This document shows, piece after piece, positions 1-25,125 of a DNA stretch of 25,125 nt. Within the stretch, counting starts at the first letter, position 1. The number at the start of each line of letters is the position of its first letter. Both the position numbers and the translations under genes were made by a program. The stretch is from Phycisphaerales bacterium (GTDB lineage Bacteria > Planctomycetota > Phycisphaerae > UBA1845 > G020352895). The DNA is taken from NCBI GenBank assembly GCA_020352895.1, contig CP070685.1, positions 1,819,120 through 1,844,244 on the forward strand, read 5' to 3'. The notes under the pieces were generated by a model, which made no database searches, had not been told where the DNA came from, and saw only the letters and a list, made by a program, of their open reading frames with translations.

Positions 1-903
1 CAGGACGTTGGAATAGCCGTGGGCTCGCACTCGCACGTGAGCGACTCGGTGGCAACCCTCAACGGGACGTACGGCATTTACCTCAGCTTTCATAGCGTCC
101 TGATCGGGTCGACCGCAGTGCAAAACGACGAGCATGGCGTGGGTATGTACAGCGGCTGTCGCGTGACCGACTGCACTGCCTCCGCCAACGGATGGGATGT
201 CGTCATTGGAAGCGGTTTCTACATCCTTGGCGAGAACAACCATCTCGAGGGCTGCGTGGCCACTCGCAATTGGGAACACGGATTCGTGAGCGCCGGTACT
301 GTGACGACAAATGCGGTGGAGGCGTGTACGGCCTCAGAGAATGGCGACAGTGGCGTCGGTGACGGATTTCGTTACTTCCAGAAGGTGGTCGGCTGCGTGG
401 CCAATAACAACCCCGGGGACGGCATCTCATTGATCGATGGCGTCTGCACCGCCAGCTCGGCCTTCCAGAACGCGAACCATGGCATCACGGCTTTGTTCAG
501 CACAGTGGCCGACTGTGATGCCAACTCCAACGGCGCCGACGGCATCTGGGCTGATGACTCTGTGGTCAGGAACAACAGCGTCGCGCTCAACACGGACGAC
601 GGGATCGAAGTCGGCGTCGGATGCCACGTCTGGGGCAACAAATCTGCCGAGAACCAGGACGATGGGATCGAGGTCGGTGGCGACGGCAACAACATCGAGG
701 GCAACAACCTCTACAACAACCTGGGCGACGCCATCGACACGTCGGCGGCCGGTGGCAACTCGATTCTCTCCAACCGCGAACGTGGCAACCCCGGAGGATA
801 CAACCTCAACTTGGCTGCGGATACATACGGGCGAATCTTCGCCGGACCGGGCATGGTTAACACCGGCGTCGCCGCTGACCATTTCGTGAACATCAGTTAC
901 TGA
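1..903 (+). CDS. Parallel beta-helix (PbH1-type) repeat protein, 5'-partial (the reading frame is open to the window edge)
   Basis: ORF 19..903 is open upstream. The translation shows many ~22-aa repeats of the form N..I.GN/G..DGI.. (for example 'NNIEGNNLYNNLGDAIDT' and 'DDGIEVGGDGNNIEGNN'), typical of right-handed beta-helix carbohydrate-binding or lyase-like surface proteins. A stop occurs at 901-903. Confidence 0.6.
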   Translation, partial: QDVGIAVGSHSHVSDSVATLNGTYGIYLSFHSVLIGSTAVQNDEHGVGMYSGCRVTDCTASANGWDVVIGSGFYILGENNHLEGCVATRNWEHGFVSAGTVTTNAVEACTASENGDSGVGDGFRYFQKVVGCVANNNPGDGISLIDGVCTASSAFQNANHGITALFSTVADCDANSNGADGIWADDSVVRNNSVALNTDDGIEVGVGCHVWGNKSAENQDDGIEVGGDGNNIEGNNLYNNLGDAIDTSAAGGNSILSNRERGNPGGYNLNLAADTYGRIFAGPGMVNTGVAADHFVNISY

Positions 904-919
904 GCAGCCCGACCGAGGC

Positions 920-965
920 GAGCCGCGCCGGGGTCCCCGCACTCCGGCGCGGCTCTCATTCTGTG
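920..965 (+). terminator. Candidate intrinsic terminator after the beta-helix gene
   Basis: Perfect 12-bp inverted repeat GAGCCGCGCCGG (920-931) / CCGGCGCGGCTC (944-955) with a 12-nt loop, followed by the T-containing tract TCATTCTGTG. It lies 17 nt after the stop codon. Confidence 0.45.
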
Positions 966-1040
966 CCGGCCGATGGGGGGTGCGACCTGCCGTAATAGCG
1001 CGTACCATGGCCACGCCTCGAATGGCTCGATAGGAACAGC

Positions 1041-3146
1041 ATGACGGCGCGGTCACGAAAGAAAGGCAGCCGCAGAGCCCAAGCGGCGGCATCCCAGCCT
1101 CCGCCCAGGCCAGCCGCCGGCATCCCCCTGCGCCGCGTCCTGGTCCCCGCCGGCGTCGCCGCTCTAGTGGTCATACACTTTGCCCTGGCAGTCACCAGCA
1201 CGCGCGATAAGTGCTGCACGTTCGACGAAGTCGCCCACCTCACCAAAGGCTACGCCTTCTGGAAGTTCGACGATCATCGCCTCATGCCCGAGCACCCTCC
1301 GCTGGCTCACGCCTGGGCTGCGTTGCCGCTGCTGAACGAAAAGCTGACCTTCCCCGGCCGTGAACAGCCCGCCTGGTACAAGTCGAAGACTTACGACCTG
1401 GGCAAGGAGTTCTTTTACGGGCTCGGCAACGACCCGGACGCCATGCTTCGCCAGTCCCGTCGCATGGTCGCCATTCTCAGTGTCGCCCTCGGCGTCCTGG
1501 TCTTCGGCTGGTCGCGCCGCCTCTTCGGCACGGCCGGCGGTTTCGTATCGCTCGCCCTCTACACGTTCAGCCCCACTGTGCTCGCTCACGGCCGGCTGGT
1601 CACCACTGATCTGGCCGTCTCGCTCTTCTTCCTCGCCTCGGTCGGAGCCCTGTGGCGCGTTCTGCACCACATCGGCCCGTTGTCGCTTCTCGCCGGCGCG
1701 GCTGCGCTGTCCGGCCTGTTCCTCTCCAAGATGTCTGCCGTGCTCATCATACCCACAGGGCTCGCCCTGGTGATCCTGCGTCTCATCGTTGGTGCTCCTC
1801 TGGAGATCCGCTTCGGCAGCCCGCGCTGGCTTCGCCGCCGTTGGCAGCAGGCCATCATTTTCCTCGCCGTGATGGTCCTTTTCATCGTGGCCGTCTGGGC
1901 GGTCATCTGGACCGTCTACGACTTCCGGTACGAGGCCATGCTCGACGCCCAGCCCGACCGCGACGTCTTCTTCAGCCCCAACCGCGTGCCGCCCGGCAAG
2001 ACCGTCTGGGAGCACATGGGTCGCAGCATCCCCGCCACCGCGGCCGTCGTTGACTGGATGCGGACTGCCCACATCCTCCCCGAGAGCTACGTCTTCGGCT
2101 GGCTCTTTACCGTCCAGAGCGCCCGCGGCCGCGACGCGTTCCTCAACGGCGACCGCCGGCTGACCGGCTGGTGGCATTTCTTCCCGCTGTGTTTCGCCCT
2201 CAAAGTGCCTCTCGCCGTCATGGCAGTCGTGATCCTGGCCCTCGTGGCCGTCCTGATGGGGCGGGCTCGAAAGCCTGATGTTACGGAGAAGGAGCAGGGG
2301 AAGGGCGCCCGCTCGCCGCGGGGCATTGAGCCCACTCTGTACGACACCGCACCGCTGTGGATGCTCATGCTCGTTTATTGGGCCGTGGCCGTAACCTCGA
2401 ATCTGAATATCGGCCATCGCCACCTGCTGCCCACCTTCCCGCCCATGTTCGTGCTGTGTGGAGCGGCCGGGGCGTGGATGTACGCGTCCCGCAAATGGCT
2501 CCGCCCCGTCGTCCCCGTCCTGCTCGCCGCGCTCGCCGTCGTTTCGCTGCGCATCTGGCCGCACTACCTTGCCTTCTTCAACACCGTTGCCGGCGGTCCG
2601 GCTAACGGGTACCGGCACCTCGTGGACAGCTCGCTCGACTGGGGTCAGGACCTGCCCGTACTGGCTCGATGGCTCGACGCCAACCGTGGCCGCGGCCGCG
2701 CCTACGCCGCCTACTTTGGCACGGGCGACTGGAAACACTACGGTGTCAAAGCCCTGCCCATGCCCTACTATCTGCGCTCGGACGGCACGGGCACCTACGT
2801 TCTGGAGCCCGGCGCCTACTGCGTCAGCGCCACCCGCCTGCAACTGGTTTACCTGATCCCTACTTGCGAATGGACGAACGACATGGAGGCCGAGTATCGG
2901 CAACTCAAGCCCGAAATGGACGCCTTCGCCGCAGTTCCCAATACGCGCGAAGCCCGCGCCGCGGCCCTCGAGCAAAAGGACGGAGGCTTTCGATCGAGAT
3001 TCAACCGTTTTGCCCGACTGCGTTTCGCCCGCCTGTGCGCCTACCTCCGCGAGCGCCGGCCCGACGACCACGTCAACTACTCGATTCTCGTTCATCGGTT
3101 GAATGAGGAGGACCTGGTGGCGGCCCTCGAAGGGCCGCTACCTTGA
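1041..3146 (+). CDS. GT-C fold integral-membrane glycosyltransferase (ArnT/PMT-like, GT39/GT83-type, lipid-carrier dependent)
   Basis: 701 aa with an ATG at 1041 and an upstream AGGA. The protein has many predicted transmembrane helices. Near the N-terminus the first-loop motif 'TFDEVAH...YAFWKFDDH' resembles the DE/DxD catalytic loop of PMT/ArnT family enzymes. A large C-terminal soluble domain is present. Confidence 0.7.
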   Translation: MTARSRKKGSRRAQAAASQPPPRPAAGIPLRRVLVPAGVAALVVIHFALAVTSTRDKCCTFDEVAHLTKGYAFWKFDDHRLMPEHPPLAHAWAALPLLNEKLTFPGREQPAWYKSKTYDLGKEFFYGLGNDPDAMLRQSRRMVAILSVALGVLVFGWSRRLFGTAGGFVSLALYTFSPTVLAHGRLVTTDLAVSLFFLASVGALWRVLHHIGPLSLLAGAAALSGLFLSKMSAVLIIPTGLALVILRLIVGAPLEIRFGSPRWLRRRWQQAIIFLAVMVLFIVAVWAVIWTVYDFRYEAMLDAQPDRDVFFSPNRVPPGKTVWEHMGRSIPATAAVVDWMRTAHILPESYVFGWLFTVQSARGRDAFLNGDRRLTGWWHFFPLCFALKVPLAVMAVVILALVAVLMGRARKPDVTEKEQGKGARSPRGIEPTLYDTAPLWMLMLVYWAVAVTSNLNIGHRHLLPTFPPMFVLCGAAGAWMYASRKWLRPVVPVLLAALAVVSLRIWPHYLAFFNTVAGGPANGYRHLVDSSLDWGQDLPVLARWLDANRGRGRAYAAYFGTGDWKHYGVKALPMPYYLRSDGTGTYVLEPGAYCVSATRLQLVYLIPTCEWTNDMEAEYRQLKPEMDAFAAVPNTREARAAALEQKDGGFRSRFNRFARLRFARLCAYLRERRPDDHVNYSILVHRLNEEDLVAALEGPLP

Positions 3147-3239
3147 CCCTTGTACCCCTCGATTGGGGCGCATTCGATCCGACCGGCCATGCGCTGGTCG
3201 ATGTTGCCGCCGCGTCTTTCGCGCAGCAGAAGCCTTCGC

Positions 3240-3283
3240 GTAAAAACGCGTCAGGCGCCCGAGGGTCTGACTCGGGTGCCTGG
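3240..3283 (-). terminator. Rho-independent terminator downstream of TadG-like paralog 1 (conserved repeat copy)
   Basis: On the minus strand the hairpin CAGGCACCCGAG-(7 nt loop)-CTCGGGCGCCTG (plus-strand coordinates 3252-3282, one A·C mismatch) is followed by ACGCGTTTTTACGCG (T5). The same element recurs at 5150-5193 and 7066-7109. Confidence 0.55.
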
Positions 3284-3405
3284 GACGCGAACTTCACGCT
3301 GTGGCTGTACTTGAGACGGAAGGTTAAAAGATCGACCGGCCTGGCCTTGACCCGGGTACGCGAGGTGTTCAATGCTCGCGTGCCTCGTGTCGTCCGTCGT
3401 AGGCG

Positions 3406-4599
3406 TCAGCGCACCAGGATGGGCGAGTGGTACACGTTTTCGCTGGTCGTACCGTCGCCGCCGGATATGGCCGCGTCATCCATGGCGATACCAGGCTGGA
3501 CCACGACGCACTTCCTGGTCATGGCTCCTGTGAGATCGACGTGCATGATGCGGACGCCGGTGAACTTCACGATGGTGAAAAGGGCATTGTTGCCCGTGTC
3601 CGAAGCCGCGCTGAAAAGCGGGATCGTCCTGGACTGCCCCACGATGGCCTCCAGCGCGTCCGCCATGCCCGCGCTGAGGCCGGTGTCACCGGTCAGAGTG
3701 AAAGGCCCGTCGGCCAGGCTGAGTTCCCCGCCATGGTATTCCAAGTCCTCGGCTGAGACCCCGTAGAGAAGCTGACGCTCAATGTCTGCCGTGGCGTTGT
3801 TGGCCCCGCCGATGTCCACCGTACCGAAATTGCCCGGCGGCAACTGGTCGTCACCGGACCCGGGGTACAGATTGATCTCCGGGAGTCCGTCCGGCCCCGG
3901 CGTTACCTCCCCCGTCTGGGGGTCATAGGCCCAGTTGTCCTCAAAGACCGAATTCTGTCCGGCCAGAGTGCCGGTGAGCGTGTCCCAGAACGTCTCCCGC
4001 AGGGCGAACGGTATCAGGCCCGCGGTGGCCGTCTCCGAGCGTACCCTGAAGCCGACGATGCCGTACTGAAACGCCGCCGTCGCTTCGGCCACGAGGTCGG
4101 CGGTATCGATGCCCAGAATTCGGGCGAACATCAACGCCACGGGCCCGTTGTACGTCGCGTCGCGCCGGACGCGTACCTTGACCGCGTTGAACTCCGTCAC
4201 ATCGGAGAAGGTCATCGGCTCCCCCGTGTTGTACAGGTGGGGGAGATAGCCGATTACCAAGTCTCCGTCCGGCGCGTTGCCCGGGTTGTAGTCGATTTGC
4301 GGGCCGATCCCCAGTACGGGGTTGCTTCCGGCCACCGCGGCCGCTCGCTGACGCACCAACTGGAAGCTGGTCAGCAACTCGCCCTCACCGTGTAGCCGCC
4401 TTTCGTGCAGCAGCTCCATGGCGCCCGCCAAGGCCGCCGCGTCGGCCGCCACCTGGAGCTCGGTCTTGCCGAGGTACAACCTGCCGGCGTCCACCGCCAG
4501 GGCCGCGAACCCCAGCAGCACCACCCCCGACGCAGCCACGTATACCAGGATCGCACCGCGGCGCTTGTATTTGTTTCTATGATCCGAAGACGCTGACAT
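3406..4599 (-). CDS. TadE/TadG-like (Flp pilus assembly 'Tad' N-terminal domain) protein, paralog 1 of 3
   Basis: The ORF track gives 3406..4863. The start was moved to the internal ATG at 4597-4599 (Met89 of the track ORF) because the two paralogs start at the equivalent position and a strong RBS (AAGGAG, 7 nt upstream) precedes it. The N-terminus 'KRRGAILVYVAASGVVLLGFAALAVDAGRLYLGKTELQVAADAAALAGA' is the hallmark hydrophobic segment plus LQxAADAAALAGA motif of the TadE/TadG family (pfam Tad). The product is 398 aa. Confidence 0.75.
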   Translation of the reverse strand: MSASSDHRNKYKRRGAILVYVAASGVVLLGFAALAVDAGRLYLGKTELQVAADAAALAGAMELLHERRLHGEGELLTSFQLVRQRAAAVAGSNPVLGIGPQIDYNPGNAPDGDLVIGYLPHLYNTGEPMTFSDVTEFNAVKVRVRRDATYNGPVALMFARILGIDTADLVAEATAAFQYGIVGFRVRSETATAGLIPFALRETFWDTLTGTLAGQNSVFEDNWAYDPQTGEVTPGPDGLPEINLYPGSGDDQLPPGNFGTVDIGGANNATADIERQLLYGVSAEDLEYHGGELSLADGPFTLTGDTGLSAGMADALEAIVGQSRTIPLFSAASDTGNNALFTIVKFTGVRIMHVDLTGAMTRKCVVVQPGIAMDDAAISGGDGTTSENVYHSPILVR

Positions 4600-4834
4600 G
4601 TTAACTCCTTTCCAACTTCCGCTTCCGCTCTCTCTCACCACTCCGCATTCAACCAGCGTAGGAGTCGCAGGAATCTGGTCTCTCCGGTGCCGTCCGTAAC
4701 GACTCCCCCCGGCCTGCCTTGCCATAGCAGTTCCGGGAAAGGCACATCGAACGCCGAGGCCTTCACATTGCGGGGACACCGCGACCTTGCGCGACGTCTT
4801 AATGGGCAGATGATCAATGAGGAGATCATGCAAC
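4600..4834 (-). promoter_or_regulatory. Conserved structured 5' leader (copy 1) between the predicted TSS and the ATG, a candidate cis-regulatory RNA
   Basis: About 230 nt. It aligns with the leaders at 6511-6745 and 9175-9358. Conserved blocks include GGCACCGGAG, CUGCGACUC and GGAAAGGAGUNAAC-AUG. Two small hairpins covary: CGCG/GCGCA stems before GGUGU, and GGCG-UYUGAUR-CGCC. Confidence 0.35.
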
Positions 4835-4863
4835 ATGCTATGCCCCTGTGATGCCTGAGGCAA
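4835..4863 (-). promoter_or_regulatory. Sigma70-like promoter of TadG-like paralog 1
   Basis: On the minus strand: -35 TTGCCT (4858-4863), a 17-nt spacer, -10 TAGCAT (4835-4840). The same -35/17/-10 geometry is kept in two other copies although the spacer sequence differs. Confidence 0.4.
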
Positions 4864-4880
4864 ACGTGTGCAGGAGATTA

Positions 4881-4892
4881 GCGCTGACAGCG
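4881..4892 (-). promoter_or_regulatory. Conserved imperfect palindrome about 26 nt upstream of the -35 centre, a candidate transcription-factor site at about -60
   Basis: GCGCTGACAGCG (CGCTG-A-CAGCG). Equivalent sites ACGTTGTCAGCGT at 6792-6804 and CCTGACAGCGTT at 9407-9418 sit at the same distance from their -35 elements. Confidence 0.3.
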
Positions 4893-5149
4893 TTACTGTA
4901 TTAAGGTGGTTCCGAGAAATGCCTGGGTAATGACGCGAGCGGGGTGCGCTGCACGCGATACAATCCGCTTGATGCCTAAACGTCCGAATCCAACGGAGCT
5001 CACTCTGCTTATCGGCTGTGTGTCCACAGACAGCGGGGTGGCACTGTTTCTGCCCTGATGGCTGTACCGCTCCCCTGGGGCGAGTTCGATCCGGCTGGCG
5101 AGCGCCGGTCGGTCTTGCGTGAGTTCCTTCGCGTAGCCGATGCGTCCGC

Positions 5150-5193
5150 GTAAAAACGCGTCAGGCGCCCGAGGGTCTGACTCGGGCGCCTGG
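5150..5193 (-). terminator. Rho-independent terminator downstream of TadG-like paralog 2
   Basis: Perfect 12-bp stem CAGGCGCCCGAG/CTCGGGCGCCTG (5162-5192) plus T5 on the minus strand (plus-strand TAAAAACGCG at 5151-5160). Confidence 0.55.
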
Positions 5194-5316
5194 AACGCGA
5201 ACTTCACTCTGCGGGTGTACCTGAAGGCGAAAGGATAAAAGGTCGACCGGTCCAGCCCCGTTCCAGGCACGCGAGCTGTTCAATGCTCGCGTGCCTCGCA
5301 TCGGCCGTCATAGGCG

Positions 5317-6510
5317 TCAGCGCACTAGGACGGGCGGGTGGTACACGTGTTCGCTGGTCGTACCGTCGCCGCCGAATATGGCCCCGTCATCCATGGCGAT
5401 AGCAGGCTGGAGCAGGACGCACTTGAACTTCATCGCCCCGGTGAGCTTCGCGTCCATGACACGGACGCCCGCGAACTTCACGATGGTGAATACGGAGTTG
5501 TCGCCCGGCCCCGAAACCTCGCTGAAAAGCGGGATCGTCCGGGGCTGCCCGATGATGGCGTCCAGCTCGTCCTTGAGGCCCGAGCTGAGGCCGGTGTCAC
5601 CGTTCAGGATGAACGGCCCGTCGGCCAGACTGAGCTCCCCGCCATGGTACGACAGGTCGTCGGCCGAGACCCCTTCGAGAAGCTGACGCTCAATGTCTGA
5701 AGTCGCGTTGTTGTCCCCACCGATGTCCACCGTACCGAAGTTACCCGGCGGCAACTGCTCTTCACCGACCCCGGGGTACAGATTCAACTCCGGGAGTCCG
5801 TCCTGGCCCGGCGTCACCTGCCCCGTCAGCGGGTCATAGGCATAGTTATCCTGGTAGTTCGCGTTCTCTCCGGCCACAGTGCCCATGAGCAGGTCCCAGA
5901 ACGACTCGCGCAGGGCCATCGGCATCAAGCCCACGGTGCCCGTCTCCGAGGGGGCCCTGAAGCCGATGATGCCGTGGTGAAACGCCGCCGTCGCTTCGGC
6001 CACGAGGTCGGCGGTCTCGATGCCAAGGACCCGCGCGAACATTAAGCCCACCGGCCCATTGTGCGTCGCGTCCCGCCGCACGCGTACTTTGACCGCATTG
6101 AACTCGGTCACATCGGAGAAGGAAATCGCCTCCCCCGTGTTGTACATGGTGCTGAGATAACCGATCACCAAGTCGCCGTCCGCCCCGTTGTCCGGGTTGT
6201 AGTCGATTTGTGGGCCGATCCCCAGAACGGGATTGCTGCCGGCCACCGCGCCCGCTTGCTGACGTGCCAACTGGAAGCTGGTCAGCAACTCGCCGTCACC
6301 GTGCAGCCGCCTCTCGTTCAGCAGCTCGTTGGCGCCCGCTAAGGCTGCCGCGTCGGCCGCTACCTGGAGCTCAGTCTTGCCCAGGTACAGCCTGCCGGCG
6401 TCCACCGCCAGGGCCGCGAACCCCATCAGCACCACCCCCGACGCAGCCACGTATACAACGATGGCTCCGCGGCGCTTGCAGCTATGTCTATGTTCAGAGT
6501 GCGTGGACAT
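5317..6510 (-). CDS. TadE/TadG-like protein, paralog 2 of 3
   Basis: 397 aa with an ATG at 6508-6510 preceded by AAAGGAG. The N-terminus is 'KRRGAIVVYVAASGVVLMGFAALAVDAGRLYLGKTELQVAADAAALAGA'. Identity to paralogs 1 and 3 is about 75% by eye over the full length. Confidence 0.8.
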   Translation of the reverse strand: MSTHSEHRHSCKRRGAIVVYVAASGVVLMGFAALAVDAGRLYLGKTELQVAADAAALAGANELLNERRLHGDGELLTSFQLARQQAGAVAGSNPVLGIGPQIDYNPDNGADGDLVIGYLSTMYNTGEAISFSDVTEFNAVKVRVRRDATHNGPVGLMFARVLGIETADLVAEATAAFHHGIIGFRAPSETGTVGLMPMALRESFWDLLMGTVAGENANYQDNYAYDPLTGQVTPGQDGLPELNLYPGVGEEQLPPGNFGTVDIGGDNNATSDIERQLLEGVSADDLSYHGGELSLADGPFILNGDTGLSSGLKDELDAIIGQPRTIPLFSEVSGPGDNSVFTIVKFAGVRVMDAKLTGAMKFKCVLLQPAIAMDDGAIFGGDGTTSEHVYHPPVLVR

Positions 6511-6745
6511 GTTTACTCCTTTCCGGCTTCCGCTTCAGCTCTCCCCTGCCAATCCGCGTCCCACTAGCGGACGAGTCGCAGGGATCCGGCCCCTCCGGTG
6601 CCGTCAGTAACGATCTTCCCCCGGTCAGCCCTGCCCTAGCAGTCCGGGGAAGGGCGCATCAAACGCCGGGGCCTCCACACTGAGGAAACACCGCGATCAT
6701 GGGCGCGGTTTTTATGGGCAGATGGTCAATGCAGAGACCATAGCA
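6511..6745 (-). promoter_or_regulatory. Conserved structured 5' leader (copy 2)
   Basis: See copy 1. It contains the CGCG-cccatgat-CGCG hairpin and the GGCG-tttgatg-CGCC hairpin. The leader has no open reading frame: an ATG is followed by a stop within 10 codons. Confidence 0.35.
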
Positions 6746-6774
6746 CATATAAGATTCTGTGATGCGCAAGGCAA
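6746..6774 (-). promoter_or_regulatory. Sigma70-like promoter of TadG-like paralog 2
   Basis: -35 TTGCCT (6769-6774), 17-nt spacer, -10 TATATG (6746-6751) on the minus strand. Confidence 0.4.
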
Positions 6775-7065
6775 GCGTGTGCAGGAGATTAACGTTGTCA
6801 GCGTCCTTGTAACAAGGTGGCTCCTAAAAAACGCCTGGGCGACGACGCATGTGGGATGCGCTTCACGCGATACAATCGGCCTCGATGTCCACCGTCCGCA
6901 TTCAACGAAGCTCTCTCTGCTTATCGGCCGTGTGTTGACAGACAGCGGGGTGGCACTGGTGCTGCCCTGACGGCTGCACCCCTCGCTTTGGGCGAGTCTG
7001 ATCCAGCTGGCCATGCGTCTGACGGTTCTGGGTGTGTGCGTTCTTCGCGCAGCGGAAGCGTCCGC

Positions 7066-7109
7066 GTAAAAACGCGTCAGGCGCCCGAGCGTTTGACTCG
7101 GGCGCCTGG
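7066..7109 (-). terminator. Rho-independent terminator downstream of TadG-like paralog 3
   Basis: Perfect stem CAGGCGCCCGAG (7078-7089) / CTCGGGCGCCTG (7097-7108), loop CGTTTGA, and T5 on the minus strand (plus-strand AAAAA at 7067-7071). Confidence 0.55.
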
Positions 7110-7234
7110 GACGCAAACTTCGCGCTGTGGCGGTACTTGAAGGCGATAGGGTGGAAGCTCTGGCGATCAGTCCCCCCGACCCGGGCACGCGAGCTGTTCG
7201 CTGCTGGCGTGCCTCGTGTCGACCGTCTTGGGTG

Positions 7235-8422
7235 TCAGCGCACCAGGCACACCGGATGATACACGTTGGTGCTGGTGTCACCGTCGCCGGGTATGGCCGC
7301 GTCGTCCACGGCGAGAGCAGGCTGGAGCATGACGCACTTCTTGTTCATCGCTCCGGTGAGCCTCACGTGCATGATGCGGACGCCGACGAACCTCACGATG
7401 GTGAACATGGAGGTGTCGCCCACACCCGACACCTCGCTGAACAGCGGGATCGTCCGGGTCTGCCCGACGATGGCCTCCAGCGCGTCCGCCATGCCCGCGC
7501 TGAGGCCGGTGTCACCGGCTAGAACGATGGGCCCGTCGGACAGATTGAGCTCCCCGCCATGGTACTCCAGGTCCTCGGCCGAGACGCCGTCGAGAAGCTG
7601 ACGCACAATATCCGCCGTGGAGTTGTTGGACCCGCCGATGTCGATCGTACCGAAGTTGCCCGGCGGCAACTGGCCCTCGCCGGACCCGGGGTACAGATTC
7701 AACTCCGGGAGTCCGTCCTGCCCCGGCGTCACGTGCTCGGTCAGGGGGTCATAGGCCCAGTTGTCCTCATAGACCGAGTTCTCTCCGGCCAACGTGCCCA
7801 TGAGCGTGTCCCAGCACGTCTCCCGCAGGGTCAGAGGCATCAGGCTCGCGTTGCCCGTTTCCGGGGTGACCCTGAAGCCTATGATGCCGAAGTGAAACGC
7901 CGCCGTTGCCTCGGCCACGAGGTCGGCGGTCTCGATGCCCAAAGCCCGCGCGAACATCAAGGCGACGGACCCGTTGTACGTCTCGTCGCGGCGCACGCGA
8001 ACCTTGACCGCATTGAACTCGGTCGGATCCAATAAGGAAATCGACTCCCCGGTGTTGTACAGGTGGGGGAGATAGCCGATCACCAGGTCGCCGTCCGCCG
8101 CGTTGGCCGGGTTGTAGTCGATTTGCGGGCCGATCCCCAGAACGGGATTGCTGCCGGCCACCGCGCCCGCTCGCTGACGCGCCACCTGGAAGATGATCGC
8201 CAACTCCCCAAGGCCGTGGATCCGCCTCTCGTTCAGCAGCTCATTGGCGCCGGCCAAGGCCGCCGCGTCGGCGGCTACCTGTAGCTCAGTCTTGCCGAGG
8301 TACAGCCTGCCGGCGTCCACCGCGAGGGCTGCGAACCCCGCCAGCACCACCATCGAAGCAACGAGGTACACTACGATGGCTCCGCGGCGTTTGCCGGCTC
8401 TATGACAAGTACGCGCTGACAT
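7235..8422 (-). CDS. TadE/TadG-like protein, paralog 3 of 3
   Basis: 395 aa with an ATG at 8420-8422 preceded by AAGGAG. The N-terminus is 'KRRGAIVVYLVASMVVLAGFAALAVDAGRLYLGKTELQVAADAAALAGA'. Only 35 nt separate it from the upstream gene, and that spacer retains just the last, RBS-bearing part of the leader. Confidence 0.8.
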   Translation of the reverse strand: MSARTCHRAGKRRGAIVVYLVASMVVLAGFAALAVDAGRLYLGKTELQVAADAAALAGANELLNERRIHGLGELAIIFQVARQRAGAVAGSNPVLGIGPQIDYNPANAADGDLVIGYLPHLYNTGESISLLDPTEFNAVKVRVRRDETYNGSVALMFARALGIETADLVAEATAAFHFGIIGFRVTPETGNASLMPLTLRETCWDTLMGTLAGENSVYEDNWAYDPLTEHVTPGQDGLPELNLYPGSGEGQLPPGNFGTIDIGGSNNSTADIVRQLLDGVSAEDLEYHGGELNLSDGPIVLAGDTGLSAGMADALEAIVGQTRTIPLFSEVSGVGDTSMFTIVRFVGVRIMHVRLTGAMNKKCVMLQPALAVDDAAIPGDGDTSTNVYHPVCLVR

Positions 8423-8457
8423 GTTAACTCCTTTCCGGCTTCAGCTTCACGTCTCTG

Positions 8458-9174
8458 CTACGACAGGGGGTTGAACAGTCGCGAGTAGGGGGTGTCGCCG
8501 CCGCCTTGGTCGGCCTGCTCACCCTGGTACACCACCTTGGGCACCGAGTCCGTGCCCAGCAGCCCGTCGGCGCCGTAGTAACGCACCTCGGTAATGACCA
8601 ATGAGTCCACGCGGTTCGAGCCGTAGGTGATTACCGAATTGGCAGCCGATACGTTAGTGTCATAATTGTTCAGAGAGGCGATGGGCGCCGTCCCCTGAAT
8701 TTGAAGGCTGTGGCCCCCGAACGCGCCCCACGTGGCGGACTGCCCGTTGATAATCGCGAAGGTCAGGACCGCCCCGTTGGTCTCCATGGTTTGGGTCCAG
8801 CGGAGGGTCTCCGCGGTGGTGCTCAGTTCATTCGAGCTGAAGTCCCGGTGCAGCCGGCACTCGTCGTCGGCCCAGCCCTGGATCTGAAGGCCGCCCGGGG
8901 CGAAGTCCGGCAGTTCCCGCCAGTTCCAGGTCACCTGAGCGTACAACGAATCGAGGTCCCCCACCGGGGACATCACCGTGTGAAACTGCGGTGCGTGTAC
9001 CGCTTGGTCCGGTTCGTTTAACACCAGCTTCCAGTCCTGTTCGATCCGCAGGATTGGTTCCGGCTCATCCTGGGACCCTGAGATGGGAATGGCCACGACC
9101 AGAACGGCCGCGACACAGGCCAACACCGGCAGCTTTGGGCCGCCAAGCTTAAACGAGCTGCGCACGCACACCAT
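8458..9174 (-). CDS. Secreted protein of unknown function with a Sec signal peptide, co-transcribed upstream of TadG-like paralog 3
   Basis: 238 aa with an ATG at 9172-9174 preceded by AAGGAG. The N-terminus 'MVCVRSSFKLGGPKLPVLACVAAVLVVAIPISGS' has a basic n-region followed by a hydrophobic h-region. The remainder is rich in Ser, Thr, Asn, Gly and Trp and is probably a beta-rich fold. It is driven by its own copy of the conserved promoter and leader. Confidence 0.6.
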   Translation of the reverse strand: MVCVRSSFKLGGPKLPVLACVAAVLVVAIPISGSQDEPEPILRIEQDWKLVLNEPDQAVHAPQFHTVMSPVGDLDSLYAQVTWNWRELPDFAPGGLQIQGWADDECRLHRDFSSNELSTTAETLRWTQTMETNGAVLTFAIINGQSATWGAFGGHSLQIQGTAPIASLNNYDTNVSAANSVITYGSNRVDSLVITEVRYYGADGLLGTDSVPKVVYQGEQADQGGGDTPYSRLFNPLS

Positions 9175-9358
9175 CGCGTTTCTCCTTGAATACGGTCACC
9201 AGTTATGCTGTACCAGAGCCCAGACGGGTGCGTGCCCGGTCAGCCCTCCCATGGCGGTCCGGGGAAAGGCGTATCAGACGCCGGGGACTCCACACGGCGG
9301 ACACCGCGCACTCGTGCGCAGTGTTCATACGCGGATCGCCGGTGAGGAGACCATAGCA
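9175..9358 (-). promoter_or_regulatory. Conserved structured 5' leader (copy 4), upstream of the secreted-protein gene
   Basis: Contains the GCGCA-cgag-TGCGC hairpin followed by GGTGT, the GGCG-tctgata-CGCC hairpin, the CCCCGGAC and GGGCTGACCGGG blocks, and an AAGGAG RBS. Confidence 0.35.
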
Positions 9359-9387
9359 GATATATGATTCCAGTAGGCCCCGGGCAA
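9359..9387 (-). promoter_or_regulatory. Sigma70-like promoter (copy 4)
   Basis: -35 TTGCCC (9382-9387), 17-nt spacer, -10 TATATC (9359-9364) on the minus strand. It is flanked by the conserved CACACGCTTGCC and TGCTATGGTCTC blocks. Confidence 0.4.
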
Positions 9388-9563
9388 GCGTGTGCACCAA
9401 ATCGGTCCTGACAGCGTTCCAGTAACAAGGTGGTTCCGAAAAAGCCCCGACCGATAACGCAAGGATCGCGCCTCAGGCCGATGTGTTTTCCGTCCAAGCC
9501 TCACGCCCGCATTTGACGAAGCGGGCTGCTTATCGCCCGTTTGTTGACGACGGATGGTACAAG

Positions 9564-10697
9564 TCAGTTGCCACCGTTGTCGTTCTCTCGGATGAGGCTC
9601 CTCACGTGACCGACAAGGTCGCCCGACCCGAGCACGAACGTGGTCCGGGCACCGGTGAGGATCTCCTGGAGCATTTCGAGTTCCTTGATTCGCGCGAGAG
9701 CGGGATTGTCCGTCAGCAGTCTCGCTGTGTTGGCCTGGCTGCGTGCGGCCGCGGTTTCCTCACGCCGCTTGATGATGTTGGCCTGGGCCTCTTTCTCCGC
9801 GGTGATGACCCGGTTGAGAATATCTCTCATTTCCCCGGGGAGAATGATGTCGCGCAGGCCCACGCTCTTGACGGCGACGCCGAAGTCGTCCGCCCGCTGT
9901 TGCAGCGCGCTGCGCACCTCTCCACCAATCGCCTCTTTATCGGCCAGCATGACGTCGAGGCTCCGCGTGCCCACCACCGCCCGCAAGGCCAACTGGGCCT
10001 CTCGGTAAAGCGCCTGCCCGTAATCGTCCACAACCGTCGCCGCCTTGACCGCATCGGCCACCTGGTATGTAACCAAGAGATTGACGCGCAGGCTGACCTT
10101 GTCGCTCGTGATGATCTCCTGCCCGGACACGTCAATGAGTTGCTCGCTTGTGTCGACCCGTTGCCATTCCACGTCGCCTGCGGCACTCCAAAACGCGTGC
10201 TTGCCGTCCCGATATGTGCTGACCAGGCGCCCGTTGTGGAACACAAGGCACTCCTGTTGAGGCTCAACCAACATGGACTTGAGGTGGTAGGAGCTGTCCT
10301 TGTGTGCCAGGACGGCTTCGAGGTGAGGGTGCTCAAGACGGAGGTCCTGTACGTTGAAAGTCTCGACATGCAGGTGATAGGGCTCCTTCCAGAAGGCGTG
10401 TCGGCCGGCGCCGAGGATCCAGCCGAGACGGCCGTCCTTCCAGACCAGGGCGCGCTCATCATCCCTCAGGTCGACCACGTACAGCGCCTCGCAAACGTCT
10501 CCGTGGGTCAGCAGGACGTCAAGCAGCGGATGCACGAATCGCGTACTCAGAGTATCCACAACCTGGATCTCGTCGCGCTGCCGATTCCACAGCCGCCCCC
10601 ACAGGCGGTATGTCCCCGGGCCCAGCAGTCGCACAAAGTCGCCATAGTGGAACAGCAGGCCGCGCTCGTGTTGTCTGATGCGAGTGAAAATGCTCAT
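9564..10697 (-). CDS. SPFH/band-7 (stomatin-prohibitin-flotillin-HflK/C; slipin-like) domain protein
   Basis: The ORF track gives 9564..10778. The start was moved to the ATG at 10695-10697 (MSIFTRIRQ...) because GGAGGGG lies 8 nt upstream. The C-terminal half, '...VSLRVNLLVTYQVAD...ITAEKEAQANIIKRREETAAARSQANTARLL...ARIKELEMLQEI', is typical of SPFH. The N-terminal ~200 aa show no obvious transmembrane helix. Confidence 0.7.
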   Translation of the reverse strand: MSIFTRIRQHERGLLFHYGDFVRLLGPGTYRLWGRLWNRQRDEIQVVDTLSTRFVHPLLDVLLTHGDVCEALYVVDLRDDERALVWKDGRLGWILGAGRHAFWKEPYHLHVETFNVQDLRLEHPHLEAVLAHKDSSYHLKSMLVEPQQECLVFHNGRLVSTYRDGKHAFWSAAGDVEWQRVDTSEQLIDVSGQEIITSDKVSLRVNLLVTYQVADAVKAATVVDDYGQALYREAQLALRAVVGTRSLDVMLADKEAIGGEVRSALQQRADDFGVAVKSVGLRDIILPGEMRDILNRVITAEKEAQANIIKRREETAAARSQANTARLLTDNPALARIKELEMLQEILTGARTTFVLGSGDLVGHVRSLIRENDNGGN

Positions 10698-11589
10698 GCT
10701 CTTTCCCCTCCTGTGTTCAGTTGGTAGGGAGCGGTCACGTTTCGGGTGCGTCCCCACACGCGGGTGCCTGGCAGGCAAGTCTCATCCCCGGTGGCTCAAC
10801 CGAAGGCAACGTGTTCTCCCGGACCAAAAGGCCAAGTTGAGAGGCTGGACCACAGCGGGCCACGCCCCCGCGGCGGAGTCCTGCTTGAGACGCGTCAGGG
10901 ATCCGTCCGCCGCGGCCGTGATTGAGCTTTCCTCCCACTGGATCACGGCCGGGCGACAGGATGTGGCACGTCGGTATCCGCACGACTGCGAGGCCGCGAT
11001 GGCGCTGCCGCGCGGACTTCGGCTCGAAGCGGTCAAGCGCTTCAAACTGAAGGCTCGAGCGGCCGGCCGGGCTGCCGGTGCAGCCCCCCAACCGACCAGG
11101 AGGGGGTAAGGCGGTCCGCATAGGGCGCGGGCCGTCCTGAGGGGTGGGCTTCGTCAATGCCTTCGACACTGTAGCCGGAACGCACATCGGTAAGTACGCA
11201 GATACACCATGCGCGCCGTCAGCTAGCATCGAGCGAAGTTCATACACCGTTGCTTCGGTGCTTTTCATTCCATCTGCCGCTTCCATCGAGGCGACGGCCG
11301 GGCCGGATTCGACCGTTTGCATCTCGTGCATGGTGCCCGGCCTTGCTCTTCCTTCTGGGACTCCCATCGGGAGCCCGGTGCAGGATTAACCATAGCAACG
11401 ATGCGGTGGCTGGCAAGTGTAAGATGGTTATGATTTTGGTTATCGTCGGCCTTGACGTGAGCGTTAACACCCGCGTTTGCCGTCGGCATGTTCCGTGACG
11501 ACCGGAGCCCGCGCGCGACGAGCTCCTTGATGCCCTGCCGAGCCGTTGGCGTTTTTCCTGAACGGCTGCTTTGGCGAGCCTCGTGCTGC

Positions 11590-12066
11590 TCAGACCCGGC
11601 TTGCCGCAGCCGTTTGTTCGACGACGAAGCGATAAAGCGGCGACAACCGCTTGCCGATCTTTCGCTTGTTCTCGAACACGCCGGGAAAGGATGCTCGCTC
11701 GGAGACGCCGTTCCAGATCCTGGAGACGGCCTTGCGAACGGCCGCCTCGATGTTCGAGGCGTAGACCCGCACGGATTCGCGCTCAATCTTGTAGCCCCCT
11801 CCGCGTTCCATCATGCTCTGGGCGATTTGGTCTGCGGTCCGCCAGCCGCAGACCTCCGGCTCGTATCCGGAGGCGGCATCGCAATGCAAGGCCTCGTGCA
11901 GTACCAGAAGCAGGCGCACCCAGGAAGGGCGCAGAGCGAGGGTCGCCTTCCTTGACCTCTGCCGCACGGTTAAGAATGCGCCCGTGTCGCCTCCAAGATT
12001 CCCAGGGGCACGAAGAAGAAGCTCAAAGCCCCTGCCATGATCGCCATTCCTGTTCTCCTCAAACAT
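11590..12066 (-). CDS. Possible stand-alone OmpR/PhoB-C-type winged-helix DNA-binding protein (weak call)
   Basis: An internal Met (MFEENRNG...) of track ORF 11590..12180, placed by codon arithmetic. The segment 'LALRPSWVRLLLVLHEAL...WRTADQIAQ...ESVRVYASNIEAAVRKAV...KRLSPLYRFVV' resembles the Trans_reg_C pattern (LT..E..LL..L.....G.V.SRE.L....W........R.VDV.I..LR.KL....I.TV.G.GYR). No receiver domain is present. My reading of the text near 12120 was off by 1 nt against the track, so coordinates are ±1. Confidence 0.3.
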   Translation of the reverse strand: MFEENRNGDHGRGFELLLRAPGNLGGDTGAFLTVRQRSRKATLALRPSWVRLLLVLHEALHCDAASGYEPEVCGWRTADQIAQSMMERGGGYKIERESVRVYASNIEAAVRKAVSRIWNGVSERASFPGVFENKRKIGKRLSPLYRFVVEQTAAASRV

Positions 12067-12604
12067 GTTGGCTCTCTCCCCTCTCCGATGTTGAAGCCAG
12101 TCGGTTACAGACCCGAACCGCTGCGCGCCGCGTTCGCGCGGGTAGCTCTGCCCGGCCGACGGGGACTGGGGTAGATCCACCTCTGTGGCGCGCGTACGCG
12201 CAGAACAAAGCTGCGTTACGTAGTCAGGCGCAACTATCGCACTCTGTCACGGCACGAGCGACCCACCTGCTGCCGCTCTGGTCAGCCGCGTACGACCTCC
12301 GGCTGACCAGGACAACAAGCTGATGCGGCGTGGTTTTCCTGGCGACGGTACGCAAATGTAGGATGAGAAAACGGTAGAGTCTGGCATGTCTCTCCCTCCT
12401 TCCAGACAGGCAGGAATCGCTTGTGCCGCGTTGCGCGCCCTCAACTTCGGCGGGCACAAGCACACACAACCTCCACAATGGTCAGTATACGCGGGCAGCC
12501 GCGCGTGTCAAGTGCTCGACGCACCCAGATTCTGTGGCCATGTGCTGGCCCGTACCCGCGCGCAGCGGTGGCCGGGCGAGCGACGGGCAGTTACTATCCC
12601 CTCC

Positions 12605-13117
12605 ATGAAGGCGGTCACTATCTACACCGACGGGGCGTGTCAGGGAAACCCGGGGCCGGGGGGCTGGGCGGCGATCCTGAAGTACGGGCGGACGCGGCGA
12701 GAGATCAGTGGATCGTCGCCAGCGACGACGAACAACCGCATGGAGCTGACCGCGGCCATCGAGGCCCTGCGGGCCCTCAAGGAGCGCTGCCGCGTCGATC
12801 TGCACACCGACTCGACGTACCTGCAGCAGGGCATGACCAGTTGGCTGGCTGACTGGAAGGCCCGCGGATGGAAGACGGCCGCCAAGAAGCCGGTCAAGAA
12901 CCGTGACCTGTGGCGGGCCCTCGACGCCCAGGCCGCGCGGCATGACATGCACTGGCACTGGGTCAAGGCTCACAACCTGCACCCGGAGAACGAGCGCTGC
13001 GACGAGCTGGCCGTCGCTGCCATCGAACAGCTCCGCGCCGAAATCGGCGAGGCCGCCATTGCCCGGGCCATGCGCGCGTTCCGATCGGGCGACGATCCCA
13101 ACACCCTTTTCCAGTGA
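12605..13117 (+). CDS. rnhA: Ribonuclease HI
   Basis: '[25 protein letters not shown]...[17 protein letters not shown]...[28 protein letters not shown]...[21 protein letters not shown]' matches the RNase H catalytic D-E-D-D signature. The start is set at the ATG at 12605, because the track ORF extends upstream without any homology. Confidence 0.85.
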
Positions 13118-13139
13118 CGGCGCTGAATCGTCCCGCGCA

Positions 13140-13176
13140 ACAAAGAAGAAACCCACGGACCTTTCGGCCCGTGGGG
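13140..13176 (-). terminator. Candidate intrinsic terminator for efp (between convergent rnhA and efp)
   Basis: Stem CCCACGGACC (13152-13161) / GGCCCGTGGG (13166-13175), loop TTTC. On the minus strand it is followed by TTTCTTCTTTG (plus-strand AAAGAAGAAA at 13142-13151). Confidence 0.45.
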
Positions 13177-13217
13177 CGCGGATTGCTGTCTGCCCCGTGG
13201 ATTGGCGGCTGCTACGC

Positions 13218-13781
13218 CTACTCTTTCGCGCGCTCGACGTACTCGCCGCTGCGCGTGTCCACGCGTATCTTGTCGCCCACGTTGATGAACGGCGGCACGC
13301 GAACCGTCGCCCCACTCTCCGTGACGGCCGGCTTGGGCTGATTCGTGGCCGTGGCTCCCTTGACCGTCGGCGGCGTGTCGGTCACTTCCAGCACGACCAC
13401 CTGCGGCAGCTCCACCTGGATGATGTTGCCCTGGTAGATCTGGCAAGTCACGCGTTCGTTGGCCTTGAGGAACTCCGGCCCTTCGGCGACCAATTCCTTG
13501 TCCACGTGCACCTGGTCGTAGGTCTCGGTGTCCATCAGCACCAGCGCGTCCCCGTCTTCATAGAGATACTCGTACTCCTTGTTCTCCATGAAGGGCGTGT
13601 CGAGTTGGTCTTCCATCTTGAAGCGGACGTCGATGATCTGCCCGGTCTTGAAGTTCTTGAGTCGGGCCTGAATGTAACTGCGTTTGTTGCCCTTGGTGAC
13701 GTGGGTCTTGTCTTTGACGTAGTAGATCTCATCCTCGTAGATGACCGCACGGCCTTTGCGCATGTCCAAGACTCTGACCAT
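13218..13781 (-). CDS. efp: Translation elongation factor P
   Basis: 'MVRVLDMRKGRAVIYEDEIYYVKDKTHVTKGNKRSYIQARLKNFKTGQIIDVRFKMEDQLD...' is a full-length EF-P match of 187 aa. ATG at 13779-13781 preceded by AGGAG. Confidence 0.9.
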   Translation of the reverse strand: MVRVLDMRKGRAVIYEDEIYYVKDKTHVTKGNKRSYIQARLKNFKTGQIIDVRFKMEDQLDTPFMENKEYEYLYEDGDALVLMDTETYDQVHVDKELVAEGPEFLKANERVTCQIYQGNIIQVELPQVVVLEVTDTPPTVKGATATNQPKPAVTESGATVRVPPFINVGDKIRVDTRSGEYVERAKE

Positions 13782-14195
13782 CGTTGCATCACTCCTGTTG
13801 CCAGATCACGGCCCTCGGCCGCGCACGACCAGTGTCCCCGAAACGCGCCGGACGGTCAACTGGTGCAAGTGCATCCATGAACTGGCCAGTGTTGGCCTTA
13901 CTGGGCCGTAGTCAGGTGGGCGCAGGAGGAAGGCCTCTGGCCGGAGATTCCCGCCTGGAAGTCCTTTTCGCCGGGCGTCCGCCGGCTCGTGAGACGAAAC
14001 CGATCCGGCGCCCGGGCCAACGTGGCGAGCTTGCCCACGACGACAGCATGGTGCGCCCCCCGCTGTGTAAGGCTGAGCCCTTTGCGCTTTCCCGCGCGGT
14101 GGAGGTGGGCGCCGTGTACGAGGCGCTTGCCACGAACAGCCGGCTATGGTCTTATATGCGCAGAGCTCAAACGAAAGGCGCCGGGAGAACCAGGA

Positions 14196-15380
14196 ATGAA
14201 CCCTAAAGACAGCCTCTTTCACCCTCCCAGAGGCAACAACAAGCGTGTCGTCGTTACCGGCCAGGTCGGCCTGAACAAGAAGCCCTTCCTCCGGAAAGTG
14301 GTTGAGTTGGCCTCCAGCAACGGCCACGTTCTCAGACAGCTCAATATCGGCGACATGATGTATGCCGAGGCGCCCGATGTCGTGCCCGGCCGCATCCTCG
14401 ATCTGCCCCTCGGCCGGCTCAACACGCTGCGTCGCTCCGTGTTCAAGGACGTTCTGGCCCAGGCCCGGGGCGAGAACGATATCCTGGTCAACACCCATGC
14501 CACGTTCCGCTGGAAGCACGGCCTTTTTCCGGCCTTCGACTTTGACCACATGCTGCAGTTCGATGCCGACCTGTACATCACCTTGGTGGACAACCTCGAC
14601 GCCGTTCACGAATGTCTCGACCGAGACTACAACATAGACCACAGCCTCAAGGACATCATGGTCTGGCGCGAGGAGGAAATTCTGGCCACGGAGATTCTGG
14701 CTTCCAGCCTGGGCAAGTTCGGGTGTTTTTACATCCTGGCCCGCGGCTTCGAACGTGACACGGTGCAGTCCCTCTACAGCCTCATCTACGAGCCCGAGAA
14801 GCGCAAGGTTTATCCCTCCTTCCCCATGACCCACGTCATGGACATGCCCGAGACACTCGCTGAGATCGACGCCTTTCGCGACGTGCTGGCCGAGCATTTC
14901 ATCACCTTCGACCCTGGAGATCTCGACGAGAAGCGTCTGCTGATCGACGCCGGAGACGCCACGAAGCGCGGGGAGGACACGATCACCATGCACGTGTCCG
15001 GTCGTGATGTCTCCTTCAGCGTGAGCGAGATCACCAGCGTGGCAGGGGACATCGACGGCCAGATCTACGCTCGGGACTTCAAGCTCATCGATCAGTCCGA
15101 CATGATCGTCAGCTACGTTCCGGAACTGCCCAACGGCAAGCCCGGACTTTCCAGCGGGGTGGAGCGCGAACTTCAGCACGCCCACGAGGTCACCAAAGGC
15201 GTCTACGTCGTCTGGAAGCCCAAGTGCGAACCTTCGCCCTTCATTACCGAAACCGCCGATGAGGTCTTCTCCACCGTCGAGCAAGCCCTGGATTTCTTCC
15301 AGCGCAAAGGTTACATAGGGCACTATCAGCTCAACTTGGTCAGGGGTCAGGCACCGCGCGAGCGCGGCCGCTTGGGATGA
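14196..15380 (+). CDS. Two-domain protein: archaeal-type adenylate-kinase-like (AdkA-like, degenerate P-loop) N-terminal domain fused to a nucleoside 2-deoxyribosyltransferase-like (NDT/SLOG-like Rossmann) C-terminal domain
   Basis: The start is set at the ATG at 14196 (MNPKDSLF...) with GGGAG upstream; the track ORF starts at 13989. The N-terminal domain ('KRVVVTGQVGLNKKP...LNIGDMMYAEA...ILVNTHATFRWKHGLFPAFDFDHMLQFDADLYITLVDNLDAVHECLDRD') parallels archaeal AdkA (VTGxPGVGKST...YGDxM...IDTHAxIRTPxGYLPGLP...INP..IxxLEADP), but its Walker A is GQVGLNKK rather than GxxGxGK[ST]. The C-terminal domain ('DQSDMIVSYVPELPNGKPGLSSGVERELQHAHEVTKGVYVVW') matches the NDT-family D..D(x)IVA...G..D.GTA.EIGYA.A.GKPV motif. 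Confidence 0.65.
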   Translation: MNPKDSLFHPPRGNNKRVVVTGQVGLNKKPFLRKVVELASSNGHVLRQLNIGDMMYAEAPDVVPGRILDLPLGRLNTLRRSVFKDVLAQARGENDILVNTHATFRWKHGLFPAFDFDHMLQFDADLYITLVDNLDAVHECLDRDYNIDHSLKDIMVWREEEILATEILASSLGKFGCFYILARGFERDTVQSLYSLIYEPEKRKVYPSFPMTHVMDMPETLAEIDAFRDVLAEHFITFDPGDLDEKRLLIDAGDATKRGEDTITMHVSGRDVSFSVSEITSVAGDIDGQIYARDFKLIDQSDMIVSYVPELPNGKPGLSSGVERELQHAHEVTKGVYVVWKPKCEPSPFITETADEVFSTVEQALDFFQRKGYIGHYQLNLVRGQAPRERGRLG

Positions 15381-15407
15381 TTCCGACGGGCTGCACAACC
15401 GCCCCGG

Positions 15408-15435
15408 CTTGACACTAATAGGCCTCTTGCTACCA
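15408..15435 (+). promoter_or_regulatory. Candidate sigma70-type promoter for the BMC operon
   Basis: Perfect -35 TTGACA (15408-15413), 16-nt spacer, -10 TACCAT (15430-15435). It lies about 40 nt upstream of the rpiB-deoC ATG. Confidence 0.35.
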
Positions 15436-15472
15436 TGCCCGATCGCCGTCGCGGCAGGTGCGAAAGGACACG

Positions 15473-16897
15473 ATGCCCTCTTCTTCAAAGATAGATTCGG
15501 TCGCCATCGGCTCGGATCATGCCGGCTTCGGCTTGAAGAAGCATCTGCGCGAGTATCTCGAGAAACAGGGCTACCGTGTGGAGGACTGCGGCACGTTCAG
15601 CGAAGACCCCGTGGATTACCCGCGCATCGCCCACGCGGTGGCGGGACGCGTGGCCGGCCGGCGCGCCACCTTGGGCATCGTCATCGACGGCGCGGGCATC
15701 GGTTCGGCCATGGCTGCCAACAAAATGCCCGGAGTCCGCGCCGCCTTGTGCTACGATCTTTCCTCGGCGCGCAACAGCCGCGAGCACAACAATGCCAACG
15801 TCATGACACTCGGAGCCCGCCTGATCGGCGGGGGCCTGGCCGAGCAGATGGTCGATGTCTGGCTGACCACCGAGTGCACTGAGGAGCGCCACCTGCGGCG
15901 GGCGGCCATGATCGAGGATGTCTCCGGGGCTCCGTCCGTATCATCCGGCAATCCCTCGGCGACACCTACGCCTCCGGCCGACGCACCGCCCACGGGCGAC
16001 CTGGCCGGCCTGTCCGGCGAGGACCTGCAGCGCGTCGTGGAGCGCATCGCCGCCATCATCAGCACCGGTCAGGTACTGCCCTCCGGTCTGGGCGGCTCCT
16101 GCGCGGAGTTGCTCTGTCGGCTGGCCCGGGAATCCGGCCGTACCGATCCCGAGACCGTCCGGCATTTCATCGGCCTGGGTGCCGACCGGGTCGGCCATCG
16201 CCCGGGCGACGGCGAATTGCCCAGGGACATCGCCGAATACATCGATCACACCCTGCTGCGCCCCGACGCCACCCGCGAGGAAATCATCAAGCTTTGTCAG
16301 GAGGCCCGCCAGCACTCCTTCGCTTCCGTGTGTGTGAACCCGACCTACGTCACCCTGGCGGCCCGTGAGTTGAAAGGTACGCCGGTCAAGGTGTGCACCG
16401 TGGTCGGCTTTCCGCTGGGAACCCACACTCCTGAGATTAAGGCCATGGAGACCCGCCGGGCCATTCGCGAAGGCGCCAGGGAAATCGACATGGTCATTAA
16501 CGTGGGCGCGCTCAAGAGCGGCGACGACGAAACGGTCCTGCGCGACATCGCGGCCGTGACCGAAGCCTGCCGTGACGGCCGTGCCATTTGCAAGGTGATC
16601 ATTGAGGCGGCCCTGCTGACCGACGAGGAGAAGGTCCGGGCCTGCCAGTTGGCTCGCCGGGCCAAAGCCGATTACGTCAAGACCTCCACCGGTTTCGGGC
16701 CGGGCGGGGCCACCGCCCACGACGTGGCCCTGATGAGCCGGACCGTTCGCGAGGCCGGCATTGGCGTCAAAGCTGCCGGTGGCATCCGCAGCTTCGCTGA
16801 CGCCCAGAAAATGATCGAGGCCGGGGCCACCCGCGTGGGGGCCAGCGCCGGCGTCAAGATCGTCAAGGAGGCCAAGGACGTGACCGAGTCCGTTTAG
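15473..16897 (+). CDS. deoC: Fusion protein: ribose-5-phosphate isomerase B (RpiB/LacAB) N-terminal domain, a Pro/Ala/Ser-rich linker, and deoxyribose-phosphate aldolase (DeoC) C-terminal domain
   Basis: The ATG at 15473 has an AAAGGA RBS; the track begins at a GTG at 15458. The N-terminal '[35 protein letters not shown]...[28 protein letters not shown]...[12 protein letters not shown]' is RpiB-like. The C-terminal '[11 protein letters not shown]...[10 protein letters not shown]...[11 protein letters not shown]...[14 protein letters not shown]...[14 protein letters not shown]...[14 protein letters not shown]...[10 protein letters not shown]' is DeoC-like and includes the Schiff-base Lys region. 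Confidence 0.85.
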
Positions 16898-16919
16898 TCT
16901 CAGCGGGAGGACCGATTAC

Positions 16920-17546
16920 GTGGTAGATCTTCGTTCCTACGTGTTTCTGGACAGCCTTCAGCCCCAGTACGCCGCCTTCCTGGGCACCGTGGCTCAAGGG
17001 TTTCTCCCTATCGCCGGCATGGCCTCGCTCTACGTGGAGATCTCTCCGGGTATCGAGATCAACCGGATCACGGACATCGCCTTGAAGTCCACACATGTCA
17101 CCCCGGGCATGCAGATCGTCGAACGGCTCTATGGGTTGCTGGAGATCCACTCCGAATCCCAGGCCGACGTGCGCCAGGCTGGCCGGGCCATCCTTTCGGC
17201 TCTGGAACTGGACGAGAAGGATCGGCGCAAACCGCGCGTCCTGTCCTCGCAAGTTATCCGCCGCATCGACGACCACCAGACGCAGTTGATTAATCGCATG
17301 CGTCACGGCAACATGATCGAGCCGGGCCAGACCCTGTACGTGATGGAACTGGAGCCAGCGGCCTACGCCGCTTTGGCGGCCAACGAGGCCGAGAAGGCCG
17401 CCAACATCAACATCCTTGAAGTCCGCTCCTACGGCAGCTTCGGCCGCGTGTACCTGGGCGGCGAGGAACGTGACATCGACGTCGGCTACCGCGCCGCCGA
17501 AAGCGCCATCGCCGGCGTCACCGGACGCGAAGCGGAACAAAAGTAA
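16920..17546 (+). CDS. Tandem BMC-domain shell protein (BMC-T-like), copy 1
   Basis: GTG start at 16920 preceded by GGAGG. Two BMC-like halves are present: '[56 protein letters not shown]' and '[60 protein letters not shown]'. Both parallel the (L)GxIE...A.A.DA..KAA.V.L pattern seen in the canonical BMC-H that follows. Confidence 0.6.
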
Positions 17547-17586
17547 GCCTATTGCCAACCTGAATATGCATTGAGAGGTATCGAAT

Positions 17587-17901
17587 ATGGCAGAAGCCCT
17601 GGGAATGATTGAGACGCGCGGATTTGCCGCCATGGTCGAAGCTTCCGACGCGATGGTCAAAGCGGCCAAGGTCGAGCTGGTCAGCTACGAGAAGATCGGC
17701 GGCGGCTACGTGACGGCCATCGTGCGCGGCGATGTCGCCGCGGTCCGGGCGGCATGTGAGGCGGGACAGGCGGCGGCATCACGCGTCGGCGAGATCGTCT
17801 CCGTGCACGTCATCGCCCGTCCGCACACCAATATCGATCTGGTTCTTCCTCTGGGTCGGACCGAGCAGGTCAAGGCCGAGGTCAAGAAGATCACCAGATA
17901 G
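17587..17901 (+). CDS. BMC-H hexameric shell protein (PduA/EutM/CcmK family)
   Basis: '[60 protein letters not shown]' is the canonical BMC domain. 104 aa, ATG at 17587. Confidence 0.9.
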
Positions 17902-17976
17902 TCCCGACTTCTCCGCTTGCAGGCCTCCGCCTGTGGTCGCGTCCGTCGCGGCCGCTACGCGGAGCGAGGAGGACGG

Positions 17977-18273
17977 ATGTTATTGGCCAAAGTCATCGGT
18001 ACCGTGGTGGCCACGCGCAAGGAGCAGAGCATGGAAGGGCTGCGCTTCATGCTGCTCCGCCAGGTGGATCTGGACGGTCACGAGTCCGGCGGGCACGTGG
18101 TCGCCGCGGACGTGGTCGGCGCCGGCCCCGGAGAGATGGTCCTCTACGCCACGGGCAGCTCCGCCCGCCAGACCGTCGCAACGGACAAGCGCCCCTGCGA
18201 CGCGGTGATCATGGCCATCGTGGATAACTGGGAAGTCAACGGCCAGATCAAATACAAGAAGGGAGCCGAATGA
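17977..18273 (+). CDS. BMC-P pentameric vertex protein (EutN/PduN/CcmL family), paralog 1
   Basis: The ATG at 17977 ([17 protein letters not shown]...) has a GAGGAGG RBS; the track starts at 17917. '...[11 protein letters not shown]...[24 protein letters not shown]...[13 protein letters not shown]' is typical EutN/CcmL. Confidence 0.85.
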
Positions 18274-18296
18274 CCCGTTTCCTCGGGCGCTGACCC

Positions 18297-19757
18297 ATGG
18301 CCGGACTGACCGAACAACAGGTCGAACGCATCGCTCGCCAGGTGGTCGAACGTCTCGGCGGGGCAGTCCCCGTCCCCGGCGTACCGGCTTCGGCCGCAGC
18401 GCCTGCGGCGGCGGTTCCCCCCGTCGAGCTCGTCGAGGGCATCTTTGCCGACGTGGACTCGGCCGTTCATGCCGCCGCCGCCGCACAGCGCGAACTGATG
18501 GGAATGACCATCAAGAAGCGCGATCAGATCGTCGCCAGCATCCGCCAGGCCATGGCCGCCAACTGCGAGTCTCTGGCCCGGATGGCTCACGAGGAAACCG
18601 GCCTGGGACGCATCGAGGATAAGATCGTCAAGAACTCCACCGTCACCGAGAAGACGCCCGGCACCGAGGACCTCACGCCGGACGCTCGTTCCGGTGATCG
18701 CGGGCTGGTCCTTTTCGAGCCCGCGCCCTTCGGCGTCATTGGGGCGATCACGCCGATTACCAACCCGACCTCCACCATCATCTGCAACACCATCGGCATG
18801 GTCGCGGCCGGCAACGGAGTCGTGTTCAACGTGCATCCCGGTGCCAAGCGCTGCTCGGTACACAATGTCTACCTGATCAATCAAGCCATCCTGAAGGTGG
18901 GCGGCCCCGCCAACCTGGTCACCGCCGTGGCCGAGCCGACCATCGAGTCCGCCCAGGCCCTCATGAAACATCCCGACGTGAACCTCATCGTCGTGACCGG
19001 CGGGCCCGGTGTCGTGCGGGCGGCCCTCAACAGTGGCAAACGGGCCGTTTGCGCCGGCCCCGGCAACCCGCCCGTGGTCGTCGACGAAACTGCCGACCTC
19101 GAGCAAGCCGGCCGCGACGTCGTCTACGGCGCCTCATTCGACAACAACGTCGTCTGCGTCGACGAGAAGACGCTCATCGTCGTTGACTCGATCGCCGACG
19201 AGTTGGTGCGATCCATGACCCGGCAGGGGGCCATCAGGCTGACACCCGTACAGGCCCGCCAGATGGAGCGGGCGCTCTTCGTCGAGAACAACGGTCCCGG
19301 CAAACCGTCCGTCGTGGACAAAGACCTGATCGGCCGGAACGCCAACGTGATCCTCGCCCGCATCGGAGTCAAGGCGGATGCTTCGGTGCGCTTGGCCGTC
19401 ATGGAGGTTCCCGCCGATCACACTCTGGTGTGGACCGAGCAACTCCTGCCGGTCCTTCCCATGGTCCGGGTCAAGACCGCCGACGAAGGCATCGACCTGG
19501 CCGTGCGCTCGGAACAGGGCATGCGTCACACGGCCGTCATGCACTCCAAGAATCTGGACAATCTCAGCAAGATGGCCCGCGTGATGAACTGCAGTATTTT
19601 CGTCAAGAACGGTCCGGCCGTCGCGGGACTCGCCGCCGGCGGAGAGGGCTATTGTTCCTTCACCATCGCCAGCCCCACGGGAGAGGGCCTGACCAAGGCC
19701 CGCCATTTCTCCCGCGCCAGACGCTGCACCTTGGTGGACCACTTTCGAATCGTATGA
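18297..19757 (+). CDS. CoA-acylating aldehyde dehydrogenase (PduP/EutE-type BMC signature enzyme)
   Basis: 486 aa. The N-terminal ~60 residues are Ala/Pro/Val-rich and look like an encapsulation-peptide or linker region. 'GAITPITNPTSTIICNTIGMVAAGNGVVFNVHPGAKRCS' is the PduP/EutE active-site region with the catalytic Cys in 'VVCVDE'. Its stop overlaps the next start (ATGA at 19754-19757). Confidence 0.85.
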   Translation: MAGLTEQQVERIARQVVERLGGAVPVPGVPASAAAPAAAVPPVELVEGIFADVDSAVHAAAAAQRELMGMTIKKRDQIVASIRQAMAANCESLARMAHEETGLGRIEDKIVKNSTVTEKTPGTEDLTPDARSGDRGLVLFEPAPFGVIGAITPITNPTSTIICNTIGMVAAGNGVVFNVHPGAKRCSVHNVYLINQAILKVGGPANLVTAVAEPTIESAQALMKHPDVNLIVVTGGPGVVRAALNSGKRAVCAGPGNPPVVVDETADLEQAGRDVVYGASFDNNVVCVDEKTLIVVDSIADELVRSMTRQGAIRLTPVQARQMERALFVENNGPGKPSVVDKDLIGRNANVILARIGVKADASVRLAVMEVPADHTLVWTEQLLPVLPMVRVKTADEGIDLAVRSEQGMRHTAVMHSKNLDNLSKMARVMNCSIFVKNGPAVAGLAAGGEGYCSFTIASPTGEGLTKARHFSRARRCTLVDHFRIV

Positions 19758-20374
19758 AAACTTTTCCGGCCATTGCTCTGATCGAACTGGACAGCATCGC
19801 CCGTGGTGCTCTCGCCGGCGACGCCATGGTCAAGAAGGCACCCATCGAGATGCTGCGCTCGGGCACGGTGCACCGGGGCAAGTATCTGGTGCTCGTGGGG
19901 GGCACGGTGGCCGCTGTGGAGGAGTCCTTCGAGGAAGGCCTGCGCGTGGCCGGCGACCGCCTGGTCGATCGTGTCATCCTGCCGGACGTGCATGAGCAGG
20001 TCCACGATGCTGTGCTCGGTGCGCGTCGAGCCGAAGCGGACGACGCCCTGGGAGTGATCGAGACCTCGACCGTGGCCGCCACCATCCACGCGGCCGATGT
20101 GGGAGTCAAAGGTGCCGCCGTGACCGTCAAGGAGATTCGCCTGGCCGACGGACTGGGCGGCAAGGGAATCGTACTGTTTACCGGCAAAGTGGCCGACGTC
20201 GAGGCCGCCGTGGCCATCGGCACGAGCGTCCTGGACGAACACAAATGCGACGTGTGCACGACGGTCATTCCGTCGCTTCACTCGGAGATGGTCAGCAACA
20301 TGATTGAGACGTCGCGGTTCTTCTCTGCGGGCCGAGAGACTGAACGCCCCGGCGGTGTTTCGGAAGAGGGATAA
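19754..20374 (+). CDS. Tandem BMC-domain shell protein (BMC-T-like), copy 2
   Basis: The ATG at 19754 (MKTFPAIALIELDSIARGALAGDAMVKKAPIEML...) is translationally coupled to the aldehyde dehydrogenase. The two BMC-like halves are 'IALIELDSIARGALAGDAMVKKAPIEMLRSGTV..GKYLVLVGGTVAAVEES' and 'ALGVIETSTVAATIHAADVGVKGAAVTVKEIRLADGLGGKGIVLFTGKVADVEAAVAIG'. Confidence 0.7.
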   Translation: MKTFPAIALIELDSIARGALAGDAMVKKAPIEMLRSGTVHRGKYLVLVGGTVAAVEESFEEGLRVAGDRLVDRVILPDVHEQVHDAVLGARRAEADDALGVIETSTVAATIHAADVGVKGAAVTVKEIRLADGLGGKGIVLFTGKVADVEAAVAIGTSVLDEHKCDVCTTVIPSLHSEMVSNMIETSRFFSAGRETERPGGVSEEG

Positions 20375-20378
20375 TGAC

Positions 20379-20651
20379 GTGCTGTTCGGTCGGGTGATTG
20401 GAACGGTGACCCCTTGCGTCAGTGTCGAGGGCATGACCGGCGTGCCCCTGCTCATCGTCGAGCCGCTGGACAAGACCCTCCAGCCGTCCGGTCGGCCCCT
20501 TGTCTGCGCCGACGCCACCAAACAAGCCGGCCCCGAGCAGTTGATTTACTACGAGGGCGGGCGCGAGGCCGCTCTGGCCCTCGATCCGTGGTTTGTTCCC
20601 GTCGATCACACCATCGTCGGCATCGTCGATGGCGTGCATCGCCGGGAGTAG
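20379..20651 (+). CDS. BMC-P vertex protein (EutN/CcmL family), paralog 2
   Basis: GTG at 20379 (M)LFGRVIGTVTPCVSVEGMTGVPLLIVEPLD...QLIYYEGGREAALALDPWFVPVDHTIVGIVDGV, with a GAAGAGGGA RBS 8 nt upstream. The track ORF 20304..20651 extends upstream without homology. Confidence 0.75.
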   Translation: MLFGRVIGTVTPCVSVEGMTGVPLLIVEPLDKTLQPSGRPLVCADATKQAGPEQLIYYEGGREAALALDPWFVPVDHTIVGIVDGVHRRE

Positions 20652-20696
20652 GAGTCCGGCCACAGCCGGCTGGAATGTCGGTGTCCGGGGGTTCCC

Positions 20697-20999
20697 ATGA
20701 TTCTCGGCGTAGTGAAAGGTGCCATTTACTCGACGATCAACCATCCGGTGTATGATCACCGCAGGCTGCTGATCGTCGATCGCATTCATCCGGACGGGAC
20801 CCCGACCGGCGGATACATCATCGCCCTCGACACCGTCTATGCCGGCGATGGGGAAACGGTCCTGGTCATCGATGAGGGGAATTCCTCTCGGCAGGTAATC
20901 GACGACCCCATGGCCCCGGTCCGATCGGTCATCATCGGGGTGGTGGACGAGATTGCCGCCGACGGACGCACGCTCTATCGTTGCCCCCACCTTCCGTGA
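20697..20999 (+). CDS. BMC-P vertex protein (EutN/CcmL family), paralog 3
   Basis: 'MILGVVKGAIYSTINHPVYDHRRLLIVDRIHPDGTPTGGYIIALDTVYAGDGETVLVIDEGNSSRQV...VIIGVVDEI' is an EutN-like fold pattern. 100 aa. Confidence 0.75.
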   Translation: MILGVVKGAIYSTINHPVYDHRRLLIVDRIHPDGTPTGGYIIALDTVYAGDGETVLVIDEGNSSRQVIDDPMAPVRSVIIGVVDEIAADGRTLYRCPHLP

Positions 21000-21082
21000 C
21001 GTGCCGTGGCCGGCGTGGGCATCCGTGACAGGAACTCACAGGATACCGCCGCGGCCCTACATAGAGGGATGACAGAAGGTCA

Positions 21083-21757
21083 ATGCCCGCAGAATGGCAG
21101 CTCAGGCGCAAGATCGTCGACATCGCTCGTCGGGTGCACGCGCAAGGCTTCGTCGCGGCAACTGACGGGAACATCAGTGCGCGGGCCATGGGCGACCGCA
21201 TGTTCATCACGCCGTCCGGGACCTGCCTCGGCGAGTTGAATCCGGCCGACCTGCTCTACCTGGATTTCGAGCGGCGCGTGCTGGCCGGACGGGGCCGGCC
21301 GTCCAGCGAACTGGCTCTCCATATTGAGGTCTATCACCAGCGGCCCGACGTGCAGGCCGTGATTCATGCCCACCCGCCCGTCACCAACGCCTTCAGCTTT
21401 GCCGGCCTTTCCCTGGCCGACCCGGTCATACCCGAGGTCGTCGTCGCCTTCGGTGCCATTCCCACCACCGAGTATGCCACTCCCTCCAGCGAGGAAGGCC
21501 CCATGGTCATCCGCGGGCTCATCCGACGTCACGACGTGCTTATCCTGCAGCGGCATGGATCGCTAACCGTTGGGGCCGACCTCTCGGACGCCTACCACAA
21601 GCTGGAAAAGCTCGAGCACGCCGCTCGGACCCTTCTGGCGGCCCGCCAACTGGGCAGCGTGAGGGAATTGTCTCCGGACGAGCTGGACCGTCTGGCCACA
21701 GTGGCCGAGAAGCTGGGTTACGGGCGGTCCAGGCTGATTCCGCCCTCCTCACCCTGA
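21083..21757 (+). CDS. Class II aldolase/adducin-family protein (L-fuculose-/L-rhamnulose-phosphate aldolase-like)
   Basis: '...IVDIARRVHAQGFVAATDGNISAR...MFITPSGTCLGEL...ELALHIEVYHQRPDVQAVIHAHPPVTNAFS' shows the metal-binding His cluster typical of FucA/RhaD. 224 aa. Confidence 0.8.
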   Translation: MPAEWQLRRKIVDIARRVHAQGFVAATDGNISARAMGDRMFITPSGTCLGELNPADLLYLDFERRVLAGRGRPSSELALHIEVYHQRPDVQAVIHAHPPVTNAFSFAGLSLADPVIPEVVVAFGAIPTTEYATPSSEEGPMVIRGLIRRHDVLILQRHGSLTVGADLSDAYHKLEKLEHAARTLLAARQLGSVRELSPDELDRLATVAEKLGYGRSRLIPPSSP

Positions 21758-21898
21758 GCCGAAAGACCGCCCGACTCCCCGGTGGCTTCCATTTGTATCC
21801 TCATGCTTCCGGCCGTAAAATTAACCTGAACCCAGAAGCATGGGGCATATCCGTCAAGAGAGTCAGATACGTAGGCTCCGTGATCGGGAGAACCTGTC

Positions 21899-22414
21899 GT
21901 GGATGACGTTAAAACCTGTCAAGGCTGTGGAGCCAGTATTTACCAGGAGCATCTTGACCGGGGTATGGCCGGCTTCGTCGCCGGCAAGCTGCTCTGCAAC
22001 GTGTGCCGCAACCAGACCTTGGGCGGGCCCTCGGCGCCCAGTCCCGGCTCTTCCGGTTCGATGCCCTCGGCCGTCGATCCTTCCGAGGAGACCATCCGGC
22101 TGGTGGATGATGCTGAGGTATCTGCTTCTGTCTCGCCGGGCGGGTCCATGATGGGCGATACGCGTGTGCCCATCGGCCGGGCCGCCTCCGATCTGGTCCT
22201 GACCAGAGCGATGGTCAAGGGCGCCAATGCAACGCGGTGCCGTACTTTCCATGCCAAGCTAAGCGAAGGCGCCTTATCTTACATGGACGAGCAGTTCAAC
22301 GAGTGGTGCGACAGGAACCCGGAAATCGAGGTGAAGTTCGCCACCCAGACGGTGGGCATCTTCGAAGGCAAGCACTCTGCCGAGCAGCACTTGATACTGA
22401 CCGTGTTCTACTGA
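21899..22414 (+). CDS. Hypothetical small protein with an N-terminal CxxC...CxxC zinc-ribbon and a conserved-looking C-terminal domain
   Basis: GTG start at 21899 with GGGAG 8 nt upstream. 'TCQGCGASIYQEHLDRGMAGFVAGKLLCNVCRN' has four Cys. A low-complexity Ser/Pro linker follows, then 'RCRTFHAKLSEGALSYMDEQFNEWCDRNPEIEVKFATQTVGIFEGKHSAEQHLILTVFY'. No known family was recognised. Confidence 0.4.
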   Translation: MDDVKTCQGCGASIYQEHLDRGMAGFVAGKLLCNVCRNQTLGGPSAPSPGSSGSMPSAVDPSEETIRLVDDAEVSASVSPGGSMMGDTRVPIGRAASDLVLTRAMVKGANATRCRTFHAKLSEGALSYMDEQFNEWCDRNPEIEVKFATQTVGIFEGKHSAEQHLILTVFY

Positions 22415-22444
22415 TCGACTTGGCCCCGGCCCCGAGTAGCCCGG

Positions 22445-24022
22445 TCAGATGTTCAGTTGCACCAGCGGCCGTTCGGCCTGCTCCGGGCACTCCAGAGGAA
22501 TAGTCAGCGTGAACGTCGATCCCCTGCCCGGCTCGCTTCTGAGCGTCAGCGAGCCCCCCAGAAGCCCGGCCAACTCCTTGCTGATGGGAAGCCCCAGCCC
22601 CGTGCCGCCCTGTCTGCGCGTCAGCGAGCCGTCCACCTGGCGGAATTTCTGGAACACGGCCGCCTGGTCTTCCGGGGCAATACCCGGCCCCGTATCGCGG
22701 ACCGAGACGCGCATGTGTTCCTCGTCCAGCATGCCCACGCTCACCGCGATCGTCCCCCGCTCCGGCGTGAATTTGATCGCGTTGCTCAGGAGATTGTACA
22801 GAATCTGCCGAATCCTCCCCGCATCCGAATGAAGCTCGGGCAGCCTCTCTTCGATCTCCAGATTCAGCCGCAAATCCCTCTTGTCCAGCAGCGGCTTGGT
22901 GAAGGCCAGCAGCTCCTCGCAGATCTCGGCCATTCGAAACCGCGTGCGGTGCAATTTTGCCTTGCCCGCCTCGATCTTGGCCAGATCCAGCAGGTCGTTG
23001 ATGAGATCCAGAAGCATACGCCCGGAGGTGAGGATGTTCGTCGCGTAGCGATGAACGCGCTGGGCCGCCTCCGGTGACGCGGGTGCGGGCCCGGACGCCT
23101 CGGCTTGCGTCTGATTCGTATCCTGATCCGGCGACGTGGCATCACGCAGCAACTCTGCGAACCCGATGATCGAGCTGAGCGGCGTGCGGAGCTCGTGGCT
23201 CACATTCGCCAGAAACTCCGACTGCAGCCGGTGCGACTCGTACAGGTTCACATTGGTCTGGGCCAGCTCGCCCAGCCGCGTGTCCAGCGAACGGTTGATC
23301 GTCTCCAGCTCGTCGCGCGACTTGGCCAGGCTGGTCAGCATGCGGTTGAAGGTGTGCGACAGATCCTCGAACTCGTCCCCCGTCTGGATGGTCGAACGAA
23401 CCTGCAGGTCCCCCTGCTCGACCTGCTCAGCCACCAGCTCCAGGTCCCGTACCGGCGAGAGGATCAGTTTGGTCACCACCAGGTAGAAGACCAGAATGGC
23501 CAGCAGCCCGGCCAGCACCACCGCCATCAGCACCAGCAGATTGTTCCACTTGGTTAGATACGAGAACTTGGCCTCCATCCGCACCGACACCGCCCCCAGC
23601 AGGCGGTGCGAAGGCTCGTGGCCCGCCTCGTCTCGCACGGCCAATGCCAGCCGGTACCACTCCCTGCCCTCCTCATCCTGCACCCGCTCCAGCCGGAATT
23701 CGCTGCCGTGCGGCCCCACCATTCCCTCCAGCGCCCGCCGCACAAACGGGTCCAGGCTCTCTTCCTCCAGCAGCCCCGGGCGCATCTTGATCAGCTCGAC
23801 ATTCGGCTCATTTGTGGTCCACTCGTCCCGGCGCAGGTCGATTCGCTCCCGGGCCTGCTCGGCGATGTGCATGGCCTCCCGCCGGTGCAGCTCGTCCACC
23901 AGCTTGTTCATCTGGAACCACGGGACCGCCAGAGCCGCGGCGATGATCAGCAGCACGGCCAGACCAAACAGAAGCTGGCACTTGACCGCCAGGGATATCT
24001 GTGAGACTTTCAGCTTGGGCAC
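22445..24022 (-). CDS. Membrane sensor histidine kinase (2 TM + HAMP-like + HisKA + HATPase_c)
   Basis: GTG start at 24020-24022. The N-terminus has TM1 'LLFGLAVLLIIAAALAVPWF', followed by a region of about 110 aa and then TM2 'LLVLMAVVLAGLLAILVFYLVV'. The H-box is 'FLANVSHELRTPLSSIIGFAELL'. The N/G1/G2 boxes are '...LYNLLSNAIKFT...DTGPGI...GGTGLGLPISKELAGLLGGSL'. No response regulator is adjacent in the window. Confidence 0.8.
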   Translation of the reverse strand: MPKLKVSQISLAVKCQLLFGLAVLLIIAAALAVPWFQMNKLVDELHRREAMHIAEQARERIDLRRDEWTTNEPNVELIKMRPGLLEEESLDPFVRRALEGMVGPHGSEFRLERVQDEEGREWYRLALAVRDEAGHEPSHRLLGAVSVRMEAKFSYLTKWNNLLVLMAVVLAGLLAILVFYLVVTKLILSPVRDLELVAEQVEQGDLQVRSTIQTGDEFEDLSHTFNRMLTSLAKSRDELETINRSLDTRLGELAQTNVNLYESHRLQSEFLANVSHELRTPLSSIIGFAELLRDATSPDQDTNQTQAEASGPAPASPEAAQRVHRYATNILTSGRMLLDLINDLLDLAKIEAGKAKLHRTRFRMAEICEELLAFTKPLLDKRDLRLNLEIEERLPELHSDAGRIRQILYNLLSNAIKFTPERGTIAVSVGMLDEEHMRVSVRDTGPGIAPEDQAAVFQKFRQVDGSLTRRQGGTGLGLPISKELAGLLGGSLTLRSEPGRGSTFTLTIPLECPEQAERPLVQLNI

Positions 24023-24090
24023 GGCCGTATTCTAACCGCCGGGTCGCGATTCCGCCCCCCGCGCGGAGGAAACTGCCGCTCTGAGGTGAA

Positions 24091-25116
24091 GTGCACGTGC
24101 AGCCCAGCAACGACAGGAAAGCCATCCTCCAGCGTGGCCGGCAGATCATCGAGCAGGAGCTCGACGCCGCCCGGAGCGTCCTGGAGCGTCTGGATCCCGA
24201 GTCCTTCCCCGCGGCCGTCCTGGAGATCGCCAACGCCAAGGGCCGACTCGTGGTCACCGGGATCGGCAAGGCCGGGCTCATCGGCCAGAAGATTGCCGCC
24301 ACCTTCTCCAGCACCGGCACGCCTGCTTTCGTTCTGCATCCGGTGGAGGCCCTCCACGGCGACCTGGGCATGGTCCGCCCGGGTGACGTCGTCCTGGCAC
24401 TGTCGAACTCCGGCCAGACCGACGAGCTTCGCCGCACTTTGGCCGCCCTCAAGCAGCTCGACTGTCGCATCATCATCATTACCGGCCGCCGCGACTCATC
24501 CTGTGCTCAGCTCTGCGACATCGTCCTGGACTTCGGCCGCGTGGCCGAGGCCTGCCCGCTGGGTCTGGCCCCAAGCTCCTCCACCGCCGCCATGCTCGTG
24601 CTGGGAGACGCCCTGGCCCTGACCGTCATGTTCCAGAAGGACGTGCCCCGCGAGCAGTACGCCCGCTTCCACCCCGCCGGTGAGCTCGGCCGCAGTCTCA
24701 TGCGCGTTCACGAGATCATGCGCTCCGGCGACCAGTGTCCGCAGATCAGTCCGGATCAAACCATTCGCGACTACATCAACGTCATACGCCGCGCCGCCGA
24801 AAAGAGCCCCGCCCGAGCGAGCGGTGCCGTGGCCGTCGTGGACGAGCGCGGGCACCTGGTGGGCTTCTTCACCGACGGCGATCTTCGCCGGCTCATCGAC
24901 GTGCGCGACCGGCCGGCCGACGCCCGCATCGCCGACGTCATGACCCGCAACCCCAAGTCCGCCCGCCGCGACGATTATGTCGTGGACGCCGCCAAGATCA
25001 TGCGCGAGTACCGCATCGATGAGCTGCCCGTGGTGGACGAGGCCGGCGCCTGCGTAGGCATGATCGACATCCAGGACCTCATCTCCGCCGGCTTCAGCGT
25101 CTTCGACGCCCGATAA
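24091..25116 (+). CDS. KpsF/GutQ/KdsD-family arabinose-5-phosphate isomerase (SIS domain + tandem CBS domains)
   Basis: 'LVVTGIGKAGLIGQKIAATFSSTGTPAFVLHPVEALHGDLGMV..GDVVLALSNSGQTDE' is the SIS domain. The C-terminal '...VMTRNPKSARRDDYVVDAAKIMREYRIDELPVVDE' is a CBS pair. The start is either the GTG at 24091 or the in-frame GTG at 24097, which has better spacing from GAGGTG. Confidence 0.8.
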   Translation: MHVQPSNDRKAILQRGRQIIEQELDAARSVLERLDPESFPAAVLEIANAKGRLVVTGIGKAGLIGQKIAATFSSTGTPAFVLHPVEALHGDLGMVRPGDVVLALSNSGQTDELRRTLAALKQLDCRIIIITGRRDSSCAQLCDIVLDFGRVAEACPLGLAPSSSTAAMLVLGDALALTVMFQKDVPREQYARFHPAGELGRSLMRVHEIMRSGDQCPQISPDQTIRDYINVIRRAAEKSPARASGAVAVVDERGHLVGFFTDGDLRRLIDVRDRPADARIADVMTRNPKSARRDDYVVDAAKIMREYRIDELPVVDEAGACVGMIDIQDLISAGFSVFDAR

Positions 25117-25125
25117 CTGCCGGCT

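Follow-up and report, generated by a model that had tools for sequence, protein, structure and literature searches.

A probable tandem triplication of a TadG-like transcription unit in a Phycisphaerales bacterium

Results

A ~1.9-kb unit occurs in three tandem copies

We analyzed a stretch of 25,125 nucleotides from a Phycisphaerales bacterium (contig CP070685.1, positions 1,819,120 to 1,844,244), hereafter the window, to which all coordinates below refer. The locus is a unit of ~1.9 kb in three tandem copies (units A, B, and C), which form a direct repeat of ~1911 nt with a copy-to-copy spacing of 1911–1915 nt. Unless stated otherwise, every feature lies on the minus strand. The four minus-strand genes claimed in a first-pass annotation are present as open reading frames: a gene that we call X (8458–9174), and three genes for TadG-like paralogs A (7235–8422), B (5317–6510), and C (3406–4599).

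Unit A opens with an incomplete version of the inter-unit spacer (9446–9556), which aligns with units B and C at 54–63% identity and holds the GCGATAAGC block. This spacer begins directly past the stop codon of the upstream SPFH gene. A promoter-like region read from the sequence (9345–9445) is followed by a 5' leader (9175–9344), in which positions 9233–9344 are common to units B and C, and positions 9175–9232 are X-specific and contain the AAGGAG ribosome-binding site (RBS) of X (9182–9187). Gene X encodes 238 aa. The gene for paralog A (395 aa, NCBI locus tag JSU68_07790) is separated from X by a spacer (8423–8457) that carries the RBS GGAAAGGAG and is homologous to the 3'-terminal 35 nt of the leaders in units B and C (80–86% identity). 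The earlier annotation had placed this gene 35 nt downstream of X with nothing left of the leader but its RBS-bearing tail, and this was confirmed; the tail is 80–83% identical to those of the other units. The 3'UTR holds a palindrome, hairpin 1 (7184–7214, an 11-bp stem with one mismatch and no T-run), and an intrinsic terminator (7060–7112), whose 13-bp GC-rich hairpin (7078–7108) is extendable by GCGU/ACGC and followed by U5.

Unit B consists of a spacer defined by alignment (6835–7059) with the block CAGTGCCACCCCGCTGTCTGT...GCCGATAAGCAG, a promoter-like region, also from the alignment (6732–6834), with TGCACACGCTTGCC at 6770–6783, and a 5' leader (6511–6731) made up of a 5' part (6618–6731), a 72-nt middle (6546–6617), and the RBS tail (6511–6545). 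Paralog B (397 aa; P0001, JSU68_07785) is followed by hairpin 1 (5265–5295, a perfect 11-bp stem, GGCACGCGAGC/GCTCGCGTGCC) and by an intrinsic terminator (5144–5204; hairpin 5162–5192, then U5). Unit C has the same order: a spacer 78% identical to that of unit B (4924–5143), a promoter-like region (4820–4923) with TGCACACGTTTGCC at 4859–4872 and a -10-like TAGCAT, a 5' leader placed by alignment (4600–4819), paralog C (397 aa, JSU68_07780), hairpin 1 (3355–3385, 9 of 11 pairs), and a terminator (3234–3294; hairpin 3252–3282 with one A·C mismatch, then U5). The array closes with an incomplete fourth spacer copy (3150–3233, 69–73% identity to the B and C spacers), and the repeat stops where the 3' end of a convergent PMT_2-family gene on the plus strand (1041–3146) is reached.

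Promoter-like regions and predicted terminators

In unit A, the conserved block TGCACACGCTTGCC (9383–9396) accompanies a -35-like TTGCCC (9382–9387), a 17-nt gap, and TATATC (9359–9364); an alternative extended -10, TGCTATGGT, lies at 9350–9358. The block occurs three times in the window, where 0.46 occurrences are expected, and is conserved in two related loci, L001 and L050. The original reading of these regions as -35/17/-10 promoters was not confirmed, given a hexamer match of only 4/6 plus 4/6, and a consensus sigma-70 scan found no minus-strand promoter above threshold. Since the hexamers are weak relative to consensus, read-through or co-transcription is possible. Nonetheless, each unit has a promoter-like region behind a strong terminator, and each TadG paralog probably has its own transcript.

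In all three units the terminator hairpin is directly followed by G and U5, and these elements are predicted Rho-independent terminators. Their folding energies were -36.1 kcal/mol in unit A (z = -6.3), -35 kcal/mol in unit B (z = -4.7), and -28.1 kcal/mol in unit C (z = -3.95); a scan for intrinsic terminators called those of units A and B but not that of unit C. Within the terminator, all three copies share an identical stretch of 25 nt, for which the window contains no further match. In the L001 terminator, a C-to-U change keeps G·U pairs on the sense strand only. The same perfect hairpin plus T5 had been reported after each TadG gene: three terminators are indeed there, but the hairpin is perfect in only two of them.

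The TadG-like paralogs diverge fastest in the C-terminal domain

All three ~396-aa proteins matched Pfam Tad (PF13400; 44.7–45.7 bits, cut-off 22.3, E ~1e-11) and Tad_C (PF09977; 29–35 bits, cut-off 22.1) above the curated cut-offs, which upholds their assignment as TadE/TadG-like. Their pairwise protein identity is 76.5–77.6%, close to the ~75% estimated before. The architecture is pilin-like, with a long N-terminal hydrophobic helix and then a beta-rich globular part (AF2 pLDDT of paralog B, 87.7). Around the putative G/A cleavage site the N-terminus reads RRG-AIVV-Y. We noted that residue +5 past this site is L, Y, F, or M, and never Glu, among 60 family members, hence prepilin processing of these proteins is uncertain. 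A vWA domain with a MIDAS motif is absent from them. Moreover, no tad/cpa machinery (CpaF/TadA ATPase, TadB/C, secretin) was found among the 20 largest of the remaining ORFs in the window, nor beside the X-TadG module in 45 related loci; the link to a Tad filament therefore comes from domain homology.

The paralog coding sequences are 83–85% identical at the nucleotide level, with 76–80% identity at 4-fold sites, 78% at third positions, and a dS of 0.28–0.32. Overall dN/dS is 0.46–0.51, and it rises to 0.72–0.94 at residues 291–397, versus 0.25–0.36 at residues 1–62 and 96–180. The C-terminal domain is therefore the fastest-diverging part of the paralogs, and the proposal that pilin-like surface proteins have diversified here was, in general terms, borne out. 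With a dN/dS below 1, however, the C-terminal divergence could also reflect relaxed constraint in place of adaptive diversification.

Gene X is a conserved neighbor of TadG-like genes

The N-terminus of X is a hydrophobic, signal-peptide-like segment. X matched no Pfam or NCBIfam family; its predicted fold is a ConA-like lectin/jelly-roll beta-sandwich, and we describe it as a predicted lectin-like beta-sandwich protein. Its family comprises ~750 representative clusters. Among 43 Planctomycetota species loci, an X homolog adjoins a TadG-like gene in all 40 that are informative (X then TadG in 38, TadG then X in two), and the pairing recurs in three further metagenome loci. Across the 45 related loci, no gene family other than X and TadG is common to most; a TadE-like gene is present in 10 of them, and follows TadG in Planctomycetia loci only. 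The paired TadG-like family (~390 aa) is specific to Planctomycetota and always occurs with X. X had been regarded as unrelated to its neighbors, a description that its constant partnership with TadG contradicts. Because X stands beside TadG in every informative locus, X-TadG would be the ancestral operon, and the two downstream units would then be duplicates minus X. Shuffling of modules and cargo is also unsupported, since the sole non-TadG 'cargo' is the conserved operon partner of TadG.

Non-coding parts are no more conserved than synonymous sites

Between units, the non-coding segments (spacer, promoter, leader, and 3'UTR) are 54–81% identical, with 69–73% in the promoter region and 69–80% in the 5' leader. 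The orthologous intergenic region in L001 shows 75–77% identity. The claim that non-coding segments are more conserved than coding ones fails against the 83–85% of the coding sequences and the 76–80% of their 4-fold sites. Two exceptions lie above the synonymous level, namely the RBS tail (80–86%) and a 49-nt terminator block (90–96%; P = 0.0003–0.013 against the 4-fold-site rate). Judged by these alignments, non-coding identity is no higher than synonymous-site identity, as would be left by drift at about the synonymous rate. Three promoter-leader modules of ~300 nt do exist, as had been proposed, but they are not near-identical; nor does strong selection on a portable regulatory module fit, as only the terminator, the RBS, and the -35 block are held and the rest is at synonymous-site identity. 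Non-coding identity at or below the synonymous level is also the outcome that the first-pass annotation had fixed beforehand as refuting its reading.

The L050 ortholog has CCGGGCACGCACCC and the RBS in common with the unit A leader. In the leaders of units B and C, the 72-nt middle part corresponds to nothing upstream of X. It showed no significant similarity to the sequence of X, and a comparison with the X-TadG spacer of L050 was suggestive only (one of four tests, P = 0.018). A metagenome pattern scan for the module returned 24 unrelated chance matches in a set that did not include the contig of L001.

The X-less units predate a species split, and gene conversion lies in the coding region

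In L001, the same X-less units lie beside the same PMT_2 neighbor, so that the two-copy state is conserved. In L050, X is preceded by the same promoter and 5' leader. Going by these two loci, the X-less arrangement is older than the species split. In L002 and L021, which belong to another lineage, independent TadG duplications adjoin X, and the copies are orthologous across species.

We then counted quartet sites as 'concerted' or 'orthology'. Concerted sites prevailed at nt 52–515 of the coding sequence (17 versus two), whereas orthology sites prevailed at nt 543–767 (nine versus none) and in the last 134 nt of the leader (five versus one). Runs tests on the quartet sites (P = 0.013) and on the three paralogs (P = 0.002) agree with a patchy pattern. 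From these site patterns, gene conversion is real, and it maps to the 5' part of the coding sequence and not to the leader. The earlier suspicion of gene conversion was thus right as to its presence (coding nt ~50–515) and wrong for the leader, which follows between-species orthology.

Discussion

We consider it likely that the locus is a tandem triplication of a complete transcription unit, derived from an X-TadG module conserved across Planctomycetota. The array is an ordinary, fairly old tandem duplication and not a portable promoter module on unrelated genes. The ancestral unit would have comprised a spacer, promoter, 5'UTR, X, RBS spacer, tadG-like gene, 3' hairpin, and intrinsic terminator. 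This unit may have duplicated head-to-tail; X would then have been lost once from a duplicate, fusing the promoter and 5'UTR of X to the tadG RBS spacer, and the X-less unit would have duplicated again. Both duplications and the loss of X presumably occurred before this lineage separated from its closest sampled relative, in which the same X-less units are found. Since then, non-coding sequence would have drifted at about the synonymous rate, with the terminator hairpin and U-tract, the RBS, and the -35-region block held constant; short conversion tracts would have homogenized the 5' third of the coding sequence, which encodes the pilin-like helix, and the C-terminal domains would have diverged fastest after duplication.

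Could a portable promoter-leader-terminator cassette have recombined onto different cargo instead, its copies kept near-identical by selection or conversion? Such a cassette would account for three promoter-like and 5' leader copies, one of them before a gene of a different family, for the terminator string shared by all copies, and for some gene conversion in the locus. We nevertheless regard it as highly improbable: X is the phylum-wide neighbor of TadG and hence no foreign cargo, module identity does not exceed that of 4-fold sites, the conversion tracts fall within coding sequence, and a leader profile (nhmmer) run over 76 related or pattern-matched loci found only the same locus in close relatives. 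It is also improbable, if somewhat less so, that the ~225-nt leader was retained as a structured cis-regulatory RNA, riboswitch-like or thermosensor-like, controlling each TadG copy. The leader is long and kept in all units as well as in L001 and L050, a small GGCGU-loop-ACGCC hairpin is kept with A-U/G·U changes, and in the minimum free energy folds of units A and C a 5' UCUCC can pair with the AGGAG of the RBS. Yet its identity is at the neutral level, no Rfam family matched at E ≤ 1, the RNAalifold covariation term (+0.32) gave no support, folds were no more stable than shuffles (z = +0.64 in unit B, -0.11 in unit C, and -0.34), and no leader conservation was detectable upstream of X in other Phycisphaerae.

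Lastly, the copies might be redundant, through dosage amplification, or decaying, with C-terminal divergence reflecting relaxed constraint and no specialization. The overall dN/dS is high for a structural protein, particularly in the C-terminal third, and partner X is missing from two units. We judge this unlikely, because all three ORFs are intact and full length after a dS of ~0.3, every unit retains its RBS, promoter block, and terminator, and the low N-terminal dN/dS indicates continued purifying selection; furthermore, a relative has kept the two-copy state, and the independent duplications in L002 and L021 persist. Tandem triplication of an X-TadG unit hence remains our preferred reading. 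It shares with ordinary tandem segmental duplication the head-to-tail copying of gene plus flanks, the patchy conversion, and the divergence in an exposed domain, and we see no essential difference from such duplication with concerted evolution in bacterial surface-protein arrays. The array is a clean worked example of a copied unit, a deleted gene, non-coding drift, small elements held, and conversion confined to the 5' coding sequence.

A by-product of more use is the conserved, unannotated pair of X and a TadG-like gene in Planctomycetota. In Caulobacter, CpaL is a TadG-like tip minor pilin (PMC12607857). The Kil (Tad-like) pilus of Myxococcus xanthus has four paralogous KilLMN (TadE/F/G-like) tip complexes, in which the large pilin has a variable C-terminal domain without a PDB homolog, and the paralogs were proposed to be alternative filament tips (PMC12075869). 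Paralogous TadG-like tip proteins have therefore already been described. As in Kil, one genome here encodes several large TadG-like minor pilin paralogs that vary in a C-terminal domain without a PDB homolog. Unlike in Kil, amplification here is limited to the TadG-like gene, whose direct tandem copies each come with a promoter-like region, leader, and terminator; TadE- and TadF-like genes are absent from the array, the partner being a non-pilin secreted lectin-like protein; and no Tad machinery genes are linked. The paralogs resemble the TadG/CpaL class (Caulobacter CpaL; Aggregatibacter and Pseudomonas TadG) in the N-terminal Tad hydrophobic segment after an RR-G/A motif, in joining a pilin-like module to a large C-terminal extension, and in the Tad_C domain. 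They differ from this class in the absence of vWA/MIDAS, in lying outside a tad/cpa operon, and in always being paired with X.

By analogy with TadG, CpaL, and KilN biology, the three proteins may serve a Tad-type filament, whose genes would lie elsewhere in the genome, as alternative minor pilins or tip subunits anchored in the membrane, and X may be their secreted carbohydrate-binding partner. More tentatively, and with some doubt on our part, X and TadG-like proteins could form an undescribed two-component filament-tip adhesin across Planctomycetota, in which lectin-like X docks on TadG, replacing TadE/TadF in Phycisphaerae, and the three TadG paralogs are exchangeable tips that share or compete for a single X. 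Little is understood about surface appendages and attachment in this phylum, and the pair offers a concrete pilus-tip adhesin candidate. In the modular minor pilin PilC of Streptococcus sanguinis (PDB 7oa7/7oa8) a lectin module is fused to the pilin, whereas X, encoded upstream, is a distinct Sec-type secreted protein; the similarity is at the level of the fold only (3–13% identity).

Three copies of one transcription unit

The four minus-strand ORFs of the first-pass annotation are all present: gene X, which encodes a 238-aa secreted protein (8458–9174), and the TadG-like genes A (7235–8422), B (5317–6510) and C (3406–4599). Their products are identical to NCBI entries JSU68_07780, 07785, 07790 and 07795 and come from a high-GC Phycisphaerales MAG. 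The TadE/TadG-like assignment held as well, since the three ~396-aa proteins pass the curated cut-offs for Pfam Tad (PF13400) and Tad_C (PF09977). No match to X was found in Pfam, NCBIfam or PDB sequences.

A repeat finder resolved the array into three head-to-tail copies (units A, B and C) of a ~1911-nt unit. Alignments gave the order of elements within it: a ~230-nt spacer, a ~100-nt promoter-like region, a ~225-nt leader, the coding sequence, a 3'UTR, and a hairpin followed by U5. The leader ends in GGAAAGGAG-N6-ATG. In unit A, the first ~112 nt of the leader come before X and its own RBS, and the last 35 nt come after X. A fourth, partial spacer copy trails the array and extends to ~3150. 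The anatomy of the proposed module array is therefore real, but a portable module and unusual conservation of its non-coding parts found no support. Instead, an old tandem duplication accounts for the architecture: a complete transcription unit was copied, and a single gene was lost afterwards.

We also noted a palindrome in each 3'UTR (7184–7214, 5265–5295 and 3355–3385, minus strand), ~21 nt past the TadG stop codon. Its 11-bp stem (GGCACGCGAGC/GCTCGCGTGCC) has no U-tract and is conserved in every unit, and in L001, the locus of a close relative, pairing is retained through G·U changes. This element may be an mRNA-stabilizing stem-loop or a protein-binding site. As for phase-variation devices (inverted repeats of invertible promoters, simple-sequence tracts), only the hairpins inside each unit were found, and no invertible-like element.

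Gene X is the conserved partner of the TadG-like gene

X had been regarded as unrelated cargo, a reading that its distribution contradicts. Three metagenome contigs with TadG homologs (51–57% identity) each carry, directly upstream, a gene of 210–243 aa without a Pfam match; these are clear X homologs (44–58% identity). Scanning GTDB species genomes with an X alignment recovered 43 loci in Phycisphaerae, Planctomycetia and relatives. By tblastn, a TadG-like gene lies immediately downstream of X on the same strand in 38 of these and immediately upstream in 2, the remaining 3 being truncated contigs. When ORFs of the X loci were clustered, X and TadG were the only families common to most. It follows that X-TadG is a two-gene module of ancestral origin and that unit A represents the ancestral form. 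MAGs assigned to Rhodopirellula and Fuerstiella are among the carriers of the pair. At 50% identity, the X family falls into about 750 clusters, whose members are all stand-alone proteins of ~200–280 aa.

A TadE-like gene recurs in 10 X loci, following TadG in Planctomycetia, and is missing after TadG from the Phycisphaerae loci. The order X-TadG-TadE is seen in the Planctomycetia-type loci L029, L031, L033, L040, L044, L047 and L048, where the TadE-like gene encodes 140–180 aa with a canonical RRGAA-VE-A motif.

X of this array carries a 19-aa C-terminal extension (8458–8517; QADQGGGDTPYSRLFNPLS) that is missing from all homologs. It appears to read into the X-TadG intergenic spacer as found in L050, a related locus with an 84% identical X; this spacer is 83 nt long there and 35 nt here. 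In L050 (1331–1879), the TadG-like ORF after X loses all similarity past ~50 codons, which suggests a frameshift; the gene may be a pseudogene, or the low-coverage contig may be misassembled.

Duplication, gene loss and gene conversion

L001, whose TadG proteins are 85% and 81% identical to those of the array, has both X-less units, the same leader and the same PMT_2 neighbor. In L050, the promoter and 5' leader of the array also precede X. Duplication of the unit and the one loss of X therefore predate both splits. As to whether X left a remnant in the 72-nt middle part of the B and C leaders, neither local nor spliced alignment to X reached significance. Between this segment and the X-TadG spacer of L050, which is longer than that of the array, similarity is no more than suggestive.

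The tree of the three paralogs is close to a star, its possible groupings receiving 98, 81 and 75 informative sites, and the site patterns cluster along the sequence (runs test, P = 0.002). Adding L001 gave a mosaic of quartet sites (runs test, P = 0.013). Between nt 52 and 515 of the coding sequence, 17 sites group paralogs within a genome, as expected from conversion, and 2 group orthologs; the counts are 0 and 9 for nt 543–767, and 1 and 5 for the last 134 nt of the leader. Thus the gene conversion that the first-pass annotation had offered as one explanation is real, but it affected the conserved 5' part of the coding sequence and not the regulatory module.

In the Phycisphaerae lineage represented by L002 and L021, further TadG copies arose independently after X. 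This duplication (L002: 8578–11197; L021: 4799–7264) is older than that of the array. Copies 1 and 2 are orthologous across both genomes and are separated by a GC-rich hairpin. Co-duplication of the promoter was not detectable in this lineage, where the sequence ahead of X shows no similarity to the spacer between TadG1 and TadG2. A scan with a single TadG protein of a genome-contig collection that does not contain the source genome returned no relatives.

Conservation of the non-coding segments

Non-coding segments had been described as better conserved than the coding sequences. Between units, the TadG-like proteins are 76.5–77.6% identical, and the coding sequences 83–85% at the nucleotide level, 78% at third codon positions and 76–80% at 4-fold degenerate sites (dS = 0.28–0.32, dN/dS = 0.46–0.51). 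The corresponding values are 54–78% for the spacer, 69–73% for the promoter region, 69–80% for the 5' leader, 78% for the middle leader (B versus C only), 74–81% for the 3'UTR, 80–86% for the 35-nt RBS tail and 90–96% for the 49-nt terminator block. Over-conservation is significant for the terminator only (P = 0.0003–0.013). Aligned separately, non-coding DNA is thus not conserved beyond the level of synonymous sites, the very result that the first-pass annotation had named as refuting its reading.

The terminator is a GC-rich hairpin followed by U5, and its three copies fold at −28 to −36 kcal/mol (z = −4 to −6.3). Every unit has the hairpin, but it is not perfect in all, as copy C contains an A·C mismatch. 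In L001, two C-to-U changes retain G·U pairs that are functional on the sense strand only, which fits a terminator acting at the RNA level.

Upstream, the block TGCACACG(C/T)TTGCC is retained in all copies and in relatives. The hexamers match at only 4/6 and 4/6 positions and did not pass a consensus scan; assignment as a putative promoter is plausible. By eye, we rejected a sigma-54 reading of the conserved block, as CTGCACACGCTTGCC lacks the GG doublet and the GG-to-GC spacing is 10 rather than 11. A metagenome scan for the promoter pattern TGCACACGYTTGCC-N27-30-ATGRTC, in a collection that does not include the metagenome of L001, gave 24 matches, none with similarity to TadG, X or the leader.

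For the leader, RNAalifold on five sequences detected no covariation (covariation term +0.32), and none of the three leaders, folded singly, was more stable than its shuffles (z = +0.64, −0.11 and −0.34). An nhmmer leader profile run against all fetched loci matched only the corresponding locus of close relatives, and an Rfam scan of the whole window (E ≤ 1) found no known RNA family in the leaders. By these comparisons, the leader is not a conserved RNA element. The Rfam scan returned only one weak CRISPR-DR8 match elsewhere (12590–12625, plus strand), at 22.6 bits (E = 0.88) where the gathering score is 39; it is single-copy, lies inside an RNase H ORF and is almost certainly due to chance.

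In the minimum-energy folds of A and C, and not B, an anti-Shine-Dalgarno-like UCUCC at the 5' end of the leader pairs with the AGGAG RBS (A: 9340–9350 with 9181–9187; C: 4815–4825 with ~4606–4612). This pairing could reflect chance or translational occlusion. We also noted, ~150 nt upstream of the -35-like element, a spacer block of 21 nt, CAGTGCCACCCCGCTGTCTGT, with GCCGATAAGCAG after it (6940–6985 and 5025–5070, minus strand; ~1545–1590 in L001). The block is identical across B, C and L001, whereas identity in the flanks is only ~77%; immediately upstream, L001 carries a deletion of 56 nt, and unit A retains just the GCGATAAGC part. The block may be a regulator binding site.

Candidate functions and genomic setting

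The TadG-like proteins begin with RR-G/A-X4-(L/Y/F/M), and dN/dS rises from 0.25–0.36 in the N-terminal parts to 0.72–0.94 at residues 291–397. In Caulobacter, the TadG-like protein CpaL is a minor pilin of the tip (PMC12607857). Judged by analogy, the three paralogs are best interpreted as candidate alternative minor-pilin or tip subunits, and X as a putative secreted carbohydrate-binding partner. The interest that remains lies in an unannotated X/TadG-like pair found phylum-wide and, as a possibility, in an exchangeable set of tip proteins.

The array is flanked downstream by a convergent PMT_2-family glycosyltransferase-like gene (1041–3146, plus strand) and upstream by an SPFH/Band 7 gene (9564–10778, minus strand). 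Among the 20 other large ORFs of the window that were scanned, none has a machinery domain of the Tad, type II or type IV kind, and the module has no linked Tad machinery. Beyond the SPFH/Band 7 gene lies a planctomycete-type bacterial microcompartment (BMC) cluster (15458–21757), with an RpiB-DeoC fusion (15458–16897), an aldehyde dehydrogenase (18297–19757), a BMC-domain shell protein (in the frame 19430–20374) and a class II aldolase (21083–21757). This cluster resembles the known fucose/rhamnose-degrading BMC of Planctomycetes.

Follow-up and report, generated by a model that had tools for sequence, protein, structure and literature searches.

Tandemly duplicated promoter and 5′ untranslated modules, with a possible stabilising 5′ stem-loop, upstream of TadG-like genes in a Phycisphaerales genome

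Stem-loops at the 5′ terminus reportedly prolong the life of the ompA and papA mRNAs in E. coli. The conservation of riboswitch classes runs much deeper than that of the genes they control. To our knowledge, there is almost no experimental RNA biology for the Phycisphaerae, and their RNase repertoire is not characterised. In Helicobacter pylori, a stem-loop in the 5′UTR of vacA influences expression (PMC4843948). The leaders described here would resemble those of ompA, papA and vacA in a putative stable stem-loop, which lies within a few nucleotides of the mRNA's predicted 5′ end, in serving a surface or secreted structure, in a lineage-restricted sequence and in having no ligand-binding architecture; the position of the stem-loop was kept in five of seven copies. 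They differ in that the stem, approximately 70 nt in span, has a further hairpin inside it, one paralogue has lost the stem, the 5′ end is predicted and the stabilising role is putative. Tad loci with multiple flp genes offer a second likeness, namely head-to-tail Tad-family paralogues with a promoter, UTR and terminator for each unit. The amplified gene here, in contrast, encodes a TadG-like 397-aa protein outside a tad secretion-gene cluster, and two units have lost an upstream partner gene, geneX, giving a composite UTR.

The window comprised 25,125 nt of a metagenome-assembled genome from the Phycisphaerales (Planctomycetota). With modest confidence, we regard its three leaders as duplicated promoter and UTR modules of a pilus-associated operon, the 5′ stem-loop most likely being a constitutive mRNA stabiliser. 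A sigma-70-like promoter of the form TTGCC-N17-TAnnAN in each module would drive a single unit. Transcripts would begin within 0 to 2 nt of a stem-loop of approximately 70 nt, in which a 14-bp stem (P1) surrounds a GC-rich hairpin (P2), followed downstream by the small hairpins P3 (GGCGU..ACGCC) and P4 (CCCGG..CCGGG). The stem-loop would shield the 5′ end from 5′-end-dependent decay, giving longer-lived mRNAs for abundant surface-structure proteins, and purifying selection would keep it in copies 2 and 3 while copy 1 is losing it. The function of the module is a deduction from sequence and its start site is predicted. If real, the stem-loop would be among the first cis-acting mRNA elements described in the Phycisphaerae and a small testable handle on how a family of TadG-like surface proteins that is diversifying comes to be expressed. 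No new class of regulator is opened by it.

Similar non-coding segments within one genome can mimic a conserved RNA motif when they are the by-product of recent tandem duplication. The deciding comparison here was that of non-coding with synonymous divergence, made separately for paralogues and orthologues.

All features of the array lie on the minus strand. The tadG-like genes tadG1 (3406..4599; 397 aa, Tad and Tad_C domains), tadG2 (5317..6510; 397 aa) and tadG3 (7235..8422; 395 aa) are arranged head to tail, share 76–78% amino-acid identity and belong to no tad secretion-gene cluster. Directly after the ancestral leader comes geneX (8458..9174; 238 aa), with the co-oriented tadG3 35 nt behind it. 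As read from its translation, geneX has a hydrophobic, signal-peptide-like stretch at the N-terminus; it had no Pfam or NCBIfam match, and an exact-sequence look-up returned no record. An intrinsic terminator follows tadG2 (5162..5192), with copies after tadG3 (7078–7108) and, with one stem mismatch, after tadG1 (3253–3282). A tadG-like gene, its terminator and the intergenic region together form a tandem unit of approximately 1.9 kb (about 1911 nt), present three times. Repeat families D1 to D11 have spacings of 1910–1918 nt; three direct-repeat families, at approximately 1911–1916 nt, span coding and non-coding DNA alike. The units are 82–84% identical in the coding part and 78% identical across the whole 717-nt intergenic region. 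As expected of tandem segmental duplication, similarity runs through both parts and non-coding divergence is near the synonymous level. The same three-unit array was found in a second organism, represented by the overlapping contigs L002 and L001. Within the Phycisphaerae geneX is kept beside tadG-like genes, and the geneX–tadG pair, found in L004, L005, L087 and L090, is the ancestral arrangement.

Each of the three leaders adjoins a start codon. Copy 1 (c1; 4600..4834) and copy 2 (c2; 6511..6745), both 235 nt on the minus strand, are of a composite type, and copy 3 (c3; 9175..9358, minus strand) is of the ancestral type and would form the 5′UTR of geneX, in which the ATG (9174) follows the predicted start site at a distance of approximately 180 nt. 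The copies are 77–79% identical (184 of 234 bases between c1 and c2). A covariance model matched them at 4690–4833 (E 3.7e-28), 6601–6745 (E 8.6e-34) and 9216–9358 (E 5.5e-31), respectively, a range of roughly 1e-28 to 1e-34. The original prediction that these segments share sequence holds; they are homologous, with similarity far above chance. It had also placed the leader before four genes; only three copies occur in the window, and the fourth gene, tadG3, stands behind geneX with a 35-nt spacer. Among the sequence blocks said to be common to all three leaders, GGUGU was found in each, but every other block was missing from one copy: CUGCCCAU, GGCACCGGAG, CUGCGACUC and GGAAAGGAG from copy 3, and GUGUGGAGNCCCCGGCG and CCCCGGAC from copy 1.

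Seven copies were compared, namely c1, c2, c3, L001b, L002a, L002b and L087. A promoter-like motif, TTGCC(T/C)-N17-TAnnA(T/G/C), was present in all seven and ended 6–7 nt 5′ of the leader start. The predicted promoter of the geneX–tadG3 operon (9359..9387, minus strand) comprises a −35 element TTGCCC (9382–9387), a 17-nt spacer and a −10 element TATATC (9359–9364). Those predicted on the same strand for tadG2 (6746..6774) and tadG1 (4835..4863) comprise TTGCCT (6769–6774) with TATATG (6746–6751), and TTGCCT (4858–4863) with TAGCAT (4835–4840). A generic sigma-70 scan did not flag the TTGCC-N17-TAnnAN promoter, which weighs against the model, and we infer the promoter from its conservation. Most plausibly, the region downstream of the predicted start site is a transcribed 5′UTR. 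A search by eye of the leaders and upstream DNA for sigma-54 (GG-N10-GC) and ECF-type (GGAAC-N16-CGT) promoters located GGAACC-N16-CGCT approximately 30–75 nt upstream of the −35 element in all window copies.

The leader had been described as a single unit of about 225 nt, and proved instead to be a composite of parts with different origins. In c1 and c2 the first ~128 nt match the geneX leader (c3) and the last ~42–67 nt match the geneX–tadG spacer; c3-type and c1-type leaders could be aligned only up to CCGGG. The spacer-like 3′ segment occupies 4600..4666 in copy 1 (minus strand), with the tadG Shine-Dalgarno sequence (SD) GGAAAGGAG at 4605–4613, and 6511–6577 (minus strand) in copy 2. The in-operon counterpart of the last ~42 nt is the geneX stop plus the geneX–tadG3 spacer (8423..8464, minus strand; repeat family D11). 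An nhmmer profile of the composite 3′ part matched L002 at 354–408 (E 5.4e-10), the window at 8423–8464 (E 1e-7) and the L087 spacer at 1265–1329 (E 0.004). The middle part of the c1 and c2 leaders (GGCACCGGAG...CUGCGACUC) was considered as a relic of the last geneX codons joined at an ACC(G/A)GGG microhomology. MAFFT does align the two, but a local-alignment shuffle test gave P 0.20 and 0.99 and the candidate was rejected; nhmmer with this middle part (~45 nt) alone returned no match. By these alignments, only the last ~42–67 nt are demonstrably derived from the spacer.

The ancestral order was promoter, 5′UTR of approximately 180 nt, geneX, spacer of 35–80 nt, tadG-like pilus gene and terminator. 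Amplification of this operon produced the three tandem ~1.9-kb units. With geneX gone from the two downstream units, the first ~128 nt of the UTR (to GCUGACCGGG) are there joined via ~45 nt to the old spacer carrying the tadG ribosome-binding site. Because the ancestral operon was amplified in tandem, the three leaders are paralogous; sequence comparison shows them to be predicted promoter-plus-UTR modules that were amplified with their gene by tandem duplication.

Between the paralogues c1 and c2, K was 0.25 for the leader and 0.25 for the whole intergenic region, against a dS of 0.277, and 50 leader mismatches were observed where 54 were expected (P = 0.28). Since leader divergence between paralogues is close to synonymous, the similarity between copies is uninformative on function. 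Conservation among the window copies had been taken as a sign of function; neutral divergence after tandem duplication predicts as much (K 0.25 against dS 0.28). On these rates, the mutual similarity of the three leaders reflects only the age of the duplication.

Between orthologues, the c2/L002b leader core had 17 mismatches in 128 positions against 34.6 expected from dS (P 1.5e-4), and the c3/L002a core 16 in 125 against 31.9 (P 3.8e-4). In copies 2 and 3, the promoter together with the leader core changed between orthologues at approximately 0.45 of the synonymous rate, read against a dS of tadG genes that may be an impure neutral yardstick (omega about 0.5, possible gene conversion). For c2/L002b, the promoter had 3 mismatches in 44 nt (K 0.07), the whole leader a K of 0.178 against a dS of 0.335, and the upstream intergenic DNA a K of 0.39. 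The c3/L002a leader had a K of 0.14–0.17 against a dS of 0.31. Constraint was weaker for c1/L001b (leader K 0.25, dS 0.39). Against L087, a more distant orthologue of c3, promoter plus leader gave a K of 0.57 and DNA upstream of the −35 element was unalignable (K 1.17); L087 keeps ATGGTCTCC and GGAG..CGGCGT..GAT..ACGCC..CCCGG..CCGGGCACGCACCC. The slow change of promoter and leader core in copies 2 and 3 favours a functional element, as does the stem with its enclosed GC hairpin that can form in the first ~72 nt. The earlier claim of a long, conserved 5′UTR accordingly survives in part: a transcribed 5′UTR is the most plausible reading, with the promoter motif in seven copies, a core evolving at ~0.45 of the synonymous rate between orthologues and an unusually stable consensus fold in the first ~72 nt, more so on the sense strand, but the similarity of the window copies is as expected from neutral divergence.

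These rates also bear on the view that the leader is functionless beyond its promoter and ribosome-binding site, with hairpins arising by chance in GC-rich ancestral sequence. The equality of paralogue K and dS fits that view, as do the loss of P1 from copy 1 and its orthologue with the gene retained, the replaced interior in L087, the lack of net covariation and the failure of the leader to align at 63% geneX identity. We nevertheless think it unlikely, given that the c2 and c3 cores evolve at approximately 0.45 of dS between orthologues (P about 1e-4), more slowly than adjacent upstream intergenic DNA, and that the stability of the 5′ element is an outlier against 22 matched controls.

Rfam covariance models run on the whole window at gathering thresholds gave no matches, and at E values up to 5 positions 4500–9700 gave four weak matches, none within a leader. 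The original statement that no riboswitch consensus could be matched agrees with this: no Rfam or riboswitch model fits the leaders. Covariance model R1, built on the leader, matched only in the window, L001, L002, L003 and L087 to L089. Some 65 tadG loci at greater distance gave no match, and neither did L090 and L091, where geneX is 63% identical, with filters off. The upstream regions of L004 and L005 did not align with the leader. In relatives whose geneX is no more than 63% identical, or whose tadG is no more than 57% identical, the leader was undetectable. A genome-contig search with one protein found no close relative, and one using protein alignment found only relatives of 50% identity or less, none with the leader element. 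A metagenome scan with a 21-base degenerate pattern of the leader core gave no matches, in a collection evidently without the samples that hold L001 and L002, and a protein-based metagenome scan returned distant loci only. In these searches the element did not reach far past the nearest relatives of the gene it precedes, as would be expected of a riboswitch. The leader looks like an ordinary lineage-restricted 5′UTR, possibly with a stabilising 5′ stem-loop.

In the first ~72 nt, a possible 14-bp stem P1 encloses the GC hairpin P2. P1 starts 6–7 nt after the predicted −10 hexamer (6 nt in copy 3) and 0–2 nt after the predicted start site; the model puts the 5′ ends at about 4827–4829, 6739–6741 and 9352–9354 on the minus strand. 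The copy 3 stem-loop (9285..9352, minus strand) has P1 arms GGUCUCCUCACCGG / GCCGUGUGGAGUCC around P2 ACACUGCGCA-CGAG-UGCGCGGUGU (9301–9324). That of copy 2 (6670..6739, minus strand) has 14 contiguous P1 pairs, GGUCUCUGCAUUGA / UCAGUGUGGAGGCC, 4 of them G-U, and a P2 hairpin ACCGCG-N8-CGCGGU (6690–6709, minus strand). P1 is degraded in copy 1 (GAUCUCC / GAAGGCC, two broken pairs), and the interior of L087 is remodelled and folds differently. Over the first 80 alignment columns the consensus energy was −16.2 against −4.5 ± 2.4 for column shuffles, a z of −4.84 on the sense and −1.90 on the antisense strand. As controls, 22 coding-region windows gave a mean z of +0.26 (sd 1.08, minimum −1.85), upstream intergenic DNA a value near 0 and the terminator, as positive control, −4.7. 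Dinucleotide shuffles of single 5′ elements gave z values of −3.44 (c2), −3.05 (c3), −3.8 (L002a), −2.0 (L001b), −2.1 (L087) and −0.3 (c1). In a second run the sense values were −3.30 (c2), −2.15 (c3, window offset by 1 nt), −3.28 (L002a) and −0.1 (c1), and the antisense values +0.35 (c2), +0.29 (L002b), −1.65 (c3) and −2.99 (L002a).

Across the seven sequences, P1 and P2 were paired in 80.7% of cells against 75.6% in shuffles (1 of 500 shuffles reached 80.7%). Five pairs were changed on both sides (7 of 500 shuffles reached five), counted over seven related copies, too few for an R-scape-type test; these were the only copies in the collections searched, they represent three or four organisms and they are non-independent. 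RNAalifold independently predicted the same P1 and P2, with a covariation term of +1.27, a net penalty. Among the four copies with intact P1, pair-breaking substitutions were about as many as pair-keeping ones, as read from the alignment. In full-length folds P1 was rarely dominant (ensemble probability 0–0.47) and its partners varied between copies.

The antisense strand of c3-type copies folds almost as well as the sense strand, so the element may be an inverted repeat at the DNA level. The blocks would then act as transcription-factor operators in the initially transcribed region (GGTCTCC...GGAGNCC, GGCGT-N5-ACGCC and CCCGG...CCGGG), the RNA folds being a by-product of palindromes. The c3 and L002a antisense z values of −1.65 and −2.99, against −2.15 and −3.28 on the sense strand, are what Watson-Crick palindromes would give. 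In c3, L002a and L087 the palindrome GGCGT-N5-ACGCC is perfect. The first 70 nt from the start site of L087 contain five half-sites of the form GGAGAC/GTCTCC, and constraint spans promoter and core together. Against operators, the 14-bp stem of c2 and L002b needs four or five G-U pairs, with antisense z values of +0.35 and +0.29, and the alignment z is −4.8 on the sense strand against −1.9 on the antisense. Furthermore, the A-to-G and C-to-U substitutions in P3 preserve RNA pairing and break DNA symmetry, and no regulator gene adjoins the array. We judge operators to be an improbable explanation, and continue with an RNA stem-loop as the preferred one.

Downstream of P1 and P2, copy 3 has the P3 hairpin GGCGU-CUGAU-ACGCC (9268–9282) and the P4 core CCCGG...CCGGG (9235–9263); both lie on the minus strand within 9235..9282, the stretch best conserved with L087. 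In copy 2 the equivalents are at 6653–6667 (P3) and 6620–6648 (P4), minus strand, within 6620..6667. P3 was paired in all seven copies (100% of cells), with three one-sided changes, all wobble-compatible on the sense strand, and the P4 arms CCCGG/CCGGG did not vary. The P3–P4 sub-window alone gave an alignment z of −1.15, not significant. Two hairpins, P2 and P3 (GGCGU..ACGCC), had been reported to covary; in five sequences, no pair was changed on both sides. Changes were one-sided (G-C to G-U or U-A to U-G) or broke pairs, and the RNAalifold covariation term was +1.44, a net penalty. Whole leaders were no more stable than shuffles (MFE z +0.43 for c1, +0.34 for c2 and +0.07 for c3).

Such folds weigh on the suggestion of a riboswitch, thermosensor or platform for a post-transcriptional regulator that switches the pilus-associated genes. 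The UTR is long (180–235 nt), its core blocks are constrained between orthologues, and P3 is paired in seven copies with one-sided but wobble-compatible changes. One version supposes that GGUCUCC, the CU-rich 5′ arm of P1, has two alternative partners, the true Shine-Dalgarno sequence and a decoy GGAG near +70. The L087 5′ GGUCUCCUUA pairs with the SD at a probability of 0.96, and in the c1 MFE structure the SD region is the partner of the 5′ end. Sequestration of the SD in this way was strong in L087 only, inconsistent elsewhere, and was rejected. In another variant, a CsrA-type protein binds a GGA-rich tract before each tadG start. The c1 and c2 leaders may resemble CsrA/RsmA-regulated leaders in motif number: as read from sequence, GGA occurs four or five times (five in each by one reading) within the last ~47 nt ahead of tadG1 and of tadG2, SD included. 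By contrast, tadG3 is preceded by only two, and no CsrA gene was seen in the window.

Against a sensing RNA of any kind stand the lack of an Rfam family even at E values up to 5, whole-leader z values of +0.07 to +0.43 and the lack of a conserved multi-stem junction or pocket-like core. Neither of the two hairpins first proposed has a pair changed on both sides, the P3–P4 consensus z is −1.15 and full-length pairings disagree between copies. The leader goes undetected at geneX identities of 63% or less or tadG identities of 57% or less, and its 3′ third, absent from the ancestral copy, is a remnant of the spacer. Although c-di-GMP-I/GEMM and c-di-GMP-II riboswitches likewise occupy long 5′UTRs before pilus-associated genes, the leader has no covariance-model match at a permissive threshold, no deep conservation and no supported multi-helix core. 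Nothing points to the ligand or temperature sensing first suggested, and we consider a sensing element quite unlikely. It is just as doubtful that the first ~130 nt form a new structured cis-regulatory RNA of one Phycisphaerales clade, switching an orphan cassette of geneX and tadG-like surface-protein genes and co-amplified with its target. Its parts would be P1–P2, P3 (whose GAU loop is invariant) and P4, to which the ancestral type would add an invariant CCGGGCACGCACCC. A possible mechanism for such an RNA would be competition of the decoy GGAG and the Shine-Dalgarno sequence for the CU-rich 5′ end, or capture by a GGA-binding regulator.

The remaining candidate was a 9-codon upstream mini-ORF at the predicted transcription start, translated as a leader peptide. 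Neither its length nor the place of its stop differs among c2, c3, L002a and L002b, the copies with intact P1, and the stop 9 codons after the ATG reported for copy 2 was confirmed there and likewise found in copy 3. Its start, however, is ATG in the window but GTG in each of the two orthologues. Of the four codons that differ between orthologues, three are changed non-synonymously, and no SD lies upstream. Copies c1 and L001b no longer have the stop, and in L087 the frame runs to 28 codons. On the missing SD, the switch of start codon, the non-synonymous changes and the lost stop, the mini-ORF was rejected as coding, and translation as a leader peptide is highly improbable. The mini-ORF is kept in four of seven copies. 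The conceptual peptides read MVSALTICP in copy 2 and MVSSPAIRV in copy 3.

The relevant gene set began at its upstream end with an SPFH/Band-7 gene (9564-10778, minus strand), followed on the same strand by a 389-nt intergenic region, geneX (8458-9174; 238 aa), a 35-nt spacer, tadG3 (7235-8422), 724 nt of intergenic DNA, tadG2 (5317-6510), a further 717 nt, and tadG1 (3406-4599). A PMT_2-family gene lay downstream of tadG1 in convergent orientation. The tadG products (395-397 aa each) contained Tad (PF13400) and Tad_C (PF09977) domains and are recorded as JSU68_07780, JSU68_07785 and JSU68_07790 ("MAG: Phycisphaerales bacterium", 3.6-Mb contig), with geneX as JSU68_07795; beyond these three tadG-like genes, no further tad genes were found in the window. 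The same strong intrinsic terminator closed each tandem unit (3253-3282, 5162-5192 and 7078-7108, minus strand; a 12-13-bp GC stem, then ACGCGTTTTT, with one stem mismatch after tadG1), so each tadG gene looks like a transcription unit of its own.

No match to geneX was found in Pfam or NCBIfam. Its family (164 database matches; ~220-240 aa, signal-peptide-like N-terminus, no model in either collection) includes window 8458-9174, L004 329-1060, L005 2791-3447 and L087 579-1247 on related contigs. Across Phycisphaerae and Planctomycetota, family members immediately preceded tadG-like genes; the TadG-like proteins have in geneX a partner that is still uncharacterised.

The three predicted leaders (copy 1, 4600-4834, before tadG1; copy 2, 6511-6745, before tadG2; copy 3, 9175-9358, before geneX; all minus strand) were indeed homologous: copies 1 and 2 aligned at 77-79% identity, and copy 3 matched them at 69-77% across the common part. 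A covariance model built from the common core detected exactly three copies in the window (E 1e-28 to 1e-34). Block-by-block checking showed that CUGCCCAU, GGCACCGGAG, CUGCGACUC and GGAAAGGAG, listed as common to all three, were missing from copy 3, and two other listed blocks from copy 1. Nor was the leader a repeat island of its own size: direct-repeat analysis identified a ~1911-nt unit present three times head to tail, 82-84% identical in coding and 72-88% in non-coding sequence. The intergenic regions of copies 1 and 2 (717-724 nt) aligned end to end, including the terminator (5162-5192, 7078-7108).

The gene behind copy 3 is geneX rather than a tadG gene. Since the related metagenomic contigs L004, L005, L087 and L090 also have geneX paired with tadG (57-84% identical), this arrangement is the ancestral one. 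Alignment of copies 1 and 2 with copy 3 began ~230 nt before the leader and extended to GCUGACCGGG, ~128 nt into it, beyond which the sequences diverged. A profile built from the last 113 nt of leaders of the copy 1/copy 2 type matched L002 just upstream of tadG (E 5e-10), window 8423-8464, comprising the geneX stop and the spacer before tadG3 (E 1e-7), and the L087 geneX-tadG spacer (E 0.004). By these matches, the 235-nt leader is a composite: the geneX UTR supplied its 5' portion, ~45 nt untraced come next, and the old intercistronic spacer with the tadG Shine-Dalgarno (SD) follows. Neither a shuffle test nor a profile search supported derivation of the ~45 nt from the last geneX codons, and this idea was withdrawn.

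A second organism, represented by the overlapping contigs L002 and L001, carried the same three-unit array; amplification is therefore older than the split of the two organisms. Its geneX comprised only 55 codons (L002 219-390), retaining the N-terminal, signal-peptide-like part. The window geneX reads through the ancestral stop (GACTAG in L087, 1230-1250; GACCAA in the window, 8458-8510), gaining ~16 residues whose codons run into the old spacer. The account with most support is unexceptional: a promoter-plus-5'UTR module was copied with its gene by tandem duplication, and loss of geneX then remodelled it in two units.

Conservation among the window copies had been the main argument for a regulatory RNA. 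This was undercut by the paralogue comparison, in which leader divergence approximated synonymous divergence (tadG1 vs tadG2: dS 0.277, dN/dS 0.48). Between the first two units, the leader and the intergenic region as a whole both had a Jukes-Cantor distance of 0.25; the terminator flank stood at 0.24 and the DNA upstream of the promoter at 0.29. From dS, 54 differences between the two leaders would be expected; 50 were observed over 235 sites (P = 0.28), so the within-window comparison gives no evidence of leader constraint. A leader without function beyond promoter and ribosome binding is possible, at lower probability than the duplicated module. Orthologues, paired by gene identities (copy 1 with L001b, copy 2 with L002b, copy 3 with L002a), bear on the same point. 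Against dS, an imperfect neutral yardstick in a diversifying and possibly gene-converting family, the copy 2 core differed at 17/128 sites where 34.6 were expected (dS 0.335, P 1.5e-4), or 39 from the upstream intergenic rate (P 5e-6). The copy 3 core differed at 16/125 (31.9 expected, P 3.8e-4), and that of copy 1 at 28/129 (39 expected from dS, P 0.02), with no difference from its upstream rate. In the more distant contig L087 (geneX 84% identical, dS 0.68), DNA upstream of the -35 was unalignable with the window (substitution distance K 1.17). L087 retained the promoter, ATGGTCTCC and a block of ~75 nt (GGAG..CGGCGU..GAU..ACGCC..CCCGG..CCGGGCACGCACCC), the intervening ~55 nt having been replaced. 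Because core changes fell below expectation and these elements were kept, some part of the promoter-proximal UTR is under selection in copies 2 and 3; the copy 1 leader looks relaxed.

The tadG paralogues (3406-4599, 5317-6510, 7235-8422) showed dN/dS of 0.46-0.52. Their synonymous divergence (0.28-0.32) was no larger than that from orthologues in the second organism (0.31-0.39), although amino-acid identity clearly separated orthologues (82-87%) from paralogues (76-78%), a possible sign of gene conversion, of diversifying selection or of the two together in this tandem surface-protein array.

The motif TTGCC(T/C), 17-nt spacer, TAnnA(T/G/C) was kept in all seven copies (the three window copies, L001b, L002a, L002b and L087), its hexamer ending 6-7 nt ahead of the originally predicted leader starts. 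The 44-nt stretch differed from its orthologue in copy 2 by 3 mismatches (K 0.07). A generic sigma-70 scan did not report the motif; from its conservation we infer a promoter, and the downstream DNA is on that basis called 5'UTR (~180 nt in copy 3, ~230 nt in copies 1 and 2). A further block, GGAACCACCTTGTTAC..(A/G)ACGCTGTCAG, lay ~30-75 nt upstream of the -35 (4880-4925, 6791-6836 and 9404-9449, minus strand) in all window copies and L001b, and in part in L087 (GGAGCCAAC..GGACGAT). This block may be a binding site for an activator or a promoter of the ECF type (GGAAC-N16-CG).

Taken whole, the leaders did not exceed dinucleotide-shuffled sequence in stability (z +0.43, +0.34, +0.07). Covariation claimed for two small hairpins was not borne out: among five core sequences no pair had changed on both sides, the RNAalifold covariation term was +1.44, and pairing (88.7%) was nearly reproduced with 3' partners shuffled (87.1%). 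Leader alignments were then scored against column-shuffled alignments, with matched controls from the same seven-genome phylogeny. Control z values were +0.26 +/- 1.08 for 22 140-nt tadG coding windows (minimum -1.85), about 0 for upstream intergenic windows, and -4.7 on both strands for the terminator. The leader core scored -4.15 sense and -1.4 antisense. This signal came from the first 80 columns (-4.84 and -1.90); the half containing P3 (GGCGU..ACGCC) and P4 (CCCGG..CCGGG) was unremarkable (-1.15). The first 80 columns folded into a 14-bp stem, P1 (copy 2 arms GGUCUCUGCAUUGA / UCAGUGUGGAGGCC), enclosing a GC hairpin, P2, which is the hairpin originally noticed before GGUGU. Single-sequence z values for this 5' element were -3.4 (copy 2), -3.1 (copy 3), -3.8 (L002a), -2.0 (L001b), -2.1 (L087), -0.7 (L002b) and -0.3 (copy 1), with a repeat run similar.

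In the seven-sequence alignment, 80.7% of P1+P2 cells were paired against 75.6 +/- 1.3% in shuffles (1/500) and five pairs had changed on both sides (7/500), values that by the tool's calibration can arise without structure in a minority of related alignments. The covariation term was still +1.27. P1 had competing pairings in full-length ensembles; the 5' end of L087 paired with the SD. Copy 3-type antisense strands folded almost as well as sense; that the blocks are DNA operators is possible, at lower probability. There is moderate evidence, from folding models of seven non-independent copies in the collections searched, for a 5'-proximal stem-loop that is intact where the copies are constrained and decaying in the relaxed copy. 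The duplicated module probably carries a 5'-terminal stem-loop, for which a role in shielding the mRNA 5' end is proposed; the model is the 5' stem-loops of ompA and papA in E. coli (Bricker & Belasco 1999, a reference of PMC4843948). In L087, the most distant copy, GGAGAC/GTCTCC half-sites numbered five in the 5' element (392-470), which also held a locally duplicated GAGACCGCGG; several mutually exclusive hairpins result.

The covariance model gave zero matches at ~65 loci with more distant TadG-like proteins (genomes and metagenomes) and, with filters off, in L090 and L091 (geneX 63% identical); upstream regions of L004 and L005 did not align. The element's range is restricted to a very narrow clade, as is usual for UTR sequence; known riboswitch classes differ in this. 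A sensing RNA is possible, with lower probability than the duplicated promoter-plus-5'UTR module.

A 9-codon mini-ORF from the predicted transcription start (window 6713-6742 and 9326-9355, minus strand; L002 40-69 and 1883-1912) ended at the same stop, with its length unchanged, in copies 2 and 3, L002a and L002b; its start codon was ATG in the window and GTG in the orthologues. Its stop was lost in copy 1 and L001b. A leader peptide is unlikely. The copy 1 leader was open throughout, in frame with tadG1 (485-aa ORF from TTG; 3406-4863, minus strand); a conserved N-terminal extension was ruled out by in-frame stops in copy 2. Immediately upstream of each tadG start was a purine-rich tract with repeated GGA (4600-4650, 6511-6560 and 8423-8450, minus strand; five motifs, SD included, in copies 1 and 2, two before tadG3), resembling in sequence CsrA-type binding sites.

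Follow-up and report, generated by a model that had tools for sequence, protein, structure and literature searches.

The locus examined here, in the genome of a Phycisphaerales bacterium, raises the question of what is made by a gene that lies directly in front of a bacterial microcompartment (BMC) operon, and whether its product serves that compartment. The analysis covered a window of 25,125 nt (the whole stretch of DNA under study). The gene and the elements that follow it were positioned as listed.

14196 to 15380, + strand: coding sequence of a 394-aa two-domain protein, with an ATG start and a TGA stop.
15409 to 15436, + strand: sigma-70-like promoter match before rpiB-deoC (TTGACA-16-TACCAT, with a TG extension).
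15458 to 16897, + strand: RpiB-DeoC (RPI-DERA) chimera, which heads the SPU-type BMC operon, with the DERA motifs EIDMV, KVIIE and VKTSTG.

The open reading frame and all motifs quoted in the original prediction were present in the 394-aa translation, which was identical to GenBank entry UCG31560.1 ('hypothetical protein JSU68_07820'; 3.6-Mb contig, Phycisphaerales MAG). GC content by codon position was 0.62/0.36/0.81, typical of coding DNA. An antisense frame of 560 aa (13806 to 15488; GC content by codon position 0.76/0.45/0.63) was rejected as the usual high-GC artefact. Because the homologues measure 394–398 aa, the start was placed at ATG 14196 and not at GTG 13989. The upstream genes encode RNase HI (+ strand) and a divergent efp (− strand), and the downstream operon contains, in order, the RpiB-DeoC fusion, BMC-T-like, BMC-H and BMC-P genes, an aldehyde dehydrogenase (AldDH), a tandem-BMC protein and a class II aldolase. 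The gap between the 394-aa gene and rpiB-deoC was 77 nt or 92 nt, depending on whether the latter starts at GTG 15458 or at ATG 15473.

A candidate promoter separating the gene from the operon had been proposed, and the sigma-70-like match at 15409–15436, which is kept in a relative with 86% identity, agrees with that proposal. As predicted, this promoter match divides the gene and rpiB-deoC into two putative transcription units. No terminator was found 3′ of the 394-aa gene, no candidate promoter was called 5′ of it by consensus scan, and an Rfam search of the 414-nt leader and the whole window gave no riboswitch or other RNA. A block upstream of the gene (approximately 14126–14158) is conserved with L081, a relative described below, and is a weak promoter lead. 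Elsewhere in the window, the genes (Tad pilus, SPFH protein, histidine kinase, and SIS-CBS isomerase) included none of nucleotide metabolism.

The N-terminal half of the protein comprises the following features.

14241 to 14786, + strand: N-terminal AdkA-like domain with the archaeal adenylate kinase fold (residues ~16–197).
14259 to 14285, + strand: non-canonical P-loop GQVGLNKKP (residues 22–30; family consensus TGQVG[VL][DN]KK), compared with GxPGxGK[ST]T in AdkA.
14340 to 14450, + strand: flap-equivalent AMP-binding region (IGDMMY...PGRILDLP...LRR), with strongly conserved columns.

The motifs of this domain were located at residues 49–59 (LNIGDMMYAEA), 99–119 (NTHATFRWKHGLFPAFDFDHM) and 127–137 (YITLVDNLDAV). 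Single-sequence matches were below threshold (AAA_17, E 5e-4; weak PDB matches to archaeal AdkA), and PRK04040 scored 20.2 bits against a curated cut-off of 155, over model positions 2–102 only. The domain was matched to the AdkA fold by Foldseek (E 9e-11, TMt 0.77), and the CORE, the AMP-binding flap and a short LID were all present. When a profile was built from 24 diverse members, it matched six archaeal AdkA sequences (E 2.6e-14 to 1e-8). Homology to AdkA, first suggested by a block-by-block likeness of motifs, is therefore established beyond likeness of fold.

The degeneracy of the Walker A motif, also noted in the original prediction, was a fixed trait of the family. Among 54 close homologues, and again among 155, the P-loop read TGQVG[VLIM][DEN]K[KR], rarely with T at the end. 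Compared with the Walker A of AdkA, the Gly at the sixth position is replaced by D, N or E, and the Mg-binding Thr/Ser is replaced by Lys. In members at 28–47% identity, the position of the Walker Lys was occupied by K, R or S, and at the Walker hydroxyl position (29) distant members varied widely (K, R, A, L, Q, and others). One member (P0124) retains a canonical GxxGxGKT loop (GQVGVGKT). The variable loop and the P0124 sequence thus indicate that the ancestor was a genuine P-loop kinase and that the ATP site has since drifted. Methanococcal AdkA chains, deposited as adenylate kinase, read GVPGVGGTT, without the Walker Lys. Because these chains lack the Lys and the loop of P0124 is canonical, decay of the Walker motif is no proof that kinase activity has been lost.

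In archaeal adenylate kinases, R138 and R140 of the LID (M. igneus numbering) are critical for phosphoryl transfer, and the flap comprises residues 39–85 (PMC10883716). In the HMM alignment with M. maripaludis AdkA (3h86), whose terminal stretch, covering this region, is weak, the two arginines aligned to N146 and D148. The family consensus at these two positions is D and x, respectively; R143, nearby, is invariant. The flap-equivalent columns were invariant in close homologues, and G52, L68 and R79 were conserved in at least 90% of diverse members. Two further segments were invariant or nearly so: the NTHATFRW block, which includes a basic residue corresponding to K/R in AdkA, and VWREEE, an N-domain motif specific to the family.

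Many members carry the JGI label 'adenylate kinase', and the homology to AdkA agrees with that label, by which the protein would be a housekeeping adenylate kinase. This is highly improbable given the PRK04040 score (20 against 155 bits), the non-canonical P-loop and the lack of aligned LID arginines in what is a weakly aligned region. Canonical Adk was represented among the fetched loci by one fragment, at L139, where a family member and its DeoC were found with the 3′ end of a zinc-lid bacterial adk 3.6 kb away. A protein search with this fragment gave three matches, and a database entry named 'adenylate kinase [Phycisphaerae bacterium]' shares 72% identity with it. Judged from these sequence matches, the reading of the protein as the sole adenylate kinase is disfavoured.

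The C-terminal half comprises the following features.

14802 to 15311, + strand: C-terminal domain with the nucleoside 2-deoxyribosyltransferase (NDT)/DNPH1 fold (residues ~203–372).
14811 to 14825, + strand: loop Y206-P-S-F-P210, following the domain's first strand, with Y206 and P210 invariant.
15075 to 15077, + strand: D294, aligned with the catalytic Asp of Rcl/DNPH1, 4jen and 4hx9.
15150 to 15170, + strand: S319-S-G-V-E-R-E325, in which E325 corresponds to the catalytic Glu nucleophile and S319 to the 5′-phosphate-binding Ser.
15357 to 15377, + strand: conserved, disordered tail RERGRLG at the extreme C-terminus (family consensus RERGRFG-COOH).

The motifs of this domain were located at residues 302–308 (DMIVSYV) and 319–340 (SSGVERELQHAHEVTKGVYVVW). 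An NDT-like C-domain had been expected from such motifs, and the Rossmann-like NDT fold was indeed present. Pfam PF05014 gave no match for the window protein even at E ≤ 10 and was matched by 10 of 38 diverse family members (best E 1.5e-6). No solved chain spanning both domains was found by Foldseek. A helix-hairpin insertion of approximately 35 residues occupies residues ~243–282. If the 3-fold symmetry of AdkA and the 2-fold symmetry of NDT are combined, a D3 hexamer would be predicted for the fusion. The fold and profile matches of the domain included YtoQ, MilB and a weakly matching TIR chain (E 1.4). In members down to 28% identity, Y206, P210, P240, G321 and E325 were invariant, and S208, D294, Q300 and S319 were at least 90% conserved. 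The Y206-P-S-F-P210 loop presumably resembles the 'YxxGP' Tyr loop of NDTs.

The profile-to-PDB alignments of the C-domain were weak (E 0.2–2, with 4jen as the best match) and mutually consistent. D294 aligned with the Asp of Rcl (IHEQD), of the CMP N-glycosidase 4jen and of the NDT 4hx9, and E325 aligned with the Glu in GVGYE of Rcl, GTHIE of 4jen and GLGME of 4hx9. S319 aligned with the Ser of Rcl 2khz ('PSLGVGYE') and of 4jen ('VSPGTHIE'). Because the sequence match is weak, these residue equivalences rest on fold and motif. In human DNPH1, D80 and E104 are catalytic and S98 coordinates the phosphate; the catalytic Asp is D69 in rat Rcl, and MilB keeps the Ser as S97 (PMC10603095). A second phosphate ligand is supplied in DNPH1 by the partner subunit (S128′), and in MilB an Arg binds phosphate. 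The Ser at the S319 position thus indicates a 5′-phosphorylated substrate.

A different enzyme can be read from the same fold: a salvage transferase that would exchange bases on deoxynucleosides or deoxynucleotides in the manner of NDTs, balancing the pools without any catabolic purpose, with the adjacency to DeoC being historical. NDTs, however, carry an acidic residue (Asp) at the position contacting the 5′-OH, whereas the window protein has Ser (S319) there. It also differs from the NDTs (PF05014; 7o62, 6evs, 1f8x, 4hx9) in being fused to a kinase-like domain. The operon-like pairing with DeoC described below indicates release of a sugar phosphate, and we regard base exchange as very unlikely.

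Among the candidates examined, more than 5,400 proteins scored E ≤ 1e-3, and the family was present in at least 594 species-representative genomes. Clustering at 50% gave 922 clusters, many of which were full-length at 30–47% identity. The source names were almost all Phycisphaerae or Planctomycetota, including the cultured Poriferisphaera, and the database labels were 'hypothetical', 'AAA family ATPase' or (JGI) 'adenylate kinase'. The family tree was compatible with vertical descent and inheritance was single-locus; within the Phycisphaerae, the gene belongs to the vertically inherited core. Members usually shared 60–70% identity with the window protein, which is high for such taxonomic depth. 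Such identity across the class is unusual for a catabolic accessory enzyme and is a hint of a more central role. No description of a fusion of AdkA-like and NDT-like domains was found in the literature; both folds are well known, and the fusion is apparently an uncharacterised, class-wide family.

The same distribution bears on a role as an anti-phage or nucleotide-signalling defence protein, which the original prediction had kept as an alternative. NDT/SLOG/TIR-like folds are known in defence systems, and the weak TIR chain match (E 1.4) is of this kind. On the other side, no PADLOC-DB family was matched at E ≤ 1, the neighbours were housekeeping genes without defence-island context, and the gene occurs at 60–70% identity in those 594 or more species genomes on a tree compatible with vertical descent. 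We consider a defence role barely credible.

In 7 genome loci and 14 metagenome loci, the homologue was followed immediately, in the same orientation, by a stand-alone DeoC, and these DeoC sequences show all three DERA active-site motifs. Counted by distinct protein sequence, 19 of 131 assessable loci had DeoC after the gene and in its orientation, at 400 nt or less in 15 and at 1.5 kb or less in 4, the latter including two RpiB-DeoC fusions. Approximately 85% of the assessable loci had no adjacent DeoC. In the neighbour-joining tree, one deep clade was DeoC-positive in 15 of its 16 assessable loci; outside it, L057, L096 and the window lineage were positive. By Fitch parsimony, DeoC adjacency required four changes on this tree, which is poorly resolved and unreliable in its deep topology. 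The adjacency could be a single ancestral arrangement kept in few lineages.

The gene and DeoC were common to 18 of the 19 DeoC-positive loci (median gap, 69 nt), and the next commonest neighbour was present in 6 of 19. The pairing with DeoC, where no other neighbour is conserved, therefore makes a good case for a functional module of two genes. The other neighbours recovered by all-vs-all clustering were a small protein (11 loci), a weakly CAP-domain-like protein (13 loci) and lineage-restricted genes. For P0154, P0271 and P0280 (Poriferisphaera), homologues that are more distant or come from cultures, gene context was uninformative.

The gene had originally been predicted to be linked to the microcompartment. 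Synteny was assessed by comparing every window gene, by tblastn, with 80 genome loci (flanks up to 10 kb) and 80 metagenome loci. The BMC shell, AldDH and aldolase genes of the window were absent from all 80 genome loci, and no shell genes were found near homologues in metagenome loci outside the window lineage (L081/L088). L081/L088 (86% identity) showed the same order of efp, gene, RpiB-DeoC, shell and AldDH. In a further relative (L089; 80% identity), efp precedes the gene and the RpiB part follows it before the end of the contig. The predicted link thus holds within the window lineage and fails elsewhere, with no shell genes in approximately 160 other loci. That the gene is a BMC component was rejected, because shell genes accompany its homologues in the window lineage only.

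No amphipathic helix of the encapsulation-peptide type was found at either terminus, residues 1–16 and 372–394 being coil with low pLDDT (AF2). Given the lack of a terminal helix and the promoter match before the operon, the protein therefore fits the part of a cytosolic feeder better than that of cargo. The operon downstream of the gene matches an SPU-type microcompartment. It resembles the SPU loci in its RPI-DERA fusion, AldDH, BMC-H/T/P and class II aldolase, and an RPI-DERA chimera has been described for the SPU3 subtype (PMC11585597). The SPU BMC components listed there include no adenylate-kinase-like or NDT-like protein (PMC11585597), and homologues of the window gene, in contrast to the SPU loci, almost always occur without a BMC.

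The reading that we tentatively favour is that the protein is a cytosolic (d)NMP N-glycosidase giving (deoxy)ribose 5-phosphate for DeoC, with the N-domain as a nucleotide-binding module. In the C-domain, Glu325 would act as nucleophile, with Asp294 and Tyr206, and would remove the base from a 5′-phosphorylated (deoxy)nucleoside, yielding (deoxy)ribose 5-phosphate. Deoxyribose 5-phosphate (dR5P) would then be converted by DeoC to glyceraldehyde 3-phosphate and acetaldehyde. In the window lineage, the DeoC step, as the RPI-DERA chimera, would have been recruited into a microcompartment handling acetaldehyde. The hand-over of dR5P to DeoC had been put forward in the original prediction, and the proposal gains support from the Ser at S319 and from the many BMC-free loci in which DeoC follows the gene. 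In a more specific form, the AdkA-derived pseudokinase/DNPH1-like fusion and DERA would constitute a two-gene dNMP route at the core of Phycisphaerae, gated by the adenylate or nucleotide state that the decayed kinase domain would sense, bypassing nucleoside phosphorylase and phosphopentomutase and serving here as a cytosolic SPU feeder; we consider this form possible and somewhat doubtful.

With its ATP site decayed and its flap still highly conserved, the N-domain is therefore most likely a nucleotide-binding module. Derived from a kinase, it may sense or deliver nucleotides and would not act as a classical kinase. This role is the weakest part of the model, and an active, unusual kinase is its main rival. 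The protein would then be bifunctional, with the N-domain making dNMP from a deoxynucleoside and the C-domain cleaving it to dR5P, a two-step bypass of nucleoside phosphorylase and phosphopentomutase. The full AdkA fold is kept, R105 of 'THAxFRW' and R79 are conserved, most members have K or R at the P-loop Lys position and some a canonical GKT loop, all of which would suit an active kinase. The pairing with DeoC suits this reading no less than the favoured one, and a natural fusion of a salvage enzyme and adenylate kinase is known (PMC7326950). Nevertheless, the Mg-coordinating Thr/Ser of Walker A is not conserved, and the archaeal LID Arg pair (PMC10883716) has no aligned counterpart, the alignment being weak there; we therefore regard a bifunctional enzyme as unlikely.

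The ligand could also be another N-glycoside (NAD/ADP-ribose-type, modified nucleotides, or hmdUMP in a DNPH1-like sanitation), or the protein could be purely a regulatory sensor. The NDT/SLOG-like fold family is functionally diverse, as the matches to YtoQ, MilB and the TIR chain illustrate; high conservation suggests a core role; and lineage-specific partners other than DeoC exist, such as the small protein at 11 loci. The invariant or near-invariant catalytic Asp and Glu argue for catalysis and thus against a pure sensor, however, and the commonest conserved neighbour is DeoC, so that these readings seem quite unlikely. The (d)NMP N-glycosidase remains our preferred reading.

This reading can be set against known systems. 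The AdkA proteins (PRK04040/COG2019; 6ln3, 1ki9, 1nks, 6pjw, 7owe) have the P-loop GxPGxGK[ST]T, whereas the window family has GQVGxxKK. Unlike AdkA, the window protein is bacterial, carries an added NDT-like C-terminal domain of approximately 190 aa, and has no counterpart of the LID RxR pair in the weakly aligned region. The CMP/hmCMP N-glycosidases MilB and BcmB (4ohr, 4jen) have the fold and the Ser, Asp and Glu positions in common with the C-domain, but they are single-domain enzymes of antibiotic biosynthesis, and the window protein has two domains. Amn and PpnN follow the same logic as the proposed enzyme, combining an N-glycosidase domain with a nucleotide-responsive regulatory part and yielding ribose 5-phosphate; their catalytic folds (PNP/UDP-type in Amn, LOG-type in PpnN) are unrelated to that of the window protein. 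DNPH1/Rcl (2khz; PMC10603095) has the fold of the C-domain, its Asp, Glu and Ser align with D294, E325 and S319, and the predicted product, dR5P, suits the neighbouring DeoC. The sequence likeness to DNPH1/Rcl is marginal, however (E 0.39), and the window protein differs in its insertion of approximately 35 residues (~243–282) and its N-terminal kinase-like domain.

The domain fusion suggests a previously undescribed route to dR5P. In SPU microcompartments, the supply to DERA is currently assumed to proceed via DeoB (PMC11585597). If the C-domain is a dNMP N-glycosidase, the family would provide a direct bacterial route of the DNPH1 type from nucleotides to deoxyribose 5-phosphate and, if true, this would fill an undefined step before DERA in the catabolism of DNA carbon and in SPU microcompartments. 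A widespread annotation would also be corrected, the label 'adenylate kinase' being probably wrong, and the family probably shows how, in nature, a P-loop kinase can become a nucleotide-sensing module.

Downstream of the family gene, which encodes the AdkA-like and DNPH1/NDT-like fusion, lies the following operon:

Window 15458-22414: SPU3-like BMC locus

Its content comprises the RPI-DERA chimera, a CsoS1D-like BMC-T, a BMC-H, two EutN/BMC-P proteins, an AldDH, a tandem BMC protein and a class II aldolase; PTAC, deoB and nucleoside phosphorylase were not encoded within the window. Further genes in the neighbourhoods of family members are:

L095:4764-5432, minus strand: class II aldolase, 53% identical to that of the window BMC operon (21083-21757)
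L139:6187-6453, minus strand: canonical zinc-lid bacterial adenylate kinase, 3′ fragment (CDRCGG...RDDD...)
Window 12386-13117: RNase HI

The L095 aldolase was found immediately 3′ of the family member, in convergent orientation, at a locus without shell genes, and the L139 fragment was located 3.6 kb downstream of the family member and its DeoC. In the window, RNase HI is encoded two genes upstream of the family gene. Four divergent-clade loci (L076, L156, L159 and L161) carry it 400-900 nt downstream of the family gene, encoded on the opposite strand; this proximity may be a remnant of synteny. The window rnhA ORF has an N-terminal extension of approximately 74 aa if the start is the ATG at 12386.

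In 11 genome loci (L050, L051, L056, L060, L063, L064, L066, L071, L072, L075 and L076), all belonging to the most divergent clade of the family, the family gene was directly followed on the same strand by a gene for a small protein (approximately 110-190 aa), for example:

L063:9659-10024: small downstream protein

The protein carries the motif LDLxxLRxxFAxLFDRAAHAVQLxGxEQDDxVxER, had no Pfam match in these 11 loci, and was not found in the window. It may be a lineage-specific partner of the family protein. Two contigs with Alphaproteobacteria labels, L025 (NZ_BTVP01000082.1, 'Parvibaculum sp.') and L050 (JANQQE010000030.1, 'Alphaproteobacteria bacterium'), both from MAGs, encode family proteins that nest within Phycisphaerae sequences despite these labels, and the contigs are likely mis-binned.

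The 414-nt leader of the family gene has diverged between the window and L081, the locus of the 86%-identical relative, except for one shared block, CTTGCCAnGAACnGCCGnCTnTGGTCnnATA (window ~14126-14158). The block may be the gene's own promoter; a consensus promoter scan made no call there. The opposite strand holds a long reading frame:

Window 13806-15488, minus strand: antisense ORF, 560 aa, covering the entire family gene

This ORF was rejected as a gene and regarded as a high-GC artefact, its codon-position GC being atypical; it recurs in homologous loci solely because the sense gene is conserved.

The family protein ends in a tail that is predicted to be disordered:

Window 15357-15377: near-invariant C-terminal residues

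The C-terminal end is almost invariant within each subfamily: proteins of the ~395-aa subfamily terminate in RERGRFG-COOH, those of the ~372-378-aa Phycisphaerales subfamily in NLFG[HQ]-COOH. Because in NDTs a neighbouring subunit supplies its C-terminal carboxylate to the active site, the tail may, by analogy, complete a catalytic or phosphate-binding site.
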